Virus record (IMG/VR): IMGVR_UViG_3300037424_000564
Location: 64,001 to 128,000 of that record
Reading direction: 5' to 3' (one strand)
DNA from: a virus
Lineage: Duplodnaviria; Caudoviricetes
Length of the DNA stretch: 64,000 nt
Part shown: in pieces, positions 1-64,000 of the stretch
Layout: every line of letters starts with the position of its first letter
Position numbering within the stretch: position 1 is the stretch's first letter
Program-made: the position numbers and the translations under genes
Notes under the pieces: model-generated
Told to the model about the DNA's origin: nothing
Databases searched by the model: none
What the model saw: only the letters and a program-made list of their open reading frames with translations

Positions 1-49
1 GTGACAAGCTTTTCTGATTTCCATTTTGAATAATTGTGTAAACAAATCA

Positions 50-559
50 TCAATCCCACCATTCTCTCATTTTACTTAAATTTTTTATATATAAGTTCCA
101 TACCTTTTCATCAAGTGCATGTGCTTTTTTAGAATCTTCCCGATATAATTCAGCAACATCATCTGGCATCCCTCTCATTTCAAAATAAAGAGGATTTACA
201 ACACCATCTTTTTTAAGTGGTAAGAAATCAAAATAAGATGATTGGTAATGTTTATCAAAAACAAGCATCGAATAATATTCATCTTTATACATTTGCTGTA
301 GTTTTCGAGTCCATCTAATACGTTTTGCTATATGATATTTTCCACAAGTCATTGGATTATCTGATGCCCAAAACTTCTCCATTTCTTGAAGTTGTTTATC
401 AATTAGTGCAGATAGATAATAATGGTCAAAAACATCATTATTCCAGATTAATTTACCCCAGACAAAAATATTTCGAATTCCTCGTTTAACCCAATACCAA
501 GGGTATACGAATAAACGATCTAAAAATGCATCAAATTTATATTTGAATTCATTAGTCAT
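50..559 (-). CDS. hypothetical phage protein
   Basis: 169-aa ORF co-oriented with neighbours, stop/start coupled to 560..790; no recognised motif. Confidence 0.6.
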   Translation of the reverse strand: MTNEFKYKFDAFLDRLFVYPWYWVKRGIRNIFVWGKLIWNNDVFDHYYLSALIDKQLQEMEKFWASDNPMTCGKYHIAKRIRWTRKLQQMYKDEYYSMLVFDKHYQSSYFDFLPLKKDGVVNPLYFEMRGMPDDVAELYREDSKKAHALDEKVWNLYIKNLSKMREWWD

Positions 560-790
560 TTATACATCCTTTTTCTTTTTATGAAATTTTTTATATACAG
601 TTCTATAGTTAGAACGTGACATTGAAATTTTACAAAGTAAACGCCAAGCTTCTTTGATTTCAAATACTAGATGGTTTGTTGTTTTATGTATCACAGAAAC
701 AATAACACAAATTAAAATTAATGGTAACAACATAATTACTATAAAACACCAGACATAATAATTTAGTGTTATTAATTGAAAAATATTCAT
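560..790 (-). CDS. hypothetical membrane protein
   Basis: 76 aa, hydrophobic N-terminal segment, basic C-terminus. Confidence 0.55.
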   Translation of the reverse strand: MNIFQLITLNYYVWCFIVIMLLPLILICVIVSVIHKTTNHLVFEIKEAWRLLCKISMSRSNYRTVYKKFHKKKKDV

Positions 791-791
791 A

Positions 792-1088
792 TTAATCTCT
801 AGTTGCTTTTTCTGCCGCCCAATGTTCTAGAGCAAGACGAAGTTTTGGAAGTGAATCAATAAGACGAACAAGATTTTTATTTTTAGCGCCGTCAAAGCTT
901 ACGTCAGCAGAAGTTCCAGTTCCTTCTTCTTCGCTTTGATGATAAAAACTAAGAGTATCAGGAAATGCGTAATTGATTTCTTCCCCATCATCCATTTCAA
1001 AACTAATTGAAACTGTTACTGGTGTTCTATTGCTTCCCGGTGAAGCTGAATTTTCGCTAAGATGTTTCATAAATTTTTCTGATGCCAT
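792..1088 (-). CDS. hypothetical protein
   Basis: 98 aa, AAGGAG RBS upstream and consensus promoter at 1115-1143. Confidence 0.65.
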   Translation of the reverse strand: MASEKFMKHLSENSASPGSNRTPVTVSISFEMDDGEEINYAFPDTLSFYHQSEEEGTGTSADVSFDGAKNKNLVRLIDSLPKLRLALEHWAAEKATRD

Positions 1089-1114
1089 GTCATTCTCCTT
1101 AAGTAATATTATCT

Positions 1115-1143
1115 ATTATAGCGACAATCCATATGATTGTCAA
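1115..1143 (-). promoter_or_regulatory. sigma70-type (early) promoter
   Basis: Minus strand TTGACA-17 nt-TATAAT, perfect consensus; GACAATC/GATTGTC inverted repeat overlaps the -35 and spacer. Confidence 0.85.
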
Positions 1144-1163
1144 CTTTATTTATTAATAGATAA

Positions 1164-1454
1164 TCAATCCTTATAGAAAGAAACAACACAGGAATTTACC
1201 ATTTCAGGATAATACCCAGTTCCAGCAAAGGCATCGTGAAATTTGGTGTGAACACCCCAACCGAATTCACCAGACAGATAAGAATACAGATCTGATGACT
1301 CGAAGATCAGACAAATAGGATGACCATCCCAGTTAACTCTGATGATACATCCCTCACTGCAATCAACTTCAGAAAAAAACTTATTCAGTGCTTTCTTCAG
1401 TTTAGCCGGAACTTTACCACCTTGATCCATCATTTTCTCGACATAATCAATCAT
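1164..1454 (-). CDS. hypothetical protein
   Basis: 96 aa, AAAGGAG RBS and promoter immediately upstream. Confidence 0.65.
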   Translation of the reverse strand: MIDYVEKMMDQGGKVPAKLKKALNKFFSEVDCSEGCIIRVNWDGHPICLIFESSDLYSYLSGEFGWGVHTKFHDAFAGTGYYPEMVNSCVVSFYKD

Positions 1455-1455
1455 A

Positions 1456-1507
1456 AAAAATCTCCTTTGGTTGAATTAAATATACCAAAGGAGATTTTTA
1501 TTGTCAA
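1456..1507 (-). promoter_or_regulatory. sigma70-type promoter with spacer/RBS inverted repeat
   Basis: TTGACA (1507-1502)-17 nt-TATATT; 16-bp inverted repeat 1456-1471/1484-1499 whose downstream arm carries the AAAGGAG RBS. Confidence 0.8.
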
Positions 1508-1812
1508 TTTTTTTCTTTGTATACTTTATATAATGGATATAGATTTTTTGTATGCTTAAAAAATTCAATATTCACTGGTTTCCAGTATGTAAAAAACATT
1601 TGATTATATGAAACTGTATGAAATTCAGATAATAGATCTTTATAAGAAATATCATCATGTGATTCGTCATTAAAAATAAAAGTAATCAAATCTTGTCTAA
1701 AATTAAAAACTTTATCATTACGTAATTCTACATATTTAACCCATACAATACACATCAAAACAGTGACAGTTAAAATACCAACAAATACTAACCAAACTAA
1801 AAGTATATCCAT
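1504..1812 (-). CDS. hypothetical membrane-anchored protein
   Basis: 102 aa, N-terminal transmembrane helix. Confidence 0.55.
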   Translation of the reverse strand: MDILLVWLVFVGILTVTVLMCIVWVKYVELRNDKVFNFRQDLITFIFNDESHDDISYKDLLSEFHTVSYNQMFFTYWKPVNIEFFKHTKNLYPLYKVYKEKN

Positions 1813-1823
1813 TTCAATCTCCT

Positions 1824-2882
1824 TTATTTACGATAGAGTTCATATTCTACTTTTTTATTAAAAGCGACAAGTTTCTTATTACATCCATACTTACATTTAT
1901 CATGAAGTGGAGTAAACGCATATCTATCTTTAGCTTTGAAGAAAACCTGTGATAGAGACATATCGCTAATGTTTAATCCAGTGTGACCAACTCCATCCCG
2001 ATATAGATGTGAGCAATTAGAAGCGTCACCATCTTCGTTTACAGTTAACTCTGATAATTGTAGATAACAAGGCATATGCATGTTTTCTCGGAATCTAACT
2101 TTGCTATCAAATGTATTTTCATCATGACTAGCATGAAACAAGAAACGAGATTCAGTATCACCTGCACTTTCCATAACATGATTTAAAATTGGAACAATTT
2201 CATCAAACAAACTACCAATATCAGTAGGAGTGAAAGTAAATCTTTCGTTGGTTCCTTTATATGCAGAAAAGAATACAGCATATAGATGTGGAAGTTCTTT
2301 GTAATACATTTCCAGAAAATTAGGGATATGTTTATAATTTTCTCTTGTCATCGTATAAGTGATACTTACGATTGGACCCTCATTACGAGAATTAAGTTCA
2401 TTAATTTTCTTAAGATTTTTCATGACTAATTGGTGTGCATTTGGAATACCAACCAGCGAATCGAAATATTCTGCATCATGACTATCCAAAGAAACTTTAA
2501 GTCTCTTGATGCGTGGAATAACATCATCAGGAAGATTAGTCATAAGATTTGTGTTAAGATGAATATCAACATTATCATAATATACAGTATCACGAATAAC
2601 ATCAAATAGATATGGAACACAAGTAGGCTCACCACCAGTAATATGAAGTATACCCCCACCCATTTGAGAATATTCTTTAATAAGCTTAAAGAACAATTCT
2701 TTAGATAGTTGTTTAGGAGAATGACATTCATTACAATAACTACATTTCATATTACATTTATTTGTAATATGAAGAGAAAGTCTACGCAAAGGAGGAAGAG
2801 TATTCTCCCTAAGAGCATTATGAGTTTCATCAATACGTTGTTCAAATAAATCCCAATATTTACTTCCAATTGCTTCTAACAT
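1824..2882 (-). CDS. radical SAM protein with C-terminal Cys-rich (SPASM/twitch-like) extension
   Basis: CNMKCSYC (CxxxCxxC), ITGGEPT motif, additional C-terminal cysteines (CYLQ, NCSH, CKYGC). Confidence 0.85.
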   Translation of the reverse strand: MLEAIGSKYWDLFEQRIDETHNALRENTLPPLRRLSLHITNKCNMKCSYCNECHSPKQLSKELFFKLIKEYSQMGGGILHITGGEPTCVPYLFDVIRDTVYYDNVDIHLNTNLMTNLPDDVIPRIKRLKVSLDSHDAEYFDSLVGIPNAHQLVMKNLKKINELNSRNEGPIVSITYTMTRENYKHIPNFLEMYYKELPHLYAVFFSAYKGTNERFTFTPTDIGSLFDEIVPILNHVMESAGDTESRFLFHASHDENTFDSKVRFRENMHMPCYLQLSELTVNEDGDASNCSHLYRDGVGHTGLNISDMSLSQVFFKAKDRYAFTPLHDKCKYGCNKKLVAFNKKVEYELYRK

Positions 2883-3166
2883 TATTCGCTCCTTTTTGTA
2901 TTTCGTTGTCTTAATGCATCTAATTCAAAACAAATTTCAACATGAATAATTGAAGGAATTTGGTTATCGATACCAATTTCATGTTGAAATTCATACATAA
3001 CTTTATCAAATTCACTTTTAGTCATACATGTTCTAAATTTAGGTTTCCATATATTATTAAAAATATCATTCATTTGAAGATTTATATTTAAATTAAGTTC
3101 GATAAGATCTTTAAAGGTATTCATTGCAATCTCCTTACCTAGGAAGTATACATTTCCATTTCGCAC
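2882..3166 (-). CDS. hypothetical protein
   Basis: 94-aa ORF abutting the radical SAM gene; start may be internal. Confidence 0.5.
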   Translation of the reverse strand: MRNGNVYFLGKEIAMNTFKDLIELNLNINLQMNDIFNNIWKPKFRTCMTKSEFDKVMYEFQHEIGIDNQIPSIIHVEICFELDALRQRNTKRSE

Positions 3167-3378
3167 ATAATTTTAGATAGTCGCTTATAAGCTTTGCCAC
3201 AAATATTGACTAGACTATATGTTTCATCACCTTTATACCATGTGATATATACAATCCATTCGTTAAATTGAGGGATAATAAATGCAGTGCCATCGTGAAT
3301 TTGCGTAATGAAAATCTCTTTTCCTTCAGCTTCTTCTTCAGTAAGATAGTCAATTAAAGCCTGTGGATATACGTACAT
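3139..3378 (-). CDS. hypothetical protein
   Basis: 79 aa, AAGGAG RBS. Confidence 0.55.
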   Translation of the reverse strand: MYVYPQALIDYLTEEEAEGKEIFITQIHDGTAFIIPQFNEWIVYITWYKGDETYSLVNICGKAYKRLSKIMCEMEMYTS

Positions 3379-3387
3379 AATTTCTCC

Positions 3388-3636
3388 TTAGTTCAGCCAG
3401 CAAAATTTAATAAATTTAACAATACCATAAAAGATACAACAAAGTAACCCCATTTTAAAAATAAAACTAAACATTGAAAAAGTAAGATCAATAAAAGAGT
3501 TCCATGCTTTTTTAGCATTTCGATGGCTAACCCATGCATGGAGTTCTTTTTCTGATTTAAATGAAATACCCTTATACTGAGGACTCCAAAACTTATGACT
3601 TTCCGTTGAATATAAAACTGTATAATCTCGTTTCAT
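3388..3636 (-). CDS. hypothetical membrane protein (start revised to MKRDY)
   Basis: The track start at 3669 lies inside the promoter; ATG at 3636 follows AAAGGAG; C-terminal TM helix. Confidence 0.6.
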   Translation of the reverse strand: MKRDYTVLYSTESHKFWSPQYKGISFKSEKELHAWVSHRNAKKAWNSFIDLTFSMFSFIFKMGLLCCIFYGIVKFIKFCWLN

Positions 3637-3688
3637 AAAAAACTCCTTTGGTTGAATTGAATATACCAAAGGAGTTTTTTCTTGTCAA
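3637..3688 (-). promoter_or_regulatory. sigma70-type promoter with spacer/RBS inverted repeat
   Basis: TTGACA-17 nt-TATATT; 16-bp inverted repeat 3637-3652/3665-3680; near copy of the element at 1456-1507. Confidence 0.8.
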
Positions 3689-3700
3689 TTTAATTATTAC

Positions 3701-4135
3701 TTAAAACGAAGAAACTAGTGCATCTAGAATAGGGATTTGTTTAGGATTAATAATATCATACGCTTCGTCAATATCAACCCATTTATAATCATCAATTTCT
3801 TTAATCATAAGTCCAGACCCAATAGGGTATTCACACTCATTAGAAAAACATTCTTCTGGGTCAACATCCATATTGATTCCGTATGCACAAACCATTTTAT
3901 TTGGATTTTGTTGTACTTGCCCTAGATATTTGTAATATTGTCTATTTCTTGTACGAAGAGTTGTTCCAGTTTCCTCTTCAAACTCTCGACATGCAGCATC
4001 TAATTTATTCTCCCCTTCTTCTAGTTCACCTTTAGGGAATGACCAGAAAGGAAACACATTAGTTGAATGTGCTAGAAAAACATTAAGTTGGTTATTAACA
4101 AATTTATAACAAATAATCCCGGCTGAAAATTTCAT
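3701..4135 (-). CDS. Nudix hydrolase
   Basis: Nudix box PKGELEEGENKLDAACREFEEETG. Confidence 0.9.
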   Translation of the reverse strand: MKFSAGIICYKFVNNQLNVFLAHSTNVFPFWSFPKGELEEGENKLDAACREFEEETGTTLRTRNRQYYKYLGQVQQNPNKMVCAYGINMDVDPEECFSNECEYPIGSGLMIKEIDDYKWVDIDEAYDIINPKQIPILDALVSSF

Positions 4136-4776
4136 TTTTTCTCCATTAAAGTTTTTCTATTATGATTTGGGTTTTTTAGTTCACCACGTCTACGTTTGGC
4201 CCATACCTCTTTCATTTTTAGACTTCTATCTTTTTTTTGTTCTTTTGTTAGTTCTAATCCAATCAATTTATTTCTAATTTTAATTTTAACTTCTTCTGAT
4301 CGTGGTATACCAAACGAATGATGGTTTTCTCCTGATGTTTTTTCTTTAAAGGATTGGATACCTTTATCACTTCTACACCATTTATCCCCAAACATTGGAT
4401 TTTTATCTCCCAATCTAGCTTGTCTAAGTATTTCTTTGGTTTTAGCTGAATGTTTTTTTCCTAGAAAAGCTTTAACCCCTAATACTCCTTGACCACCATA
4501 AGTAATATTTGTTAAATTATCTTTACCAATTTCTAAAATAATTTCTCTTTCTTTTAGCAATGATTCTGAATGTGATAAATTACAATAGAGGTATGTAATA
4601 ATAGGCATTAATCCATCATTAAAAATATCCTTTATCAATCTATTTTTTTCAGTATCTTTTGCTAATTGATTAGGATATAAATGTTGTTTTGCTCTATATT
4701 TTTTACCTTTACCTATATAAAAAATCTTACTATCTCTGGGGTCAATGTACGCATACACATAAAAAATATTATTCAT
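4132..4776 (-). CDS. GIY-YIG homing endonuclease with NUMOD3-like repeats
   Basis: FYVYAYIDPRDSKIFYIGKG, HSAKTKEIL-type repeats; TATAAATA late promoter at 4803-4796. Confidence 0.85.
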   Translation of the reverse strand: MNNIFYVYAYIDPRDSKIFYIGKGKKYRAKQHLYPNQLAKDTEKNRLIKDIFNDGLMPIITYLYCNLSHSESLLKEREIILEIGKDNLTNITYGGQGVLGVKAFLGKKHSAKTKEILRQARLGDKNPMFGDKWCRSDKGIQSFKEKTSGENHHSFGIPRSEEVKIKIRNKLIGLELTKEQKKDRSLKMKEVWAKRRRGELKNPNHNRKTLMEKK

Positions 4777-4838
4777 ATAAAAATCTCCTTTATTTTATTT
4801 ATAAAAAAATTAGATTTTTATATGAATACATCCTTCCA

Positions 4839-5954
4839 TTATAGTTTATACTCCCGATTAATAATTTTAAAAGACCACCAATCACGACTACATTTACTAA
4901 TGAAAGGTTCACAAGGACGAACAACAATTCCTTCTGCAATTTCACCATTCAAATAAACCTGTTTATCAGCAAGTTCCTGTAGTTCATCAAAAGTCATGTT
5001 GAAATTATCAACAATCATAACAAGAGGAACAGCAGGGATTCCCAACCACTGCATAACGGTACGAGAGTCATCATAATCCAAAGGTTTTTTAGTTCCTTTT
5101 TCAATGATGTTAAAGGTAGCCATATCAACACCTTCAATACCAAGTTTGTTCTTTTTAATACCAGAACCATAACATTCTGCTTGAATAGCTATATTGATAT
5201 TAGGTTCTTTCAGTTTTTCTTTAAGATTATATTTATTGACTGCTTGCCAAAACTTATTAGTTTCATGTTCACCAATTTGATTATTACGTGAACAAACCAT
5301 CAATTCATCTTGTTCATTATCCCAAAGAGTAGTAAGAGAACTACCTTCAATCTTTAGAGTAATATAGACTCGCATTCCTTGAATTTCATCAAGTGCTCGA
5401 ACCTTAGAAGCAAGATTCACTTCATCAGTCTTGGATACAAGATAATTAGGAAAATCACCTTTAGTTTGCATTTGACCAAACCCAGATCCCCCGCCTTTTT
5501 GAACAGGAGCGATATATTTTTTGACACCTAGTTCGTGAGTCAAGTCAAGGCCACATTCCTGATTTTGATTATAAATAGTTCCATCACTATCAGGAAGAGT
5601 ATTCAAATAATCAAGAACCAATTTCAAAGGAAGCACAATTCCTTGGCTATAGATTTTACGAATAATGAAATCTTCATCATCACGTTCAGTAAATGATTTC
5701 TGTTTAACTCGATATTTGGTTTCTTTCATAAAATCAAACATTTCGATTTTAGGTAGAACGGAATCATACTTAACAAACATGACAAGATCACCAACCTGAT
5801 GACCTTTCTCACAAATTGCATCATATCCAAAATTTTTAAATTTTACTAATTCAATTCTATCTTTATTTGGAATAGCAATTAGTTCATCAATCATAGCAAC
5901 TACTGCTAAATTATTACGATCAATTACTTCTGTCATTTCAATTTCAGTATTCAT
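4839..5954 (-). CDS. RNA ligase, DRB0094/Rnl5-like family
   Basis: N-terminal OB-like domain (IPNKDRIELV, GDLVMFVKYDSVLP), motif I variant TLKIEGSS, EGIVVRP, SFKIIN. Confidence 0.8.
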   Translation of the reverse strand: MNTEIEMTEVIDRNNLAVVAMIDELIAIPNKDRIELVKFKNFGYDAICEKGHQVGDLVMFVKYDSVLPKIEMFDFMKETKYRVKQKSFTERDDEDFIIRKIYSQGIVLPLKLVLDYLNTLPDSDGTIYNQNQECGLDLTHELGVKKYIAPVQKGGGSGFGQMQTKGDFPNYLVSKTDEVNLASKVRALDEIQGMRVYITLKIEGSSLTTLWDNEQDELMVCSRNNQIGEHETNKFWQAVNKYNLKEKLKEPNINIAIQAECYGSGIKKNKLGIEGVDMATFNIIEKGTKKPLDYDDSRTVMQWLGIPAVPLVMIVDNFNMTFDELQELADKQVYLNGEIAEGIVVRPCEPFISKCSRDWWSFKIINREYKL

Positions 5955-6802
5955 TTGTTATTCCTTTGTCTCAAAGTTTTAGCAATTTCATCGCCGTATA
6001 TTTCTTCGTATGTTTTACCTTTTGTTATATTTGATTTTTTTCTTTTTTTTCTTATATTTTTAGGTTGTTTATTTTTTAACATAAATTCTTGTAATATTTT
6101 TTCTATATGATCTTTATTATAGGATTTAATTTTATTACAATTTTCAATATCAGTCAATTTTATTATATCTAATATTACCCAATTAGTTTTAAATCCTTTT
6201 ATTCTATAAAATGTATCATTACATACAAATTCAAGTTCTTTTCTATCATCTATATATAAATATTCTTTTGTTATTATGTTAATAATGAAATATAATTTTC
6301 GATTTATATTCTTTGTTTTTTTTCTTGTATAATCTGATACCTCTCTATTTTTCATTTGAATACTTCTTAATTGTTTTAATCTAATGGATTCATCTTTTCC
6401 AAATATTTCTTCGTATGTTTTTCCTTTTCTTATATTTGATAATTTATTTCTTATTTCATTTTCATATGGGTGATCTTTTAAATTATATGAATATCGTTCA
6501 CCACCAAGAGTCATATTATATCCATTACTATTATCAAATCCTATATATGAATTAAAATATTTTATATAAAATATTTCTCTATTACATAAATCATTTTTTG
6601 TTTTACATTCTTCTAATATTTCCCATATAAAATTATTAAATCCATATTTACGAATAGCTTCATGGAAAGCTTTATATTTTTCACTTTTTCTTTTTGATTG
6701 TAGATAATGTCGTCTTTGATATTTCTTAAAATCTTGAGTCGTTATGCCTATATAACATTTATCATTAATTGTATTTGTTACTTTATAAACTATACCAAAC
6801 AT
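5951..6802 (-). CDS. GIY-YIG homing endonuclease
   Basis: GIVYKVTNTINDKCYIGIT, GYNMTLGG, GKTYEEIFG repeats; CATAAATA late-type promoter in a 10-bp hairpin (6813-6822/6840-6849). Confidence 0.85.
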   Translation of the reverse strand: MFGIVYKVTNTINDKCYIGITTQDFKKYQRRHYLQSKRKSEKYKAFHEAIRKYGFNNFIWEILEECKTKNDLCNREIFYIKYFNSYIGFDNSNGYNMTLGGERYSYNLKDHPYENEIRNKLSNIRKGKTYEEIFGKDESIRLKQLRSIQMKNREVSDYTRKKTKNINRKLYFIINIITKEYLYIDDRKELEFVCNDTFYRIKGFKTNWVILDIIKLTDIENCNKIKSYNKDHIEKILQEFMLKNKQPKNIRKKRKKSNITKGKTYEEIYGDEIAKTLRQRNNK

Positions 6803-6844
6803 AAAAATTCTCCATAAATAGATATAAATTCTGTATACTTCTAT

Positions 6845-7021
6845 TTATGAAAAACTACTATTTTCCTTTTTAATATTTAAATTTTCCTTTTCTTTTAATA
6901 GTTCAAGATATAGTTTCATAAGTTCAGGCGCATGAATAATATCTGCTTTTTCTTTTATTTTCACAGTACCATCCCTGAAATATCCAGTACCCATATATAC
7001 ATATTTGCTGTAATCTTTCAT
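6845..7021 (-). CDS. small hypothetical protein (58 aa, MKDYSKYVYMGTG...)
   Basis: Translated by hand; fills the gap between co-oriented genes; weak RBS. Confidence 0.45.
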   Translation of the reverse strand: MKDYSKYVYMGTGYFRDGTVKIKEKADIIHAPELMKLYLELLKEKENLNIKKENSSFS

Positions 7022-7039
7022 ATTATCACAATAAGTATT

Positions 7040-7222
7040 TTATCTTGTTTGAGTAAAATTGCTACATGCCTCGCATGGCTGTATCAACACTGTACATGAA
7101 CAATCTGCACAACACAACGATTTCTCAATTTTTCTATATTGACACAAGAAAAAAGAGTCATCTTCTTGACATTCTATAGTTATATACGGACAATCACCAT
7201 AATAAATACACTTCATATTCAT
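7040..7222 (-). CDS. small Cys-rich hypothetical protein
   Basis: Track ORF 7040..7300 overlaps the tRNA; plausible start is the Met at 7222 after AAGGAAA; multiple CxxC-like motifs. Confidence 0.5.
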   Translation of the reverse strand: MNMKCIYYGDCPYITIECQEDDSFFLCQYRKIEKSLCCADCSCTVLIQPCEACSNFTQTR

Positions 7223-7242
7223 GATTTTTTCCTTGAAAGTTG

Positions 7243-7315
7243 TGGGCCTTGTAGGACTCGAACCTACACAAAACCTGTTATGAGCAGGCTGATCTACCAA
7301 TTGAACTAAAGGCCC
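7243..7315 (-). tRNA. tRNA with CAU anticodon, probably tRNA-Ile2 (lysidine type) rather than Met; CCA not encoded
   Basis: GGGCCTTTAGTTCAATTGGTAGATCAGCCTG-CTCATAA-CAGGTTTTGTGTAGGTTCGAGTCCTACAAGGCCCA: 7-bp acceptor stem, anticodon stem CCTG/CAGG, T-arm GTAGG-TTCGAGT-CCTAC; lacks the three G-C pairs of initiator tRNA and resembles bacterial Ile2 from memory. Confidence 0.9.
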
Positions 7316-7324
7316 GGTTAAATA

Positions 7325-7720
7325 TTACAAACAGGCTCCATTTAGCGAATCTGCTTTTGCTTTCTCTTCTATAATTTCTTGTTCAATTATGCCAGAATCC
7401 AAACGCAAACCAAATTCTTTCATAGTCTGTTGAAGTTTTAATGCCAACTTATCAAGAATTGCAATAGAAGGCATTGGATGTTTTGGGTTGTCCATTGTAA
7501 ATCCATTTTTACAATGACATGACCTCATGTGGTCACATCCACTCTTACCCAGACCATAATATTGATCTTTACAGTCAGGACAAGAATTTACATAATAATA
7601 ACCATTACCTTTACATGTAGGACAAATTTTTGTATATGTTGGATTTGATTCAACCCAACCACATTTACCATCATTAAATACTACATGCCAGCCATCTTTT
7701 TCAACAAATGGTTTATACAT
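7325..7720 (-). CDS. hypothetical zinc-finger protein
   Basis: CPTCKGNG and CPDC motifs, DnaJ-zinc-finger-like. Confidence 0.6.
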   Translation of the reverse strand: MYKPFVEKDGWHVVFNDGKCGWVESNPTYTKICPTCKGNGYYYVNSCPDCKDQYYGLGKSGCDHMRSCHCKNGFTMDNPKHPMPSIAILDKLALKLQQTMKEFGLRLDSGIIEQEIIEEKAKADSLNGACL

Positions 7721-7732
7721 TATATACTCCCA

Positions 7733-7876
7733 TTAATAAGTAACTGCGATATTCAAAGCACAAGCAGCCGACCAGTAAAGAATTTTTCGCCAATCAGTCC
7801 AATCTACCAATGTATAATTGATAGCAGAAATAGCACAAAGAATTATCATAATCGTTGGAAATATTTTAGGATTCAT
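7733..7876 (-). CDS. small two-helix membrane protein (47 aa, MNPKIFPTIMIIL...)
   Basis: Translated by hand; TAATG overlap with upstream gene. Confidence 0.6.
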   Translation of the reverse strand: MNPKIFPTIMIILCAISAINYTLVDWTDWRKILYWSAACALNIAVTY

Positions 7877-8118
7877 TAATCTTGACCAAACTGAACAAAT
7901 ACTTTTCCGTATCGATCCCCATATTTTTCTTTATCCTTATAGATGTCTTCTCTATAGTCAAGAATATAAAATCCATCAGAATATTCATCAACCCCTTCAA
8001 GAGGAACAAATTCTGAACATGTCTGATATCCTGAAGTATATGTTTTCAGAACTTCAACAATCGCACCTTTAGGCAGACTTTGGAGTTTTTCTATGAGTTG
8101 TTCAACTGTTACTTCCAT
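7876..8118 (-). CDS. hypothetical protein
   Basis: 80 aa, GGAGGG RBS, TAGACA-type promoter upstream. Confidence 0.65.
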   Translation of the reverse strand: MEVTVEQLIEKLQSLPKGAIVEVLKTYTSGYQTCSEFVPLEGVDEYSDGFYILDYREDIYKDKEKYGDRYGKVFVQFGQD

Positions 8119-8177
8119 ATAATTCCCTCCTTATTTGTTCCTTACAATAACAACAAATAAATTTATTGTCTATTTAA

Positions 8178-8768
8178 TTATGCGTACCATGACATATAAT
8201 GTTTGGATGTTTCGGTTGTTGATTGCATCGACCCGTACTTAGTCGAGAAATAAGCCTTAGATCCATAACATTTAATACGTTTCTGCATAGGGTCATCATT
8301 CGTAAAATTATCTTTATCAGGGGATACTTGACAACTCATAAATCCATCGCTACCATTAACATGTTTACCATGGATACGTTTGATCGTAGCAGTTTTGCCT
8401 TTGACTTCAATGACTTGGTAGAAGTCAACGTTGGTTTGATCGTATCCCCATGAATGACAAAAGATATCACCAACATTAACAATGATATTATCATTATCTA
8501 CTTTTTCTTTTGCTTTCTTTTCAGCTTTTGCTTCGAATGTGGATTTTACAAATTCAAACTGATCATTGATATATGATCGCATTTTATCTTCTGAATTGAA
8601 CCTAATATAGAAATCATGTTTAGTACGTTTTCCACCATAACCAATCGCAAAGAAATAACCATTAACCGCAGCTACAGTATAGAATACTTCGTATTTAACG
8701 GTAGAGTCTTCACGATGACCGTTACAGAAACTAGGAACCATGCGGTTTGGATTGATTTCGGATTTCAT
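8178..8768 (-). CDS. hypothetical protein (start probably MKSEIN)
   Basis: GDIFCHSWGYDQTNVDFYQV motif familiar from phage/plasmid hypotheticals; AAAGGAG RBS before the ATG at 8768. Confidence 0.6.
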   Translation of the reverse strand: MKSEINPNRMVPSFCNGHREDSTVKYEVFYTVAAVNGYFFAIGYGGKRTKHDFYIRFNSEDKMRSYINDQFEFVKSTFEAKAEKKAKEKVDNDNIIVNVGDIFCHSWGYDQTNVDFYQVIEVKGKTATIKRIHGKHVNGSDGFMSCQVSPDKDNFTNDDPMQKRIKCYGSKAYFSTKYGSMQSTTETSKHYMSWYA

Positions 8769-8826
8769 GTTTATCTCCTTTGGTTGGTGTGAAATCAATA
8801 TACCAAAAGAATATTTTATTGTCTAT

Positions 8827-9006
8827 TTAAAAAGTTGCAATTGCTGGAATAGAATCTAAAAGAATTTTAACAATCTTCAAAGCATATTCACTTACCTCTG
8901 GCATAAACATTGATAAAATTGAGATAATAATTACTACACCAACAATTGAGACAAGAATAATATTTTTTATTTTTGACCATTTAGATGTATCTTCTTCTTT
9001 TGTCAT
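8827..9006 (-). CDS. small membrane protein (59 aa, MTKEEDTSKW...)
   Basis: Translated by hand; AAGGAG RBS; one long hydrophobic helix. Confidence 0.6.
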   Translation of the reverse strand: MTKEEDTSKWSKIKNIILVSIVGVVIIISILSMFMPEVSEYALKIVKILLDSIPAIATF

Positions 9007-9034
9007 ATAATCTCCTTATAGGTTTTAGATATTG

Positions 9035-9781
9035 TTAAAAATTAATTTCGTATTTGTCTCTATCTTGTTTCATTGATTCTGGAATCATATCTTCGAATTT
9101 TCTGGTTACTGTATTGAAACACATGAATTTATCACAATCTACACAGACATGCATTGTAACCAATCCTTCTGTTGATAACTGTAGTGTAGATCTAGGTTCT
9201 TTTTTATGTGTATGACCACATACTATATTAAACCGTTCATCGAATTTATCATATCCATAACTAGCCCAGAAAACACCAGAAAATGCATCATTTCCGCCTC
9301 TGAAACTATTAATATTAAAAATAATAGATGGATTTGTTTCTACTATAGGTAAATTTTTAAATTTATCAAATTCAGAATTACAAAAATCATTCATATCTTC
9401 AATTGTATTAAATTTTTCGCCAAACAAATATTGAACACCACCATGACAAATAAAAAATCCATCACGAATACAAGAAGCATTAATTTTATGTTTATTCTTT
9501 TCAACAAGAGTTTGAAATATTTGAATCATTCCATACCTACAACCACTACACATGGTAAAATCACCAGAAGATTTGAAATACTGATTGTCATGATTACCAC
9601 TTAAAATAGTTGCATTTGAATTATAAATCATTTCTGCTGTCGTTAATATAGTATAATCTGTTGCTGTATAAGAATCATATAAATCACCAACAAAAATATG
9701 TTCCTCTTCTGGTTTATAATCTAAGAAAGCTTTAGCTTTAGCGTAATTACCGTGAATATCTCCTACTATTAATGCACACAT
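9035..9781 (-). CDS. calcineurin-like metallophosphoesterase
   Basis: GDIHG, VGD, GNHD, HGG, GHTH motifs. Confidence 0.9.
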   Translation of the reverse strand: MCALIVGDIHGNYAKAKAFLDYKPEEEHIFVGDLYDSYTATDYTILTTAEMIYNSNATILSGNHDNQYFKSSGDFTMCSGCRYGMIQIFQTLVEKNKHKINASCIRDGFFICHGGVQYLFGEKFNTIEDMNDFCNSEFDKFKNLPIVETNPSIIFNINSFRGGNDAFSGVFWASYGYDKFDERFNIVCGHTHKKEPRSTLQLSTEGLVTMHVCVDCDKFMCFNTVTRKFEDMIPESMKQDRDKYEINF

Positions 9782-9791
9782 ATATTATCCT

Positions 9792-11138
9792 TTATTTAAT
9801 TTTGTTTTTTAGTTCCTTAAGATCATTTAGCCACATATCTTCCAATGAAGTTTCTGTGATAATTTTAAGTTCTTCTTTTTTGTTGGATATTTGTTTCTTT
9901 AATTCATCAATTGTGTCAGATGAAAAACTATGGATTGGCATTCTCAATAGATAATCAAATGAATCATCTACTTTATAAAAAGGGAAATCTTTATTATCTT
10001 CAATCTGTTTTATGATAATTGATTTGCTTGTTTTAAATACTTTAATCTTTTCTTCAAGAATAAACTTGACAAAATAAAATTTACTTCCAATTACCATTAA
10101 TTCTTTTTTTACTTTTTCAATTAAATGTATTTTACGCAGATCATAATAATGCAATCTAACTTCCATGTACTTATCTAGTATTTCTTTAATACTATCAAAT
10201 TCAACAATTTCATTATTAATACCAATACATGTATAGTTTTCTGTGATCTTACGTACTAATTTTAATTTATCAATAATATATTCATCATCTTTTTTTGTAA
10301 ATTCTCTAGGAACTTTAATTTCGAACAGAAATTTATTTTGTTTTGGTTCTGACATATCAGTATAGTCAGCTATAACTTTATCTTCTTCTAATTTGGTTAG
10401 TATATCATTATATTTTTTAAGATTATATCCAACAGGAAGTTCGGTAACTAAAATAGTTGTAGTATTTTTAATTTCATATGTACCAAAAATTTCAAATGTA
10501 TTTGGACTAGTCTGTAAGATTCTACCCTTAAAGCCATTAAAATAAGGCAACAGAATTTTAGGAGTCTGTCTCCTACCTTTGCCAGAGATTTTATCAACTA
10601 AAGTTTCTATAATTTCTAAAGGATTTCGAGATAGAATCTTTTGGCTGAACCCTGTTCCGATACCTTCAGATCCATTGACAAGTATAATAGGTATAATAGG
10701 AACATAATACTTAGGTTCAATACGCTTACCTTCAAATTCTTGTTCAATCAAAATAGCTTCATCTTCAGGATGGAAAATGGATTCAAACATTTTTTCTTTT
10801 GTCACGTAGATATATCTAGATGAACCTGCTTCTGGAATACACACAGATCCAAAGTTACCTTTTGGTTCAATTAGATTAATATTATTTGTACCTACGAAAC
10901 TTTGAGCCATTCCTGTAATTACATCTTCAAGAGACTTTTGCCCATGAAGATATTCGAGCATATCAGTAACTCTAGCTGCTAATGATGCTACTTTTGTTTT
11001 TTCTTTGAGAGTATTTGCTGAACATAATGCTTTGCGAGAAGATGGTTTCTGTCCATCCATAAAATTACCAAGTCCACGAAAGGCAGAATAGGTAGCAAAA
11101 GCACTAAAATCATCACGGAAGAAATGTTTTATTTTCAT
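9792..11138 (-). CDS. gp52: DNA topoisomerase II, DNA-cleavage subunit (T4 gp52-like)
   Basis: DGQKPSSRK, YLHG, catalytic SRYIY, IIPIILVNGSEGIGTGF. Confidence 0.95.
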   Translation of the reverse strand: MKIKHFFRDDFSAFATYSAFRGLGNFMDGQKPSSRKALCSANTLKEKTKVASLAARVTDMLEYLHGQKSLEDVITGMAQSFVGTNNINLIEPKGNFGSVCIPEAGSSRYIYVTKEKMFESIFHPEDEAILIEQEFEGKRIEPKYYVPIIPIILVNGSEGIGTGFSQKILSRNPLEIIETLVDKISGKGRRQTPKILLPYFNGFKGRILQTSPNTFEIFGTYEIKNTTTILVTELPVGYNLKKYNDILTKLEEDKVIADYTDMSEPKQNKFLFEIKVPREFTKKDDEYIIDKLKLVRKITENYTCIGINNEIVEFDSIKEILDKYMEVRLHYYDLRKIHLIEKVKKELMVIGSKFYFVKFILEEKIKVFKTSKSIIIKQIEDNKDFPFYKVDDSFDYLLRMPIHSFSSDTIDELKKQISNKKEELKIITETSLEDMWLNDLKELKNKIK

Positions 11139-11147
11139 TTATTATCC

Positions 11148-12326
11148 TTAAAGTGTGTTGATATTAAATTCAATACCACGCATTTGTTCTTTTCTAAAGT
11201 CAACTGCTTTAGAGTGCATCCAATTATATATAACTTCATCATCACCTTCTTCATATTCAAAATCTTGAATAAAGTGATCAATTCCATATGTAGTAATCAA
11301 TTTACTTAGATCACTAGCTTCCCATGTCGCCAATCCTTTATAATAAGTATATTTTAATCCTGCTTTTTTATTAGTATTATAATCAGTTAAAGTAAAATAG
11401 AAATCTTTAATATTTCCAGATTTATCAAAACCAGCAACAATTGGTGTTCGAAGGAATTTAATTTTATTAGCTTTCAGTAATGATTTCCCATATTTGAAGA
11501 AAAATACCAACAATAATCCACGAATCGCCATACCATCCAAATCTTGGTCTGATGCTATCAAAACATATTGATAGTTTAACTCAGTTTGGATATCTTTGTC
11601 AAGTCGCATGTTCAAAATTTGAGAAATGTTTCGAATTTCATCATTAGATTTGAGTTTGTCAATCTTAACTTCCAATACATTTAATGGTTTACCTTTGAGA
11701 GGAAAGAAAGAAAATGTATCCCTTCCAAGCACACTCATAAGACCATTATTTGCAGAATCACCTTCTGTGAGAACGAGATATTTTTTTTCCTTAATAGCAG
11801 GATAATATTTCTCAACTCTCATTTTCTTTTTTTGTTGATTTAATTTCCGTAGCTCGACATTCTCCTTAGTTTGTAGTTTCAATTTATATGATTCTACAAT
11901 AGGAAGAATGATTTCATCGTTTTTAATAATTGATTTCAAAAGAGTTTCGTTGATCAGATCATCAATTAACTCTTTGAAATTATTAGATGAAATCAATCTC
12001 TCTTTAGTTTGACTGTCAAACTGAGGATTACTCATTCGAATTGAAAGTAAAAGAAATATTTTAGATTTAATATCAATAGGCTTTACTTCGAGTTTATGTT
12101 TCTTTTTCAAGAATACTCTAATATATTCAACGATTTTGGCCACTGCGTACTCGACATGAGTACCACCACGAATAGTATAAGCACCATTGACAAAACTCAT
12201 TTGCTGAAATTCTGTATCTGAATAAAACAAAGCAACACGACCATTATTAATCTCATTTGATTCATAGATAGGGTAAATCTTCTCAACAAAACCTTTCAGT
12301 TTCGGAACTGCTATTTTAGTGTACAT
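11148..12326 (-). CDS. gp39: DNA topoisomerase II large subunit, C-terminal part (transducer + TOPRIM)
   Basis: FDSQTKERL (QTK loop), TEGDSA, PLKGKPLN, DQDLDG, YYKGLATW. Confidence 0.9.
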   Translation of the reverse strand: MYTKIAVPKLKGFVEKIYPIYESNEINNGRVALFYSDTEFQQMSFVNGAYTIRGGTHVEYAVAKIVEYIRVFLKKKHKLEVKPIDIKSKIFLLLSIRMSNPQFDSQTKERLISSNNFKELIDDLINETLLKSIIKNDEIILPIVESYKLKLQTKENVELRKLNQQKKKMRVEKYYPAIKEKKYLVLTEGDSANNGLMSVLGRDTFSFFPLKGKPLNVLEVKIDKLKSNDEIRNISQILNMRLDKDIQTELNYQYVLIASDQDLDGMAIRGLLLVFFFKYGKSLLKANKIKFLRTPIVAGFDKSGNIKDFYFTLTDYNTNKKAGLKYTYYKGLATWEASDLSKLITTYGIDHFIQDFEYEEGDDEVIYNWMHSKAVDFRKEQMRGIEFNINTL

Positions 12327-13450
12327 TAATTTTTCCTTAATAAATTTAATATATTTTTAACATCGATAAGTGATGATATTCTTATTAATTTAATATTATT
12401 TTCATTACAAAATTTTGTTTTTATCTTATCACGTTTTTTTACTAATTCAAAACTTTTTAAGGCATTATCAGTATTAGAATATATAACAGGCTTGAAATGA
12501 TGAATACCATCATATTCAATACATATATTATATTCTGGTAGATAAAAATCAAATGGTAATGGTAAAATATTTCTACATTCTTTAAATCTCTTTTGTTCTT
12601 CAAATATTAAATTATTTTTTAATAAAATTTCACGTATTAAAGTTTCACCTACTGACTTATTATTTACTGGATAACACTTATTGCATATTCTATTATTAAT
12701 TATTTGTTCTGGTGTTTTAATATATATTTTTTTACATTTTAAACATTCTATTTCAATTTTTGTAAATGTATCAACATATTTTGTTTTTAAATTAAAATTT
12801 TCAACATCAACTAATTTAACAAAATCAAAATGAGACTTTCTTTTGGAACATACTTTACATCTAATGTGGGTATCAATGTGGTATTTAAAAGTCTGTTTAA
12901 ATTCAACACCACAAATATTACATTTTATTATTGAAGGGGAATTAGAATTTTTATAGTCAAATTTAGAATAATCATAAATATTTCCAAATTTATTAATAGC
13001 AAGATTTGTCATTTCATCAAATGATAAATTACCATATTTACTATCATTTCGTAATGAACATATTGGACACCCATGACCTTGTAAATGTAAATTAGGTGTT
13101 CTATTAAATTCGCTAAAACATTTTAAACATTTTATACTAATTTTAATATTTGCGCTTTTATATTCCTCCAAATATTCAAATGATTCTATACCATATATAT
13201 TTTCTGTTTCAGCAATAAAATCAATATGAGATTTTCTCTGATTATTTGATCTTTTTTCTATATTACATAGAGAGCAAATACTTCCTCTTATGTGATCATT
13301 AGGTATTTGTTTAAATATTCCGTGTTTTTTACATTTTATTTGTACTTTCGTTTGTGAGTTTACATATTCAACAAAGGAATAATCATACATGTTTTTATGT
13401 ACTGTATTTGATTTTTGAATAAATTCATCTGTATTTAATTTTCTTCCCAT
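12326..13450 (-). mobile_element. putative homing endonuclease inserted in gp39 (CxxC zinc-ribbon repeats + PD-(D/E)XK/Vsr-like C-terminal domain)
   Basis: Repeated YDYS...IKCKKHG...H..G..C..C units and C-terminal LPFDFYLP...IEYDGIHHF; own TATAAATA promoter and GGGGAG RBS. Confidence 0.8.
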
Positions 13451-14181
13451 ATGACATTCTCCCCATCTTTTATGTTATTTATAAAAGATGTGAAAAAAGT
13501 AATTTCTGGATAACAAAATGCCAAATCTCTAATACGTTTTTCATACAGTATTGGTAAATATTTTATAACTTCATCAGATACTTTAAAATAATCATAATTT
13601 GGATCATATGATATCGAAGTATAATTATCTTTTGATTTTGTTATTACTGGGTTATGTTTGATTGCTAAATGATTCTCAAAAGTTTGTTTGTATTTTTTCT
13701 GTCCATTTGCTGTGTCAATAGAGAAGTTACGTGAAAAGATAGGAACTAAAGATCCACCAACACCATATTGACCTACTAACATTTCTTTGTTGGTATCATC
13801 GAAGTTAGAACCAGCTTTAAGGTGAGTGAATATAATTTCAGGAGTCCATTTTTTTAATGCCTCATTATACTCAATAGGAAGACCACGACCATTATCTTCT
13901 ACTGTGACTGTTCCAATTTTATTATCAAATGTAACTTTGATTTTAGTAGCATATTTAAATGATGTTCGGATAGCTTCATCTATACTATTTGATACAATTT
14001 CATCAAATAATTTAAGAAGTGCTGGAATTTGTGGGATATCTTTCAATACAATTTTGTTATTTTCATAAATGTATGTTGGATAAATTTCTTCATTCACATT
14101 ACCACAATACATTCCCGGTCGTTTTAGAACGTGTTCAATATCTGATAAAACTTGAATATCATCTTCTCTTAATGGTTTCAT
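13435..14181 (-). CDS. gp39: DNA topoisomerase II large subunit, N-terminal GHKL ATPase part
   Basis: EHVLKRPGMY, FDEIVSNSIDE, EDNGRGLP, AGSNF, GQYGVGGS; last ~20 codons derive from the insertion. Confidence 0.92.
   Translation of the reverse strand: MKPLREDDIQVLSDIEHVLKRPGMYCGNVNEEIYPTYIYENNKIVLKDIPQIPALLKLFDEIVSNSIDEAIRTSFKYATKIKVTFDNKIGTVTVEDNGRGLPIEYNEALKKWTPEIIFTHLKAGSNFDDTNKEMLVGQYGVGGSLVPIFSRNFSIDTANGQKKYKQTFENHLAIKHNPVITKSKDNYTSISYDPNYDYFKVSDEVIKYLPILYEKRIRDLAFCYPEITFFTSFINNIKDGENVIWEEN
13464..13490 (-). promoter_or_regulatory. T4-type late promoter within a hairpin upstream of the endonuclease
   Basis: TATAAATA at 13483-13476 inside a 10-bp inverted repeat CATCTTTTAT/ATAAAAGATG that abuts the GGGGAG RBS. 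Confidence 0.75.
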
Positions 14182-14189
14182 ATTTTTCC

Positions 14190-14444
14190 TTATCTAATTC
14201 TGTCACAGTCATGTAAATGATATGGTGCGTATAATTTTTCTGAATCAATAACTTTTCGTACTGGTCTACCTTTACTAAAAAATGATCTAATCTCAGATGA
14301 ATTACCAAAAAAGTTTTTCATATATGATGGATATGTCATGAATACTTTTGGAAATTCAACATTTTGTTCAGTACAATATACTCTGCCTCTAATAATACAC
14401 TTAGCCCTATTTCCCATAGGGATGAATAAAATCTCAATTCTCAT
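14190..14444 (-). CDS. hypothetical protein
   Basis: 84-aa ORF between RNA ligase and gp39. Confidence 0.5.
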   Translation of the reverse strand: MRIEILFIPMGNRAKCIIRGRVYCTEQNVEFPKVFMTYPSYMKNFFGNSSEIRSFFSKGRPVRKVIDSEKLYAPYHLHDCDRIR

Positions 14445-14445
14445 A

Positions 14446-15165
14446 TTATTTCATTCCTTTCAATTTGTTGAGTTCAAGCTTTTTGAACATCCAATGTGTA
14501 TCAGTCACCACATGGTTTTCACGAACATATTTAGCGATGGATTTATTGAAATCTTCGTATTCGAATCCATCACTAAGTCTTAACACGAAACCTTCTTGTT
14601 TGTCAACATTTAATGTTTCAATAAGATTTCTAATAACATTTTCATCATAGATTCCCTCATACATAACAGGAACGGTAATGAGATTTAAAAGTTCGCAATA
14701 TTCGATAGTTTCAGCCCATGATAGACATTGTGTTTCATTCCAAATTGAAAAAACTTCAAAATATGAATCAAGATCATCATAATAGATTGAATGTGTAGCA
14801 AAAAGATTTTCACCACAAATTCTCATTTTTTCGGGAATATGGTGTCTCATTTCTCCCCAACAACGTTTTACAAAACGCCTTGAAATATGATCTTTTGAAT
14901 CAATAGAACGAGCATGATAATACTCTCTAGCGATGGTAGTATTTTCACCATCACGTTTTTCTGTAATAACAACTGATTTGCCAATAAAATGATCCATTGA
15001 TTTTAGAATCTTATCGTCAGAAGTTGTGGTCTTTGATTCAGGAAAATGAAATGTTTTTGGATATTTGAATTTCATAATTTCATCCTTATATACTTTAGCA
15101 ATGGTTTCGTTGATAATTTCGTTAGATGTTTTTATTGGTTTCTCCTTTAAGCCAAGATATACCAT
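14446..15165 (-). CDS. RNA ligase family protein (small Rnl2-like nucleotidyltransferase)
   Basis: KYPKTFHFP, motif I TEKRDGEN, ICGENLFA, EGFVLR, KYVRENHV; real start probably MKFKYP. Confidence 0.8.
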   Translation of the reverse strand: MVYLGLKEKPIKTSNEIINETIAKVYKDEIMKFKYPKTFHFPESKTTTSDDKILKSMDHFIGKSVVITEKRDGENTTIAREYYHARSIDSKDHISRRFVKRCWGEMRHHIPEKMRICGENLFATHSIYYDDLDSYFEVFSIWNETQCLSWAETIEYCELLNLITVPVMYEGIYDENVIRNLIETLNVDKQEGFVLRLSDGFEYEDFNKSIAKYVRENHVVTDTHWMFKKLELNKLKGMK

Positions 15166-15188
15166 TACGATTTAAATGTCAACTTTAA

Positions 15189-15228
15189 AAAAGAAAAGCA
15201 CCCTTTAATTAAAAAAGAGTGCTTTGTC
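15189..15228 (-). terminator. intrinsic terminator-like hairpin
   Basis: AAAGCAC.CTTT/AAAG.GTGCTTT hairpin followed by a T tract on the minus strand, downstream of 15262..15729. Confidence 0.55.
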
Positions 15229-15261
15229 CCTATTTGGGTATTATCGTTCCTTATTTGGGTA

Positions 15262-15729
15262 TTATTTGTCTTTTCTTCCTAGACTGAATGATGAGTCTGA
15301 ATCATCAGATCCGTCATCGGTAGTGTCATACATATGACTTTCTGCATCATCATCAACTTCATTTTCACCAATTTTCTTGGTGATTTTGATATCATCAGCA
15401 TCATATTTATATTTTTTGTGAAGAGCTTTTTCATATTTTTTGATTTCTGCATCAAGGGCATCCATTTCAACACCATCGATTTTGACTTTTTTATTCATAT
15501 CAAAATCTTTTAATACTTTAGTATCTTCTTCTTTTTGCCCATCAATTTTGATTTTTGCAGTCAAAGTTATAGTACGAATACCTTCTTTACCAGAATCATC
15601 ATTATCGTCATCAGATTTCTTAGGGCGACCACGTTTACCTTTTTCTTTAGGAATTTCATCCTCTTCAGTTTTTTCTTTTTTAGGGCGACCACGCCCTTCA
15701 TCTAGCATTTGTACGAATTTTTGATTCAT
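15262..15729 (-). CDS. charged low-complexity protein with two AT-hook motifs
   Basis: GRGRPKK and KRGRPKK, D/E/K-rich. Confidence 0.7.
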   Translation of the reverse strand: MNQKFVQMLDEGRGRPKKEKTEEDEIPKEKGKRGRPKKSDDDNDDSGKEGIRTITLTAKIKIDGQKEEDTKVLKDFDMNKKVKIDGVEMDALDAEIKKYEKALHKKYKYDADDIKITKKIGENEVDDDAESHMYDTTDDGSDDSDSSFSLGRKDK

Positions 15730-15816
15730 TTTATTTTTCTCCTATTTAAATTTGACAGATCTGAAATCTGATGTTATAATCAACCTTAGTTGCCGCTGGA
15801 GCAGATAGATATAAGG

Positions 15817-16419
15817 TTAGCCAGTCTTTCCTTCTAAGTATTTAGCTATAAAATATGCATCTGTTAAATCTGCTCCACCTTTATCAAATCCAACTTCTTC
15901 CTCGAAGACTGAACGGATATTAGCAGGTAACTTCAACCATGTCAAATATTTTATATCAGAATTTAAAACTATTTCCATATTATCTAATTTAAGCTGTTTC
16001 TTATCTTTTAAAGTTTTCAATGCTTTAATTTTTACCTTCAAAGATTTCATTTTAATTGAATATTCTTTGAGTAACTTTCTATCTTCTTTTGTGAATAGAG
16101 GACTGCGCCATGTTAGAACAGGAATAATTTCAACATGGCGATTTAATTCTTTAAAAATTTCAGTTCTTAAATACCAAAAATTACCAGCAATAATATCTTT
16201 TGCTCCTGATAAAGATCCAAAAGATAATCCTTCCAATCCAATCTTTTCAGGATCATGCTTCTTGATAAAATCAATAACTTCTTTAGCAATATGAATCAAT
16301 AACTGTTCATCGTTTAATATTTTTGAATCGGTTTTTATTAATTTATATTCAAATTTATCACCATCAACAAAAGATAATCCTGTTCCTCTCATTGATAAAT
16401 CTATTCCAATTGTTTTCAT
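15817..16419 (-). CDS. RuvC-like Holliday junction resolvase
   Basis: IGIDLSMRGTG, IGLEG, DLTDAYFIA acidic motifs. Confidence 0.8.
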   Translation of the reverse strand: MKTIGIDLSMRGTGLSFVDGDKFEYKLIKTDSKILNDEQLLIHIAKEVIDFIKKHDPEKIGLEGLSFGSLSGAKDIIAGNFWYLRTEIFKELNRHVEIIPVLTWRSPLFTKEDRKLLKEYSIKMKSLKVKIKALKTLKDKKQLKLDNMEIVLNSDIKYLTWLKLPANIRSVFEEEVGFDKGGADLTDAYFIAKYLEGKTG

Positions 16420-16916
16420 ACAATTTCATTCGCAATAAAAAAAATTTCATCAACTTCATGATAAGACATATTTAACATTTTTCCTAATTGTAATATAAAA
16501 GTATTCAATCTGTCAAATGAAGTAGCATAATCCCACCCATCCTTAATATCTTGTGTTGAATTTTTAACTATAATTTCAATTTGATCTCTCAATCCTAATC
16601 TATTTAAAGCCAATCTGAACTTCCATGGAGTTGCTGTTAATGTCTCCCTATATTTATAAATGATTTCATTACCAGAAGTTGATACACTAGAAATCTGATT
16701 AGGTTGAATATTATTAATATAATAATATATGTCTCCTGATAAAATTCCTAATCTATCTGATAATTCTTGTTCAGAATTGACAATTTCTAAATTTTTTTGT
16801 CCCGTTGTTAATACTTTATTTGGATGTAAACTACCGAATTGAATCGAATTGAATTTGATATTATTATAAATTATCCAAAATTGTATATTAGATGTTTCAT
16901 TTTTATATATTTGCAT
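16416..16916 (-). CDS. tail-fibre-associated protein (chaperone-like)
   Basis: C-terminal TPWKFRLAL..LGL...WDYATSFDR...DEIF pattern typical of small genes following tail fibres; position after BspA gene. Confidence 0.45.
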   Translation of the reverse strand: MQIYKNETSNIQFWIIYNNIKFNSIQFGSLHPNKVLTTGQKNLEIVNSEQELSDRLGILSGDIYYYINNIQPNQISSVSTSGNEIIYKYRETLTATPWKFRLALNRLGLRDQIEIIVKNSTQDIKDGWDYATSFDRLNTFILQLGKMLNMSYHEVDEIFFIANEIV

Positions 16917-16947
16917 ATTATATCCTTATTATATTCTTAAACCTATA

Positions 16948-19900
16948 TTATACACCAACGGAATCACCAACAAATGTCCAACCTTTATAAGTTATAAGAA
17001 AACCTCTAGCTTCTTCTGCTGTTCCTGCTGGTTCTTCACTACCGTAAGTATAAACAAGTCCATTTACACCTACTGTCATATTATCAGGTAGATTAGCTTC
17101 ATTTGCCCACCAAGCAAGTAATAATGAGCTATAATATAATTCTGACATTGCTGTATTATCTAACATATTAAGTAGAGAGTTTGAACCACTTAAATTATTA
17201 AAATTCCATCCTGAAATATCTTGATTAAATAAAGTAGCATTATTGAACATAGAAACCATATCAGTGACATTAGAGACATTCCAAGAATTTAATGGTTGAT
17301 TGAATGATGTAGCATTATTGAACATAAGCACCATAAAAGTTACATTAGAAACATTCCAAGAATTTAATGGTTGATTGAATGATGTAGCACCATTAAATAA
17401 ACTAGCAACATATATAAGAGAATCAGTATTCCACCCAGAAATATCTTGATTGAATGATGTAGCATTCTTGAACATTTCAAACATATTATTTACATTACTA
17501 GTATCCCACCCAGAAATATCAGAATTAAATGATGCAGCATCATAGAACATAGCAGACATATTAGTTACATTACTAGTATCCCACCCAGAAATATCAGAAT
17601 TAAATGATGTAGCAGTGCGGAATATGCTATCCATAGTAGTTACATTTTTAGTCCATATAGGATTATTTTCAATGAATGTTAGATTAGAACATCCATAAAA
17701 TCCACCAGCTAAACTAGTTAAACCTGAGTAGCCACCTGATAATACTGATGTTATTTTAAGTTTATCTCCTGTATTATTAAAACTCCAATGTGTCATTAAA
17801 CCTGTGACAGATACAGTTTTAATACCACTAGTAGCATATGTATGTTGATTGCCAGAGTTATACGCTGTTACTGGGTTAGTATTACCATCACCCCAATCTA
17901 CGATAAAATCATAAGTTCCAGCTACAGGTAGTGGTAATGTAACAGAGTTATCAGTAGTTAATGACCATTCTGTTATCATTGGTTCATATCCAGCTTCCAA
18001 TCCACCATCAGTAATAATCCATCCTTTAGTATTAATTAAATAATCTCTAGAAGCTGAACCAGCCTCTGTATATGCAGTAGGTCCACAGTCAAAATATACT
18101 CCTGTTTGTACTGGTTGAGAAGCCCATGAGTTTAAAGCTAGATCGTAATTTAAAGATATCCACGCTGTTGATTCAATCATATGACTCATACTATAACTTA
18201 ATGTATTATCTATTGAAGATACAGACCATGATGAAATATCTTGATTAAAATTACTATCAGAATAAAACATAAATGCCATACTTGAAACACTACTAGTATT
18301 TAATATGATAGATGCATTAAATGTAGATCTATAGAACATATAAGAAGTATCATTTATAGACGAAGTGTTCCAGTTTATAGGTTGATTATAAGCAGTAGGA
18401 CCTTTAAACATTCCATTCATTGAAACTACATTACTAAAATCCCATGAATTTAGTGATTGATTAAATGCTGTTGGATTAGTTGATACACCAGCAGCACTAA
18501 ACATATTGGTCATATTAGTTACATTACCTACATCCCAAGATGAAATATCTTGATTGAATGCATGTGCCGAAGAAAACATATACTGCATATTAATTACATT
18601 ACTTACATCCCATGATGAAATATCTTGATTAAATGCAAACGCCCCATTGAACATATCTTGCATTGCAGTAACAGAACTAGTATTCCATAAATTTAATGGT
18701 TGATTAAATATGTTAGCTTCATCAAATGTTTCCTGCATATTATTTACATTACTTACATCCCAATTATTAATATTTCCATTAAAATTGGATAGTGAGAAAG
18801 TACCATATAAATTATTAACATTAGATACATCCCAAGAATACAAATCTTTATCAAAAAGAGTAGCTTCATAAAACATAAAACTAATATCAGTTACATTATG
18901 GACATTCCAACTATTGAGAGGTTGATTAAAAACAGAAGCACCTCTAAACATTTGATACATATTTGTTACTTTAGATACATCCCAAGAATCTATAGATTGA
19001 TTAAAAGAAGTAGCACCAAAAAACATACCAGACATATCAGTTACATTACTAGTATTCCAGTCAGAAATATCAGAATTAAATGAAGTACAACTTCTTAACA
19101 TATCTCCCATGTTTGTAACATTTTTAGTCCATATAGGATCATTTTCTATATATATTAGATTTTGACATAGAAAAAATCCTTGGTATAAACTGGTTAAACC
19201 AGTGTATCCAGTTTTAACTACGTGAGTTAATTTTTCTGCGGAATAATGAAACATAGGAAATCTCCATTGAGTCATTAGACCAGTTATAGTTACTGTTTTA
19301 ACTCCACTAGTAGCATATGTATGACTATTACCGGAGTCATATGCAGTAACAGCATTAGTATTACCATCACCCCAATCGACAATAAAATCATAAGATCCAG
19401 CTATAGGTAATGGTAATTCAATTTCGTTATCATCAGTCAATAACCATTTAGTTACCATCGGAGTATATTTATCAATCAAATTAGTAGCAGACACAGCAAG
19501 TCCAGCTACTTCGGCGTAATATACATCACTGATATCAGTAGTTTCACCAAATTCAATTAGACCTCTGTAAATTGAAGTGTATTTAATAGTGATATCAACA
19601 TCAGATCCTGTAGGATTTGATATATTAAAATATACACCACCTGAAACTTCAACAACATTTGTAGAAAATTGGATTACATATTTGGACGCAGAAGTAACAT
19701 CAGCAGTAATTGTAGCTGAATTTATTTCAGTAGATCCTTGTTGTAAATTAAAAATTTGAGAATCATTATCAGCAGTGACAGAAAACTCAATTCCAGTTAC
19801 AGGCATACTTGCATACACTAATACTGTATAAGGAGTATTAGGTAATAGTTTTTCTGAAATATTTTGAGAAAATGAAGATCCAGTACCAATAGAACCAGAC

Positions 19901-20121
19901 GCAGTATTACTGTCAATATATTGGAAATATCCAGTACCTGTTAGATCCCATTGCAAAGGAGTTCCACTAATAGCAGGAGGCTCAAACAAATTTAAACGTT
20001 GATTCTTTACAATACTTTTTGGTGATGTATTAGAAATATCATCAAAGAATCTATCAAGACTTTGTTTTAAATTATAAGGAGACGCTATACCAGAACTTTT
20101 ATATCTATCATTAATATTCAT
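16948..20121 (-). CDS. BspA/DUF285 leucine-rich repeat protein with two PKD-like + repeat modules
   Basis: Many 25-aa WNVSNVTNMxxMFxxAxxFNQxIxx repeats; two LPLPxAGxYDFIVDWGDG domains. Confidence 0.9.
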   Translation of the reverse strand: MNINDRYKSSGIASPYNLKQSLDRFFDDISNTSPKSIVKNQRLNLFEPPAISGTPLQWDLTGTGYFQYIDSNTASGSIGTGSSFSQNISEKLLPNTPYTVLVYASMPVTGIEFSVTADNDSQIFNLQQGSTEINSATITADVTSASKYVIQFSTNVVEVSGGVYFNISNPTGSDVDITIKYTSIYRGLIEFGETTDISDVYYAEVAGLAVSATNLIDKYTPMVTKWLLTDDNEIELPLPIAGSYDFIVDWGDGNTNAVTAYDSGNSHTYATSGVKTVTITGLMTQWRFPMFHYSAEKLTHVVKTGYTGLTSLYQGFFLCQNLIYIENDPIWTKNVTNMGDMLRSCTSFNSDISDWNTSNVTDMSGMFFGATSFNQSIDSWDVSKVTNMYQMFRGASVFNQPLNSWNVHNVTDISFMFYEATLFDKDLYSWDVSNVNNLYGTFSLSNFNGNINNWDVSNVNNMQETFDEANIFNQPLNLWNTSSVTAMQDMFNGAFAFNQDISSWDVSNVINMQYMFSSAHAFNQDISSWDVGNVTNMTNMFSAAGVSTNPTAFNQSLNSWDFSNVVSMNGMFKGPTAYNQPINWNTSSINDTSYMFYRSTFNASIILNTSSVSSMAFMFYSDSNFNQDISSWSVSSIDNTLSYSMSHMIESTAWISLNYDLALNSWASQPVQTGVYFDCGPTAYTEAGSASRDYLINTKGWIITDGGLEAGYEPMITEWSLTTDNSVTLPLPVAGTYDFIVDWGDGNTNPVTAYNSGNQHTYATSGIKTVSVTGLMTHWSFNNTGDKLKITSVLSGGYSGLTSLAGGFYGCSNLTFIENNPIWTKNVTTMDSIFRTATSFNSDISGWDTSNVTNMSAMFYDAASFNSDISGWDTSNVNNMFEMFKNATSFNQDISGWNTDSLIYVASLFNGATSFNQPLNSWNVSNVTFMVLMFNNATSFNQPLNSWNVSNVTDMVSMFNNATLFNQDISGWNFNNLSGSNSLLNMLDNTAMSELYYSSLLLAWWANEANLPDNMTVGVNGLVYTYGSEEPAGTAEEARGFLITYKGWTFVGDSVGV

Positions 20122-20130
20122 ATTTTTACC

Positions 20131-21888
20131 TTAAATTATAATTTTGAATTGTTCATTTGTGCTTGCCCATTTGCGATAGATTGGAACTTTGTTTGATATA
20201 TAAATTATAAGACCATTATCATAGCTCCAAGTATCTTGATTGAAGTTTACACCATACACACTTAAATCCCCATTATAAGTATCAGCAGTAAGATAATTTC
20301 CACTTGAATCTTTAGGTCTATAAGCAATGAATAATTGTCTGTAAATATTTTCAGTAGGGCTATTAGCGCCAATCAAATCAACTTCTTTTGAAATCAAAAC
20401 GTTAAAAAATCCATAACGTAATGCTTTATCTTTATCTTTTGTTTTTGCTACAGTAATAATTGCATTGATATCAGTTTCAGTTGATGATAGAACTGTATTA
20501 GTATTTATAGGAGTAGAAATTACGATATTTAAACCAGCATCACTATTATTAACCAAAGTTATACTATTACTTCCGGGTGTGTAATCAACAGCAGAAACAG
20601 TGTATGTTAGAGATTCAATTGCAATTTGATCACTAACAACAAATCCATTAAAATCAAATAGATTAATAATACTATCACCATTTGATACGGTTGATTTAAC
20701 AATTCCATTATGTACTGATGGAGAACCATTAAGAATTAATTGTTCAATAGTAAAACCAGCGGCTGAATAAAAAGCTTGCTCACTACCATTATTTACTTCT
20801 TTAACAAAATCAACATCAGCAGTTACTACTTTACTAAATCCATTAATATCAAAAAGAGAAGATCCTACTAAACTATTCTTTAAATATGATACATCTAGTG
20901 CTGGTGGATTACCATCAGAAGTAGGTATAATTGATTCATAAGGTAGAGCTTCATTCCAAATTCCAAATTCATCATATTGATTTGGTCCAATTATCATCTT
21001 GATATATTGTAATTCATTATTTGCAAATGAATAACTAAATGTAGTATATTTTTGTGAATTTCCTAAACTAGTTACTTCAGTATAAATTGCAGTAGAACTA
21101 GTTTCTTCCGCATTCACAAATTTCATATCATTTAGAATAATAGATCCAGATTCATCAACCAAAGAGAATGCATAAGAATTTATAAGAATATTTTTATGTT
21201 CTTCTGCACTAACAGCATCATTGAAAATAGATTCATCTGATTGTAGTTCAGATGCAGGTAATCCTGTTATATAAGTTTCGCCTAACACATTAATTGTTCT
21301 TTGTAGACCAGATGCAGCTAAACTCCAAGCACCACCAGAAACTGACTGAACATACATATCACAGTTAGACACGTAGTAAGGTGAATTTGCCAAGCTTTTT
21401 TCTAATATTTTTACAGGAAGATTTGTATTATTATTGTAGTTAAATAGGTAGTATGACCCTGATGAACTTGGAGTTAAATACTGATAGTAATATTTACTTA
21501 ATCCTTGAATGATAGCCCAATTTTTTCCCATATACATTAATTTGAGATCACCAATAGTTTGAACAGTCTGAACGTTACTAAATGTAACATCAGAGGTTTC
21601 TACAAATCCAATAGTAATTGTTTGTTGACCTTCTGTTGATCCAGCAATATCAATAATAGAATTTCTATCAAAATATAAATCAGAACTAGCGGAAGCACTA
21701 TTAAAAGTATTAGCCATGTTAGCTGGAAATGATTCATTTTCTAAAAGAAGAAGAGTATTAACTCCCCATTGCATATCTGGAGTTCCTTTTGAAAATCCTA
21801 GATAACAGTCCTCTGACAACATTGCGTCAAAAATGAACTGAGTATAGTTGTCAATAGTTGAACCACTCATGTAGTTATATAATGTCAT
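20131..21888 (-). CDS. baseplate wedge subunit, gp8-like
   Basis: C-terminal YRQLFI...GLIIYISNKVPIYRK...EQFKIII resembles gp8; located in the baseplate cluster; late promoter upstream. Confidence 0.65.
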   Translation of the reverse strand: MTLYNYMSGSTIDNYTQFIFDAMLSEDCYLGFSKGTPDMQWGVNTLLLLENESFPANMANTFNSASASSDLYFDRNSIIDIAGSTEGQQTITIGFVETSDVTFSNVQTVQTIGDLKLMYMGKNWAIIQGLSKYYYQYLTPSSSGSYYLFNYNNNTNLPVKILEKSLANSPYYVSNCDMYVQSVSGGAWSLAASGLQRTINVLGETYITGLPASELQSDESIFNDAVSAEEHKNILINSYAFSLVDESGSIILNDMKFVNAEETSSTAIYTEVTSLGNSQKYTTFSYSFANNELQYIKMIIGPNQYDEFGIWNEALPYESIIPTSDGNPPALDVSYLKNSLVGSSLFDINGFSKVVTADVDFVKEVNNGSEQAFYSAAGFTIEQLILNGSPSVHNGIVKSTVSNGDSIINLFDFNGFVVSDQIAIESLTYTVSAVDYTPGSNSITLVNNSDAGLNIVISTPINTNTVLSSTETDINAIITVAKTKDKDKALRYGFFNVLISKEVDLIGANSPTENIYRQLFIAYRPKDSSGNYLTADTYNGDLSVYGVNFNQDTWSYDNGLIIYISNKVPIYRKWASTNEQFKIII

Positions 21889-21916
21889 AATAAATCCTTA
21901 TGCGTTTAGTTTATCT

Positions 21917-21924
21917 TATTTATA
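21917..21924 (-). promoter_or_regulatory. T4-type late promoter
   Basis: TATAAATA 29 nt upstream of the gp8-like start. Confidence 0.7.
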
Positions 21925-21943
21925 CTAATTTATTTGATGCTAT

Positions 21944-23482
21944 TTAAGGTGCTAATCCACCATCACTTATAATCCATCCTTTAGTATTAACTAGAGAATC
22001 TTTAGAAGCAGAACCACCCGCTGAATATTTTGTTGGAGAACATCCAAATGCTACATTAGAATTTACATTTTGTGATGCCCATGAATTCAATAATAAGTCA
22101 TAGTTAGTTGTTGAGAATGATGTATTTGATAAAATTGAAGCCATACTAGTAACGGAAGAAACAGACCAAGAAGAAATATCTTGGTTAAATGAAGTTGCAT
22201 TAGACAATGTATAATTCATATTTGTTACTTTAGAAATGTCCCAAGAGTTTAAAGGCTGATTAAATGAAGTAGCACTATCCAACATACCAGACATATTTGT
22301 TACATTGGATACATTCCAAGAATTTAAAGGCTGATTGAAATTAGTTGCACTTAAAAACATATAACCCATATCTATTACATTACTAACATTCCAAGCAGAA
22401 ATATCTTGATTAAATGGTGAATTATCAAATAATTGATGCATGTTACTTACATTACCAGTGTCCCAAGAATTTAAAGGTTGATTAAATCCAGATAATCTAA
22501 ACATTTGATTCATATTTGTTACATTAGAAACATTCCAAGAATTTAAAGGCTGATTGAAATTAGTTGCACTTAAAAACATTGATGACATATCTGTTACATT
22601 ACTTACATTCCAACTAGAAATATCTTGGTTAAAGGAAGTAGCATTATTGAACATAGAAACCATATCAGTGACATTAGAGACATTCCAAGAAGAAATATCT
22701 GAATTAAATGATGTTCCTGATAACATTCCAGTCATAGTAATTACATTACTGGTATTCCACCCAGAAATATTTTGATTAAAGGAAGTTGCTCCACCAAACA
22801 TATAATACATATCAGTAACATTAGATACATTCCAATTAGAAATATCTGAATTAAATGCAGTTGCAATATGAAACATAAGATACATAGTATTAACGTTTCT
22901 TGTCCATATTGGATTATTTTCTATAAATGTTAGATTTGAACAACCACGAAATCCACCTGATAAATTAGTTAAACCAGTATAACCACCACTAAGAACTGAA
23001 GTAATTTTTAATTTATCTCCTGCGTTATTAAAACTCCAATGAGTCATTAAACCAGAAACAGATACTGTTTTAATTCCACTAGTAGCATATGTATGTTGAT
23101 TTCCAACATTATAAGCAGAAACTGTATTGGAGTTACCATCACCCCAATCTACAATAAAATCATAAGTTCCAGTAGAAGGTAGAGGTAATGTAATAGAATT
23201 ATTAGTAGTTAAACTCCATTCTGTTATCATTGGAGAATATGATATAGGTTTTGTATAAACAAAATCATTAATTAATTGATAACTACCACCTTTATAAAAT
23301 ATAGTTAATTTGATTCTTATTTCTGAATCAACTATATGGTCAGGTATATTAAATATAATATTGTTTAATACTGTATTTTTTGTTTGATAAAAAATACCAT
23401 CAACATATAAATCCCATTGATAACTATTAGCAATACCAACTTTTTCATATGATACAGATATTTTTAGTGCATTAATAGACAT
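21944..23482 (-). CDS. second BspA/DUF285 repeat protein
   Basis: Same PKD-like domain and 25-aa repeats as 16948..20121. Confidence 0.9.
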   Translation of the reverse strand: MSINALKISVSYEKVGIANSYQWDLYVDGIFYQTKNTVLNNIIFNIPDHIVDSEIRIKLTIFYKGGSYQLINDFVYTKPISYSPMITEWSLTTNNSITLPLPSTGTYDFIVDWGDGNSNTVSAYNVGNQHTYATSGIKTVSVSGLMTHWSFNNAGDKLKITSVLSGGYTGLTNLSGGFRGCSNLTFIENNPIWTRNVNTMYLMFHIATAFNSDISNWNVSNVTDMYYMFGGATSFNQNISGWNTSNVITMTGMLSGTSFNSDISSWNVSNVTDMVSMFNNATSFNQDISSWNVSNVTDMSSMFLSATNFNQPLNSWNVSNVTNMNQMFRLSGFNQPLNSWDTGNVSNMHQLFDNSPFNQDISAWNVSNVIDMGYMFLSATNFNQPLNSWNVSNVTNMSGMLDSATSFNQPLNSWDISKVTNMNYTLSNATSFNQDISSWSVSSVTSMASILSNTSFSTTNYDLLLNSWASQNVNSNVAFGCSPTKYSAGGSASKDSLVNTKGWIISDGGLAP

Positions 23483-25169
23483 ATACGCTCACTTCTCCAA
23501 TTATACTTGTAGGTGTATCAAATTCAGCAATAAATTCAGCAAGACTACTTTCAAAAGTATAATCAAAATCATTAGTAATAGATAGTCTAGCCGCAGTTTT
23601 TTCACTATTAAATGAATCAAACGATAAGAAATCAAAATACACATTATTATAATTTCTTATATTATTAAATTTGAACGAATTATTTTTAGATACCCAAGAC
23701 TCGAATAATGATATATATTGAATATATCTAGTATTATCATATTTAAGAGTACTAGTAATCCAATCATTATTTTTAAGTTTTAGAATAACATATTCATCCT
23801 TATTTATAGTAGTATCATAGTAGTTTAAAAAAGTATGTTGTATATCAAGCAGTGTATTACCTTTATATTTTTCCCAAATATAACTATGAGCAATACCAGT
23901 TTGTTTATATGTAAATCTAGTGATATTATCTATACTTGTATATGATGTTATAAAATTAGATGTATCATGAGTAACTTTAAGCAAAGGATTTGCTGATACT
24001 GGCGCAATATAAAAATCAGTATCATGGTATGACATACCAACCTTTAAATTAAAATTATATTGATCTAAAACATTTATAAATTTACAATTTGAATGCCCTG
24101 TGAAAATGTGAGCAGAAACATTATATGATTCCAATGCACCTTGATTATGAAACACTTTTCTTAATTTAAAGAAATGAGGATCTATAGGTAGGGATGTTGA
24201 ATAATATTCAGCGTCTAGATAAGACACAGAATTGATATTCCAGTTCAAATGTCTTAGCTTTTGTTGATAGTTTATTAAATCAAAATCAGCATAGGTATCT
24301 CCGGTAAAAGAAGTAATTTCATTATATACTGAGTTCCATCCAATAGGGTGAACAACTGGTTTAATATATTTATTCCAGAAGGATTTTGGTAGAGAAGTAG
24401 AAACACGGTATACAAAATTATTAGACAAATCTTCTACAACAGAAATAAAGTTATAACCAAGAAATTTAGTATATAATCCCAAAACGAATGATATAAGATA
24501 AATATTACCTTTAAGTGCCCCATACCTAACAATATTTTTCATAATTGCTAAGTTAATATTATTAAGATATTCATCGCTATAATCTTCAATTGTTATATCA
24601 GGATTATCGGCATTCAAGTAGTTTTTATTTTTTATATTATAGAATAAAGTATTAAATTCAGAAAAATATTGATTAATATAATTTTCTAAAACCAATTGAT
24701 TACTATTAATTAATAATGTGTTATCATCATACTCATATTTTTTGGTTACAATATTATAAGAAGATGGAGTTAAATTAAAATCATAATGATCACTTTCAGT
24801 CACAACATTATCAATTGATATAATGTTATCGATATTTCTTAATTGGTGATATATATCATTATAGTTACGTTCAAATACATCATCAAAAACAAAGAAACGT
24901 TTTATATCAACAGTCAATAAATCATCTAGAGTAATTGAATTTATCATATTAGATATCAGAACATAAATTTTATTATGTTCCAAAATTTCTGGTACGATTG
25001 TTATAACACTTCCAGAAGAAGATGCGTTAACTACAATAGGTGTATAATCACCACCATCAACTCTATATAATTCAAAATTAGAAGCTGATACTGGATAAAC
25101 ATCAACATCAGAATTTAAAATAATAGATTCTGATGTTGAGTAAGTTTTCTTCGATAGTGTTAAATTCAT
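23472..25169 (-). CDS. baseplate wedge protein, gp7-like
   Basis: KGNIYLISFVL motif and VHPIGW motif typical of gp7-like wedge initiators; synteny with gp6 and gp8. Confidence 0.55.
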   Translation of the reverse strand: MNLTLSKKTYSTSESIILNSDVDVYPVSASNFELYRVDGGDYTPIVVNASSSGSVITIVPEILEHNKIYVLISNMINSITLDDLLTVDIKRFFVFDDVFERNYNDIYHQLRNIDNIISIDNVVTESDHYDFNLTPSSYNIVTKKYEYDDNTLLINSNQLVLENYINQYFSEFNTLFYNIKNKNYLNADNPDITIEDYSDEYLNNINLAIMKNIVRYGALKGNIYLISFVLGLYTKFLGYNFISVVEDLSNNFVYRVSTSLPKSFWNKYIKPVVHPIGWNSVYNEITSFTGDTYADFDLINYQQKLRHLNWNINSVSYLDAEYYSTSLPIDPHFFKLRKVFHNQGALESYNVSAHIFTGHSNCKFINVLDQYNFNLKVGMSYHDTDFYIAPVSANPLLKVTHDTSNFITSYTSIDNITRFTYKQTGIAHSYIWEKYKGNTLLDIQHTFLNYYDTTINKDEYVILKLKNNDWITSTLKYDNTRYIQYISLFESWVSKNNSFKFNNIRNYNNVYFDFLSFDSFNSEKTAARLSITNDFDYTFESSLAEFIAEFDTPTSIIGEVSVYVY

Positions 25170-25173
25170 ATAT

Positions 25174-25920
25174 TTACTCTATTGTGTTTAGAAAAATATC
25201 ACTTGATAATATATTAACAAGCTCACTTGTTGTCCCGTTTGATTCCAACATTTTTGAATAATTACTTAAAAGATCAGGAAAAAGATTCTCTTCCTCGAAT
25301 ATCTTTTGTTTGTATAGTAATGGTGCTTTTATCTCTAGTAAATTTGATTGTATAAATTTATCGTCATAAAAATCATCAACTAATATTTCAAATGAAGTAA
25401 ATCGTATTGGTGAAAATACAGATGGTATCAAATTACTAAGTTCAAATTTTATATATTTAAATTCTAGATTATCATAAATGTATTCATATTCGTTACTGAA
25501 TTCATTTAGTCTTTTGAATATATATGGAAATGTTGAAGTGTCATCATCATACGATAAAGTTGACATATTAAGAAATACATTTTCATCTACTCTTTTATAT
25601 AGATATTTATGGTCATCAATTCCTTCTTTAAAAGGCAATTCATACCAATTGATATAATCAATAGAAGTATAAATTTTATAAATTTGTTCAGAGTTATTGA
25701 CTCCACCAATAATATCATAAGTTATATCGGATAAAGTAATAGTATTACTAGAAGATATAATAATTTCAACGGAACTTACTGATGGATTAATTAATCTCCA
25801 AGATAATATATCACTTGAAGATTTTACTGAATATCCTAGTGAGACAACATTACTAGAAATAACATCATAATCTGAAACTATTATATTATTTTGTTTTTCA
25901 GTTAATAAATCGATTATCAT
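25174..25920 (-). CDS. putative baseplate protein
   Basis: Position between gp6 and gp7-like; S/D/I-rich virion-like composition. Confidence 0.45.
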   Translation of the reverse strand: MIIDLLTEKQNNIIVSDYDVISSNVVSLGYSVKSSSDILSWRLINPSVSSVEIIISSSNTITLSDITYDIIGGVNNSEQIYKIYTSIDYINWYELPFKEGIDDHKYLYKRVDENVFLNMSTLSYDDDTSTFPYIFKRLNEFSNEYEYIYDNLEFKYIKFELSNLIPSVFSPIRFTSFEILVDDFYDDKFIQSNLLEIKAPLLYKQKIFEEENLFPDLLSNYSKMLESNGTTSELVNILSSDIFLNTIE

Positions 25921-28900
25921 TTAATCACCGTTGCATCGTTAACATTAATAAATGTGAAGTTATTGAAAGATGTATCAAAATCTGTAATTGTATCATTTGT
26001 AATATTACCAGATGAATCAAGTTTATTTTTTGGTAATATTCTAATAAGATTCAAATCAGATTCATCCTCAAATAAAGATGTAAGTGGAACTAGATCAGTC
26101 GTTTCTACTAAGTTATACATACCTCTAACACTTGAATAGAATTTCATTTTACCTACTTCGAATAATTCAGTTAATGAAGTCGATAAGGATTGATATCTAA
26201 AAGTACCAATTTCAGTTCCGTTGAAAATATCATCAAAATAGAATTCATATAACATTGTTGTTGTATTATATACATAATAGAAATTAGATTGAAATCCTAT
26301 ATTATTGATATAATCTTGTCCTGTTAATTCAACATTAATATCTACATATTCAATAGTATAATCTCTCATTTTTGTCCAATTTGTTCCGTTGAAAATGATA
26401 TAATCACCACGAACAAAAGTATCACCAGTAGGAGAAATAATAGTTGAAAGACTAAAATCTCCATCTTCTGTAACCAAAGCAACATCTCCAACATTAGCTA
26501 CTACTGGTAAATTACTAGCAGAGGAAGCATCTAAACTACCAACGGATATTAATTTTTTCCAATTATTAGATCCAATATAAATTATTGAATCCCCTATTTC
26601 ATATACTTCAGGTAATATACCATTAAAATCTCCAGATGCAGCAATAACAAATATATTTCCATACTCCAAATTTACAGGTAAAGTGTTTCCAACAGTACCA
26701 TCAATATTAAAAGTTAATGGATAAGAAGGTTGATAAATGTTCCACTTACCATTACCAATATACAATAATACATCGTTTTCATATGCTTCGATGTAATTTA
26801 AGTTATTCCAGTTTACTCTATCGTATGAAGATCCAAAGTCACCAATACCAACTACTTTAAAAGAAGTTCCGATTGGAAGTCCAGTTACACTATAATCGAA
26901 AATTTCTAATGATCCACCAGAAACAGGATCAGCATCAATTCCAGAGAGTGCAGATGTTTCAAATGAATTGATAATTAGTTTCCATTTATTAGTATCAATT
27001 GATTCTTCTGGATCATAATATATGATATCACTATCTGCAAAGTTGCCACTTCTACCACCAAAGTTAGTAGTTCCGATAACATTAGTAACAATTTTTATTT
27101 CATAATCAATAGCGGCTGTAGGAAGATCAATACCAGCATCCAATCCATTTAGTGCATCATATGTTATGAATTTATAATTTAATTTTTCCCATTTATTAGA
27201 AGGATTCACAGTTGAATTTACATTAAAAATAATATAATCACCTGCTGATACTGTTTCAGTTAAAGTACCATCAAAATCACCACTGGCGCTAATTTGATAT
27301 ACAACATCATTGCCAATTGATTTGAATAGTTCAGTATCATCTTCTGCTGAAATATTTCCTAAATCAGTTGTTTTAGTCCAAATACCACCACTTAATGAAG
27401 AATTATATATTATATATTCTCCTTTGGTAACTGAAGTAAAGTTTGTAGCTGATAATGCAACAGAGAAAGTAGCTATAGCTTCATGAAAATCACCATTTGA
27501 AGGCACTGTTGTAATGTCAGCTTCTTTGCGAATGAATCCTTTATAGCCATTTTCTTTATTAAATGTACGTTTAATAATAGCAAACTCTGGATCAGCACCG
27601 ATATTAATAGTATAATTATCTTTTTGGTATGGATAAGTTCCAGTAACTGACATAGTAGCAACCAAAGGAGAATCTTCATTATTAATAATGAATTCTTTTT
27701 GGTTTCCTACTATATTAGAATTATTATCGGATTCAAATCTATAAACAGTAAAAAACTTATCAACTCCACCAATTTTTATTTTACATGTTTCTACATTTTC
27801 AGTCGAATCATCTTCATTATAAATGAATCTGTCGATATTAGTATTTGCAATATTCCCATAGATAGTTCTTTGATTGTAAGGTAGAAAATCATTAACTCCT
27901 AAAGATAGTAATTGTTTTTGTTCAGCATTTGTTTTAACAAAATTTGTTATAGCACTTGGATATCCATATTGATCTTTTTCAGTAATCTTGATAGGAAGAA
28001 ATATAATATTAATATCTTCATCACCAGTAGGATATAAACTATTTTTTGATATAATAAAATTATATTCATAATTTATATTAGATGATATAACATTATCGTA
28101 ACCACCTATAACACTATTCAAACGTGAAGATCTAAGTGAAGTATTAAATTGATTATAATTAGAAACAATATAATCTTTCAATGCAGTTGTAGTTTCATTG
28201 ATCAATTTTTGAGTTTCAAAATCATTTAAATCTGTAGAAATTTCTAGTTCAGGAGTAGCAGTAACATATATATATGAAGGTTTCATGAATGCTAATTTAG
28301 TAGAAATAATTCTATATTTGTTAAATTCAGATAAGATAGCAATTTCTTGTGCAAGGGTTAAATAAATTTCAGAACTTGATAATACATCTGATGTATTAAC
28401 GTATAATGGAATAGCAGTTAAGAAAATATTACCTAATTTAGACGCATCTCCACGAAACAATTCATCACCACCAATAACATTAGATCTATAGATATATGCA
28501 TTTTGTGATAATAATGTATTATAGTCATTCTTTGTCACTGCTCTACCAGCCATTGAGAAACTTTTAGGTGCTGATAGTTTGATTACTTCAAGAGTTTCAT
28601 AAGGAGAACCACCATATGAAGCAATAGTAGTTGTTGAAATATCATTAAAGTTACTCACATCAAAAGGGAATGATGCTGATAAAGTAGATGTATTAAATGA
28701 TACCAAAGAAAGACCATTAGCCAATTCTCCACTGGTTTCAAGATAATCTATATTTACAATTTGATTATTTGCAGGGTAATCGCTAATATTTCCATCTCCA
28801 AATGCAATTTTAACATGACCTTCAACAGAGATATCTTCTTCTACGAAGTAAGACAAAGGTGATAGTAAATTGAAAGATTGTTTTACTTCCTCCCATTTAA

Positions 28901-29492
28901 CGCTGTTGGCATCGTTATTATTTTTTACATATAAAAAGAATACATTTTCTTCAACGTTTTTTGCAGGAATAATGAATGTTTGGAAGGGCAACCCAGTTCC
29001 AAGGTATGAGAAAGTTTTGAACATACCTTCAAATAATTCAATATCAGCAACTAGCATTCTGTTATCATCAGGAGATACAGTTAAAGTAATATTAGTAAAG
29101 TTGTTATACTGGAATCCGCCAGTAGCAGTGAATATAGTTTTTGCAGGAATAATGATTTTATCTGTATCAGTAAAAGATGCAGTTGAATCATAGTATTTAA
29201 TTTTTCCAGTAATTTTAGATGAAGTTGCACGTTTAGGTCTATATCCCATAGTTTTTGCTATAGATACAGCATTCTTTCTTAAGGTAGTTGTATCAAGAAA
29301 AAAGTTATTAGTTGTATTTGATAATTGATATGACATTAACATTGAAATATATGCCATACTATCAACAATCATTGACATATTAGATGCAGTGAAATCAAAT
29401 ACAGCAGAATATTCAGAATTATCTTTTAGATATTTAATTATTTCACTTCTAACATCTTCAAATTTAAGTGCATTTAATGCAAATTGACTCAT
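25917..29492 (-). CDS. gp6: baseplate wedge subunit gp6 with large repeat insertion
   Basis: LKFEDVRSEIIKYLK, FFLDTTTLRKNAVSIAKTMGYRPK, FGDG, RAVTKNDY. Confidence 0.9.
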   Translation of the reverse strand: MSQFALNALKFEDVRSEIIKYLKDNSEYSAVFDFTASNMSMIVDSMAYISMLMSYQLSNTTNNFFLDTTTLRKNAVSIAKTMGYRPKRATSSKITGKIKYYDSTASFTDTDKIIIPAKTIFTATGGFQYNNFTNITLTVSPDDNRMLVADIELFEGMFKTFSYLGTGLPFQTFIIPAKNVEENVFFLYVKNNNDANSVKWEEVKQSFNLLSPLSYFVEEDISVEGHVKIAFGDGNISDYPANNQIVNIDYLETSGELANGLSLVSFNTSTLSASFPFDVSNFNDISTTTIASYGGSPYETLEVIKLSAPKSFSMAGRAVTKNDYNTLLSQNAYIYRSNVIGGDELFRGDASKLGNIFLTAIPLYVNTSDVLSSSEIYLTLAQEIAILSEFNKYRIISTKLAFMKPSYIYVTATPELEISTDLNDFETQKLINETTTALKDYIVSNYNQFNTSLRSSRLNSVIGGYDNVISSNINYEYNFIISKNSLYPTGDEDINIIFLPIKITEKDQYGYPSAITNFVKTNAEQKQLLSLGVNDFLPYNQRTIYGNIANTNIDRFIYNEDDSTENVETCKIKIGGVDKFFTVYRFESDNNSNIVGNQKEFIINNEDSPLVATMSVTGTYPYQKDNYTINIGADPEFAIIKRTFNKENGYKGFIRKEADITTVPSNGDFHEAIATFSVALSATNFTSVTKGEYIIYNSSLSGGIWTKTTDLGNISAEDDTELFKSIGNDVVYQISASGDFDGTLTETVSAGDYIIFNVNSTVNPSNKWEKLNYKFITYDALNGLDAGIDLPTAAIDYEIKIVTNVIGTTNFGGRSGNFADSDIIYYDPEESIDTNKWKLIINSFETSALSGIDADPVSGGSLEIFDYSVTGLPIGTSFKVVGIGDFGSSYDRVNWNNLNYIEAYENDVLLYIGNGKWNIYQPSYPLTFNIDGTVGNTLPVNLEYGNIFVIAASGDFNGILPEVYEIGDSIIYIGSNNWKKLISVGSLDASSASNLPVVANVGDVALVTEDGDFSLSTIISPTGDTFVRGDYIIFNGTNWTKMRDYTIEYVDINVELTGQDYINNIGFQSNFYYVYNTTTMLYEFYFDDIFNGTEIGTFRYQSLSTSLTELFEVGKMKFYSSVRGMYNLVETTDLVPLTSLFEDESDLNLIRILPKNKLDSSGNITNDTITDFDTSFNNFTFINVNDATVIK

Positions 29493-29504
29493 ATAATACC
29501 TCGT

Positions 29505-29894
29505 TTAGCGAATCTTGTTCAATGTAATATTTATTGTTTGTGTTTGACTTGATGTTTTCATCGTGAAGATAACACTAATATCAAATGTATTAGTGTTATC
29601 ATTAGTAGATATAAAAACATTTAATTTATCAATTCTTGATTCAAATTTTTGGATACTATCAATAATTGCAGATTCAATTTGCGTAGCTGTAATATTATCC
29701 AATGGTTCAAAAATAAATCTATGCAAAGGACAACCAAATTCGGGGTTCATAATTCGTTCACCCGGTTCAGTAGATAAAATGTTAATTACTGATTCAAGTA
29801 AAGCTTGTTCATTAGTAATGATAGAAATATCTTTCTTACCAACAAAGTCTTTGCCTAATTTAGATATATCGTAGTAATAAATTATTTTTTCCAT
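29505..29894 (-). CDS. gp25: baseplate wedge / sheath initiator gp25
   Basis: NILSTEPGERIMNPEFGC, FESRI. Confidence 0.92.
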   Translation of the reverse strand: MEKIIYYYDISKLGKDFVGKKDISIITNEQALLESVINILSTEPGERIMNPEFGCPLHRFIFEPLDNITATQIESAIIDSIQKFESRIDKLNVFISTNDNTNTFDISVIFTMKTSSQTQTINITLNKIR

Positions 29895-29924
29895 ATATAA
29901 TATCCTCGGTTTTATTTAGGTAAT

Positions 29925-29957
29925 AAAAAAAGGTTGAGAAATTAATCTCAACCTTTT
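29925..29957. terminator. intrinsic terminator
   Basis: AAAAAAGGTTGAGA-AATTAA-TCTCAACCTTTTT, downstream of gp32. Confidence 0.8.
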
Positions 29958-29980
29958 TGTCTTCTTGATACTATTTAGTT

Positions 29981-30934
29981 TTATTTTAGATTCTTGAAAA
30001 AATCTTCATCGTCACTATCTACATCATCCCCGCCACTATTATCACTTTGATCATCTGTTCCAGATGCTGTAGGGAAAGAATCAGGAATGTTATTATCATC
30101 GGTAAATAGATCTGAGTTATCATCTTTTTTTGGTTCAGGCTTCTGATTTGTATCAGAAGCAGTCAATCCAAGAATCGCCCCTAAAGTTGAAATAACCTTT
30201 TCGTTGGTAGGAAATTTATCTTCTTCCATGAATGGTGAAAGATCATACACTTTACTCATTACAGCACCAATTTTTTCTTCATTACCAAGAGGTCTTCTAA
30301 CATCGAATTTGCTGTTGTCGAAGTTAGGATAATCACCTTGTTTCTTTTGAACATAAATGAAGTTAGCGCCATCATAAAGATCGAATGGAATATATTCTTC
30401 ATACATACCTTCACCAAGAGACTTCATTTCGTCAGATGGGAACATTTTCTCTTTGATTTTATCGAAGATTTTTATCCCATATTTCAAAAGGAATACCTTA
30501 CCTTCATCTTCTGGGTTTGCGGGATTTTTGATTACTAGAATATTTGAAGTGTATTCTAATTTACGTTTACGAGCAGACGCAATTTTCTTATCACTATCAA
30601 ATGATGAATTCCAATATTCTTGATTTTTCTTGCAGATAGGACATTCACGATCATATCCAAAAGTGTTGAGACAATTTTGAATCCAATATTTCTTTACACC
30701 ATCAGCCATGTAATTGAAATTGTGGGTGTAGATCTTTGCCCAAGGAGTACCATCTTGATCAGGGAGGAAACGAATAATAGCAGTTGCATTTCCTTTGTCA
30801 TCTAGAGTTGGACGCCAAAAGCGTTCATCTTTAACAAAACCTTTTTTATCTTGTTGCTTTACATCTTCTTTAACTTTGTTCCAGTCAAATTTGTACTTAC
30901 CAGTAGCCATATGTTTTCTCCTTGTATAACCCAT
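29981..30934 (-). CDS. gp32: single-stranded DNA-binding protein gp32 (start probably MATGKY)
   Basis: DERFW, AIIRFLP, CPICK, FLLKYGIKIFDKI, acidic tail EDFFKNL. Confidence 0.95.
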   Translation of the reverse strand: MGYTRRKHMATGKYKFDWNKVKEDVKQQDKKGFVKDERFWRPTLDDKGNATAIIRFLPDQDGTPWAKIYTHNFNYMADGVKKYWIQNCLNTFGYDRECPICKKNQEYWNSSFDSDKKIASARKRKLEYTSNILVIKNPANPEDEGKVFLLKYGIKIFDKIKEKMFPSDEMKSLGEGMYEEYIPFDLYDGANFIYVQKKQGDYPNFDNSKFDVRRPLGNEEKIGAVMSKVYDLSPFMEEDKFPTNEKVISTLGAILGLTASDTNQKPEPKKDDNSDLFTDDNNIPDSFPTASGTDDQSDNSGGDDVDSDDEDFFKNLK

Positions 30935-31005
30935 TTCTAGGGTGTCTAGTTTACTTTCCTACCATAGGAAAGTGTTATTATACTTTTATTTAGGTTTTTC
31001 TATAT

Positions 31006-31254
31006 TCAGAAAAAATCTAAAATATTATTATCCTTCTTCAACTTAGGGATAAATCCCTTGTCGATGAATTCTTGTTTTATTTTTGGAATTATTGATTTAT
31101 CTAGGACTTCGGTGAGGTCTTCATAATCATGAATACCATTTTGTTCGCAGAATTCGATAATTGCAATAATATATGATTTATTTTTATATGCAGATTCTTC
31201 TATCTGTAGTGATACATTATCAATCATTTTCTTTACCGTAAACAATATATTCAA
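31006..31254 (-). CDS. gp33: late transcription coactivator gp33
   Basis: SYIIAIIEFCEQNGI, KIKQE, acidic/hydrophobic tail LDFF; synteny with gp32. Confidence 0.7.
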   Translation of the reverse strand: MNILFTVKKMIDNVSLQIEESAYKNKSYIIAIIEFCEQNGIHDYEDLTEVLDKSIIPKIKQEFIDKGFIPKLKKDNNILDFF

Positions 31255-31417
31255 ACATTTGGTTGACTTTTTTGATAATTAATTCTTGTATTTCAATCTC
31301 TAATAAATCACCGCTATATTTATAGTCTATTGTTATTTCTCCTTCCTTTGATATTTCAGATATATCGGATACCTTAACTAATTCTTTATTTGTGACATAT
31401 AATAAAGTTTCTTTCAT
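31220..31417 (-). CDS. hypothetical protein
   Basis: 65-aa ORF in operon. Confidence 0.45.
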   Translation of the reverse strand: MKETLLYVTNKELVKVSDISEISKEGEITIDYKYSGDLLEIEIQELIIKKVNQMFEYIVYGKEND

Positions 31418-31424
31418 ATTAATC

Positions 31425-32372
31425 CTAAATTAGATTGCTAATTGCTTCTAAAAACTTTTCATTATCATCATATGATATAGTTATAGCGCCAACTTTATCA
31501 TGTCCTCCTGATGTAATAACATTTATTCCCATTTGTTTTATTATAGCAAACAATTCTTGGATTGTCAAATTTAAGTCCTCGTTATATAAGCGTATTGAAT
31601 AACTAAACTGATCTTCCTGACATTGTTTTAGAATAACGTAGTTTTTGACATCTTTAAATACTAATGTGAAATGGTTAGTGTATTTACAAGCAGGATTTAA
31701 AATAAAAACAGTTGAAGTTTCATCTGATCCAGCAAAATAATTATCAATTGTGTCTTTGACATATAATTCTCTATCTTTTTTAAGATCATTTATAATCTTT
31801 TTGTCTTCATCGTCTAATTTATAACCATATTTGAATTTGCTAAAAAATTTCTCGAAATTATATTCCCAAAATAAATCATTCAATCCATATGCATTATTCC
31901 AGTCTTTATCTGTTTTCATCCATGTATCATATATATTAATCATTCCATTCAAATCATATAAATCAGAATAATTATGGTTTGGATTGATTTGATGTAAAAC
32001 TTCAAGAGTTAATAAACTGGCACACTTCGTTTTATCAATGATACTTATAAAGTTTCCATCAAAACCATAACTTTCAATTAATGCTGTTAGATTGTATTCA
32101 TATACATGGTGATCAATCATTATAATCTTTTTTAGATTTAATTTAATATATACATCATGTAATGATTTAATATGTTCTTCTTTTAAATTTAGATCAGTAA
32201 TCCATAATACATCTGCTGTTTCTTTTTCTAACTTCTTAATCTTTTTAGATAAAGAAGTATAACCGCCTAATAAGTATTGGAAGTCACGTTCTTTATTTTT
32301 TATTGAGTTATAGATATTAATAACACAACCTATACCATCCAGATCATAATGGGAAAGTATTAAATGTTTCAT
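31425..32372 (-). CDS. DHH-family phosphoesterase
   Basis: SHYDLDG, ITDL, IDHH, GGH motifs. Confidence 0.88.
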   Translation of the reverse strand: MKHLILSHYDLDGIGCVINIYNSIKNKERDFQYLLGGYTSLSKKIKKLEKETADVLWITDLNLKEEHIKSLHDVYIKLNLKKIIMIDHHVYEYNLTALIESYGFDGNFISIIDKTKCASLLTLEVLHQINPNHNYSDLYDLNGMINIYDTWMKTDKDWNNAYGLNDLFWEYNFEKFFSKFKYGYKLDDEDKKIINDLKKDRELYVKDTIDNYFAGSDETSTVFILNPACKYTNHFTLVFKDVKNYVILKQCQEDQFSYSIRLYNEDLNLTIQELFAIIKQMGINVITSGGHDKVGAITISYDDNEKFLEAISNLI

Positions 32373-34873
32373 AAGAAAAAATCCTCCAGTGTTTCTTTAA
32401 CCTCTGTTTGCCAATTAATACATTCTAGAATATTATTTAATGGATCGAGAAATGTTTTCTCAAATTGTGTTTCGTAATCGATTTCGAATTTTGTTTGTAA
32501 TTCTTCTGGAAATTTAGTAACAAATCCAATAACATGAGAATGCATAATATTAGGTTCTTTGATATAACAAAACTTAATCTTATCACCATCAGCAATGAGT
32601 TGTAGTTTATCTTCTAGGTTTTCTTTTTTAATAATTGAATTGTATGTCAATGCAGCTCTAGCACCAATAGGTAGTTTTGGAGAATTTAAAGTATAAGTTC
32701 CAATAGTAACTGAACGAGGAAAAGCAACTATTTCAATAGGAGAATTAAAGAATTCTTTTTTGAATGTATTCACTAATTTAATTAGTTCCTCGTTGGAAGC
32801 TGTTGTAAATATAATTTCAACAGCTTCTTTAAGCTTGTTTCTGACTATTTGTGGAGTTGATGATCTTACAATTTCAACTCCCCTAATTTTACGTTTTGGG
32901 TTGTCAAGCATATAAGTACCTTCATCCCAAATTTTATTCATGATATATTTTTTCTTTGCAACGAATATTGATAAGTCAGCAACACATTCAAGTTCCATAT
33001 TGATTGTGTTTTCTCTGAAATTCATATATGATCCCATTTTTTTAAAGAATTCAGCAATAACAGGATCTAGACACTTATCATAGAATGAAAGAATAAAATC
33101 TAATTTAACTTTTTCAGTAGGTTCAATGTCACCAAATCTTTTCTTTATTACTTCTTCACAAGAAAGAAAGCATGAGTCAGTATCATTATATACATTTTTA
33201 ATTATTGGATATGCATCGATTGTTGCTTTTGTTGCGCCTCTAACAGAGACTTGTCCATTAGAAGTAATAGCTTCTGCAATTCTGATATCAAAGTAACGAC
33301 TATAAATGTTAGATAGGAATCCATACCCAGAGTTGAGAAGAATTTTTAGAGTATATTGATAACTATCTGCAATTTTATACTCTCTAGTTTTACCTTCTTT
33401 TTTATATTGTTTAGCTAATATTTTATACTCTTGTCTTTCAGCGAAAAACTTAGAGAATAATTCTGGAATTATACCTTTTTTATCTCTTCTAAAAAATTGA
33501 CCATTGCTAGTGAAAGAGTAATTATATTTACGCAAAATAGGAGCAATTTCAGCTAGATTGTCTATGTCTATACATTTCTTGATACTACCATATTCAGTTC
33601 TAATACGCAATAACTCAGGAGTTAGATCTATATCATTAACTATCGTTTCAGGTGACATATTTGCTGAAATATCTTGGTTAGGATAAGAACTCACAATATC
33701 ATTTACCAAAAGTGATTTATAAAATCCTTTAATTGGTTCGCCTACATAACCACCAATAAAGTCTACTTTGGTATGGTGAATTATAGGAGGACAAAGTATC
33801 TTACGATGAAGTAAATCATTATAAATGATACTATCCCAAGGTTTAACAGTTCCATATATATCTTCTGGTTGGCATTTAGCTTTCTGCATTAACGATAATG
33901 CAACGTTGATAAAATCAAGTTTATCATCTAGTTCATATATTAATGCTGTATCTTTAATATTATATTCTATAAATTTTTGTGGGTTTTGTTCATATAGCCC
34001 AACGAGTGAGCCATATTCTTTTTCATATTCTATTTTTTTCTTGTTAAGTTCGATAAAACATACATGGTCAAGAGTGTATGCTTCTAAGTTTTCTTTAGCA
34101 TATTTTATATACAGATCCATATAGTCCCATATAATGTGACCTTGTAGTTTATATGTTACATTTTCTTGACCTAATTTATTAGTAGATGTATGTTTTGTTA
34201 TATTTCTATCTATTGATAGTTGTTTGGTGAAAGAGGCCCCCATAACTTTAGTGATTCTATTTACTAGATACGGAATATCGAATGTGTCAATATTCCATCC
34301 GGTAATAATTTGGGGATTCATTTCATTCCAAAAAGCTAAAAATTTAACAATAAGATCAGATTCATCTTTACATTTGATATATGTTTCATTAGTGTTTTGA
34401 ACTATGTAATCTTTAATACCAAACGTAAAATAAGTATTTGTGATCATTTCATTTATGGTTATTGCGTTAATGGGATAAGCTGCTTTGTCGGGAAAACAGA
34501 AACCACCACCTTTAACATAAACTTCAATATCTAAGTTAGCTATCGACATTCCTGTTTTATCTAAAACAATATCATTCATGTATTGTGAAGCAATGAATTG
34601 GTTTACTGGTGAGATATCACCTAGAATTTGAAATACATCACGATTTTGTTTTTTCCAATAATTAAACGCATCAATATTGTCAAATACTTTAACAACTACT
34701 GGTTTGCCATAAATGTCATGCCATTTTGTTTTTTCTGTTGGATTTGCGTGATAACCAGCAAAAGGTTTGAAGTTTACTTTATCTGTATATACTTTACCAT
34801 TTTCTGTATATATATGCGTGATTACATTCCTATCAGACTGATAGGCATTAATGAGGGATTTTCCCATAAACAT
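32369..34873 (-). CDS. gp43: family B DNA polymerase gp43
   Basis: Exo DIEV, TGWNIDTFDIPY, YNIKDT; pol DIVSSYP, KILLNSGYG, YNDTDS; no intein seen. Confidence 0.97.
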   Translation of the reverse strand: MFMGKSLINAYQSDRNVITHIYTENGKVYTDKVNFKPFAGYHANPTEKTKWHDIYGKPVVVKVFDNIDAFNYWKKQNRDVFQILGDISPVNQFIASQYMNDIVLDKTGMSIANLDIEVYVKGGGFCFPDKAAYPINAITINEMITNTYFTFGIKDYIVQNTNETYIKCKDESDLIVKFLAFWNEMNPQIITGWNIDTFDIPYLVNRITKVMGASFTKQLSIDRNITKHTSTNKLGQENVTYKLQGHIIWDYMDLYIKYAKENLEAYTLDHVCFIELNKKKIEYEKEYGSLVGLYEQNPQKFIEYNIKDTALIYELDDKLDFINVALSLMQKAKCQPEDIYGTVKPWDSIIYNDLLHRKILCPPIIHHTKVDFIGGYVGEPIKGFYKSLLVNDIVSSYPNQDISANMSPETIVNDIDLTPELLRIRTEYGSIKKCIDIDNLAEIAPILRKYNYSFTSNGQFFRRDKKGIIPELFSKFFAERQEYKILAKQYKKEGKTREYKIADSYQYTLKILLNSGYGFLSNIYSRYFDIRIAEAITSNGQVSVRGATKATIDAYPIIKNVYNDTDSCFLSCEEVIKKRFGDIEPTEKVKLDFILSFYDKCLDPVIAEFFKKMGSYMNFRENTINMELECVADLSIFVAKKKYIMNKIWDEGTYMLDNPKRKIRGVEIVRSSTPQIVRNKLKEAVEIIFTTASNEELIKLVNTFKKEFFNSPIEIVAFPRSVTIGTYTLNSPKLPIGARAALTYNSIIKKENLEDKLQLIADGDKIKFCYIKEPNIMHSHVIGFVTKFPEELQTKFEIDYETQFEKTFLDPLNNILECINWQTEVKETLEDFFL

Positions 34874-34932
34874 TCCTTAGTTAAATTAGTTATTTTACTT
34901 ATTATAATACGAAGTAATCAGATAAGCAAATT

Positions 34933-35172
34933 TTAATGGAAATCGTGATCTTCTTGGGAATCGATATGTTCTTCTGGGGTAGGTTGAGGCGCAGGTTCAC
35001 CTGACCATAATAGGAGGACAGGTTTAAATATAAACATAATACCAGTAATTCTAAAAAGAAACAATAGACAATTACCAAGTAGGAATGCTAATAATTTTAA
35101 TGTTTGAAAAATACCCAAACATAATGCAGGAATAGTCAAAGCGAGTTTTACAATATAAGATTTTTTATTCAT
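34933..35172 (-). CDS. hypothetical membrane protein
   Basis: 79 aa, hydrophobic. Confidence 0.5.
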   Translation of the reverse strand: MNKKSYIVKLALTIPALCLGIFQTLKLLAFLLGNCLLFLFRITGIMFIFKPVLLLWSGEPAPQPTPEEHIDSQEDHDFH

Positions 35173-35183
35173 TTGTTATTCTT

Positions 35184-35642
35184 TCATTTAGTATTGGTTA
35201 ATAACCGATGTAATTTACCGGGATGATAGTGATATGCTTTAAGATTTGGATATTTGCCTATTTGCTGTAAAGCAGCTAAACATACTTCAGAACAAAACCA
35301 TCTAGTTCTTGATTGAAAAGATAGAGGGATTATTTGAGTCAAAAATATACCTGACCAATCATATCCACATTTATCTTCAGAAAGACACCATTGGAAGATA
35401 ATACCATCTTCTTCTTCAGTTGTTGGGATATCAATAATATCCCAACAACTTAAATCAAAAGAATGTTTTGTAAATGCTGTTCTATTTTTTTCAGGATAAG
35501 CTGAAAATGAAATACCTGATTCAAAAATTATTTCAACGTGGAAGTAAGGGCTTGCAGTCCACCAGCAAATAGATTTTTCTATTAATGTTTCAGGATTCTT
35601 TTTAAATGCTATCTTCATAGTATAATAACTTTTCTTGTTCAA
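35184..35642 (-). CDS. permuted papain-like (NlpC/P60, YiiX-like) enzyme
   Basis: SPYFHVEI (His) precedes YDWSG and WFCSEV (Cys); start probably MKIAF. Confidence 0.7.
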   Translation of the reverse strand: MNKKSYYTMKIAFKKNPETLIEKSICWWTASPYFHVEIIFESGISFSAYPEKNRTAFTKHSFDLSCWDIIDIPTTEEEDGIIFQWCLSEDKCGYDWSGIFLTQIIPLSFQSRTRWFCSEVCLAALQQIGKYPNLKAYHYHPGKLHRLLTNTK

Positions 35643-35883
35643 TATCTATTTGTTCATGTTTCAACTCTTGTCGTGTTTTACCCTGTAATCTTCTTTGATT
35701 TCCACACATCCAACAAGAACAAGGAGTTGGTGTATTTACTACGCTAGATAATATTTTACTTTCTTGTGAAATATCATAACCAAAATGATATTTTCTTTTA
35801 TTTCTCAATCTATGATTGTGGTGTCTTCTAATCTCTCGTTTGGATTTTGGATACAGTCGTGGTAGAATTTCTTCTTCGAACAT
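35602..35883 (-). CDS. basic hypothetical protein
   Basis: PCSCWMCGNQRR motif. Confidence 0.55.
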   Translation of the reverse strand: MFEEEILPRLYPKSKREIRRHHNHRLRNKRKYHFGYDISQESKILSSVVNTPTPCSCWMCGNQRRLQGKTRQELKHEQIDIEQEKLLYYEDSI

Positions 35884-35901
35884 ATTTTACTCCAATCTTG
35901 G

Positions 35902-36378
35902 TTATCTGCTTCCTAATTCATTATCAATAATAAGAATGTTGTTTGCTGACATTAGTACACGTTTTTGGATATCTTCTACAGTTTTAACTTCTTCTACTTG
36001 TTCTTTTAGAAACCAAAGTAGCAATTCATAAGTCTGATCATCTTTTAGATCAACACAAATACGTGCTAATGTTTTAAGGTTTTCGAGAGTCTTGTTTTCT
36101 AACTGAACAGTTAGCATAAACATTTGTTCCAGAGAAAGAATTTGCGGTGCGATTTCAGCTAGAGGTTTTAAATGAGGGATATGTCCTTTGTCGCTAATAT
36201 AAGTAAAAAACTTATTAAAGTGAGTATACTCTTCTACTGATTGTTTATCAAACCAAGAAGTTGTCCCGATAAGAGAAAGATAATCTGCAATCCCAGAAAA
36301 TGATTTATACTGATATGAATTAGCTAATTCATTCCCCATTTGAATTTGTAATGCTTCTAAAATTTTTTCATTTAACAT
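35902..36378 (-). CDS. ftnA: non-haem ferritin
   Basis: Ferroxidase ligands: NELANSYQY, QSVEEYTH, QLE, WFLKEQVEE. Confidence 0.88.
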   Translation of the reverse strand: MLNEKILEALQIQMGNELANSYQYKSFSGIADYLSLIGTTSWFDKQSVEEYTHFNKFFTYISDKGHIPHLKPLAEIAPQILSLEQMFMLTVQLENKTLENLKTLARICVDLKDDQTYELLLWFLKEQVEEVKTVEDIQKRVLMSANNILIIDNELGSR

Positions 36379-36388
36379 AATAATATCC

Positions 36389-36637
36389 TTAAGTTACAAT
36401 TTTAACGTTAGGTCCAAGCATTTGATTCGCTTTTGTCTGCATCTTTGTATCAATTTTCTTCCAGCCTTTTTTAAGATCTTTTGAATCAACTGGTTCAATA
36501 TCATCGGTGTCAGCTAATTGTTTCTTAGCTAAAAGTTGTTTCTTAGCTAATTGTTTAGCGGCCTCGTATTCTTTTTGTTGTTGTGTTTGAATAACCTCAT
36601 TCATACGCATTTTTTCTAACACTTTATTAAAATCCAT
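36389..36637 (-). CDS. hypothetical protein
   Basis: 82 aa, GGAG RBS, late-promoter-like TAAATA upstream. Confidence 0.55.
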   Translation of the reverse strand: MDFNKVLEKMRMNEVIQTQQQKEYEAAKQLAKKQLLAKKQLADTDDIEPVDSKDLKKGWKKIDTKMQTKANQMLGPNVKIVT

Positions 36638-36684
36638 GATTTGCTCCTTTATCTATTTACTTTCAAAAGTATTTATATTATTTA

Positions 36685-37614
36685 TTAAATTTTGATTGGT
36701 AAATATTGTTCATAGATTTTAGCTGATTTGACTCTATTCTCTTCCCATGCGATAGATAATTGTCCACCTGAATCATGTAAAAGTTGAATTGTTTCTGTCA
36801 CTGCTATCTTTTTACCATGAATATGATTTTCAATACAAAAAGAAATGTCATAAAAATGGAATCCATCAAAATCTTCATCAAAATCGATACAAGTATCTGG
36901 ATTAAATGCAATAAATACTCCATCGATTACAGCTACAGGTTGTAATTTACCACAAACTTTGTCATTCGTAAAATCAGATTTCCATTGTTTTTTTCCATCA
37001 GTATGCCATACTTTACCCCATAGATTATTTTGATTTGGTGCGTTCTTTTCGTCTAACCACCAAACACAATGAGGATGTAACAAGTCAGTACCAGCCAAAC
37101 CTAAAATATCTACCTCATTATTGTTAAAGATATTAAGGATATTTTTCCCCCAACCTTGTGATTTGAAGTGGACATCATGGTGAATAAAAAGAACAACACA
37201 ATCAATGTATTTTGTTATGGTATCAGCCAGTATTTTATTATAAGATTGTGTTAGTGAAAATTCACCATTGTTAATAAATGGTATCATAATGATTTCGTCT
37301 TTCTTTTGTGAAAGACCAGATGATTTGATAATTTCTTTGTTGAATTTCTTGATGAATCGTTCGTCTCTATTGGTAGAATAGCCAACAATTAATTTAGTTT
37401 TAATTGGATCTTTGTAAAAATAATGATTTAATGATTCACCACATTTAGGACAAATATCAACAATATAATCAGGGTATTCCCAACCATCACTTTCAACTTC
37501 AGTAGTGCATTCATATAGAAATGGTTCATACCCACATCCGTCACAAATACCTGCATTTGGTTTCCCTATATTATATGCTTCTTCGCATTCCAGTTCTTTT
37601 AATACATCATTCAT
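36685..37614 (-). CDS. glycosyltransferase (GT-A, family 2-like) with N-terminal zinc ribbon
   Basis: SLTQSYN, LFIHHDVHF, GLAG, IDGVFIA, FDGFHFYDISFC; N-terminal CDGC...CPKC. Confidence 0.8.
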   Translation of the reverse strand: MNDVLKELECEEAYNIGKPNAGICDGCGYEPFLYECTTEVESDGWEYPDYIVDICPKCGESLNHYFYKDPIKTKLIVGYSTNRDERFIKKFNKEIIKSSGLSQKKDEIIMIPFINNGEFSLTQSYNKILADTITKYIDCVVLFIHHDVHFKSQGWGKNILNIFNNNEVDILGLAGTDLLHPHCVWWLDEKNAPNQNNLWGKVWHTDGKKQWKSDFTNDKVCGKLQPVAVIDGVFIAFNPDTCIDFDEDFDGFHFYDISFCIENHIHGKKIAVTETIQLLHDSGGQLSIAWEENRVKSAKIYEQYLPIKI

Positions 37615-37616
37615 TG

Positions 37617-37910
37617 TTAATCCTTTACTAGTTTACGTTCTTTTACACGTTCAACCCAAGCTAATAGTTGTTGTAGATCCCCACCGGGAACTTTTAAATC
37701 AGGAACAGCATAAATGAAAGTTAAGTCACTCTGTGTTAATCCATAAGTAGCTAATATTGCGGCATATTTCCATTGCCATAACATAGTTTTAATACGATGA
37801 TAAGCAACTAACGGTGCAATTATACCACTTACAAGTACGGTTACTATAGACGTACTAAGGATAATCCACCAAATAATTCTACCAGTCCATTCGAAAATTT
37901 CAATTCCCAT
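37617..37910 (-). CDS. hypothetical membrane protein (start probably MGIEIF)
   Basis: Hydrophobic N-terminal helix; track start at 37988 overlaps upstream gene. Confidence 0.5.
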   Translation of the reverse strand: MGIEIFEWTGRIIWWIILSTSIVTVLVSGIIAPLVAYHRIKTMLWQWKYAAILATYGLTQSDLTFIYAVPDLKVPGGDLQQLLAWVERVKERKLVKD

Positions 37911-38181
37911 TTTTCTTTGCCTTTCTGAAATTAGCAAGAACAGATCCAAATAGAGCAGAGTGAGATAGAATCCATTCAAACATTTCATCGTCTTCTTTTT
38001 TATCTAGTTGGTATTTTGCTTGCATAGTTAAAAAATATCGATATTTTGTTTCTAGCCACCATTCAAATGATTCCATATCAACAACTTCTACTGCTGATAA
38101 CCATGCATCCAATTCAGTTCCAGCTAACATTTCATCAATTGTTGCCATTCCTGCTTGTTTCATTCGTTCATCTAAAGTCAT
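37900..38181 (-). CDS. hypothetical protein
   Basis: 93-aa ORF downstream of promoter 38224-38270. Confidence 0.6.
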   Translation of the reverse strand: MTLDERMKQAGMATIDEMLAGTELDAWLSAVEVVDMESFEWWLETKYRYFLTMQAKYQLDKKEDDEMFEWILSHSALFGSVLANFRKAKKNGN

Positions 38182-38223
38182 TAGTATTCCCCATTATTCT
38201 AATAAAATCTGGCCACATAATAC

Positions 38224-38270
38224 AAATCCTCCTTTCTAGAAGTATAACCCAGAAAGGAGGATTTTGTCAA
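38224..38270 (-). promoter_or_regulatory. sigma70-type promoter with spacer/RBS inverted repeat
   Basis: TTGACA-18 nt-TATACT; 14-bp inverted repeat 38224-38237/38251-38264 carrying AGGAGG. Confidence 0.8.
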
Positions 38271-38287
38271 GTGCAATTTTCCATTTT

Positions 38288-39670
38288 TTACTGAATACCT
38301 TTTTCAGTGTTTACTATGACTTCTTCAAAAGTGATAGTTCTAACAATAGGAATATTATTATAATCATCAAGTTTGAATACTTCTTTGAGAGCAATAACTT
38401 CATTACCTACTTCATCTAGTCTACAAGTAGTAAGACCTTCGTTAGTTTCAATGAGAGTTAATCTACCTTTTTTGCTATTTTTACCGGGAGCAATTTTGAA
38501 CACATCTTGCCATTCTCCATCAATAAGAATAGCACAACATTTCATTGCAAATCCAAAGGTATCACGGTTAGAATGTTGTAGTAGTGCGCCACCCATACCA
38601 AATCCAACATTATCAGCAGCAAATCCTTTCCATTTGAGAAGAGATAGGATTTCTTCAATAGAATCACGATTGATTCCATCGCCTTGAATAACTCTAACAC
38701 AACTAGGAAGAACTTTATATCCTTTGCTATTAATAGTGAAACCAAAATGTTTCATTAGGATTTCAACACAACGAGCAACGGTTTGTGCTGGATCACCAGA
38801 GTCAGGACGAATGACCAGAGTGCCGCCCATATTAATTACTTCTTCTTTTAGTTCAGTTCCCCACATTTCACAGGCATTGAAAATATTGTAACTATCAGAT
38901 ACACATGCTACAATATTCCCCGGCCCACCATATTGCTGAAGCATATTGCGATATGCTTCGACTTCTTTATCCTGACCCCAAGATGTGATTGTGCTGTGTT
39001 CAGATGCTGGAATGCTAAAACCAGCCATAGCACAATTATAGTATTCATTAGCATACAGAATACCTTCAACAGTATCACTTCCCATGAAGTTGACAAGGTG
39101 AGCAGATCCACCAATTCCAGCAGATTCACTAGAACTTACGCCCCTTGCACCAAAATCATGAAGTTTGAACATAACTTGATCTTGATCATCAGAAGTCAGT
39201 TCCAGATACTTCTTGATTGTTTGCTTACAATCATAGGAAATAGTGGCAACAGAAGAAGGATACCAAATAGCACGTAGTAGTGCAGTTTCAAGGAAACTAG
39301 CAATCCAGAAACATTTTGGATCTGTACATTCGATAGTAAGGAGGACATTACTATTACGAAGAACAGTACCTTCTGGTACAGCTTTGATAATTACTGGCAT
39401 AAAGCCATTATATGTTTTAAGAATATATTCCCATCCTTCACGATTGAAGGGTTCCCCATGACTAGCAAAAAAGATAGCGGCTTGATCAATATCTTTTTGC
39501 GTGATGGGGTTTAGAAGATGGTCTTTGATGAAAATCTGAAGACCATAAAATAGTAGATGACTTCCGGCTCTTGCCTCAATATAAGACATCATTCCTTGGG
39601 TCTTAGGAGGGTATTGTTTCCAGTGACTACTTTTATAGCTATCACTTTTGAGAATTAGATTGTTGACCAT
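38288..39670 (-). CDS. nadV: nicotinamide phosphoribosyltransferase
   Basis: DSYKSSH, LHDFGARG, IPASEHS, ACVSDSY, IRPDSGDP, QGDG, FGMGG. Confidence 0.95.
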   Translation of the reverse strand: MVNNLILKSDSYKSSHWKQYPPKTQGMMSYIEARAGSHLLFYGLQIFIKDHLLNPITQKDIDQAAIFFASHGEPFNREGWEYILKTYNGFMPVIIKAVPEGTVLRNSNVLLTIECTDPKCFWIASFLETALLRAIWYPSSVATISYDCKQTIKKYLELTSDDQDQVMFKLHDFGARGVSSSESAGIGGSAHLVNFMGSDTVEGILYANEYYNCAMAGFSIPASEHSTITSWGQDKEVEAYRNMLQQYGGPGNIVACVSDSYNIFNACEMWGTELKEEVINMGGTLVIRPDSGDPAQTVARCVEILMKHFGFTINSKGYKVLPSCVRVIQGDGINRDSIEEILSLLKWKGFAADNVGFGMGGALLQHSNRDTFGFAMKCCAILIDGEWQDVFKIAPGKNSKKGRLTLIETNEGLTTCRLDEVGNEVIALKEVFKLDDYNNIPIVRTITFEEVIVNTEKGIQ

Positions 39671-39814
39671 TTAAATGCACTCCTTTTTATTGTCTTCTTC
39701 AACAATTAGGCTAAGTTGGCCGCAAGCAGCACCTGCATTGATTTCAGCCTCAGTAGCAATAGCAGTAGCAAAATCGAAACCAGCTTCTTTGAGTTGTTCT
39801 TGTACAGTTTTCAT
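39671..39814 (-). CDS. 47-aa peptide equal to the C-terminal helix-strand-AACGQL segment of RlmN/Cfr enzymes
   Basis: Translated by hand: MKTVQEQLKEAGFDFATAIATEAEINAGAACGQLSLIVEEDNKKECI; RBS GAAAGGAAGTGAT; TAA directly followed by the nadV ATG. Confidence 0.85.
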   Translation of the reverse strand: MKTVQEQLKEAGFDFATAIATEAEINAGAACGQLSLIVEEDNKKECI

Positions 39815-39888
39815 AGTATCACTTCCTTTCTGTTATAGGATTATTCCCAATAGATTGTATATCTAAATATTTCCTTCTGATCTTTGCA

Positions 39889-40083
39889 TCAATTATGGTC
39901 TACTACCTTAATGAAGATAGTTTTAGTGAAGGACTGTTGACCGTTAGGATCAACATATCTTGGTTGATGAATCGCAGTAAACTCATATGTTCCATCAACC
40001 AAAGCAACGAATTCGACAATAAGATCCCGGTTATCAACCCTAAATTGATCACATACCATCTGAGCAACAACTGAGTTTTTCAT
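39889..40083 (-). CDS. small hypothetical protein
   Basis: 64 aa, AAGGAG RBS, TTGACA-17-TATTCT promoter at about 40100-40132. Confidence 0.65.
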   Translation of the reverse strand: MKNSVVAQMVCDQFRVDNRDLIVEFVALVDGTYEFTAIHQPRYVDPNGQQSFTKTIFIKVVDHN

Positions 40084-40149
40084 ATATCTCCTTGTTTAAA
40101 TAGAATACGATAATTTTAGTTTTATGTCAATTAAAAAATTCAATTCCAT

Positions 40150-41061
40150 TTATATGATAATTTCTCCACCAAATCCAGTTCGAAGGTAGGAACCATCAAA
40201 CACCAAGTTTGATTCATTTCCTTTAGCAAAATCACTATTATATCTAGCATAAATTTTAACTAAACTGTCACCATCTTTAGGATTGAAGACATAGTTTCTG
40301 CATTCACAACTACCTTTATTATTCCATGTTTGGTAGTGTAAGATATTTTCTTTATTGGATAAATCAATATCACGAAAGTCAATATGATTATCAGTACAAT
40401 AATCATTAACTTTCATTAGTGTAACAAATCCAACATCACGAACACCGACAGATGCAGACCATTCCAGATATTTACACATTTCTTCATAAGAGTCAATATA
40501 ACCTTTAACTAAATTACAAGAAAAATGAATTTTGTGTTTATTGTGAAGATTATTCAATTCATTATTTGTGGGAATATTAATGAACGAATTGATGCCAAAT
40601 ATTTCTGAATTTTTACGTTCATTATAATGATGTCGGGACAAAGCAACACTATCAATTTCATCCATATCCATTAATTCACTAATATTGTAACCATTAGTAT
40701 TAGCCACAATAAATGATTTTGGACTAACTTCTTTTGTTTTGATTAGGATAGATTTGAAGTTATCAATATCCAGAGAAAGTTCACCACCAGTAAAACTGAT
40801 TTTATTGATGATAATTTTTTTCTGTAATTCTGACATAACATAATAAAATTTATGCAAATCAAATTCTGTATTTTCCTGACTACAAAACTCACAGAATTTA
40901 CATTTCGCCTGACACTTTTCAGTTACTTTTACGTAGATATTTACATAAGGATCTTTGACATGCCATAGATCATTGCAAAGATTCTTCTGACAATGATAAT
41001 CCTTTGTCATGATTGTTTTATTAAAAATATCGATTTTCATAATAGTCCTCTTAATTAACAA
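40150..41061 (-). CDS. radical SAM protein
   Basis: CQAKCKFC, SFTGGE, NTNG, ALSRHH; C-terminal CECR. Confidence 0.85.
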   Translation of the reverse strand: MLIKRTIMKIDIFNKTIMTKDYHCQKNLCNDLWHVKDPYVNIYVKVTEKCQAKCKFCEFCSQENTEFDLHKFYYVMSELQKKIIINKISFTGGELSLDIDNFKSILIKTKEVSPKSFIVANTNGYNISELMDMDEIDSVALSRHHYNERKNSEIFGINSFINIPTNNELNNLHNKHKIHFSCNLVKGYIDSYEEMCKYLEWSASVGVRDVGFVTLMKVNDYCTDNHIDFRDIDLSNKENILHYQTWNNKGSCECRNYVFNPKDGDSLVKIYARYNSDFAKGNESNLVFDGSYLRTGFGGEIII

Positions 41062-41342
41062 CCACCAGTTCTACTTCCAGAATATCCTCTAGAACAAGGA
41101 TCTACGGTAGTAGGTTTGTTCTTGGTTTTTACATTTGATGCATCTTGCTCTACTTTGACGTGAAGAACAATATCAAACATAGCAAATACAATATTTAGAG
41201 CATCTTTAGAAATAATTGTAGACATTTCAGTAGATGTACAGATATCCATAAAAAGATCATTGATTTTTGTTGTCGGAACACCAGAGGCAACAATTTTCTT
41301 ACGCATACCGATTAGGAATAGAACTTCATCTTTAAGTGCCAT
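41055..41342 (-). CDS. small protein with Cys/Gly/Ser-rich C-terminal tail (RiPP-precursor-like)
   Basis: 95 aa ending TVDPCSRGYSGSRTGGC; overlaps the start of the radical SAM gene. Confidence 0.6.
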   Translation of the reverse strand: MALKDEVLFLIGMRKKIVASGVPTTKINDLFMDICTSTEMSTIISKDALNIVFAMFDIVLHVKVEQDASNVKTKNKPTTVDPCSRGYSGSRTGGC

Positions 41343-41429
41343 GATTTGTCTCCTTTTGATTATAAAATTCTTCTCTATTAATTTTTTCAGACTTCCACAC
41401 TTTATTTGTTTCTCTAAGACCTTTTGGAA

Positions 41430-41711
41430 TCATAATAACTCTTCTTTCTTTTTAAAATATTGTTCCTTTGTAAGAATTATACAATTCCACCCTTTATAAG
41501 ATTCTCTTAATCCCTTTGCTACATTTTTTAAAAATTGTGGTGTTTTAATTCCTAATTCTTTACATTTTTTAACAAAATCACCACAAAAAATTATTTCTTC
41601 ACCAGTAGGAGTTATTATAATATAATAACCTACATTATTAGCACTTTCACCTATAATCCCTTTATGCGAATTGCTCATTTTTTTCTTTACATCATCTGAT
41701 AACTTTTTCAA
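41430..41711 (-). pseudogene. homing endonuclease remnant (NUMOD3-like DNA-binding part only)
   Basis: KKKMSNSHKG NUMOD3-like motif and YIIITPTGEEI...YKGW C-terminal module; TTG start, no catalytic domain. Confidence 0.55.
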
Positions 41712-41713
41712 TA

Positions 41714-42496
41714 TCAGACTAGATTATTACCTTTTATAATCCCTTCACCTAAGTTATTAGATTCACTAATAGAATTTAAATTTATAGGGCTAATTTTTAT
41801 GAAAAAATAATCAGGATCAAAATATTTACGAAGTTTATTTATATCGAAATCACAGTAATCAACGAGAGTTAAATTAACTGTAGTTTTGAGATTACTCTTA
41901 GTACGAATCTGGCCGAGTTCTTCAATACTCATGAGATTATTGATAGGAATCAATTCATGCCGCCGATCTTCATCAAGAGAGTGAAGACTGATTTGAAGGG
42001 TAATATTTCCTTCAATCCAAGAGAAGTCAGAATCACGAATACCAACAGTAGAAACGTAGTGGTGAACATTAGGATATGCTTCTGAAAGTTGATTAATAGC
42101 ATATTTTACATTTTCGATATTTAGAAATGGTTCACCCATTCGTGTCCAGTTAATTTTGAATTCTTCCGAATATGAAGGATGAATATGAGAGTTTTTATCA
42201 ACAACAAAAAAAACTTGATCAAACATTTCATTTGGAGTAAGATTTCTCCAACCTTTCATTTGACCAGTTGCACAGAATTTGCAGCCAACAGGACAACCAC
42301 TCATAGTCGAAACACCAACCATCCAACGTTCAGACCGACTTCCGATATCTTTGGAGTAAAGAGCATTAGTATTATTAGGGCAGTTCTTAGTATAGAATGG
42401 AAGAAATGTATCAGTAGTTTCAATCAACATCCCATCTTCAAGTTGAAGACAATGAACAGATCCATTAGTAAATTTACGATTACGAAGTTCTTTCAT
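41714..42496 (-). CDS. RlmN/Cfr-like radical SAM methylase lacking its C-terminal segment
   Basis: IET, VSTMSGCPVGCKFCATG, RNLTPNEMFDQV, RMGEPFLN, VSTVG, LQISLHS, IKISPIN; stops before the AACGQL motif. Confidence 0.85.
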   Translation of the reverse strand: MKELRNRKFTNGSVHCLQLEDGMLIETTDTFLPFYTKNCPNNTNALYSKDIGSRSERWMVGVSTMSGCPVGCKFCATGQMKGWRNLTPNEMFDQVFFVVDKNSHIHPSYSEEFKINWTRMGEPFLNIENVKYAINQLSEAYPNVHHYVSTVGIRDSDFSWIEGNITLQISLHSLDEDRRHELIPINNLMSIEELGQIRTKSNLKTTVNLTLVDYCDFDINKLRKYFDPDYFFIKISPINLNSISESNNLGEGIIKGNNLV

Positions 42497-42507
42497 TTGA
42501 TATACTC

Positions 42508-42792
42508 CTATTTAATAACCGAACAGTTGTCAATTCTCCAAGAGCAAACACCGTCAGTCACTCGAACTTTACTGTTTTTCTCACCAGAGGCATCAACACC
42601 AACAGAAGTGATCTTGACAACTTTATAATCGCAGTCACAATAGCTAAAAACGAGGACTAAATCACCTTTCTTTATGGTCATATCTTCCATAATGAATTCA
42701 CCAATTACGGAGAAATCTCTCTCGCTGTGATATTTCACGAAGTTATGATTAATTTTAGATGCTTCCTCTTTAGTGATAGTTCCGAGTTCCAT
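42508..42792 (-). CDS. hypothetical protein
   Basis: 94 aa, AGGAGG RBS; first gene after promoter. Confidence 0.65.
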   Translation of the reverse strand: MELGTITKEEASKINHNFVKYHSERDFSVIGEFIMEDMTIKKGDLVLVFSYCDCDYKVVKITSVGVDASGEKNSKVRVTDGVCSWRIDNCSVIK

Positions 42793-42847
42793 AAATCCTC
42801 CTGTCGTTAGGTGAGTTAACTATACGACAGGAGGATTTAATTGTCAA
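42792..42847 (-). promoter_or_regulatory. sigma70-type promoter with spacer/RBS inverted repeat
   Basis: TTGACA-17 nt-TATAGT; 16-bp inverted repeat 42792-42807/42824-42839. Confidence 0.85.
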
Positions 42848-42864
42848 TTTAAAAATATGAATAA

Positions 42865-43329
42865 TTATCTGGCGAGTGGTGCTGATTTGATTGTATGAAT
42901 TAGTTTGAATGTATCAGTATCCTCGCTATCCTTATTATAAATAATTTCTTTGCCATTTTCATTATCATATATATATGTTTCATTTAGTCTATCATACTTT
43001 ACATCATAAATCTCTTTTGGAAGAATAATACCAACAGCAGTCAATGCTCCATCAAGAGAATCATCATCTTCTCTAAAATAAGCCCAAGGATATTTTGCAG
43101 TAGAAAATAATAATCTTAGCTCACGTAGATCTTTATTATTACCACCATTACAAACAATCATAGTTTTATGATTTTCTAACCAATCAAAATACATCAAAAT
43201 AGGTTTCGAATATATGGCAGACTGAATATTTTTTCCATGTGAAATAGCAAGTTCACCAAGAACATGAGCAGATTGGATTCCTTGTTGGATAGATGAAAGA
43301 TAATAATTCACGAAAGTATATAGTCTCAT
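42865..43329 (-). CDS. putative peptidyl-tRNA hydrolase (PTH2-like) domain protein
   Basis: QQGIQSAH, HKTMIVCNGG, FREDDDSLDGALTAVG pattern of a conserved T4-like family. Confidence 0.5.
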   Translation of the reverse strand: MRLYTFVNYYLSSIQQGIQSAHVLGELAISHGKNIQSAIYSKPILMYFDWLENHKTMIVCNGGNNKDLRELRLLFSTAKYPWAYFREDDDSLDGALTAVGIILPKEIYDVKYDRLNETYIYDNENGKEIIYNKDSEDTDTFKLIHTIKSAPLAR

Positions 43330-43658
43330 TTTAATTCCTTTGCAATTAAGCGTAATAGTTCAGTAGATGCATCATCAGGATGCATTGTTTCACCTTGATA
43401 TGTTTCGCCATATTGCATCCAATGTGCATTATACAATTTTTTCATTTTATCTGGTGTTCGGTCCCAAATATCACGTTTTAATGCACTAGAGTCTGGTGTC
43501 CATAGAGAATACATGTTACGAATATATCTACCTACACTATGATGAAGCACATTTAGTCCTCTTTTTTCTTTTACCATTTGAAGATATTCTAACTCTTCTG
43601 GTTCTAATTCTTTGAAAAAATCTTCAATAACTTCTTGTACTTTAGTGTATTGTTTCAT
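43326..43658 (-). CDS. hypothetical protein
   Basis: HHSVGRYIRNMYSLW and HPDDAS motifs of a conserved phage hypothetical family. Confidence 0.6.
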   Translation of the reverse strand: MKQYTKVQEVIEDFFKELEPEELEYLQMVKEKRGLNVLHHSVGRYIRNMYSLWTPDSSALKRDIWDRTPDKMKKLYNAHWMQYGETYQGETMHPDDASTELLRLIAKELK

Positions 43659-43671
43659 GTGTATGTATCTC

Positions 43672-43773
43672 CTATATGTTATAACTGTTAATTAAAAATA
43701 CAATTTCATATATGCAAAATAAAACAATATATACCAAAAAAACAAGACTGACACCAAACATAAAATTGCTCAT
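43672..43773 (-). CDS. small hydrophobic peptide (33 aa, MSNFMFG...)
   Basis: Translated by hand; AAGGAG RBS. Confidence 0.5.
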   Translation of the reverse strand: MSNFMFGVSLVFLVYIVLFCIYEIVFLINSYNI

Positions 43774-43783
43774 AATAATCTCC

Positions 43784-43933
43784 TTAATAAGTTGCTAATA
43801 TAACAAACATAAAGCATGTTAACAAAAAGCATATAATAGTATATAATATATATTTTACTCTAATAGAGCATAATAATAATAAAATACTACTTATCAAAAG
43901 ACCAAATCCGAAACCAAATATGAAATTGCTCAT
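43784..43933 (-). CDS. small hydrophobic peptide (49 aa, MSNFIFG...)
   Basis: Translated by hand; AGGA RBS; start region duplicated with 43773. Confidence 0.5.
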   Translation of the reverse strand: MSNFIFGFGFGLLISSILLLLCSIRVKYILYTIICFLLTCFMFVILATY

Positions 43934-43952
43934 AATAATATCCTATATGTAT

Positions 43953-44291
43953 CTACCATGTTTCAAGTTTTCCGGATTCATAGTCATCAAAGCACTTATC
44001 ACAAGCATCGAATCCGCCCCACTCTTTGTCCCAATCATGAGGCACTGGTATTCCTTCGTACATAGGGATACCTTTTTTACAGTTATACACTTTTTCGCTA
44101 CAGATACAGCATTCGCTTTCGTGAGGCCAAAAAGGTTCTGGTATAATAATGTAATTAATCGGTGCATCGTCAACTACAAATGTATATTCCAAATCATTAA
44201 TGTTCATTATATTATTATCACCATGTAAAGTTTTATAAACTTGTAATTGATATTGGAAACTTTCTTTTGTTGCTTTAATTGGTGTTTTCAT
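43953..44291 (-). CDS. hypothetical zinc-binding protein
   Basis: CCIC...CDKC; coupled to NMNAT stop. Confidence 0.6.
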   Translation of the reverse strand: MKTPIKATKESFQYQLQVYKTLHGDNNIMNINDLEYTFVVDDAPINYIIIPEPFWPHESECCICSEKVYNCKKGIPMYEGIPVPHDWDKEWGGFDACDKCFDDYESGKLETW

Positions 44292-45332
44292 TTAAATACC
44301 CAACATATCCTTAATGATAAAATAATGGTCTTCAAACATATTTTCAGCAGTTAGTTCAGAAATAGGCAACCATACTGCTTTAGCCGCATCATCAGATCCT
44401 TTGATACGTGCTTTGATATTACTAGGAGGCAATTCAATTAAAAAAGCATGAGTTAGAATTCTTCCTCTTGTAGATCTATATGGATCGTCATACACACCTT
44501 TTTTTGTGATATATTTGCGAAGAATTGAAACTGGAATTTTGATCTTAGTTTCTTCATTCAATTCTCGAAGCATTCCATCTTCAAGTTGTTCATCTGTATC
44601 TAGAAATCCACCCGGCATTGCCCAAAGACCTTTTCCCGGTACATTCTTTCGTTGAATTAGAAGAATATGATCATTTTGAGTAACAATAGCATCAGTAGTT
44701 ATAAAATTACAAGGATATGGTGCAGATTCCCAAGCTTTCTTGTATTTTTTAATATAATCATGTTCTTCTTTGAGAATAAGCCAATTAGAATCAAGCATTC
44801 TAAATCTTCCCATAGTTTCTAACACATTTATTGGAACAACGCCATATAATTCAAAAAGTCTATCATGGGAATCAAAAAGAATTTCTCTGATATCAGTTGA
44901 GTGAATATGATTAATGGTTTCATCGAACCCAACTGGTTCAATATAATCCCAATCTTTGAAAAAATCAATATAAAAACTAGTTTTATCATTTTTGTTTCCA
45001 GTGATGCAAATAGAAACATCATCAGGATCATTACCATCTTGTTGAATCATAGAATCAACAATGCTTTGAGTATTCATTACCCAACGCGAATTCTCTTTAA
45101 TATCTATAAGAGATCCAAACATAATTCTATCGGAATTATATGTTTTACTAATCATTGCTTCACGATAATTAATATCGAATGGATTTTTTGAACTTAAAGG
45201 TCTATTTGCAGATCCAAATAGAACAATAACTTTATCTGCTACATTCAACAGATTATCAATGATTGCTTTGTGATTATTGTGAAACCCCTGAAATCGTCCG
45301 ATAATTATACCATATTGATATTTCTTTGACAT
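44292..45332 (-). CDS. nadM: bifunctional NMN adenylyltransferase / Nudix hydrolase
   Basis: IGRFQGFHNNH (HxxH), KNPF, STDIR, Nudix box GGFLDTDEQLEDGMLRELNEETK, GSDDA. Confidence 0.93.
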   Translation of the reverse strand: MSKKYQYGIIIGRFQGFHNNHKAIIDNLLNVADKVIVLFGSANRPLSSKNPFDINYREAMISKTYNSDRIMFGSLIDIKENSRWVMNTQSIVDSMIQQDGNDPDDVSICITGNKNDKTSFYIDFFKDWDYIEPVGFDETINHIHSTDIREILFDSHDRLFELYGVVPINVLETMGRFRMLDSNWLILKEEHDYIKKYKKAWESAPYPCNFITTDAIVTQNDHILLIQRKNVPGKGLWAMPGGFLDTDEQLEDGMLRELNEETKIKIPVSILRKYITKKGVYDDPYRSTRGRILTHAFLIELPPSNIKARIKGSDDAAKAVWLPISELTAENMFEDHYFIIKDMLGI

Positions 45333-45662
45333 TTAAATTTCCTTAAAAGTATATTTGTTAGATATTTGATCAATATTAAGTTTAACGAATTCTTTTGCTA
45401 GATCTTTAGTAGCAAAATTTACTTTCATTGTTATCCATTTCCAGTTACAGTTTGGATTATCATCTATCTCTGTTTTTAAAACACTAAACATAACTTTCCA
45501 ATATGAAGAGAAATGTTTAGGTGATGTGATAAGTCCGATAATTTGTTTGTTGAGTTTAATATCAACATCCGTATATGGATGGGCAACAGCTCTCAATCCT
45601 GTCTCTTTTTCATGATTTTTAAATGTAATTGATAATTTTTTATTAGAAATATTCTTCATCAT
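45333..45662 (-). CDS. hypothetical protein
   Basis: 109-aa ORF in operon. Confidence 0.55.
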   Translation of the reverse strand: MMKNISNKKLSITFKNHEKETGLRAVAHPYTDVDIKLNKQIIGLITSPKHFSSYWKVMFSVLKTEIDDNPNCNWKWITMKVNFATKDLAKEFVKLNIDQISNKYTFKEI

Positions 45663-45906
45663 CAGAACCCTTTCCTCTTTTGATAAGATATGCTTGATAA
45701 TATTTTTCTTGATTAATTTTATTGATTGACAATGATCCTACCATAATCATTAGGTAAGGAATGCCAATAACAAATCCAATAACAAACCAAAACATGAAAT
45801 CATTATTCATCAATAACATACCAAAATCTTTTAGATGCAATGCTCCCCAAAAGTTAATGAAGAAAAATAGAACTCCGAAAATAATTCCATATTTATTATG
45901 AATCAT
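45643..45906 (-). CDS. hypothetical membrane protein
   Basis: Two hydrophobic helices. Confidence 0.55.
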   Translation of the reverse strand: MIHNKYGIIFGVLFFFINFWGALHLKDFGMLLMNNDFMFWFVIGFVIGIPYLMIMVGSLSINKINQEKYYQAYLIKRGKGSDDEEYF

Positions 45907-45933
45907 AAGTTATGTCCTTTACCATGTTTAGAT

Positions 45934-46170
45934 TCAATGATATTCATCTTGACACACCTTAAATTGTTTGTCAATAAGTAATCGTTGTTTATTGCAATAT
46001 GCTTTCAACTCGCAATATAGATCAAAATTACGGAACCAAACATCACTATCCTCGAACTTAGTTTTCAGGAAAAGTTCGATCATATTATTAATAGCTTCAA
46101 AGTGTTGTGGTTTATTATCTGGATGATTGATAACCCTAATAATTTTTTTATATACATCAAATGATTTCAT
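45934..46170 (-). CDS. hypothetical protein (start probably MKSFDV)
   Basis: AAGGAG RBS before ATG at 46170. Confidence 0.5.
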   Translation of the reverse strand: MKSFDVYKKIIRVINHPDNKPQHFEAINNMIELFLKTKFEDSDVWFRNFDLYCELKAYCNKQRLLIDKQFKVCQDEYH

Positions 46171-46471
46171 TATTATTCTCCTTAGTTTTACCTTTAGCAA
46201 TAGAATAATGCATCCATAAGTCAACCTTGATTTTTTTAGCTTCAATAGCCTTTGGATCTATATAATTAAATTCTTTATAATCATTTAATTCATGTAGCAT
46301 TTCCATGACACCAAGGAGGTCATTAAATTCTCCAATCAGTAATTCGTAATTACTTTTACCAATAGTAGGATATATATCACTCAAACCAAAGATAGCACTC
46401 TTCAAAGCTATTTGAGCAATCTCACTTGCTTCCTCTGCTATCTTACATAATATATGTTGTTCTTTATTCAT
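46157..46471 (-). CDS. MazG-like nucleotide pyrophosphohydrolase
   Basis: AEEASE ... GEFND acidic motifs of all-alpha NTP-PPases. Confidence 0.65.
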   Translation of the reverse strand: MNKEQHILCKIAEEASEIAQIALKSAIFGLSDIYPTIGKSNYELLIGEFNDLLGVMEMLHELNDYKEFNYIDPKAIEAKKIKVDLWMHYSIAKGKTKENNNEII

Positions 46472-46486
46472 AGTTATTCTTTCTAT

Positions 46487-46906
46487 TTAAGATTTCCATA
46501 CAACTTGTTTGGCTTTACGTTTTGCTTCGCTTATTCTATCTTTATCATTTTGAATAGCTCTATGTGCATTTAAAATATACATAGATTTATAATTCGATGC
46601 CCCAGTACAAAAATCATCAGTATAACTAAAATAAAGAGCAATCCAAATAAAACATACACGTTTTTGTGGATAATAATCATCTTTTGAAATAATTCTATAC
46701 TTATCTTTATTATCACCCAATAGAAAACGTACTCCAGATATACCAATCCCTACAATTCCTATAAAAACACAAGATATATAAACAAAAATACCGATTTCTT
46801 TATCAAGAGGATAGTATATAATGAGATACATAATAAGTATCAGATAAAATAGATAACAAAACATATGCACCAGATATTTTGGATTGTATTTATCTTCGTT
46901 ATTCAT
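46487..46906 (-). CDS. hypothetical membrane protein
   Basis: Two N-terminal TM helices. Confidence 0.55.
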   Translation of the reverse strand: MNNEDKYNPKYLVHMFCYLFYLILIMYLIIYYPLDKEIGIFVYISCVFIGIVGIGISGVRFLLGDNKDKYRIISKDDYYPQKRVCFIWIALYFSYTDDFCTGASNYKSMYILNAHRAIQNDKDRISEAKRKAKQVVWKS

Positions 46907-46914
46907 TACAGAGA

Positions 46915-48054
46915 CTACTTATCAAATTTTTTAAATGCAAAATCATATAGTTTGTTATGTTTAAGAACCAAGGAAGTCCAGATTAATCCACCTTCTTCAA
47001 TGATTCCAGTTTTTTTAGCAGTAAAAAATACATCACGGAATTCAAATTGGAAGGAGTTCAATTTGATAGCAAACTCTTTCTGGTCTTCGATGAAGACAAC
47101 ACCATCCCAAACTTTAACAAATCGTTCTCGTACTTCCGAAAGGATATTAACCATCTGGCTAATTTTTGGTTCAAGTTCAGGATAGTAAGTAAGAATTTCA
47201 TCAGTTTCACCATCAAGAATGAAAGGAAGAAGATTTTTCATGGTGAATCCAGACTCTCCACGCATCCTATGGAGAGATAGATATTTCTTATTTTTTACCT
47301 TAATTCTATTAAGGTTTTTGTCTACTAAAACTAGACCTTCGATGGTTGGATTATTCAATTCCAGATCTTCGATATGTTGAATGACTTCATCGATAGATTT
47401 GAAGTTATAATATTTTGGATGTCCTGCGCCATATACTCCATATTTTCGTTGTTCATTATTTGGTTTATCGTAATAATTCAGACAGAACAATCTTGGAATT
47501 TTATAATCAGTAACAATTTTATTATAAGGAGAACATAGTTCATATGTATATGAAAATTCTTTGCGTAGATTTTCTAGGACAAAATTATTTTCATCATCAT
47601 GGGAATAACTATCTTTAAAAAATTCTGCCATACAATCAAAAGTTTTCCAGAAAAGTTCTTTCCAAGAAAAATCACAGTTTTCCATCAGTTGATCACCGAA
47701 AGAACCTCTAGTTGCCATATGCCATTCACCTGCATAGAAGAACATATTACAAAGAGAACCATCAACCTTTTCAAGAGCATAAAAATTACTCCAATCAAAG
47801 TCTTTTTGGAGATTTTCAGCTTCACCAAGATTGAAGAAACGATCAAATGAACGAGCAACAATGTTCCATGTGTTTAATTCTAAAATTAAACCTCTACAAC
47901 ATATAGTAATTGGATTAATTTTTGGGCTATCAATTTGACAATAATTTAAAATAACTAATGGAAGTGTTGAATGATAGCATAGCTTAATTCCAAATTCTTT
48001 ATTTAAATCTTCAAGGGTTTTCCCATTGTGTAAATATTCTTGAACAGCTATCAT
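46915..48054 (-). CDS. RNA ligase 1 (T4 RnlA-like)
   Basis: CRGLILE, ARSFDRFFN, motif I EKVDGSL, ATRG, YELCSP, EGLVL, KVKNKKY. Confidence 0.9.
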   Translation of the reverse strand: MIAVQEYLHNGKTLEDLNKEFGIKLCYHSTLPLVILNYCQIDSPKINPITICCRGLILELNTWNIVARSFDRFFNLGEAENLQKDFDWSNFYALEKVDGSLCNMFFYAGEWHMATRGSFGDQLMENCDFSWKELFWKTFDCMAEFFKDSYSHDDENNFVLENLRKEFSYTYELCSPYNKIVTDYKIPRLFCLNYYDKPNNEQRKYGVYGAGHPKYYNFKSIDEVIQHIEDLELNNPTIEGLVLVDKNLNRIKVKNKKYLSLHRMRGESGFTMKNLLPFILDGETDEILTYYPELEPKISQMVNILSEVRERFVKVWDGVVFIEDQKEFAIKLNSFQFEFRDVFFTAKKTGIIEEGGLIWTSLVLKHNKLYDFAFKKFDK

Positions 48055-48166
48055 TTTTTATTACCTTTCATAAATAAGTATAGTGAGTAATTCATAATGC
48101 TAGTAACATAATGAAAACAGTCAGGAGAACTGCTGTCCTCACTCAATTCTTTTCAGGAGCTAATCT

Positions 48167-48913
48167 ATGTATCATATCGTATATCAAACAACGAACCTTG
48201 TCAATTTAAAAATTTATATAGGAATTCATTCAACTAATAATTTAGATGATGGTTATATAGGCTCTGGTAAAACTATGATAAAAGCAATTAAAAAATATGG
48301 AAAAGAAAATTTTAAAAAAGAAATTTTACATTATTGTAAATCTAGAGAAGAAGCTTGTGATGTTGAGTTATATCTAGTTAATGAACAATTTGTTGAAAGA
48401 CCTGATGTTTATAATATTAGATTAGGCGGTGGAAATAAAGGAGTAATGTCTAAAGAATCTAAAATTAAATTATCAAATTCTTTAAAGAAAACATATTCAA
48501 ATAATAATTATATCAATAAACATATAGGAAGAAAAAGATCAGAAGAAACAAAAGAAAAAATGTTAATTAAAAATAAAAGATCATTTAAAGAAAAATATGG
48601 AGAAAGATATCTAGAAATGATTGATAAATGTTGCCGAAAATTTAAAGAAGAAAATGGATTTTATGGTAAAAATCATACGGAAAAAACTAAAAAAATATTA
48701 TCAGAAATTCGTTCTAAAAACTATATTATAAAATCTCCATTAAATGAAGTTATTAATTTTAAAGGTATATTAAGAGATTTTTGTAATAATAATGATCTTT
48801 CATTTTCATGTTTATATAGAAATATCAATAAAGGTATAATTCAAGAGACTTCATATACAAAACGCTCACAACTAACAACAAATTGTGTTGGGTGGGAGAT
48901 TAAATCAAACTAA
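48167..48913 (+). mobile_element. GIY-YIG (Seg-like) homing endonuclease, antisense to neighbours
   Basis: IVYQTTNLVNLKIYIGIH, YIGSG, YNIRLGG, NUMOD3 repeats. Confidence 0.88.
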
Positions 48914-48918
48914 CATTA

Positions 48919-49320
48919 TTATTGTCTCCTATCGATGTTTAAATCGTCAAAGTATTTTCTTGCAATTTTTCTCGACAAACGATCTGCTTCTTGATGAACA
49001 TCACAAAAAGCATCATGACCTTTGATCCACTCAAAACAGATATTGTTAAACTTACTTTTAATTTTTCAATTTTTTTGGATTACTTTTCTTGCTTCGCCAT
49101 TAAGTTTTTCAACCTGACCAGAACAATCAGAAAAAATAGTAACGTTTGTATTAGCAGGAAGATTCTCAATTGCTAATTCAATGGCCTGACGCTCTGTTTT
49201 CGCTGACGTTCCAAATCTAGCACCTTTAGAATAAATGATCTTTTCACCTGTATCGACATTTATACAGATGGCAACTCCAACCCCATATCCACGAACACCT
49301 TTTGGCGTTATACCTACCCC
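48919..49320 (-). pseudogene. RNase HI-like pseudogene (in-frame TGA, no start codon)
   Basis: Translated by hand: ...KTERQAIELAIE...VTIFSDC...QKN*KIKSKF...FEWIKGH...EADRLSRK. Confidence 0.7.
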
Positions 49321-49502
49321 AAATAGATTTTATTTTTACACTCTGGACAAATTAACATTTTGTAGATGTCCGACCCACCAGTGTAATCAGTTCTCGTTTC
49401 TCTTTGGGTATCCGCGTCAGTGTAAACCAGCACACTCGCGCAATTTCGACAGGTTGTTTTCTTCTTTGCACTCTCGTCTTTCCCAATTACCTCGATTGCC
49501 AT
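49314..49502 (-). CDS. small zinc-ribbon protein
   Basis: TCRNC...ICPEC. Confidence 0.65.
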   Translation of the reverse strand: MAIEVIGKDESAKKKTTCRNCASVLVYTDADTQRETRTDYTGGSDIYKMLICPECKNKIYLG

Positions 49503-49571
49503 TTTATATCCTTTCCGCCCAGAAGGGCATAACTAACAATAATATACCATTCTTTTGTTGTCAAATTATTT

Positions 49572-50204
49572 TTACATAATCCCCATCAAAAGAATTACTA
49601 TTCCAGCTAGTGAGTACACGCAAGTCAGGACAACTATAGTTGATTTTTCCTCACTATCATAATTACTATATTTTTCATCATGTGTTACATATTTTTTCTC
49701 TTTTGTTTTTTTCCCTTTATCATCATAAACAGGGCAAACTTCAGTCCACCCATACATGATTCTAGTATTCCAACGCCACGTTAAGAATAAAATAACAATA
49801 CCACAAGGAGAAAGTAAAAATAGTTCTTTAAAGTAAGTAATGATAGCTCCTGAATCTACATCAAGAACCTTATAAAGAACAATACCAGTAGTAATCATAC
49901 CAACAGGAGTTTTAATAAATTCATTCACTTCAATAGAAAGAACACTACACACTTCTTTTAAACCAACTGCAAATGTGTTCATATATTTTGTTACATTTTC
50001 AGTATCTACCAACACCTTTTCAATAACATCAGCAGTGTTAGTTTTTGTATTCATTTCAGCAATAACCTGATTTCTGAGATTATCTGGAAGCTTGCTTAAA
50101 TCAACATTAACAATAAGGGGTTCTTGATCAGTTCCTGCGTGTGCAGTTGTGTAAGTAATTCCAATTAGAACACAAAGCACTAGTACAACCATAAATCGTT
50201 TCAT
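49572..50204 (-). CDS. hypothetical membrane protein
   Basis: Signal peptide plus several TM helices. Confidence 0.6.
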   Translation of the reverse strand: MKRFMVVLVLCVLIGITYTTAHAGTDQEPLIVNVDLSKLPDNLRNQVIAEMNTKTNTADVIEKVLVDTENVTKYMNTFAVGLKEVCSVLSIEVNEFIKTPVGMITTGIVLYKVLDVDSGAIITYFKELFLLSPCGIVILFLTWRWNTRIMYGWTEVCPVYDDKGKKTKEKKYVTHDEKYSNYDSEEKSTIVVLTCVYSLAGIVILLMGIM

Positions 50205-50237
50205 TTTATTTCTCCTTAGTTGAAATGAATATATTAA

Positions 50238-50612
50238 TTATTTGATGATTTTTATTTCATAACCTAGAAGTTCTGAAATCTGTTTGACTGAAAGTTCTTT
50301 GACTGGATTGATTTTCTTATTAAATTCTTCTTCAGTATATTTTTTACCTTCAATATACCAGAACTTAGCTCCATCAGGGTATTCGATAGCTGGCCCATCT
50401 AGTCTATGGGGTTTCCCATTCTGATACCATGCCTTAAATCCATTTGCCCATTCAACAGCAGGACCATCAACACGATGATAGACACCATTTTGATACCAGA
50501 ACTTAGATCCACTAACATATTCAAAAGCAGGACCATCTAGTCGATGTAGTTGACCATTCTGATACCACAGAATAGATCCATCATTTTCAACAGTGACTTC
50601 ATAAGTTTCCAT
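50238..50612 (-). CDS. 22-aa repeat protein (WYQNGxLHRLDGPA), copy 1; start METYEV
   Basis: Three HRxDGPA repeats; AAGGAG RBS. Confidence 0.8.
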   Translation of the reverse strand: METYEVTVENDGSILWYQNGQLHRLDGPAFEYVSGSKFWYQNGVYHRVDGPAVEWANGFKAWYQNGKPHRLDGPAIEYPDGAKFWYIEGKKYTEEEFNKKINPVKELSVKQISELLGYEIKIIK

Positions 50613-50625
50613 TTTAGTTTTCTCC

Positions 50626-51180
50626 TTAGTTAAGCTTAATTCCATTTTCTACGCCACTATCGAATGCTTCATTTGAGTATCCTGACTTAACAATCTTGAT
50701 TTCCTTGACTTTATTTGTAGGGAAACCAAACATTTTAAGTAGAAGACCTTTAGGAACGGTTCCGATCATATCTTGATATACACGTTGACGATCAATCAGT
50801 TTCTTTTGTTCATTTTCAAATTTATCTCTACCAATTACCATAGCATCTTGAATTTTTCCATATAGAGAGGAATCAAAGTTAATTTCGTGTTCTTTAAGAA
50901 ACTGAAACATTGCCTGTGAACCATCTTTACCATATCGCCCTTGAAGTGCGCCAGTAATTACTTCTTTGTAATCATTTTTGTACATTGTTGGAATTTGAAC
51001 CATTTCCCCAATTTTGTTTGAGTATTGAGAAAGGTTGTTTTGATTTTGTTCATACTGTGCAACTAGAGAATTTTCAGTTTTGATAGCTCCGTTGTATGCA
51101 GATACACCATACATAACAAAAGATCCAACACAAACCAGCATAGCTACGAATACTGCCCCTACGATCATCCACGTTTTCAT
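50626..51180 (-). CDS. LemA-like membrane-anchored protein
   Basis: N-terminal TM helix followed by coiled-coil; C-terminal PKGLLLKMFGFP. Confidence 0.55.
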   Translation of the reverse strand: MKTWMIVGAVFVAMLVCVGSFVMYGVSAYNGAIKTENSLVAQYEQNQNNLSQYSNKIGEMVQIPTMYKNDYKEVITGALQGRYGKDGSQAMFQFLKEHEINFDSSLYGKIQDAMVIGRDKFENEQKKLIDRQRVYQDMIGTVPKGLLLKMFGFPTNKVKEIKIVKSGYSNEAFDSGVENGIKLN

Positions 51181-52283
51181 TTAAATCTCCTTCTTGAGTT
51201 ATAGTTTCTTTGATTTTCATCACCAAACACATCTTCGGTGTGAAAGAAATAAGTTAGTCCAATACTAATTACCAATGATAACACAAATGCTAGAATGATA
51301 ACCCATAATGGAGGTTCAATTTGATCTTTGAGATATGCATAATCTTCCATCTTCATTAGTTTATAATGAAGAATAATATTATCACTAATTGTACTAAGCG
51401 CATATTCTCGATATTCATCATTCAACGTATTGAATAGCTCTAATTGAGCCTTCAGATAATGTTTTATTGATTCATTTTCCCAACCTACAACTCTAACAAA
51501 ATCAATAGTCGGATATTTACTGACACCAAAAACAATAATAACATCGTTCTTTTTACCATTCAACCATTTTCGTTCTAGCGCAAATTGATAGGTAGGATCT
51601 GCAACATTTACAAATTGAATAATTGGATTGACTTTATATTTACTACCAAGTTTTTTTGCAATCTCTGCCAAACCATCATTCCACTGTTTCTTATCGTTCA
51701 ATGATACACCTACTACCTGAACTCTGTCAATTTTATAATAATCATAAACAGTAGGATAATTTGGAACCTTTTTGACCATTTCATCGTCTTGTGAATATTG
51801 CTCACCAAAAATAGATTCAGGTACGGCTTTGACGTAGTTTGTATATCCTTTTTCTGTTGCATATGGTTCGCCTACTACAACTTGCGCCCATCGTTTAGGA
51901 GTAATTAGTCCTTGCCTATCTTCTCTATGGATATTAAAACTACCATCAATGTTAGTATCAACCCGCCAATTGTTATCATAATCATGGTCATAACATGTTT
52001 GGCAGACTTGTGTAGTACAATCTTTTCCACAAGAAACTGTCACACAAAAACAATCATAAGAATGAGAACAACTAACCCTAACCTTTTCTTTATTTGTGAT
52101 TTGACCATTCCAAACTTCAGTATCTGATGTTTGTGAAAACAAACCACATCCAATTACAATAGCTACGATAACCACTGAAATAAGAATCTGAATTAGCATT
52201 TCTTTCCATGTGATTGTATGATGAAGTTTGAACTTTGCACCCCATGCAATTAGAAGGGGAATTAGTAGGATGAACCAATACAT
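51177..52283 (-). CDS. membrane protein with Cys-rich periplasmic/extracellular domain
   Basis: Two N-terminal TM helices, SCSHSYDCFC...CGKDCTTQVCQTC, C-terminal TM; coupled to LemA-like gene. Confidence 0.6.
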   Translation of the reverse strand: MYWFILLIPLLIAWGAKFKLHHTITWKEMLIQILISVVIVAIVIGCGLFSQTSDTEVWNGQITNKEKVRVSCSHSYDCFCVTVSCGKDCTTQVCQTCYDHDYDNNWRVDTNIDGSFNIHREDRQGLITPKRWAQVVVGEPYATEKGYTNYVKAVPESIFGEQYSQDDEMVKKVPNYPTVYDYYKIDRVQVVGVSLNDKKQWNDGLAEIAKKLGSKYKVNPIIQFVNVADPTYQFALERKWLNGKKNDVIIVFGVSKYPTIDFVRVVGWENESIKHYLKAQLELFNTLNDEYREYALSTISDNIILHYKLMKMEDYAYLKDQIEPPLWVIILAFVLSLVISIGLTYFFHTEDVFGDENQRNYNSRRRFK

Positions 52284-52294
52284 ATCTATTCCTT

Positions 52295-52849
52295 TCAGGA
52301 GTTAAGAGATTTTCTCAACATGTTAGTTATATTTTCAAATACTTCATCTTTTTCCATAGTGACAATAATCGTATGAAATTCCGACAATTTATGATAAAGA
52401 GATTCAATAAAAAGATTTTTATCGGAATGCCCCATTTCATCAAGATATCTCATATTCAAAATAATATCAGAAATTGACATTTTTTTAAAATCAAATTTTT
52501 TAAAATCAAATTTCATATATTGTTCAGCCATATCAGTATCTTCGCAATATGCAGAACATTTATAATTTAGTTTATCATATGACTTTGTTTCATAGATAGC
52601 AAGAGTAGGTTGACCATTATCATCATAATAATCATGCTTCCAAAATTGTTTATTATATTCTTCATGGTCCCTGAAGTCAAAAATAACTTCAATTGACTCT
52701 GCACTAACATTATCTTCAATTCGAATAATTTTTGCTTTACAACCAGCATCCAGTTCAAATTCATCCCAAAGAGGTTGTTTAATCGTAACTTCAATAGGAA
52801 GAACAATCTCACCGCTAAAACATTTTTCATATAGTTCACGATAGTTCAT
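52295..52849 (-). CDS. hypothetical protein
   Basis: 184 aa, AAGGAG RBS, TTGACA-17-TATATT promoter at about 52873-52901. Confidence 0.65.
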   Translation of the reverse strand: MNYRELYEKCFSGEIVLPIEVTIKQPLWDEFELDAGCKAKIIRIEDNVSAESIEVIFDFRDHEEYNKQFWKHDYYDDNGQPTLAIYETKSYDKLNYKCSAYCEDTDMAEQYMKFDFKKFDFKKMSISDIILNMRYLDEMGHSDKNLFIESLYHKLSEFHTIIVTMEKDEVFENITNMLRKSLNS

Positions 52850-52907
52850 AGTGTTTCTCCTTGGTTGAAATAAATATACTAGATATTGATTTAATTGTCA
52901 ATTTAAT

Positions 52908-53280
52908 TATTTGATGATTTTTACTTCATACCCTAGAAGTTCTGAAATCTGTTTGACTGAAAGTTCTTTGACTGGATTGATTTTCTTATTAAATTCTTCT
53001 TCAGTATATTTTTACCTTCAATATACCATGATTTATATCCATCTGCCCTCACAATAGCAGGACCATCTAGTCGATGCCTTTGTCCATTCTGAAACCAGTA
53101 CTTAGATCCATCTGCACGTTCCACAGCAGGACCATCTAGTCGATGTAGTTTCCCATTCTGAAACCATTCCTTATATCCATCTGCACGTTCCACAGCAGGA
53201 CCATCTAGTCGATGTAGTTTCCCATTTTGACTCCAACAAATAGTTCCATCATCATCAATAGTGACTTTATAAGTTTCCAT
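52908..53280 (-). pseudogene. 22-aa repeat protein, copy 2, frameshifted near its 3' end
   Basis: Same repeats as copy 1; T5 instead of T6 at about 53009-53013 shifts the last ~30 codons. Confidence 0.7.
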
Positions 53281-53318
53281 TTTGTTTTCTCCTTTAAGTA
53301 TTTTATTTTTGTCAATGA

Positions 53319-54053
53319 TTAAATATATTTCTCTTCTTTTACTGAAATAGTTCCAAAATTGGTTTTAATTAATGTATCATACTTTTCTTTATATTCATTA
53401 AGGATATAAAGAAAATTAAATTTAGAACCATTTAAGAAATGGCGGTATTGATATGCCCATTCCTTCCTGTATAAGAAAGATCCCATGTTATAGTCATATT
53501 CGTAACAATCTTTTTTGGTGAATAATTCCAATCCTTCTGTCAACGCAACTGTCTGAGTAAGTTGAAAAGCGAAAAATTTATAAATATCTGCAATTGATCC
53601 TTTCCCTGAAAAATCATATTCTTTAGTAAAATCAATCTTATCTAGAACATTGATTTTGTCTTGGAGACTTTCTGATCGAAGGGCATGTTTGATTTCAGTT
53701 CTCATTTCAGTTTTTGAAAACATTGACAAAATACCGCGAGTTGTACGCAGAACTTTCATTTCTACATGCCGTGGTACGCGATAAATAACGGGTAATTGAT
53801 ACACCTGATCATGCAGATGATAAGTAGATAACATACCGTTATTTACTTCATCAATAGTTCCTTTATATGCTTTAACCACAACTCCATCTAGAACTGATAC
53901 AATATTTCCATTAGCCTGATGTTTTGTTGAAAGATTCTCACAAAGAATTTTACAATCTTGAATTGATGTGGGGGAATTATAAGGCGGAACGATAAAGAAA
54001 ATATCCTTATCAAGTGAATCATGTGACCCATGAATAATATATGGAGTTTGCAT
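53319..54053 (-). CDS. hypothetical protein, possibly nucleotidyltransferase-like
   Basis: N-terminal IHGSHDSLDKDIFF (GS...DxD, shorter spacing than canonical). Confidence 0.4.
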   Translation of the reverse strand: MQTPYIIHGSHDSLDKDIFFIVPPYNSPTSIQDCKILCENLSTKHQANGNIVSVLDGVVVKAYKGTIDEVNNGMLSTYHLHDQVYQLPVIYRVPRHVEMKVLRTTRGILSMFSKTEMRTEIKHALRSESLQDKINVLDKIDFTKEYDFSGKGSIADIYKFFAFQLTQTVALTEGLELFTKKDCYEYDYNMGSFLYRKEWAYQYRHFLNGSKFNFLYILNEYKEKYDTLIKTNFGTISVKEEKYI

Positions 54054-54055
54054 AT

Positions 54056-54427
54056 TTAAAGTCCTAATTCGCGTTTAATATAAGTATCATATTTTCTAAT
54101 TTTTTCATGTTCAGAGTTGATATTATTATAAATTTCCTTACAATTTGAATATACAAGATCACCCTCAAGATCACCCTCAAGTAAAACAATATTACGACGA
54201 TGAACGTCAATTAGATTATATAGATTAGCAATTCGCTCAATTTTCTTAGTGAACTTCTTATTTTTAATTTCGGATTTCTTTTGTTGTTGTTTGTTAATAA
54301 ATCCAATAATACGATTTACCGCTACTTTAATACCACAAATTTCTTTACAATCTTGATAATAATCATAACCAATATAAACGTTATCATCTATAATTCGAAA
54401 TAGTTTGTCTGCATATTTGTCAGCCAT
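54056..54427 (-). CDS. hypothetical protein
   Basis: 123 aa, GGGAG RBS. Confidence 0.6.
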   Translation of the reverse strand: MADKYADKLFRIIDDNVYIGYDYYQDCKEICGIKVAVNRIIGFINKQQQKKSEIKNKKFTKKIERIANLYNLIDVHRRNIVLLEGDLEGDLVYSNCKEIYNNINSEHEKIRKYDTYIKRELGL

Positions 54428-54431
54428 AAAA

Positions 54432-54488
54432 ATACTCCCTTCAAGTTTATTATGAAGGGAGTATATCGTACATATATATTATTGTCAA
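54432..54488 (-). promoter_or_regulatory. sigma70-type promoter with -10/RBS inverted repeat
   Basis: TTGACA-17 nt-TATACT; 12-bp inverted repeat 54432-54443/54453-54464. Confidence 0.8.
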
Positions 54489-54494
54489 TTTATT

Positions 54495-56798
54495 TTATGC
54501 ACATTTTGTCCAAGAACAGTCCAAAGAAGAACATTTTATACATCCTTCAGTATATAGTAAATCAGAATTACATACAGGACATTTTTCTTTTTGATTTACC
54601 TGCTTGCAGTACTTATTAATTGATCTAATGATTGCTTTATCAAAATCAACAATACTTCCGTTTGATTTCTGAAGTACAGATTTCAAGTATTCGATACTAG
54701 CTCCATGACGTAGAGCTAATGACATTAAACGAGTTACGTATTCACGTAGATCATTTACATAAGCACTAGAGATATCATCTACTAATACCTCACCATTATG
54801 AACAAATTGATATACTTTCTTTCCATCTTTTTTACTCTTAACCATTTCACCTTCAGTAATACTAGTGTCAAAATCAACAGCTTCTATCTTACCTGCGATA
54901 ATCTCATATGGATCATCATTTAGCAATCCAATGAATACAATCCATTTCTCACCAGCATTAGTATGTCTATTGATAATAGAAACTCTAAACACATTACAAG
55001 GTAAAGATTTTGGTCTTTTAGGTGCATTAGTTTTAATTATACTATCACCTTTATCTTTTGTATTACTGTGAACTAAAATACCATCACGACAACCATCACG
55101 ATATACAGTAACACCAATAACTCCTAGATCATGCGCTTTAAGATATACATCACTGATTTCTTCTCTAGTTGCTGTAGAAGGAAGATTAATTGTTTTAGAT
55201 ACACTTAAAGAAGTATTTCTAGCAACAATACCTAGTGAGTTCAAATGTTCCATTGGAGTTAAATCAGAAGCGACAACAAATATCGCTCTATCTTTTTCTG
55301 ACATTTCCAAAACATTTTGACAAGATCCTTTGTTGTCTGAAACTTGTTTGAGAATTTTTACTTTAGTTTTTTCATCAAAAGTATCAGTTAAATACTTATC
55401 GAAGATAGGATCACTAATATAAACAGTTTCATATTCACGATTGAGTTTTTCAATTTTTCTAGCATAAGTCAATGCAAAAACTGGCTCAATACCACCTGTT
55501 GTGTTCGCTAGATAAGAAATACTCCCATTTGGAGCAATTGAGGTAAAACAAGAGTTAGCAATTCCATATTTTTTGATTTTTTCTTTTAGAACATTGGTCA
55601 ATGACATTCTAGAATCATTAAAAAATCTTGAATTTGCTTTCATAAAAAGATCGTAATCATATGCAGGATAAGATTTACCTTCTTCTTTAGCAATTTCACA
55701 TGATTCATCCATACTAATTAGTGTTAATTTATTGAAAATTACATCAGTAATGGAATCTGCTTCAGGAGAATTAAAAGGAATACCAAGTAGATATAACATA
55801 TGAGCATATCCCATCGCACCTAAACCAATAGGACGAACTTGTTTGGTTACTTCTTCAATTTTAAGCAAAGGGTAATTATTAATATCAATTACATTATTAA
55901 GAAATCTAGTTGCAGTTCTAATAGCCTTTTCATATGCATCAAAATCAAATTCGCCATTAATAACAAAATTAACTAGATTGAGAGATCCTAAATTACATGA
56001 ACTATATGGAATAGATACATATTCTGCACAAGGATTTGATAGAACATATTCTCCAATGTTGGTTACAGTACATTGACGGGTTGCAATATCAATATTAAAA
56101 ATACCGGGTTCAGCACAAAGCCAAGCATATTCGATAATTTCATCCCAAAGCATTTGTGTTGTTACTGGTTTCCCATTATCAAGTAATGGAAACCATTCAC
56201 CTTTTTGTGTACATACCATATGAGGAGAATCTGGAGAATTTTTTAACTTAAAGTAGAATTCATCAGTCATACGAACAGAGAAATTCAATCTCTCCATTAC
56301 ACCTTTTTTAGATTTTTCTCTGATAAAATCGAGAATATTAGGATGATTGACATTAAATTGAGCCATTCCAGCACCACGACGAACACCACCTTGTTGTATC
56401 CCATCCAGCATTGTATTAAATGATGCTGCAAAAGGTAAAGGACCAGAAGATTGACGTTCTAATGATTTAATATTTTCATATGAAGATCTAAGTCTAGAAA
56501 ATACATATCCAACACCGCCAGATGCTTTAGTAACTAAAGCACCTTCTTTAAGAGCATCAAATATTCCTTCAATAGAATCTTCAATTCCCATAGTAAAACA
56601 AGAAGATAATGTACCTTTACGTTTACCACCAGTATTTGCATTCATAAGAGTTGGGGATGAAGGAATAAAGGTTTTGTTATTAATATCATCATATGATGGG
56701 GGAAAGATAGCAGAAATTCTTTTTGCTAATTGTGACCATGATCTTTCTTCTGGGAGGTAATATCGCTCATTAAGAAGATTTTGTATGTTTTGTTCCAT
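54495..56798 (-). CDS. nrdJ: class II (adenosylcobalamin-dependent) ribonucleotide reductase
   Basis: PSSPTLMN, SSCF, GGVG, NPCAEY, CNLGSLNL, SIAPNG, C-terminal TSCPD-like domain and CPVC...CIKC; no small-subunit gene nearby. Confidence 0.88.
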   Translation of the reverse strand: MEQNIQNLLNERYYLPEERSWSQLAKRISAIFPPSYDDINNKTFIPSSPTLMNANTGGKRKGTLSSCFTMGIEDSIEGIFDALKEGALVTKASGGVGYVFSRLRSSYENIKSLERQSSGPLPFAASFNTMLDGIQQGGVRRGAGMAQFNVNHPNILDFIREKSKKGVMERLNFSVRMTDEFYFKLKNSPDSPHMVCTQKGEWFPLLDNGKPVTTQMLWDEIIEYAWLCAEPGIFNIDIATRQCTVTNIGEYVLSNPCAEYVSIPYSSCNLGSLNLVNFVINGEFDFDAYEKAIRTATRFLNNVIDINNYPLLKIEEVTKQVRPIGLGAMGYAHMLYLLGIPFNSPEADSITDVIFNKLTLISMDESCEIAKEEGKSYPAYDYDLFMKANSRFFNDSRMSLTNVLKEKIKKYGIANSCFTSIAPNGSISYLANTTGGIEPVFALTYARKIEKLNREYETVYISDPIFDKYLTDTFDEKTKVKILKQVSDNKGSCQNVLEMSEKDRAIFVVASDLTPMEHLNSLGIVARNTSLSVSKTINLPSTATREEISDVYLKAHDLGVIGVTVYRDGCRDGILVHSNTKDKGDSIIKTNAPKRPKSLPCNVFRVSIINRHTNAGEKWIVFIGLLNDDPYEIIAGKIEAVDFDTSITEGEMVKSKKDGKKVYQFVHNGEVLVDDISSAYVNDLREYVTRLMSLALRHGASIEYLKSVLQKSNGSIVDFDKAIIRSINKYCKQVNQKEKCPVCNSDLLYTEGCIKCSSLDCSWTKCA

Positions 56799-57495
56799 TA
56801 AATAATATCCTTATTTTGTAGTCGATTAAAAGTTCTAATTCTATGACATATAGCGCAAACAACTTCACATTTTTCTATTTCACTAATTGCAGATTTTATA
56901 CTAGAAGAATTACATACATTAAATTTTTTATCTCCAATAACATGATCAAATTCCAATGCGGCATGATGTTTGTTATATCCACATTCAATACATCCCTTTT
57001 CTAATTTATATTGTCGTAAAAAATCTTGAATTTTTATTCTTCTTTTATTTGATATTTTATTTACTCTAATTTTATATGATGGGTCTTTTTCTATTTTTTC
57101 TTTATACCATTGTCTTCTTTTTTTGAATCATATGGTCTAACTGTACCTAATCTTTTAATATTATTATCATATTGATATTTTTTTATCTTGTCTTGATTAT
57201 TTGAATCCCAAAAAATTCGTTTGCATTTATTTGAACAAAAAGTTGATTTTGAGTTTGTTGGTATAAATTCTAACGCACAATTTTTACATATCAAAATTTT
57301 ATTTTTAAAAAATATTCCACACCCACATGATTTTACTTTATTATGTGTTAAATCTGAACTTCTAATTTTTACTTCTTTCCCACAATCACAGACACATAAT
57401 AAATTTTTTCTTCCATCATATTCATGCAATTCCAAACTTCTCAATACTAATAAATTATTAAATTTAATACCAATATATTTTTTTGTTGTCTTCAT
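56798..57495 (-). mobile_element. HNH homing endonuclease interrupted by a -1 frameshift at an A7 run (57118-57124)
   Basis: 5' frame has YIGIKFNNLLVL...CVCDCG...KSCGC; -1 frame continues to CIECG...ALEFDH...CEVVCAICHRIRT and ends TAATG on the nrdJ start. Confidence 0.8.
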
Positions 57496-57504
57496 AACAT
57501 TAAC

Positions 57505-57537
57505 CTTTCATAAATAGTTTATATGTATTTATGAAAG
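57505..57537 (-). promoter_or_regulatory. late-type promoter in an RBS-sequestering hairpin
   Basis: 12-bp inverted repeat CTTTCATAAATA/TATTTATGAAAG; upstream arm holds CATAAATA, downstream arm holds GAAAG(G) RBS. Confidence 0.7.
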
Positions 57538-57819
57538 TTTTTCTTTACACTTTTTTTCTTTTATTTTTTCATAATTTTTTAGAAATATTGCTTCTTTTAT
57601 TGCCCAAACATCATTACAATTCCCATGTACGATGTAATCACCTTCCATAACATAATGACAAGATTCTTCGGTATCTTCAAGAGTTCTTATTTTACCAACA
57701 AAAATCATATCACCAACAACATGTTCTTTTTCTAATAAAGTTACATCTGTAAAATTGTTTGATTCTTTGAACCATTGATAAGCTTCTACCGCTATCGGTT
57801 TCTTTCTCCATTTAGCCAT
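57529..57819 (-). CDS. conserved phage hypothetical protein
   Basis: KWRKKPIAVEAYQW...IRTLE...GDYIV...IFLKNYE family pattern. Confidence 0.7.
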   Translation of the reverse strand: MAKWRKKPIAVEAYQWFKESNNFTDVTLLEKEHVVGDMIFVGKIRTLEDTEESCHYVMEGDYIVHGNCNDVWAIKEAIFLKNYEKIKEKKCKEKLS

Positions 57820-57843
57820 CGTTACTCCATTTCATATAAATTG

Positions 57844-58149
57844 TTATTCGTCTTTATCTTGATAATTATTAGCGATATCTTCAACTCTTTTTTCTAAATC
57901 GAGATTACCATCTAATTCTCGTTGTGTTATTGCATATGGATGTTCAATAGCATCTGAACATTTACCAAACCAACCTTCCCCCATCATTCTAAAATTAGGT
58001 TTAGATACTGTTTGATATGCAGGTTTGCCACACTCACAAACCATTTTATTTTTCTTTTCTTCATGTTCAGTAAAGGATAATTTTACTTCCCATCTAACTT
58101 TACATTCATCACAAGCAAACTGATATTGAGGACTCATTTTTTTCTCCAA
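57844..58149 (-). CDS. FmdB-like zinc-ribbon protein
   Basis: PQYQFACDEC...CECG...GEGWF. Confidence 0.7.
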   Translation of the reverse strand: MEKKMSPQYQFACDECKVRWEVKLSFTEHEEKKNKMVCECGKPAYQTVSKPNFRMMGEGWFGKCSDAIEHPYAITQRELDGNLDLEKRVEDIANNYQDKDE

Positions 58150-58175
58150 ACGTTAAGGGGTGATGATATTTAGAT

Positions 58176-59150
58176 TTAAAATTTTCTACTTCTTTTGATT
58201 AGCTTTAATTTGACTACCGCTTGGAATCCTTCAAAAATATTAGAATCAACCATATCTTTTAGTTCTTTTTTTGGCATACCAGCACAAACTGCTTCATTAA
58301 AATCTTTATATTTGAAAGAATTGGGGTATATAAATATTTTTTTATTCTCTTCTGCATATTTAATAGATGTATCTATTCCACGTTTATCATTATCAAGAAT
58401 AAATATTTGATCTTTAATTTTATTGGATACTGCTTCACTTATAGTAACACCTAACATTGCAATAGAATTTTCCAACATTAATGAATCAATGATAGATTCA
58501 AAAATATAAACAGGATCATCTAATTCAACATTGAATAGATTAAATATTTTAGCGGAATCATTTTTTGAATGAGTATGAAATTTTTTTGTTGTTGTATGTC
58601 TTCCTTGAAATCCATACAGACTTTCATCACCAGTTTGAAAGGGAAAGATAATCATCCCAGAAAGCACATGATTAGGATGAATATTATAATAAAATCTATC
58701 TATATGTTCAATTATATTACGTTTTTTGCAAAAATCAAAACAAGCAGAATATTCCCTAGCAGGTTTGAAATATGTTTTATTAAGATTAAAAATATATTTA
58801 AAATCTAATTCTTTACAAACACCATTATCAATTTCTTTAGCTTTTTTCTGTAAGGTGCCATTTCTCAAATCTGCTAGTAATTCTATTCGTTCCTCTTTTT
58901 TATAATCCTCAAAAAGGTAAGGATTGATCTGTTTAATAAAACTTTTTAGATTGGTATCATATCCACAGTTTTGACAGAACACGGTAATAAATGATTTATT
59001 CTGTGTTAGAATGAATAGTCTGGTTTTCCAAGGGGATCTACCTTCATGACAAATAGGACAAGAACAAACATATCCAGATGAAATTTGTTTTAATTTAGGC
59101 AATCCCAACATTGGAATATATTTTATTTCATTATATTTTTCCATAATCAC
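58176..59150 (-). CDS. gp61: DNA primase gp61
   Basis: N-terminal CPICHEG...FCQNCG zinc domain, FQGR, TOPRIM VYIFESIIDS, LDNDKRG, KDFNE. Confidence 0.92.
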   Translation of the reverse strand: MIMEKYNEIKYIPMLGLPKLKQISSGYVCSCPICHEGRSPWKTRLFILTQNKSFITVFCQNCGYDTNLKSFIKQINPYLFEDYKKEERIELLADLRNGTLQKKAKEIDNGVCKELDFKYIFNLNKTYFKPAREYSACFDFCKKRNIIEHIDRFYYNIHPNHVLSGMIIFPFQTGDESLYGFQGRHTTTKKFHTHSKNDSAKIFNLFNVELDDPVYIFESIIDSLMLENSIAMLGVTISEAVSNKIKDQIFILDNDKRGIDTSIKYAEENKKIFIYPNSFKYKDFNEAVCAGMPKKELKDMVDSNIFEGFQAVVKLKLIKRSRKF

Positions 59151-59159
59151 TTCGGTATA

Positions 59160-59546
59160 TTAATAGTTTATTTTTCCTAGTCTATCATAGTTAGACTTGC
59201 CTTTAATCTTAGCATCTATATAAACAACTCGTTTACTTTTATATCTTTTTTGTTTTATATCATCAATACAAACAAATTCGTTGTCTTCCCAATTAATGTA
59301 TTTTTTATAGTCATTACGAAGTTTATCAATTTCAGACTGTGTAAGTTGATAATCCCAATTATTATTATCTCGTTGCCGTTCAAATTGTATCATTTGGCAG
59401 TAATGATCAAAAGTTTCCTTTATTAAATTTCCTTCGATTAATGTTGGTGATATATCAACCCAATCACAAACTAACCCATTCCAGAGAATGATATCAGGAT
59501 CACCATCTAATTCTTGTAAAAGTGAAATTAGTTTTGATTTTTTCAT
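59160..59546 (-). CDS. hypothetical protein
   Basis: 128-aa ORF in replication operon. Confidence 0.6.
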   Translation of the reverse strand: MKKSKLISLLQELDGDPDIILWNGLVCDWVDISPTLIEGNLIKETFDHYCQMIQFERQRDNNNWDYQLTQSEIDKLRNDYKKYINWEDNEFVCIDDIKQKRYKSKRVVYIDAKIKGKSNYDRLGKINY

Positions 59547-59761
59547 TATACAGAGAATTCACAATACTCGTCTAGTCCGATATCAGATACTACACAAGGT
59601 TTAATTTTACTCTTATTTTTCTTAATACATTCTTCGGTTTTATCACAATATAGGCAACAAATGTTATTGTTTGTTTTATGTGATTTAGCTTTTAGACAAT
59701 CTGGACGCATTTTAGCGTTACAAAAATAATTATTACCAGTAAATTTGAGTTTTTCTTTCAT
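59546..59761 (-). CDS. small Cys-rich protein
   Basis: 71 aa, seven Cys. Confidence 0.55.
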   Translation of the reverse strand: MKEKLKFTGNNYFCNAKMRPDCLKAKSHKTNNNICCLYCDKTEECIKKNKSKIKPCVVSDIGLDEYCEFSV

Positions 59762-59772
59762 ATGATTTCCTT

Positions 59773-60714
59773 TCAGGAGAAAAAATCTTCTAGATTAGAT
59801 TCTGATTTTTCTGAGTCATTTTTAATTTCATCAAAAAACTTTGTGGTTTTTGTTTTACTTGCAGTTTCTGATAGTTTGAATGAATATATATCTTCAGCAT
59901 GTTTTGACAACCCATATTTCATGAATGTCTTCATTAGATTCATATTATTAAAACTAAAAGTTTGATTGTTGAATTCAGTTAGGATAATAGTCTTAATTTC
60001 AGAAGGGATATTCTCAAATAGGATCAAATCAGCATTGAATTTATATCTGGCTCTTAAGATAGGATCACTTGCTAATAATTCATCTAAATCTTTTACAATT
60101 TTTAAAGCAGTTTTCTCTCCTAAACGACTTCTGATAGCTGGAATATTATCAGTCTTATCTCCAATCATTGTGTGGATCTTTTTGAATAAATCAATATTTT
60201 GTTCTGGTTTGAAAGTTTGCTTCAATGGATCAAATATTTTGACATTTTCTGTTTGAAGTTGAACAAAGTCTTTGTCAGAAGATACAACCCAAACATCTGA
60301 ATCCCCAAACTTTTCTGCTAGTACTGCAATTATATCATCTGCCTCACATTTGTCAATTTTTAATACATAGAAATCCGAATATGCTTGAAGTGCCATGCAA
60401 ATTTCTGTTGAGATTTGTTTAATCTTATCCCAAGGTAACACATCGTCTGTCTTACGATTACCTTTGTATTTCATTTCTTTTAGATCATCGAATTGACTAC
60501 AATTTTTAATATAATAATCATGTCTCCATGATGGGGAAGAATCCATACAAATAACGAATGGATTTTGTTTTGATACTGCTAATTTTCTAGAATAAGATAC
60601 TACTTGCGTAAGAATCAAATGAGCTACAAAATTTGGATTGATAATTACTTCTTCTTGGTTCATATGCACAGTACGATGAAGTGCATGGGATAGATCAAAA
60701 AGTATAATAAACAC
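59773..60714 (-). CDS. rnh: T4-type RNase H / 5'-3' exonuclease
   Basis: ILFDLSH, SWRHDY, YKGNR, EADDII, SSDKDFVQL, GDKTDNIP, tail NLEDFF. Confidence 0.93.
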   Translation of the reverse strand: MFIILFDLSHALHRTVHMNQEEVIINPNFVAHLILTQVVSYSRKLAVSKQNPFVICMDSSPSWRHDYYIKNCSQFDDLKEMKYKGNRKTDDVLPWDKIKQISTEICMALQAYSDFYVLKIDKCEADDIIAVLAEKFGDSDVWVVSSDKDFVQLQTENVKIFDPLKQTFKPEQNIDLFKKIHTMIGDKTDNIPAIRSRLGEKTALKIVKDLDELLASDPILRARYKFNADLILFENIPSEIKTIILTEFNNQTFSFNNMNLMKTFMKYGLSKHAEDIYSFKLSETASKTKTTKFFDEIKNDSEKSESNLEDFFS

Positions 60715-60759
60715 CTACCATTTCTTCATATATTTATTCATAAAAATATAAATAAACAT

Positions 60760-61863
60760 ATGATGTTAAAAATTAAAATTAAGGATACTAAAATGAATAA
60801 TACCATAATAGAACCAACAAGTCAAATATATTATAATTATCTTTACACAGACCCTAGAAAATCAGGTCGTTATACATATGAAGGATTGAATTTTAGTTTA
60901 TTATATGAACCATTTTATATTGGGAAAGGATATGGTTATAGATATAAAAAACATTTAGAACCATATCAATTAAATAAAAAGTCACATAAGAATAATAAAA
61001 TTAATAAAATTAAGCAAACACATAATATGTTAGATTATATTATTATATTTAATAAAAATTCAACAAATAATGAAGCTATACATAATGAAATTAAAATAAT
61101 AAAATCAATCGGTAGAATTGATCTTAACACTGGAACATTAACTAATTTAACTGATGGTGGTGAAGGATCTTGTGTTTATTCTTCAAAATACATACAAAAA
61201 TTATCACTAAGAATGTCAGGTAATAATAATCCAATGTCAAAATTCTATTTAATGAACTCTGGAATGGATGAAGAGCAAGCAATTGTATATTTAAAAGCAA
61301 AAGGAAAAAAATCAGGAGATTCAAAACGTGGCATACCATTAACAAAGATTCATAAAAAAAATATTAGTTTATCAACAAAAGGCAAATCATATGAAGAACG
61401 ATATGGCAAACTCAAAACTATAAAATTAAAAAAAGAACGATCTATACAAACAAAAAGCAAATCATATGAAGAAATGTATGGAAAAAACAAATCTACACAG
61501 CTAAAAAATAATTTAAAAATTAAAATGGCTGGTCGAATAAAAACAACCAACGAAAAAGAAAAACGAAAAAATACATTAAAGAAAAATGGTTCATTAAATG
61601 GAATAAAAAATCCTATGGCAAAAACGTATATAGTGAAAAATCATACAACTGGTATTGAAACTATTTTTTATGGATCATTCACTAAATATTGTGAAAACGA
61701 CAAATTTCGAATATCAGATATTAAAAATTTCTATTTAAATGAAGGAAAAATTACTGAAGATATGATTCGAGAAAAATTATCGTATTTACGTCCTCAAAAC
61801 TTCTCATTAAAATGTAAATTTCATATTAAAAAATACTTAATGTTGGAGTTCATTTGTAATTAA
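60760..61863 (+). mobile_element. GIY-YIG-like homing endonuclease, antisense to neighbours
   Basis: YYNYLYTDPRK...PFYIGKG, LTNLTDGGEG, GKSYEE repeats; TATAAATA at 60747-60754. Confidence 0.85.
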
Positions 61864-61876
61864 GTGAACTCAAACA

Positions 61877-62911
61877 TTAAATTGCTAAGAAATCAAAAAT
61901 TTCCATATATTTTGCTTCAATGTTTTTAGAATCACCTTCATAGGTCCAGTTAGTCTTAACATTTTCATACGCATTATTTGCTATTGTTTTTCGAAGAGTA
62001 TCATCTTCAATTAACTTATAAAGGTATTCCCCCCAATCTTTCTTTTCATTCTCCACTAAAAGTCCATCAACTCCATGAGTGATAGTAGTTGAATATGGGT
62101 ATACTGCATGACCAACTGGAGCGCATTTAGTAGAACCATATTCTAAAAACTTAAGATTACTTTTACATCGGTTAAACATATTATCTTTTGCTACCATGAT
62201 ACCAATATCCCAATTTTGTTGTGCAAAAGTTTTATGAAAATCTTTTGTTTCAGCCCAAGGAATAGAGGTAGCGAACGATTTAGCAAAAGTTGGTGTGTAT
62301 CCCATCATATATAAATCAACTTTATCATGAGGTAAATTACGTAACACATCAGCTAGATAGTGTCCAAAATCTCCCTTATGAGTATAACTTCCAGCCCAAC
62401 CAATTTTCAATCTTTCATTTTCAATTTTTCCATCAAATGAAAGTTCATTCATCCATAATTTATTAGGAACAATAAATGTTGGTTTGTTGAATTTTTTGCG
62501 GAGGAAGTCGCCCAAAGGAACAGTTGAAGTAGTAATACAATCTACTAATTTCATTACCTTTTCTACTCGTTTGAGTTCTTTTGGTGGATAATGATTATGT
62601 GCTAAATTAGATGCTGGAATATCCCATAAAGTATCATCTAGATCATAGATAATCTTTTTACCATTGGCTTGCATATGAGGAATCCAGTCTAGAAAATATT
62701 CATGTAATGCTCGTTGAATAACAATGACATCTGCTTCAAAAATACGTTTATCATTAGCAGGGAATCCAGAATTATATTCACACCACTCAAAACTATCTTT
62801 AAGAAACATATAAGGAGAATAAATTCTATGATAACCACAGCCGGTATTATCGGATGAAGTTAACATAATTTTTTTATGGCCGTATTTTGTTTTTAAGTTT
62901 TCTAATACCAT
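61877..62911 (-). CDS. glycosyltransferase (GT-B-like)
   Basis: GCGYHRI, VIVIQR, YDLDD, IGWAGS, FNRCKSNLKFLEY. Confidence 0.85.
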   Translation of the reverse strand: MVLENLKTKYGHKKIMLTSSDNTGCGYHRIYSPYMFLKDSFEWCEYNSGFPANDKRIFEADVIVIQRALHEYFLDWIPHMQANGKKIIYDLDDTLWDIPASNLAHNHYPPKELKRVEKVMKLVDCITTSTVPLGDFLRKKFNKPTFIVPNKLWMNELSFDGKIENERLKIGWAGSYTHKGDFGHYLADVLRNLPHDKVDLYMMGYTPTFAKSFATSIPWAETKDFHKTFAQQNWDIGIMVAKDNMFNRCKSNLKFLEYGSTKCAPVGHAVYPYSTTITHGVDGLLVENEKKDWGEYLYKLIEDDTLRKTIANNAYENVKTNWTYEGDSKNIEAKYMEIFDFLAI

Positions 62912-62914
62912 AGC

Positions 62915-63091
62915 TCAACCTAACAGTAGATTTGTTTGAGAATCGTACATTGCTCGTTCATAACAATCTTGGCAAATCAATAGAGGAACGCCAGTTGGTG
63001 ATGATTCAGTTTGTAATGTAACAAGTTGAAATGATTCGCTTTGTTCTTCAGTATATAATTTTCTACATTTACCACATGCAATTAATAACAT
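62915..63091 (-). CDS. small zinc-finger protein (start probably MLLIAC)
   Basis: CGKC...CQDC; AAAGGAG RBS. Confidence 0.55.
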   Translation of the reverse strand: MLLIACGKCRKLYTEEQSESFQLVTLQTESSPTGVPLLICQDCYERAMYDSQTNLLLG

Positions 63092-63101
63092 ATTTACTCC
63101 T

Positions 63102-64000
63102 TTACGGTGTGAAATCAAAACCACTAGAAAGTTCAGTTTCAGTTTGACTTTGATTAAATTTAGATTCCTCATATCTTAATTTATCTTTAATATGAGCAGG
63201 AATTTCTTGTTCGGATTCGTCCAGATTTAATAGTTTCATTTTAGCATATTCTACGCCAATTGTACATATATCGTTCGAATTTTCATCCCATCTGGTTAAA
63301 ACGGTCTTCAGTAGGAATTTTCTAGCTTCTCTTAATTCATCTGTTTGAATAATAGTTCCGCCCCAATCGACATTCATAGCAATTGAGAAAGCATCTGCTA
63401 AATCATCCATACCAGTATCAGTAGTTTTCTTGACAGATCCTCTATTATTCTGAACAGCAGAAAGCATAGCAATATTAAATTCTTGCGATATTGCTCTCAT
63501 TTCAATTACAATTTTACCAACATATAAATTGGTATTACTGGCATGTGAACTGTTTAATGAAGAAGAAGCACAAATATTCAAATAGTCAATAATAATTACA
63601 TCAGGAATGAAATTTTTCTTTCCTTTTAATTCCCTCAACAAAGATCTAATGTGAGTTGATGTAAGTGAACCAGTTGGGTATTCTTTTATAATTAATTCGC
63701 CGTGAGCCTTGCTTACTAAAGCCTTAAAATTATTCTTAAATGTTGTTTTGTTAAGAGTGGTATTTAACTCACTCATTGGAATATCTAATAAGTTGGCATC
63801 AATCCTTTTACCAACCATTTTTTCAGACAATTCACATGTCAAATATAATACATTATTACCATTACGAATAAGAGAAGCAGCACAATGACTTAGAAATAAA
63901 GATTTACCACGTTTAGGTGGTGCCATGAATACAGCTAAACCTTTTCTTCTAATTCCTCCACCCATTGCAGTATTCAAAACTTCAATATCAAATGGAATAA
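63102..64000 (-). CDS. gp41: replicative helicase gp41 (5'-truncated by window end)
   Basis: Walker A APPKRGKS, YLTCELSE, IKEYPTG, IIIDYLN, SAVQNNR; frame open to the window edge. Confidence 0.93.
   Translation of the reverse strand, partial: IPFDIEVLNTAMGGGIRRKGLAVFMAPPKRGKSLFLSHCAASLIRNGNNVLYLTCELSEKMVGKRIDANLLDIPMSELNTTLNKTTFKNNFKALVSKAHGELIIKEYPTGSLTSTHIRSLLRELKGKKNFIPDVIIIDYLNICASSSLNSSHASNTNLYVGKIVIEMRAISQEFNIAMLSAVQNNRGSVKKTTDTGMDDLADAFSIAMNVDWGGTIIQTDELREARKFLLKTVLTRWDENSNDICTIGVEYAKMKLLNLDESEQEIPAHIKDKLRYEESKFNQSQTETELSSGFDFTP

Follow-up and report, generated by a model that had tools for sequence, protein, structure and literature searches.

A phage RlmN/Cfr-like radical SAM enzyme probably built from two separately encoded chains

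Known class A methylases and the phage core protein

The defining feature of class A radical SAM methylases is a pair of cysteines within a single polypeptide. RlmN methylates C2 of A2503 in 23S rRNA and of A37 in tRNA, and Cfr methylates C8 of A2503 in 23S rRNA; these SAM-dependent methylations of adenine pass through an S-methylcysteine intermediate. Phage genes may themselves occur in pieces: nrdA of Aeromonas phage Aeh1 was split by a homing endonuclease, and its pieces reassemble. In RlmN, the roles of the methyl-carrier cysteine (C355), the resolving cysteine (C118), and E105 are described in the literature (PMC9692996, PMC2836569), and E105 is the glutamate that deprotonates the carrier cysteine (PMC9692996).

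The window analyzed here, a 64,000-nt stretch of a Caudoviricetes record (IMGVR_UViG_3300037424_000564, positions 64,001 to 128,000), encodes a core protein and, separately, a small peptide (Table 1). RlmN (PDB 3RFA, 5HR7, 6FZ6) is the closest match of the core by both sequence and fold. The CxxxCxxC cluster, Glu26 (equivalent to E105), MGEP, and AACGQL are shared with it, although here they are spread over two chains, and a fused relative superposes on RlmN residues 80-360. The locus differs from RlmN in that the carrier cysteine lies on a separate 47-aa product, the C118 position is a glycine, and RlmN residues 1-79 are absent. Cfr (PDB 9P0P) shares the class A architecture and motifs; the equivalent of its C105 is missing here, and the differences are otherwise those from RlmN. 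Fused RlmN-like proteins such as that of Stenotrophomonas phage ANB28 (319 aa) are likewise phage-borne, lack the RlmN N-terminal domain, and have a homologous core, but they are single chains, keep the C118-equivalent cysteine, and belong to another deep clade of the tree. As with split nrdA, two separately translated pieces would reassemble into one enzyme, and a homing endonuclease remnant is present in the gap; here, however, the split predates any single endonuclease insertion, has been kept in unrelated phage groups, and places a catalytic residue on the small piece. A literature search turned up no account of a phage RlmN/Cfr enzyme that is split or lacks C118.

The first-pass annotation had recognized an RlmN/Cfr core in the larger gene, and motifs, family profile, PDB matches, and fold all agree with this assignment. 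The 260-aa product contains CPVGCKFC, RMGEP, ISLHS, and IKISPIN, with the cluster cysteines at Cys68/72/75 (the CxxxCxxC [4Fe-4S]/SAM motif) and a match to PF04055. It matches the RlmN profile TIGR00048 (E 1.2e-20, profile positions 102-244 of 355) with 73.8 bits, which, in a further difference from RlmN, falls under the curated 290-bit cut-off of this NCBIfam equivalog. Solved RlmN/Cfr chains are matched by sequence with E-values of 4e-11 to 5e-9, and the AF2 model of the core superposes on E. coli RlmN residues 80-319 (Z 15.0, rmsd 3.1 Å, 209 residues); the top six structures are all RlmN/Cfr (Z 12.9-15.0), and the next family follows at Z 8.9. The N-terminal RNA-binding domain (E. coli RlmN 1-79) is missing, as residue 1 of the model corresponds to RlmN residue 80. 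Because the alignment covers RlmN 80-319, RlmN 320-384 are missing as well, in keeping with the earlier observation that the core stops before the C-terminal segment. The carrier-cysteine AACGQL loop (RlmN C355, Cfr C338) is therefore not in the core chain and could be supplied in trans only. Glu26 (within IETTDTFLP) occupies the position of RlmN E105 and Cfr E91, and is invariant among the homologues aligned.

Table 1. Features of the two-gene locus, in coordinates of the window.
Feature	Position	Strand	Remark
Small subunit, 47 aa: helix, strand, and AACGQL loop (Cys31), approximately RlmN 325-360	39671..39814	-	
Shine-Dalgarno-like AAGGAAGTGAT, 3 nt from the ATG of the small gene	39818..39828	-	read from sequence
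64-aa ORF between the second radical SAM gene and the small gene	39889..40083	-	
Promoter-like site, 10/12 matches, upstream of the 64-aa ORF and small gene	40102..40130	-	tentative
Second radical SAM enzyme, 303 aa	40150..41061	-	family matches and locus comparison
95-aa protein, Gly/Ser/Cys tail ending in Cys	41055..41342	-	stop overlaps start of next gene
GIY-YIG/NUMOD3 homing endonuclease remnant, 93 aa, C-terminal DNA-binding part only, TTG start	41430..41711	-	
Core subunit, RlmN/Cfr-like radical SAM barrel, 260 aa	41714..42496	-	sequence and fold matches
Promoter-like site, 11/12 matches, upstream of the 94-aa ORF and core gene	42819..42847	-	tentative

The separately encoded cysteine peptide

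The small gene occurs once in this genome; its translation is as quoted in the first-pass annotation, with cysteine at residue 31, and the ribosome-binding site attributed to it is indeed found upstream of the ATG. The 47-aa ORF is under strong purifying selection (pN/pS 0.05/0.87 against its closest relative; mean pN/pS 0.25). RlmN was not retrieved from the PDB sequences with the peptide alone or with a 17-sequence peptide profile, and the homology of the peptide to RlmN therefore rests on fused intermediates and structure. The ANB28 protein is colinear with the core followed by the peptide, and aligns end to end with Cfr, CGQL tail included. A second fused relative (P0299), present on four contigs of which the three listed come from three samples, sits inside the split clade of the tree and has a tail that matches the peptide profile (hhalign E 2e-7); its model (pLDDT 86) superposes on RlmN 80-360 with Z 28.8 and rmsd 2.4 Å over 267 residues. 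The colinearity of these relatives upholds the proposal that the peptide supplies the missing helix, strand, and AACGQL loop, in that order.

The split family was defined here by a ~260-aa core with Gly at the C118 position and a separate, nearby, same-strand peptide gene of ~40 aa with the pattern G[FY]D[FY]..A[IV]AT..E....AACGQL, and the genes of the window have this combination of a Gly-bearing core and a nearby same-strand peptide gene. Searches found 2163 core homologues, and the 122 examined are all 257-283 aa long, none with a CGQ tail; 2858 clusters of stand-alone peptides were also found, some of which carry the JGI name RlmN. Core and peptide genes occur together in 79 of 80 viral loci and 37 of 38 genome loci, such that core homologues routinely lacking the peptide, named earlier as evidence that would count against a split enzyme, are almost never seen. 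The two genes may be adjacent (about half of loci), 1.2 kb apart, or in larger layouts, with distances from about 15 nt to 5.6 kb and varying reading frame relations, and every unique peptide ORF collected has its own ATG. On these sequence comparisons, the split is a family trait, apparently ancestral to a large phage family and not local damage, and thousands of phage sequences of gut, wastewater, and sediment origin have this layout. Since the two genes adjoin in about half of loci, the 1.9 kb gap is a local elaboration; the description "naturally split" thus holds, amended in that the split is family-wide and only the distance is local. A megablast search of the region against phage records gave no match. 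Relatives available in culture include Kehishuvirus 'tikkala', Pectobacterium phage Wc4, and Moorella phage MTATph1.

Two other accounts of the separation were considered, both of which we regard as very improbable. In the first, an insertion cut an intact RlmN-like gene and left the 47-aa ORF as a decaying remnant, as might be suggested by the homing endonuclease remnant directly after the core gene, and by a related locus (L013) in which a duplicated core-gene 3' end follows an intact endonuclease. However, all relatives share the position at which the core ends, even those with the peptide gene 15-30 nt away, and the peptide gene, which is strongly constrained, starts independently, with a ribosome-binding site of its own. 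Peptide ORFs accumulating stops or frameshifts were not seen in 116 loci, and this account was rejected. The second would connect the ORFs in the transcript or in the protein, whether by an intron, a programmed frameshift, read-through, or protein splicing. The same-frame ORFs of Moorella phage MTATph1, 15 nt apart, would be compatible with joining, but tikkala and the window have the ORFs in different frames, the distances span the range given above, each peptide ORF has its own ATG, and a split intein would need a longer peptide. Moreover, coding genes fill the 1.9 kb between the ORFs, and an Rfam search of 38000-44000 returned no intron and only a chance sRNA match, which also bears on the splicing alternative raised by the first-pass annotation. 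The absence of an intron signal, the variable frame and distance, the separate ATGs, and the size of the peptide led us to reject the intron, frameshift, and intein readings.

Structure prediction for the core and peptide as a complex gave a score of 0.74, against 0.00 for the best control. Among solved complexes, 58 of 80 attain that mark, as do 2 of 110 mismatched pairs, a calibration that is only rough here because our own alignments were used. The runs share at least 73% of contacts, with a partner pLDDT of 59; Glu26 falls inside the predicted interface, and the cysteine loop is not among the confidently placed residues. Part of the score may stem from the single-chain RlmN fold that the model has learned. 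Paired genes, fused relatives, and a prediction above its controls together support the earlier proposal of a two-chain complex, and the phage probably makes a heteromeric enzyme of the RlmN/Cfr type (class A radical SAM methylase) from two genes. None of the checks bearing on the refuting conditions named in the first-pass annotation contradicted the two-chain reading.

Glycine at the resolving-cysteine position

Gly61 of the core, seven residues before the cluster motif, occupies the position of RlmN C118 (Cfr C105). The glycine is found in all 122 close homologues and in all 28 split representatives, and no other conserved cysteine is present in the core in the homologue alignment. The cysteine at this position is essential to both RlmN and Cfr; in Cfr, the C105A substitution abolishes function (PMC2836569). 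As the resolving cysteine is absent, canonical RlmN turnover and methyl transfer cannot be assumed for the phage enzyme.

In the two-chain enzyme that we favor, the core would contribute the [4Fe-4S]/SAM site together with the counterpart of E105, the residue with which RlmN deprotonates its carrier cysteine, and the peptide would complete the barrel, with its strand (residues 13-18) beside core strand 231-237, so that the flexible AACGQL loop comes to lie above the active site. If the chemistry is analogous to that of RlmN/Cfr, Cys31 would take a methyl group from SAM, a second SAM would yield a 5'-deoxyadenosyl radical and then a Cys-S-CH2 radical, and this radical would add to an sp2 carbon of the substrate. 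We infer both the methylation of Cys31 and the exchange of the peptide. The last step must differ from that of RlmN/Cfr, since the resolving cysteine is Gly here: either another base would resolve the adduct, or the peptide would stay attached.

If it stays attached, the peptide may be a consumed co-substrate, each turnover leaving a ~40-aa peptide joined to the target base by a methylene thioether bridge, after which a fresh peptide docks; the system would then tag nucleic acid with a peptide and not methylate it. We consider this rather unlikely, although several observations are consistent with it: the invariant Gly described above; the RlmN C118A mutant, which traps exactly such an adduct (PMC9692996; PDB 5hr7); the suitability of a free cysteine segment as a stoichiometric reagent; the two tandem cysteine modules in one ORF of Vibrio phage D479; and a duplicated loop in another relative (P0126). 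Conversely, a sister clade without C118 retains a fused cysteine segment, and because a suicide enzyme would be costly, those enzymes probably resolve the adduct in another way. It is similarly doubtful that the locus is a ribosomally encoded peptide-tagging system, in which the core would form a Cys-S-CH2 radical on the free peptide by RlmN chemistry and the ~40-aa peptide would remain bridged for good to an adenine in RNA or DNA of either host or phage, with nested radical SAM modules acting on the same peptide or adduct.

Of the two cysteines that define the class, this family carries one on a separate peptide and no longer has the other, and it is nonetheless conserved in thousands of phage sequences. 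It offers a natural system for asking whether a methyl-carrier loop can work in trans, and how, or whether, the covalent adduct resolves without C118; it is also a pointer to a phage activity on RNA or DNA. Annotation pipelines assign the label "RlmN" to both pieces, which is probably an overstatement of current knowledge.

Genes between and around the two genes

The four ORFs that the first-pass annotation placed between the halves are present in the ORF listing, occupying ~1.9 kb of the minus strand. The endonuclease remnant next to the core gene was assigned from weak NUMOD3 and PHROG endonuclease matches, and it is 41% identical to the C-terminal part of the intact 280-aa GIY-YIG enzyme in the same place in L013. 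Proteins with tails like that of the 95-aa protein precede every inspected close homologue of the 303-aa enzyme, and a homologue of this enzyme is nested between core and peptide genes in 10 of the 12 loci with a close homologue; finding these loci required an alignment as the query, and a search with the single 303-aa sequence found nothing. From this locus comparison, the 95-aa protein and 303-aa enzyme form a recurrent accessory module and not random filler. No family match was found for the 64-aa ORF, and neither it nor the 94-aa ORF upstream has a homologue in related loci; these two ORFs are therefore not counted in the system. The content of the gap is thus partly explained, as an endonuclease remnant, the 64-aa ORF, and the 95-aa/303-aa pair. 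In crAss-like relatives the gap is occupied by a 255-aa radical SAM enzyme, which this genome lacks.

More broadly, a second radical SAM gene and its partner lie exactly between core and peptide genes, tightly packed, in about 45% of loci, and this recurrent nesting suggests a larger pathway. Together with the 10 of 12 nested homologues of the 303-aa enzyme, it might also indicate that the peptide is itself the substrate, as in RiPP-like systems, with the core modifying its cysteine and the nested radical SAM modules elaborating it further. We judge this improbable: by homology the peptide corresponds to a structural part of the RlmN fold itself (a barrel strand and the catalytic loop), natural relatives carry it fused to the core, and about half of loci have no extra enzyme. 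Furthermore, the 303-aa enzyme comes with a Cys-tailed partner of its own, and close homologues of it occur without the RlmN-like pair in two loci (L097, L098).

The two promoter-like sites (Table 1) are tentative, as the scan as a whole gave no more sites than expected by chance. Only four sequencing runs contain this sequence; all are of DNA from sediment metagenomes, and none is of RNA.

The core gene and its missing C-terminus

The observation made in the first-pass annotation, that an RlmN/Cfr-like radical SAM methylase is divided between a core gene and a separate peptide gene, is confirmed. Within a region (38.2-43.7 kb of the window) in which every gene lies on the minus strand, the core gene encodes a protein that scores above threshold for Pfam Radical_SAM, matches positions 102-244 of the 355 in the NCBIfam RlmN profile TIGR00048 (E 1.2e-20; at 73.8 bits, far under the 290-bit cut-off), and matches solved RlmN and Cfr chains by sequence (E 4e-11 to 5e-9). 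The top seven Foldseek matches of its AF2 model (pLDDT 79.6) are all RlmN/Cfr; the model aligns to residues 80-319 of E. coli RlmN (Z 15.0, rmsd 3.1 Å, 209 residues), and the next family is PflA (Z 8.9). Compared with RlmN, the core therefore lacks the N-terminal domain (1-79) and the C-terminal part (320-384). Glu26, the equivalent of RlmN E105, is invariant.

The peptide sequence, with its AACGQL cysteine, is as previously quoted, and a Shine-Dalgarno-like stretch, AAGGAAGTGAT, is separated from its ATG by 3 nt. This single-copy gene in the window's genome is under purifying selection (mean pN/pS 0.25), with differences from the closest relative at 21 of ~24 synonymous and 4 of ~78 non-synonymous sites. 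The two genes are separated by four ORFs, as had been counted earlier; regarding splicing, raised as a challenge to a split enzyme, an Rfam search found no intron at the locus.

Because sequence searches with the peptide alone gave no link to RlmN, the case for homology is built on intermediates. The fused protein of Stenotrophomonas phage ANB28 (319 aa) aligns with Cfr from end to end, including its ...GGGCGQLW tail, and the core plus peptide of five phages are colinear with it. Two further fused database proteins, P0299 and P0335, are nested within the split clade in the tree; in the alignment, the core ends on one side of their ~10-residue linker and the peptide starts on the other. The tail of P0299 (on four contigs, the three shown being from three samples) aligns to the profile built from the peptides (hhalign probability 93.6, E 2e-7), and its AF2 model (pLDDT 86.3) superimposes on the RlmN-tRNA complex 5hr7 (Z 28.8, rmsd 2.4 Å, 267 residues). 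Since residues 1-318 of this model align to RlmN 80-360, the helix, strand, and Cys loop that correspond to the peptide are predicted to fall on RlmN residues ~325-360. Together, the fused intermediates and the P0299 model show the peptide to be the missing C-terminal helix, strand, and AACGQL loop, as first suggested.

The interpretation as a two-chain complex is supported by structure prediction on user-supplied alignments, in which core and peptide score 0.74 (best control 0.00). Of 80 solved complexes, 58 attain this value, as do 2 of 110 mismatched pairs. The prediction model may recall the single-chain RlmN fold, and we take the score as support rather than proof. At least 73% of contacts are shared between runs (partner pLDDT 59), with peptide residues 13-18 predicted to pair with core strand 231-237 and further contacts extending to the core N-terminal sheet, including Glu26; the placement of the Cys loop is not confident. 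That Cys31 would act as a methyl carrier, and what its substrate and adduct fate would be, we infer.

Coordinates of the split genes, their neighbors, and related loci
Source	Feature	Coordinates	Strand	Remarks
Window	Core gene	42496..41714	-	260 aa; CPVGCKFC, RMGEP, ISLHS, IKISPIN
Window	Peptide gene	39814..39671	-	47 aa; Cys31 within AACGQL
Window	Cys-tailed/radical SAM pair	40150-41342	-	95 aa and 303 aa
Window	Nicotinamide phosphoribosyltransferase gene	38288-39670	-	Directly after peptide gene
L004	Tandem peptide ORF (Vibrio phage D479)	2800-3081		93 aa; two AACGQM units
L140	Permuted locus	1856-4783		Radical SAM enzyme, peptide gene, core gene
L030	Locus without peptide gene	7780-8274		
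L017	255-aa/148-aa module	7780-8968		
L013	Homing endonucleases	6219-6986, 7847-8747, 10859-11671		Two GIY-YIG, one HNH
L008	Cys-tailed/~300-aa pair	4801-5966		
L013	Cys-tailed/~300-aa pair	8744-9864		
L093	Cys-tailed/~300-aa pair	6686-7891		
L097	Cys-tailed/~300-aa pair	6709-7909		
L098	Cys-tailed/~300-aa pair	6597-7879		

The split as a family trait

The split is a family trait rather than damage. The nearest cultured relatives carry both genes, adjacent to each other in the crAss-like phage Kehishuvirus 'tikkala' (262 aa and 43 aa, in different frames with 2 nt between them) and in Moorella phage MTATph1 (274 aa and 40 aa, 15 nt apart), and separated by a single ORF in Pectobacterium phage Wc4. 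Core homologues number 2163 in the protein database; among the 122 examined, lengths are 257-283 aa, none has a CGQ tail, and all have Gly at the position of RlmN C118. Stand-alone peptides form 2858 clusters (39-89 aa), with one peptide present on 437 contigs, and some are annotated as RlmN by JGI. The closest relative (76% identity) has 5.6 kb between the genes, yet its peptide is 86-90% identical. Vibrio phage D479 encodes two tandem Cys modules in one ORF, an arrangement that recalls tandem carrier domains; in P0126, the loop alone is duplicated.

The co-occurrence proposed as a check holds: a peptide gene accompanies the core at 79 of 80 IMG/VR loci (adjacent at 43, with a 255-aa/148-aa gene pair between at 33 and a homologue of the window's 303-aa radical SAM enzyme between at three, one of which, L010, also has the pair) and at 37 of 38 loci in GTDB genomes (adjacent at 17, pair at 17, homologue of the 303-aa enzyme at one), and core homologues thus do not routinely occur without it. 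Two further GTDB loci have the peptide gene upstream of the core; the permuted order at L140 shows that it is not always downstream. At the sole IMG/VR locus without a peptide gene, the nested radical SAM gene of the 255-aa type breaks off at 164 aa and other DNA has taken the place of what lay downstream, which looks like a recent rearrangement. We found no description of a split RlmN/Cfr-like phage family in the literature; the window itself contributes the wide gene separation, a homing endonuclease footprint, and a nested accessory module.

Loss of the resolving cysteine

In RlmN and Cfr, a resolving cysteine (C118 and C105, respectively) is indispensable for release of the covalent enzyme-RNA adduct (PMC9692996; PMC2836569), whereas the core has Gly61 at this position and no other conserved Cys. 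A tree of 95 complete representatives divides at its deepest branch (support 99/97) into 35 proteins with the C118-type Cys and 60 without it, with no exceptions on either side; on the Cys-less side, one subclade (98/93) contains all 28 Gly-type split proteins. The sister of this subclade is mostly fused, yet also without the Cys, and thus the loss preceded the split and is not confined to split proteins. Without C118, the peptide could conceivably remain persistently cross-linked; the greater age and breadth of the loss argues instead for adduct resolution by some other route. Sister-clade members (P0316, P0344, P0313, P0332, P0339, and P0369) are single-chain RlmN/Cfr-like proteins of ~300-545 aa, with Ile, Met, Thr, or Ala at the C118 position and a retained C-terminal xCGQ loop; no published characterization of this clade was found.

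Genes between core and peptide

Among the ORFs in the 1.9 kb between the genes, one of 93 aa is what remains, at the C-terminal end, of a GIY-YIG/NUMOD3 homing endonuclease, and one of 64 aa has no relatives that we could find. At the equivalent place, locus L013 has an intact 280-aa GIY-YIG enzyme, after which the 3' end of the core gene occurs a second time. Three homing endonucleases surround that locus; a 46-aa ORF past the central one duplicates the final ~14 core residues, which looks like an insertion footprint, and the gap also holds a YqeY/GatB-like 183-aa gene.

The remaining two ORFs are a conserved pair, a 95-aa protein and a 303-aa radical SAM enzyme. Each inspected close homologue of the enzyme is preceded by an 83-127-aa protein with a Gly/Ser/Cys tail, nearly always ending in Cys, and the two are translationally coupled. 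At 10 of 12 loci, the close homologue lies between core and peptide genes; at the other two (L097 and L098), the pair stands alone, adjoining a NadR-like adenylyltransferase gene. A different module, absent from the window's genome, occupies ~45% of core-peptide gaps (L017 and 49 other loci): the start of its 255-aa radical SAM gene overlaps the core stop, and the 148-aa class I methyltransferase-like gene that follows overlaps the peptide start. Two unrelated radical SAM modules thus recur at this junction; the chances of a functional link are about even, but this could also just be the only point at which the operon tolerates an insertion. The nicotinamide phosphoribosyltransferase gene that follows the peptide gene is syntenic with the core/peptide pair in several relatives (L008, L010, and L020-L022).

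Follow-up and report, generated by a model that had tools for sequence, protein, structure and literature searches.

A T4-like phage carries, within the 64,000-nt stretch of DNA analysed here (the window), a gene for a 95-residue protein ending in cysteine and, just downstream, a gene for a radical SAM enzyme, rSAM-2; together they form a deeply conserved gene pair. On balance, the small protein is probably the substrate of rSAM-2, which would modify the tail at its terminal Cys or close by. The earlier note on this DNA had described the 95-aa open reading frame (ORF), with its terminal C-x11-C, beside a radical SAM ORF and a 64-aa ORF, and all are present as described. The small gene, rSAM-2 and the 64-aa ORF form a nest between the genes for a first radical SAM protein, rSAM-1, and for a short peptide, C-pep, the two parts of a split methylase. 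From upstream to downstream, the features of this region are as follows.

41714-42496, minus strand: rSAM-1, an RlmN/Cfr-like protein of 260 aa (NCBIfam RlmN, PDB alignment)
41430-41711, minus strand: 93-aa ORF with a weak NUMOD3 match (Pfam E 0.019, below cut-off)
41355-41350: AAGGAG ribosome-binding site, 7 nt 5' of the small-gene ATG
41055-41342, minus strand: gene for the 95-aa small protein (ORF, ribosome-binding site, dN/dS, homologues)
40150-41061, minus strand: longest radical SAM ORF, from TTG 41061
41041-41061, minus strand: upstream extension of that ORF, probably not translated
41052-41046: AAGAGGA ribosome-binding site, within the extension and 5 nt before ATG 41040
40150-41040, minus strand: rSAM-2 gene, 296 aa, from ATG 41040
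39889-40083, minus strand: 64-aa ORF, no family match
39671-39814, minus strand: C-pep, 47 aa, with the AACGQL motif of the RlmN C terminus (ORF, HMM)

The 95-aa ORF is a real gene. Both it and the rSAM-2 gene are under purifying selection (dN/dS 0.27 and 0.11, respectively, against the relative L003), and each has its own ribosome-binding site. The small protein matches no family in Pfam, PHROGs or NCBIfam, as would be expected of a chance frame or of debris from an insertion that split the methylase. However, the strong ribosome-binding site, the dN/dS value and well over a hundred distinct homologues of the same architecture refute such an origin, and the split of the methylase is itself ancestral, its parts being adjacent, with C-pep directly following rSAM-1, in a crAss-like phage and in L008. 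The probability that the ORF is spurious is vanishingly small. By contrast, the overlap that the earlier note saw between the small gene and the start of the radical SAM gene did not hold up: the apparent 7-nt overlap arises only with a start at TTG 41061, whereas the ribosome-binding site favours ATG 41040. The relatives of rSAM-2 start at this MKI.. position, as does the database gene call (P0001, also 296 aa), and ATG 41040 is most likely the true start. Because it lies 14 nt past the small-gene stop, the overlap is probably not real.

The pairing of the two genes extends across many phages. We surveyed 35 phage loci, non-redundant and each with an intact rSAM-2; in 34 of them a Cys-ended small protein lies within ~0.7 kb of the enzyme. 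The earlier note had made its reading depend on a tail that is conserved and accompanies the enzyme, and this is what was found. The small gene mostly sits directly upstream of rSAM-2, within a few tens of nt; the exceptions are L029, where it lies 660 nt upstream, and L034, where it lies just downstream on the opposite strand. We found 328 homologues of rSAM-2, and the pairing persists down to ~35% enzyme identity in T4-like, jumbo and mega-phage contigs; members of the module number in the hundreds and come from many environments. Four deposited phage records contain rSAM-2, all of them unannotated megaphage. Both the rSAM-2 family and the small-protein family are undescribed, and our literature searches, on radical SAM enzymes together with phage RiPPs, C-terminal Cys or NAMPT/NadR and on split RlmN in phages, turned up no account of the module.

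The tail of the small protein reads DPCSRGYSGSRTGGC, with the C-x11-C spacing. A C-terminal Cys is present in 46/47 unique small proteins adjoining rSAM-2 and in all 118 further family members recovered by profile search (164/165 sequences overall); an ending in Cys-Ser occurs at one locus only, L025. Among other ORFs of 40-150 aa in the same loci, we estimate that ~2% end in Cys, a background derived from 59 Cys-ended ORFs out of 930 that are mostly members of the small-protein family. The Cys ending of the small proteins is commoner than chance. The columns of an alignment of the small proteins (A2) have a mean identity of 19%, and none is invariant except that of the terminal Cys. Head and Cys-bearing tail are conserved in the family and the linker is hypervariable; across the 47 proteins the last 16 residues consist of 19% S, 17% G, 11% C and 10% R, compared with 8%, 4%, 1% and 4% elsewhere in the protein. 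Many tails carry a second motif, D-P-C or G-[YF]-S. About half of the 47 proteins have a D-P-C-type motif, placed 9-13 residues ahead of the terminal Cys; thus, of the DPC...C tail that the earlier note proposed to look for, the terminal Cys is near-universal but the DPC Cys is often missing. In 8/47 proteins the terminal Cys is the sole Cys of the tail, so a Cys-to-Cys or DPC-dependent reaction cannot apply to the whole family. Tandem paralogues occur, three with differing tails in L004 and two each in L006 and L030, and such multiple copies are typical of substrates rather than of enzyme subunits.

These tails could also be read as belonging to an accessory that is no substrate at all, either a ligand or delivery protein for an Fe-S cluster of rSAM-2 or a regulator. 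Exactly two Cys fall within the last 25 residues in 117/118 of the profile-search members, the second Cys precedes the terminal one by 9-13 residues in tails of the locus survey, and clusters are needed by at least five radical SAM proteins of this phage (five Pfam matches above cut-off plus a weak sixth). We nevertheless hold this role to be very unlikely, given the single-Cys tails, the multi-copy genes with a hypervariable linker, which would be unusual for a cluster carrier, and four extra cysteines of the enzyme itself, which suffice for a cluster and are kept where the small protein is missing.

The predicted structure of the small protein is consistent with a separate recognition part. 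AlphaFold2 places helices at residues 3-19, 24-35, 38-43 and 46-55 with pLDDT >90, bearing out the helical N-terminal region claimed earlier, and residues 62-77 fall below a pLDDT of 50. The model accordingly comprises a four-helix head (residues 1-57), a K/T-rich disordered linker and the Cys-bearing tail. A fold search of the PDB returned no match at E <= 0.001, and matches in the ESM Atlas were weak, short and helical, with no usable feature among them; in PADLOC the sole match was to a CARF model at noise level (E 0.0066). A sulfur carrier of the ThiS/MoaD type was rejected, as the model is all-helical rather than beta-grasp and the residue preceding the Cys varies (G, R, S, H, P) where ThiS and MoaD end in Gly-Gly. 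A glycyl-radical protein was likewise rejected: G-[YF]-S, although common in the tails, is missing from several, among them ..GRSSSSSISRC and ..STVRNGC. Nor is rSAM-2 a glycyl-radical activase, scoring 18 bits with NrdG against a cut-off of 126 and not being PflA-like; its top 50 fold matches include no PflA structure.

rSAM-2 is a member of the radical SAM superfamily. It contains the CxxxCxxC motif (C43/C47/C50), GGE at residues 85-87 and SRHH at 135-138; the three cysteines and G85-G86-E87 are invariant in 46 aligned sequences (A1), as are C17, C175, C245 and C247. Pfam Radical_SAM (PF04055) matches at 29.7 bits (cut-off 29.5) and Fer4_12 is matched as well, and AlphaFold predicts a barrel fold with a pLDDT of 92. 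No PHROGs family was found, and every named NCBIfam family scores far below its cut-off. The nearest fold is that of MoaA (TM 0.6-0.69, 12-21% identity), and other structural neighbours include viperin and several peptide maturases (SuiB, EpeE/YydG, CteB, SkfB and anSME), the latter in favour of a peptide-modifying role. Assignment as MoaA was rejected (TIGR02666, 25 bits against a cut-off of 284; no moa genes nearby), as was assignment as a prokaryotic viperin (NF038283, 29 bits against 180 and N-terminal core only; PADLOC pVip, E 1e-7 over residues 35-172 only). Pfam reports no SPASM domain in rSAM-2, and models of the StsB and PapB type remain at noise level; the extra invariant cysteines are only four, spread over residues 17-247, compared with the seven-Cys motif of SPASM. 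Pfam and NCBIfam detect no PqqD/RRE in rSAM-2 or in the products of the genes that flank it directly, the 95-aa protein and the 64-aa ORF, and clustering of the neighbourhood showed no other conserved neighbour. Lacking both SPASM and RRE, rSAM-2 is not a sactipeptide or ranthipeptide synthase; the precursor and maturase postulated in the earlier note are thus retained as a conserved pair with a leader- and core-like layout, but not as members of those classes. Rather, rSAM-2 represents a new family of MoaA/twitch-like enzymes, marked by its four additional invariant cysteines. Its bacterial sister group keeps all of the catalytic and extra-Cys positions in the absence of a small protein, and hence the chemistry of rSAM-2 does not strictly need the small-protein family.

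The gene neighbourhood was examined by clustering all ORFs within 4 kb of the enzyme at 37 loci and retaining clusters found in at least four loci. Over this range no protease, peptidase, exporter or immunity gene is conserved, so that the product would not be a classical secreted RiPP, and the pair conserves no sulfurtransferase, rhodanese, desulfurase or peptide-aminoacyl ligase. Genes for nucleotide metabolism, NAD salvage and RNA repair recur around the module. The 64-aa ORF, which has no family in Pfam, PHROGs or NCBIfam, is indeed a neighbour but lies outside the conserved core: among fully read loci its only homologue is in L003 (3496-3678), away from the enzyme, and it was rejected as a partner because it is absent from the shared clusters and confined to close relatives. 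The 93-aa ORF lies inside the nest, where relatives have no counterpart; it is an insertion rather than part of the core, possibly a homing-endonuclease remnant.

Several of these observations would suit a small protein that acts as a stoichiometric co-substrate or carrier, with its terminal Cys serving a reaction of rSAM-2 on another molecule. The Cys might deliver persulfide sulfur, a hydrogen atom or a thiyl to a nucleotide, an NAD-related compound or RNA, in parallel to the AACGQL peptide that gives a catalytic Cys in trans to an RlmN-like enzyme. MoaA, the best fold match, and viperin, which follows among others, both act on nucleotides; the catalytic Cys of rSAM-1, in the same nest, demonstrably resides on a mini-protein of its own; no Cys but the terminal one is universal; the recurring neighbours handle nucleotides, NAD and RNA; and the bacterial sister enzymes work without the small protein. 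Tandem paralogues with divergent tails, and the D-P-C or G-[YF]-S motif in many of them, better suit a substrate, however, and the missing sulfur-transfer genes also weigh against a carrier, a role that we regard as unlikely though far from negligible. In a further alternative, the small protein acts as a scaffold: its terminal Cys would be made into a small molecule while still attached and later be released as a metabolite, similar to the pearlin/TglA route to 3-thiaglutamate or to the mycofactocin route. An invariant terminal residue on an otherwise drifting tail is what a scaffold predicts, and use of a C-terminal Cys in this way is documented for TglA (PMC9016710). Neither a peptidase nor a peptide-aminoacyl ligase is conserved with the pair, though, and the tails commonly include a further Cys and an aromatic residue, fixed in their spacing, which would be needless for a pure scaffold; we consider this alternative decidedly improbable.

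We therefore return to the small protein as substrate of rSAM-2, for which the generic arrangement of a RiPP precursor is in place, namely a small gene beside a maturase, encoding a recognition part and a separate core. The four-helix head would dock on rSAM-2, and the flexible linker would deliver the Gly/Ser/Arg-rich tail to the active site. There, rSAM-2 is expected to split SAM at the CxxxCxxC cluster, and the 5'-deoxyadenosyl radical would modify the tail at or adjacent to the terminal Cys, assisted by a second Fe-S cluster that is probably bound by C17, C175, C245 and C247. Candidate reactions are a thioether or other cross-link involving the terminal Cys, and an oxidative attack on its alpha or beta carbon, such as decarboxylation. 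A prediction of the complex of rSAM-2 with the small protein, SAM and two 4Fe-4S clusters returned a score of 0.04 (mark 0.32), which speaks neither for nor against it. The resemblance in fold to MoaA, an enzyme that acts on a nucleotide, counts against the small protein as substrate, as do the lack of RRE and SPASM and the bacterial sisters without a small protein.

The methylase that surrounds the pair is unusual in its own right. rSAM-1 matches NCBIfam RlmN with an E of 1e-20, far below the cut-off; the match begins only at ~residue 100 of RlmN, leaving the first ~55 residues of rSAM-1 without an RlmN counterpart. Alignment with PDB structures shows that the C-terminal Cys segment is absent and that a Gly stands opposite the resolving Cys of RlmN; position -7 is Gly in 23/23 homologues. 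C-pep is itself under constraint (dN/dS 0.11). Its HMM matches 21 non-redundant loci, and wherever rSAM-1 occurs, C-pep has a gene of its own; in L011 it is fused in frame to rSAM-2. rSAM-1 and an AACGQL peptide of 40-64 aa accompany the small protein and rSAM-2 in 21/35 loci, in several gene orders, and each of the two pairs is also found alone. The co-occurrence with both radical SAM families anticipated in the earlier note is therefore nearly constant for rSAM-2 and partial for rSAM-1. Likewise, the genes of the multi-enzyme locus it envisaged lie together here and in relatives, but this arrangement is not obligatory, since the small protein and rSAM-2 occur without the methylase. Tails look similar with and without rSAM-1, and a link between tail type and the presence of rSAM-1 was rejected on this ground. 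The nest of L001 and L006 additionally includes a small SAM methyltransferase of 140-148 aa and a third radical SAM enzyme, which is MoaA-like, as in modification clusters whose tailoring enzymes vary. In the present phage, rSAM-1 and the AACGQL peptide probably belong to the same pathway as the pair, either acting on the same product or joining it in a physical complex.

A bolder proposal would unite the four genes in one radical-based tagging machine, in which the Cys-bearing mini-proteins are consumable arms that become covalently attached to targets. The AACGQL peptide may serve rSAM-1 and the Cys-ended helical protein rSAM-2; because rSAM-1 is devoid of the Cys that releases the product, its peptide could stay covalently attached to the target. 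In this way, phage peptide or protein may be joined to a macromolecule of the host (rRNA or tRNA, for instance), or the two may be joined together. We rate this arrangement as improbable, but if true it would amount to a novel way of taking over the host or countering its defences. Judged from gene neighbourhood alone, a role of the module in counter-defence or takeover is worth testing because of the NAD-salvage and RNA-repair neighbours and an rSAM-1 that is unable to finish the normal methyl transfer.

Bacteria are known to have radical SAM clusters for peptide modification, which produce antibiotics and cofactors; we know of none in virulent phages, and none is described there in the literature that we searched. 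Peptide modification by a radical SAM pair would be rare in lytic phages, and the terminal-Cys rule is unusually clean across the partner family. If the two proteins are enzyme and substrate, their reaction is a new one for radical SAM enzymes, directed at a protein C terminus, and infection by large lytic phages involves the making of a modified protein.

Compared with known systems, the module shares features with several but coincides with none. Like the SPASM/twitch peptide maturases, namely the sactisynthases AlbA, CteB and SkfB, the ranthipeptide enzyme PapB, SuiB and the epimerase YydG/EpeE, rSAM-2 combines a radical SAM core with a small Cys-bearing precursor gene immediately upstream, which has leader-like and core-like parts and sometimes occurs in several copies. 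Unlike these enzymes, rSAM-2 comprises only 296 aa, without the seven-Cys SPASM motif or an RRE; the small protein differs from their precursors in its folded 57-residue head and universal terminal Cys; and no protease or exporter is found in the carriers, which are virulent T4-like, jumbo and mega phages. With MoaA (GTP 3',8-cyclase), rSAM-2 shares a C-terminal sheet region with extra cysteines, which suggest a second cluster, but the C17/C175/C245/C247 pattern differs, the enzyme pairs with a small protein and no molybdopterin genes lie nearby. In the mycofactocin pathway, the residue on which the radical SAM enzyme MftC works is the very last one of MftA, a short ribosomal peptide; MftC has SPASM clusters and requires the RRE protein MftB. 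The terminal residue of MftA is Tyr, whereas here it is Cys, and the NCBIfam scan of rSAM-2 lists no mycofactocin family. In the 3-thiaglutamate (pearlin) pathway, the carrier peptide TglA is worked on at a C-terminal Cys (PMC9016710). A tRNA-dependent ligase attaches that Cys, and the enzyme that modifies it is of the non-haem iron type, whereas the Cys of the small protein is genome-encoded, its partner is a radical SAM enzyme, and no ligase or peptidase accompanies it. Finally, rSAM-1 and C-pep resemble the class A methylases RlmN and Cfr, in that rSAM-1 matches the RlmN core and C-pep contains the AACGQL methyl-carrier motif, but they are encoded by two genes, have Gly in place of the resolving Cys and are nested around the rSAM-2 pair.

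The record is a complete virus genome of 205,056 bp, and the T4-type genes found in the window (topoisomerase II, a gp6-like baseplate wedge protein, DNA polymerase, an RnlA-like RNA ligase and NrdA) identify it as a T4-like phage. In the stretch around the module, G+C content is about 30% and all genes lie on the minus strand.

Genes at and near the module, in transcription direction
44292-45332, minus: NMNAT-Nudix gene, further upstream, named from its sequence and the Pfam matches of its homologue in locus L004
41714-42496, minus: rSAM-1, an RlmN/Cfr-like radical SAM protein of 260 aa
41430-41711, minus: 93-aa ORF with a weak NUMOD3 match
41055-41342, minus: the small protein, a 95-aa ORF
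40150-41061, minus: rSAM-2, the second radical SAM gene
39889-40083, minus: 64-aa ORF
39671-39814, minus: C-pep, a 47-aa ORF carrying the RlmN C-terminal AACGQL motif
38288-39670, minus: NAMPT

The 93-aa ORF directly follows rSAM-1 and is possibly a homing endonuclease remnant; endonuclease-like genes also adjoin the module in L004 and L101. Upstream of the module, a 154-aa protein (42865-43329) matches phrog_3668 ('hydrolase') with an E value of 4e-33, and the same region has a short DNA match to Vibrio phage 11895-B1. The genome encodes five radical SAM proteins that clear the Pfam cut-off and a possible sixth with a weak match, which is many for a 205-kb phage; sites besides the module are window 1824-2882 and G000:C1 30039, 46084 and 169649.

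The tail of the 95-aa ORF, DPCSRGYSGSRTGGC, has the C-x11-C spacing described in the earlier note. The overlap of its gene with rSAM-2, also described there, is probably absent, an artefact of picking the longest ORF. An AAGAGGA lies 5 nt 5' of ATG 41040, the database gene call for rSAM-2 (P0001) is 296 aa long and aligned relatives begin at the same position; ribosome-binding-site spacing, gene-call length and relatives' starts thus all point to ATG 41040, leaving a 14-nt gap after the small gene, whose own ATG is preceded by AAGGAG at 7 nt. Compared with the close relative L003, dN/dS is 0.27 for the small gene and 0.11 for each of rSAM-2, rSAM-1 and C-pep; all four are real coding genes. 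An AlphaFold2 model of the small protein, built on a 32-sequence alignment, has a four-helix head (residues 3-55, pLDDT >90) and is disordered in the remainder.

In a large protein collection, 328 proteins are homologous to rSAM-2 at E <= 0.001, nearly all of 285-315 aa and metagenomic, many on contigs of 100-735 kb. A search with the small protein, run without a word index, found six homologues, all ending in Cys and four with a near-identical tail. The neighbourhoods of 9 homologues and 36 further viral loci were then scanned with HMMs for the four proteins; duplicate removal left 37 loci, from which a bacterial operon type (L041) and a broken enzyme gene (L043) were set aside. Conservation of the tail and its co-occurrence with the enzymes had been fixed beforehand as a test of the proposal of a RiPP-like cluster, in which a precursor-like ORF is coupled to a second radical SAM enzyme, and both were borne out: a Cys-ended small protein is present in 34 of the 35 counted loci, and 46 of 47 unique small proteins terminate in Cys. 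In the remaining locus (L025), the protein ends Cys-Ser. The small gene usually lies directly upstream of rSAM-2, from a short overlap to a few tens of nucleotides away, except in L029, where the distance is 660 nt, and L034, where it follows closely downstream on the opposite strand; tandem copies occur in L004 (three), L006 (two) and L030 (two). Searching the protein collection with a profile returned 162 proteins, and all 118 newly listed members end in Cys, 117 of them with exactly two Cys within the last 25 residues.

The terminal Cys is the sole invariant column of the small-protein alignment. Ser, Gly, Cys and Arg are enriched in the last 16 residues, a D-P-C-type motif lies 9-13 residues from the end in about half of the 47 proteins, Tyr or Phe occurs within the last 12 residues in 37, and Arg or Lys within the last 6 in 42. 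The best-supported model, which we hold to be somewhat better than an even bet, is that rSAM-2 and the small protein are an enzyme and its substrate: the head would dock on rSAM-2, the flexible tail would enter the active site, and radical chemistry would take place at or next to the terminal Cys. Because this Cys is universally terminal, the free carboxylate or chain end is suggested to matter. A second Cys often recurs at a fixed distance, so that many family members may carry a ring-forming cross-link; since some tails lack this Cys (the terminal Cys is the only tail Cys in 8 of 47), a cross-link would not be the universal reaction. In a rival reading, which we consider improbable, the small protein would serve as a scaffold for a Cys-derived small molecule.

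Across 46 rSAM-2 sequences, C43, C47, C50, G85-G86-E87, S135, H137, C175-N176-L177, C17, C245, C247 and Y264 are invariant, and R136 and H138 are kept in at least 90%. The four extra cysteines (C17, C175, C245 and C247), invariant in a bacterial sister group too, fit a putative intrinsic second Fe-S cluster. A role for the small protein as a cluster or regulatory accessory is considered very improbable. The AlphaFold model of rSAM-2 (pLDDT 92, pTM 0.90) has MoaA as its nearest fold over the whole length (TM 0.6-0.69, 12-21% identity), followed by core-only matches to SuiB, BlsE, EpeE/YydG, viperin, CteB, SkfB and anSME.

Sister enzymes (32-37% identity to rSAM-2) occur in gut bacteria, in Bacteroidales and Lachnospiraceae genomes (loci among L087-L104, including L092:4098-7162 and L097:3181-7171). 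There the operon is a different one: a gene for a protein of 290-600 aa, part of which resembles a tubulin-like GTPase in L097, then that for the rSAM-2-like enzyme and one for a radical SAM protein of HemN-like (STM4012-like) type. These operons contain no small Cys-ended protein; the small-protein partner is therefore specific to the viral clade. Three loci from the genome collection are of viral type: one on a 425-kb contig assigned to an archaeal bin, one on a 1.3-kb Desulfosporosinus contig and one on a Eubacteriales MAG contig.

rSAM-1 and C-pep are both present in 21 of the 35 loci and missing from 14, and no rSAM-1 occurs anywhere on five large viral contigs (40-89% complete) that carry only the small protein and rSAM-2. 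The reverse case is a crAss-like Bacteroides phage in which a 43-aa AACGQL peptide comes straight after rSAM-1 and rSAM-2 is missing. These are therefore two independent two-gene modules, each a radical SAM enzyme with a Cys-bearing mini-protein. The crAss-like locus (L112:3301-4223; both genes annotated hypothetical) belongs to the cultured Kehishuvirus sp. 'tikkala' (OQ198717.1), whose split RlmN-like enzyme could serve as a starting point for experiments. In loci that hold both modules, the two remain together, in varying order: rSAM-1, small protein, rSAM-2, C-pep in compact form (L007, L009); rSAM-1, C-pep, small protein, rSAM-2 (L008); and rSAM-2, small protein, C-pep, endonuclease, rSAM-1 (L101). 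That they are kept together despite rearrangement speaks for a functional link. In L011 (5995-6987), C-pep is joined in frame to the C terminus of rSAM-2 (330 aa) rather than to the RlmN-like enzyme, its source; this is a hint that all four proteins may act in a single complex. The window has an expanded version of the compact order, and the split of the methylase is not a recent disruption. Where RlmN carries its resolving Cys, 7 residues ahead of the first cluster Cys, rSAM-1 has Gly in the window and in all 23 unique homologues (from L001-L030, L085 and L101); a nearby Cys lies three residues later in 5 of the 23, one later in 1 and one earlier in 1. In L001:3229-4571 and L006:1491-3376, two further genes sit between the rSAM-1 and small-protein genes: one for a third radical SAM enzyme, MoaA-like and 259-264 aa long, and one for a minimal SAM methyltransferase (140-148 aa).

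Clustering of all neighbouring ORFs in the 37 loci revealed no conserved protease, exporter or third partner. NAD-salvage genes (NAMPT, NadR-type NMNAT, PnuC, Nudix, NAD kinase) recur beside the module (window 38288-39670 and 44292-45332; L022:3803-5575; others), also in distant loci without rSAM-1, and other loci carry RNA-repair or nucleotide genes (RtcB, RNA ligase, Tpt1, Thg1, PRPP synthetase). Either a common auxiliary or counter-defence region or a functional link could account for these neighbours. In the likeliest alternative to the enzyme-substrate model, which we still think unlikely, the small protein would be consumed as the donor or carrier of a Cys in a reaction whose target is a nucleotide or RNA.

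rSAM-2 scores far below the cut-off of every named sequence family (best NCBIfam, HxsC, 33 versus 268 bits), PHROGs has no family for it, Pfam detects neither a SPASM nor an RRE domain, and PADLOC gives only a weak partial pVip match. Identity as a sacti- or ranthipeptide synthase was rejected on the missing domains and sub-threshold scores, and MoaA and viperin on scores far below their family cut-offs; membership tests likewise failed for a glycyl-radical activase and, for the small protein, a ThiS-type carrier. Neither the literature searched nor the deposited cultured-phage records contain, respectively, a description of the rSAM-2/small-protein module or an rSAM-2. Notable features are how clean the sequence rule is, how widely the module occurs among large virulent phages, and its interlocking with an RlmN-like enzyme in which the resolving cysteine is missing. 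As an enzyme and its substrate, rSAM-2 and the small protein would work in the manner of radical SAM peptide-maturation pairs.

Follow-up and report, generated by a model that had tools for sequence, protein, structure and literature searches.

The window analysed here is a 64,000-nucleotide stretch from a T4-like, 205-kb phage with 26 tRNA genes. Within it, the minus strand encodes a 260-amino-acid radical SAM protein of RlmN/Cfr type (hereafter the core). A gene for an NMNAT-Nudix protein is found 1.8 kb upstream of the core gene. On the downstream side, a gap of 1.9 kb occupied by ORFs of 93, 95, 303 (a second radical SAM enzyme) and 64 amino acids separates the core from a gene encoding an acidic peptide of 47 amino acids. 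This peptide gene has its own Shine-Dalgarno sequence (GGAAGTGA), and its stop codon abuts the start codon of a NAMPT gene (junction TAAATG). The core–peptide pair thereby stands between NMNAT-Nudix and NAMPT, the two enzymes of a NARP2-type NAD salvage pathway, which only about 1.1% of phages carry (10.1101/2024.02.11.579819). A consensus scan also returned promoter-like sites upstream of a 94-amino-acid ORF plus the core and upstream of the 64-amino-acid ORF plus the peptide gene, such sites being no more numerous in the region than in shuffled sequence. The coordinates of all these features are collected in Table 1.

Table 1. Features of the core–peptide locus, in positions of the window
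Feature	Position	Strand	Evidence
NAMPT, first NARP2-type NAD salvage enzyme	38288..39670	minus	Pfam NAPRTase 3.2e-56, NAMPT_N 5e-22
47-aa acidic peptide, homologue of the RlmN C-terminus (~35 residues, with Cys355)	39671..39814	minus	Family profile and hhalign
Cys31 codon of the peptide, equivalent to RlmN Cys355 (methyl carrier)	39722..39724	minus	Family alignment, hhalign
64-aa ORF flanked by the second radical SAM and peptide genes	39889..40083	minus	ORF call
Promoter-like site TTGACA-17-TATTCT, upstream of the 64-aa ORF and peptide gene	40102..40130	minus	Consensus scan only
303-aa second radical SAM enzyme, not RlmN-like	40150..41061	minus	Weak similarity to HxsC, viperin, YydG, MoaA
95-aa ORF with Cys/Gly/Ser tail, directly ahead of the gene for the second radical SAM enzyme	41055..41342	minus	ORF call
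93-aa ORF directly after the core, possible homing-endonuclease DNA-binding remnant	41430..41711	minus	NUMOD3 E 0.019, below cut-off
260-aa radical SAM core, RlmN/Cfr type	41714..42496	minus	ORF, HMM, PDB sequence and fold matches
CX3CX2C motif (Cys68/Cys72/Cys75), [4Fe-4S] binding	42272..42295	minus	Invariant in family
Gly61 codon, RlmN Cys118 position	42314..42316	minus	phmmer alignment and family conservation
Promoter-like site TTGACA-17-TATAGT, upstream of the 94-aa ORF and core	42819..42847	minus	Consensus scan only
346-aa NMNAT-Nudix (NadR/NatV-like), second NARP2 enzyme	44292..45332	minus	Homologous ORFs in L011, L013, L016

The core is a relative of RlmN and Cfr by HMM, sequence and fold. 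It matched Pfam Radical_SAM with 31.2 bits (cut-off 29.5) and the NCBIfam RlmN model TIGR00048 with an E-value of 1.2e-20 and 73.8 bits, against a cut-off of 290, the match starting at position 102 of 355 of the model. Scores against the two Cfr models were 54.2 bits for TIGR04432 (cut-off 550) and 59.4 bits for NF000424 (cut-off 530). When PDB sequences were searched with phmmer, residues 56–199 aligned to solved structures of RlmN and Cfr. In agreement with this, the top 11 PDB folds for an AF2 model of the core, built on 27 relatives (pLDDT 90.6), were RlmN or Cfr only (E 1.3e-12 to 1.3e-6), and Foldseek matches of the model to RlmN structures had E-values of 1e-12 to 1e-8 and TM-scores of 0.6–0.7. 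The core retains the motifs for cluster and SAM binding as well as the MGEP methionine, and the three cluster cysteines are kept in all 28 full-length representatives of clusters formed at 50% identity. Three parts of RlmN are missing from it: the N-terminal helical domain, the cysteine equivalent to Cys118 and the C-terminal methyl-carrier loop. The fold is that of RlmN, a partial TIM barrel with an N-terminal beta extension; residues 1–55 are modelled as three beta-strands, without the helical (HhH-like) domain for RNA recognition. With no carrier cysteine in cis, no Cys118, no N-terminal domain and scores below the cut-offs, the split pair lies outside the RlmN/Cfr family proper, and we found no annotated PHROGs family for either the core or the peptide.

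The 47-amino-acid peptide is made up of a short helix, the beta-strand FDFATAIAT, by which it would dock, and the loop EINAGAACGQL. A search of the peptide against PDB sequences gave no match; its homology came from the family profile, which hhalign aligned (E 1.7e-4) to the C-terminal 31 residues of a canonical RlmN-like protein, the loop of the peptide being two residues longer than that of the canonical protein. The family comprises at least 44 sequence clusters of 38–79 amino acids, several members of which are labelled RlmN in the JGI annotation, and the residues G12, A18, A20, T21, E24, A29, A30, C31, G32 and Q33 are invariant. Cys31 is the sole conserved cysteine, C46 being found in this phage alone, and the family alignment revealed no conserved features other than the docking strand and the Cys loop. 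The peptide modules are negatively charged in 66 of 66 cases, with a mean net charge of −5.8, whereas the mean for this segment in canonical fused proteins is +1.4.

A scan of IMG/VR returned at least 235 relatives. Eighty of 235 loci were analysed together with nine others, and the resulting 89 loci fall into 25 clusters at 85% identity, which we refer to as lineages. A peptide ORF was found downstream of the core on the same strand in 88 of the 89 loci, covering all 25 lineages. The commonest arrangement, and the minimal one, consists of core and peptide alone (18 of 25 lineages). In the crAss-like phage Kehishuvirus tikkala, whose core is 64% identical to that of the window, the peptide gene begins 2 nt past the core stop, and the two-gene layout recurs in Moorella phage MTATph1, Vibrio phage D479, Pectobacterium phage Wc4 and other Ounavirinae; in broad terms, the family is carried by gut crAss-like, T4-like, Ounavirinae and jumbo phages. 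Where unrelated genes intervene, the gap ranges from 233 nt to 5.6 kb. The nearest relative on a long contig (L011; core 68% and peptide 81% identical) has a single unrelated 66-amino-acid ORF between the two genes, and in L017, the IMG/VR counterpart of L009, the core lies 5.6 kb upstream of the peptide. We rejected a frameshift, read-through or intron artefact as the origin of the split, given that the frames differ in Kehishuvirus, that unrelated genes intervene and that the peptide gene has its own ribosome-binding site. In full-text literature searches on phage, split or viral RlmN-like enzymes, we found no published account of this conserved two-gene variant of RlmN/Cfr.

Natural fusions provide strong evidence that peptide and core work jointly. 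The peptide module is N-terminal to the core in P0058, which was recovered from two samples, and C-terminal in P0109 and P0145, while the 695-amino-acid P0074 unites a carrier module, a core and a second radical SAM domain. In one Vibrio-phage lineage, a single small ORF holds two tandem carrier modules of distinct sequence. The original prediction had placed the equivalent of RlmN Cys355 on a separate peptide, and the peptide indeed proved to be conserved and paired with the core. Structure prediction of the complex docks peptide residues 4–21 on core residues 217–237, the last beta-strand of the core, and the peptide is thus predicted to complete the sheet of the core by strand complementation. 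The complex reached an ipSAE of 0.75 (best control, 0.27), a mark attained by 51 of 78 solved complexes as well as by 2 of 108 mismatched pairs; the runs for the present pair had at least 64% of contacts in common, with a partner pLDDT of 56. Since structures of RlmN are available, this score may partly reflect the predictor's memory of the RlmN fold, and it indicates similar architecture rather than binding. For P0075 and the P0098-like branch, a distant cellular branch with Gly, we did not find an adjacent carrier peptide, so that the pairing is not universal outside phages.

The residue of the core that stands at the RlmN Cys118 position is Gly61, within residues 58–75 (WMVGVSTMSGCPVGCKFC). 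That a glycine precedes the first cluster cysteine by seven residues, as had been noted earlier from the sequence, is confirmed by the ORF and by phmmer, which pairs Gly61 with the Cys118-equivalent cysteine of 6fz6 and with the alanine of the E. coli C118A mutant 4pl1. Glycine occupies this position in 89 of 89 related phage loci, cysteine in none, and the column is invariant among the 28 full-length representatives. All four glycine codons are used (GGA 46, GGT 21, GGC 20 and GGG 2), and 41 of the 89 are a single base change away from a cysteine codon. As the residue is kept in every locus while its codon drifts, glycine at the Cys118 position is a family trait under purifying selection. In a maximum-likelihood tree, every Cys-bearing protein falls in one supported clade (n=34; 100/97), whose members mostly end in fused GGCGQ or AACGQ tails, and the Gly forms all lie outside it. 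A few scarce near relatives (P0059, P0069 and P0074) have Asn, His or Asp in place of the glycine, Asp being the residue of P0074; none has Cys. We also searched the core for a substitute cysteine that could serve at the Cys118 site, and rejected C16, C39 and C215 of the window's protein as not conserved; in non-cluster columns, Cys is present in at most 39% of the 28 representatives. The claim that an equivalent of Cys118 is missing therefore stands, the only conserved cysteines of the core being those of the cluster.

The genes located between core and peptide in the window vary among relatives. The 93-amino-acid ORF is part of a variable insert and has no counterpart in L011 or L009. For the 95-amino-acid ORF we found no family matches and no homologue among the ORFs compared in L009, L011, L016, L024 and L068. 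A fallback of the original prediction was that a cysteine of this 95-amino-acid protein resolves the adduct. This idea had to be abandoned, since no relatives of the protein were found and its slot is empty in most lineages: Kehishuvirus, the Moorella phage, L011 and L013, and 18 of the 25 lineages overall, lack both this protein and the adjoining radical SAM enzyme. In L017/L009 (41% identity), L020 and L068, this slot holds homologues of the 303-amino-acid enzyme. The 64-amino-acid ORF is not homologous to the same-slot ORFs of L011 or L015 and was rejected as a conserved third component. A second inserted family of radical SAM proteins, MoaA/viperin-like and accompanied by a 148-amino-acid class I methyltransferase, was found in many crAss-like gut phages as well as in L016 and L017. 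Altogether, 7 of the 25 lineages have additional radical SAM genes exactly between the two genes of the pair. These inserted cassettes are optional, because even relatives that are at least 85% identical may differ in having them.

To our knowledge, no class-A radical SAM methylases other than RlmN and Cfr have been characterised. The mechanism of these two enzymes, with its pair of cysteines, is a textbook example, and Cfr matters in the clinic as a resistance enzyme. RlmN, the dual-specificity 23S rRNA A2503/tRNA A37 C2-methyltransferase (PDB 3RFA, 5HR7, 6FZ6; TIGR00048), shares with the phage pair its fold, the CX3CX2C, MGEP, STxG and SxH motifs, the N-terminal beta extension, and the AACGQL methyl-carrier loop with the strand preceding it, which in the phage reside on the separate peptide. 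Unlike RlmN, the phage system makes the carrier strand and loop as a separate, acidic gene product, with a loop two residues longer, and its core has Gly instead of Cys118 and no N-terminal helical RNA-binding domain. Cfr, the 23S rRNA A2503 C8-methyltransferase (PDB 9P0P; TIGR04432, NF000424), has in common with the pair the class-A radical SAM methylase architecture and the two-SAM ping-pong logic, together with significant sequence and fold matches. In contrast to the phage system, Cfr has both cysteines (C105 and C338) in one chain, the phage core reaches 54–59 bits where the Cfr models require 530–550, and we saw no sign of an antibiotic-resistance role for the phage pair. The fused two-Cys phage proteins, exemplified by the 319-amino-acid protein of Stenotrophomonas phage ANB28, are likewise phage-encoded, have a short N-terminus and are 29–31% identical to the core; they differ from it in being single chains with Cys at the Cys118 position and a C-terminal GGCGQL, and they belong to the Cys clade.

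Taking these data together, our preferred reading, to which we assign a probability of about one half, is that core and peptide would form a two-subunit radical SAM enzyme derived from RlmN/Cfr, in which the 47-amino-acid peptide would act in trans as the methyl(ene) carrier. As judged from the sequences, resolution of the RlmN type by a Cys118 thiol is impossible for the phage core, because the Cys118 equivalent is absent, no other cysteine of the core is conserved and the peptide provides a single conserved one. In the proposed mechanism, whose opening steps would resemble those of RlmN/Cfr, Cys31 of the peptide would be methylated by one SAM; a second SAM would then be cleaved to a 5′-deoxyadenosyl radical that takes a hydrogen from the S-methyl group; and the resulting thiomethylene radical would add to an sp2 carbon of the substrate to give a peptide-S-CH2-substrate adduct. 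The final step would have to be unlike that of RlmN. Here we lean towards the methylated product being freed, whether a different base takes part or the peptide is exchangeable and perhaps consumed. Cys118 is now viewed mainly as a general base, deprotonation at C2 or C8 triggering radical fragmentation (PMC9692996). If so, another base could substitute for it, and the Asp and His variants seen at this position fit such a role. On the other hand, the C118A and C118S mutants of RlmN do not turn over, the Cys355-CH2-adenine adduct stays and the RNA is cross-linked (PMC9692996), so that Gly at the site could equally mean a dead-end adduct.

This possibility leads to the alternative that survives best, namely that the system tags or staples RNA, DNA, a protein or a nucleotide, joining the peptide to this target in a permanent methylene-bridged conjugate and using up one peptide for each conjugate made. 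We consider this outcome possible, though on present evidence unlikely. The structures 5HR6 and 5HR7, of the E. coli RlmN C118A mutant cross-linked to tRNA, set a precedent for such a cross-link, as that mutant, like the phage core, has no thiol at position 118. Glycine at the Cys118 position in all 89 loci, without any other conserved cysteine, would be compatible with a conjugate, as is the cross-linking of RlmN to RNA in Cys118 mutants (PMC9692996). With a detached 5-kDa carrier, the core could turn over and leave behind a small tag. The strong ribosome-binding site of the peptide gene also speaks for this reading, and the two tandem modules of the Vibrio-phage lineage would be expected of a consumable. 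However, the C118A protein is an engineered, single-chain dead end, whereas the phage family is natural and conserved, has a detachable carrier and, being under selection, presumably reaches a productive outcome. Moreover, with a permanent tag the fusions P0058 (two samples), P0074 and P0109/P0145 could each act only once and would stay attached to what they make, and the existence of these fusions makes such a tag less likely than release of a methylated product. The role of Cys118 as a base, replaceable by Asp, His or another residue, points in the same direction, and so does the lack, outside the strand and the Cys loop, of any conserved peptide feature that a downstream tag reader could recognise. 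Finally, a peptide with a net charge near −6 is poorly suited to dock onto nucleic acid. We give similarly modest credence to a more specific form of this idea, in which a disposable acidic peptide would be welded by a methylene bridge to an adenine-containing target (an NAD-related nucleotide, an immune signalling nucleotide or tRNA), possibly as counter-defence alongside NAD reconstitution.

Less probable still is that the peptide is a scaffold or substrate, comparable to a RiPP precursor or a pearlin-type carrier, rather than a subunit, and that several enzymes elaborate a Cys-linked intermediate that is perhaps released afterwards. At least three kinds of extra radical SAM genes are found between or beside core and peptide in 7–8 lineages, P0074 brings carrier, core and second radical SAM domain together, the peptide gene comes last in operons with extra radical SAM genes, and two-module peptides occur, all of which would suit such a pathway. 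Against it stand the predominance of the form with core and peptide only, the optional nature of the extra genes among relatives at least 85% identical, and the fact that the conserved part of the peptide is the RlmN strand and loop, predicted to complete the sheet of the core.

The weakest candidate is a conventional RNA methylase of RlmN type that differs only in being split. It would form m2A or m8A at A37 of tRNA, whether from phage or host, or at A2503 of 23S rRNA, and either a thiol from the host or a base acting through water would stand in for Cys118. We regard it as quite improbable despite RlmN and Cfr being the nearest homologues and folds, the 26 tRNA genes of the phage, the RNA ligase and Tpt1 genes often adjacent and the location of the ANB28 two-Cys gene within a tRNA gene cluster, since neither of the accessory parts with which RlmN contacts RNA is kept as such (the N-terminal helical domain is lacking, and the tail is acidic where that of RlmN is neutral to basic), the scores fall far under the RlmN and Cfr cut-offs and the core lies outside the Cys-containing RlmN/Cfr clade.

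Regarding the substrate of the two-subunit enzyme that we favour, neighbourhood and charge, which amount to an association, favour a nucleotide, in the first place an adenine nucleotide connected with NAD salvage, over 23S rRNA. Besides the NAD-salvage genes, the MoaA/viperin-like radical SAM genes and the small methyltransferase inserted within the pair point the same way, as does the absence of the N-terminal helical domain. RNA or DNA as the target of peptide attachment, as initially put forward, is doubtful because of the acidic peptide, the missing N-terminal RNA-binding domain and the nucleotide/NAD gene setting. The neighbourhood of RNA ligase and Tpt1 genes, which is frequent among relatives, and the phage's own tRNA genes keep a tRNA target alive.

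If peptide-nucleotide or peptide-RNA conjugation does occur, it would be a natural reaction without a known counterpart. More generally, we describe a large natural family in which RlmN/Cfr chemistry appears to have been repurposed, the carrier cysteine being placed on a detachable peptide and the second cysteine being replaced by a selected glycine. The Gly family offers a direct natural test of whether Cys118 acts as a base or as a disulfide partner. It may also bring to light an unfamiliar route by which the thiomethylene adduct is resolved or, alternatively, a novel product in which peptide and nucleotide, or peptide and RNA, are covalently joined. We see a real chance that the pair carries out new chemistry. 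The repeated placement in NARP2-type loci and the radical SAM and RNA-repair neighbours suggest a role in counter-defence or nucleotide metabolism.

The linkage to NAD salvage varies among lineages. NAMPT and/or NMNAT-Nudix genes lie within 10 kb of the pair in 8–9 of the 25 lineages and are not linked to it in the other 16–17, and the linkage may be inherited synteny. Among the homologues of the window's NMNAT-Nudix protein, those of L011 and L013 contain both PF01467 (CTP_transf_like) and PF00293 (NUDIX), and that of L016 contains PF00293 only. In a branch whose core is 37% identical to that of the window, NMNAT-Nudix, core, peptide and NAMPT follow one another with nothing in between, and one further locus encodes an NAD kinase and a Macro domain as well.

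Loss of the Cys at the RlmN Cys118 position is not confined to the core of the split enzyme. Two further large RlmN-like branches also lack it, namely P0120–P0190 (the 'CDAG' branch) and a branch resembling the homologue P0098, and the loss is thus widespread among uncharacterised RlmN relatives. In these branches the position is occupied by Ile, Met, Thr, Asn, Ala or Gly, and a few of their proteins (P0142, P0154, and P0179) retain a fused AACGQ tail. The P0098 locus is cellular, with genes for pyruvate kinase and GreA adjoining it, and we found neither a carrier Cys in the protein nor an adjacent peptide gene at this locus.

The split enzyme is tied to the radical SAM genes that accompany it by P0074, a metagenomic protein of 695 aa that unites a carrier module, an RlmN-like core and a second radical SAM domain in a single chain, and is a Rosetta-stone link between them. 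Its carrier module is an AACGN variant, and its core has Asp at the Cys118 position. In some homologues of the core, namely P0056 (601 aa) and P0117, and also P0115 and P0137, an intein (Hint and LAGLIDADG domains) interrupts the CX3CX2C cluster motif exactly at its third Cys (C-x-F-C, then L/F-V/L-P). The carrier varies as well: in Vibrio phage D479 it is duplicated in tandem within one small ORF, each copy being a complete strand-plus-AACGQM module, and this two-module arrangement is kept in two distinct sequences (P0205 and P0206).

In the related locus L024, the core is followed by a MoaA/viperin-like radical SAM gene (255 aa), a class I methyltransferase gene (148 aa), and the carrier peptide gene. 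Similar operons were found in about 33 IMG/VR loci on human-gut crAss-like contigs, and the two middle genes are missing from closely related contigs.

Locations of features associated with the split enzyme and its relatives
Feature	Sequence	Coordinates	Strand	Remark
Compact four-gene operon	L024	10001-12074		gene ends overlapping
93-aa ORF directly after core	window	41430-41711	-	weak NUMOD3 match, E 0.019
Tandem carrier peptide	L004 (D479)	3800-4081
303-aa radical SAM gene and small Cys-ending protein gene(s)	window	40150-41342	-
	L009	1673-3187
	L068	10790-12509
RNA ligase/Tpt1 neighbourhood	window	46915-48054	-
	L009	3929-4492; 7790-8875
	L015	6153-8548
tRNA genes	G000:C1 (whole phage genome)	51322-71315; 202687-202759		ARAGORN; outside window

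Small proteins with a C-terminal Cys, encoded upstream, accompany the 303-aa radical SAM gene, which is not of the RlmN type. The window encodes one of 95 aa (ending in GSRTGGC) and the related locus L009 two paralogues of 81–82 aa (ending in NGRC and STTC). Together they look like a separate RiPP-like module, repeatedly inserted between the core and peptide genes. The insert may have been brought into this gap by a homing endonuclease, of which the 93-aa ORF would be a remnant.

Genes for RNA ligases (PHA02142/RNA_ligase type) are repeatedly found close to the genes of the split enzyme and of NAD salvage, and one relative also has a Tpt1-type RNA 2'-phosphotransferase gene there; these surroundings look like an accessory or counter-defence island. 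The whole phage genome contains 26 tRNA genes, and a single 10-kb cluster accounts for 24. Among the 26 is one with a CUA anticodon (labelled tRNA-Pyl by ARAGORN), possibly an amber suppressor.
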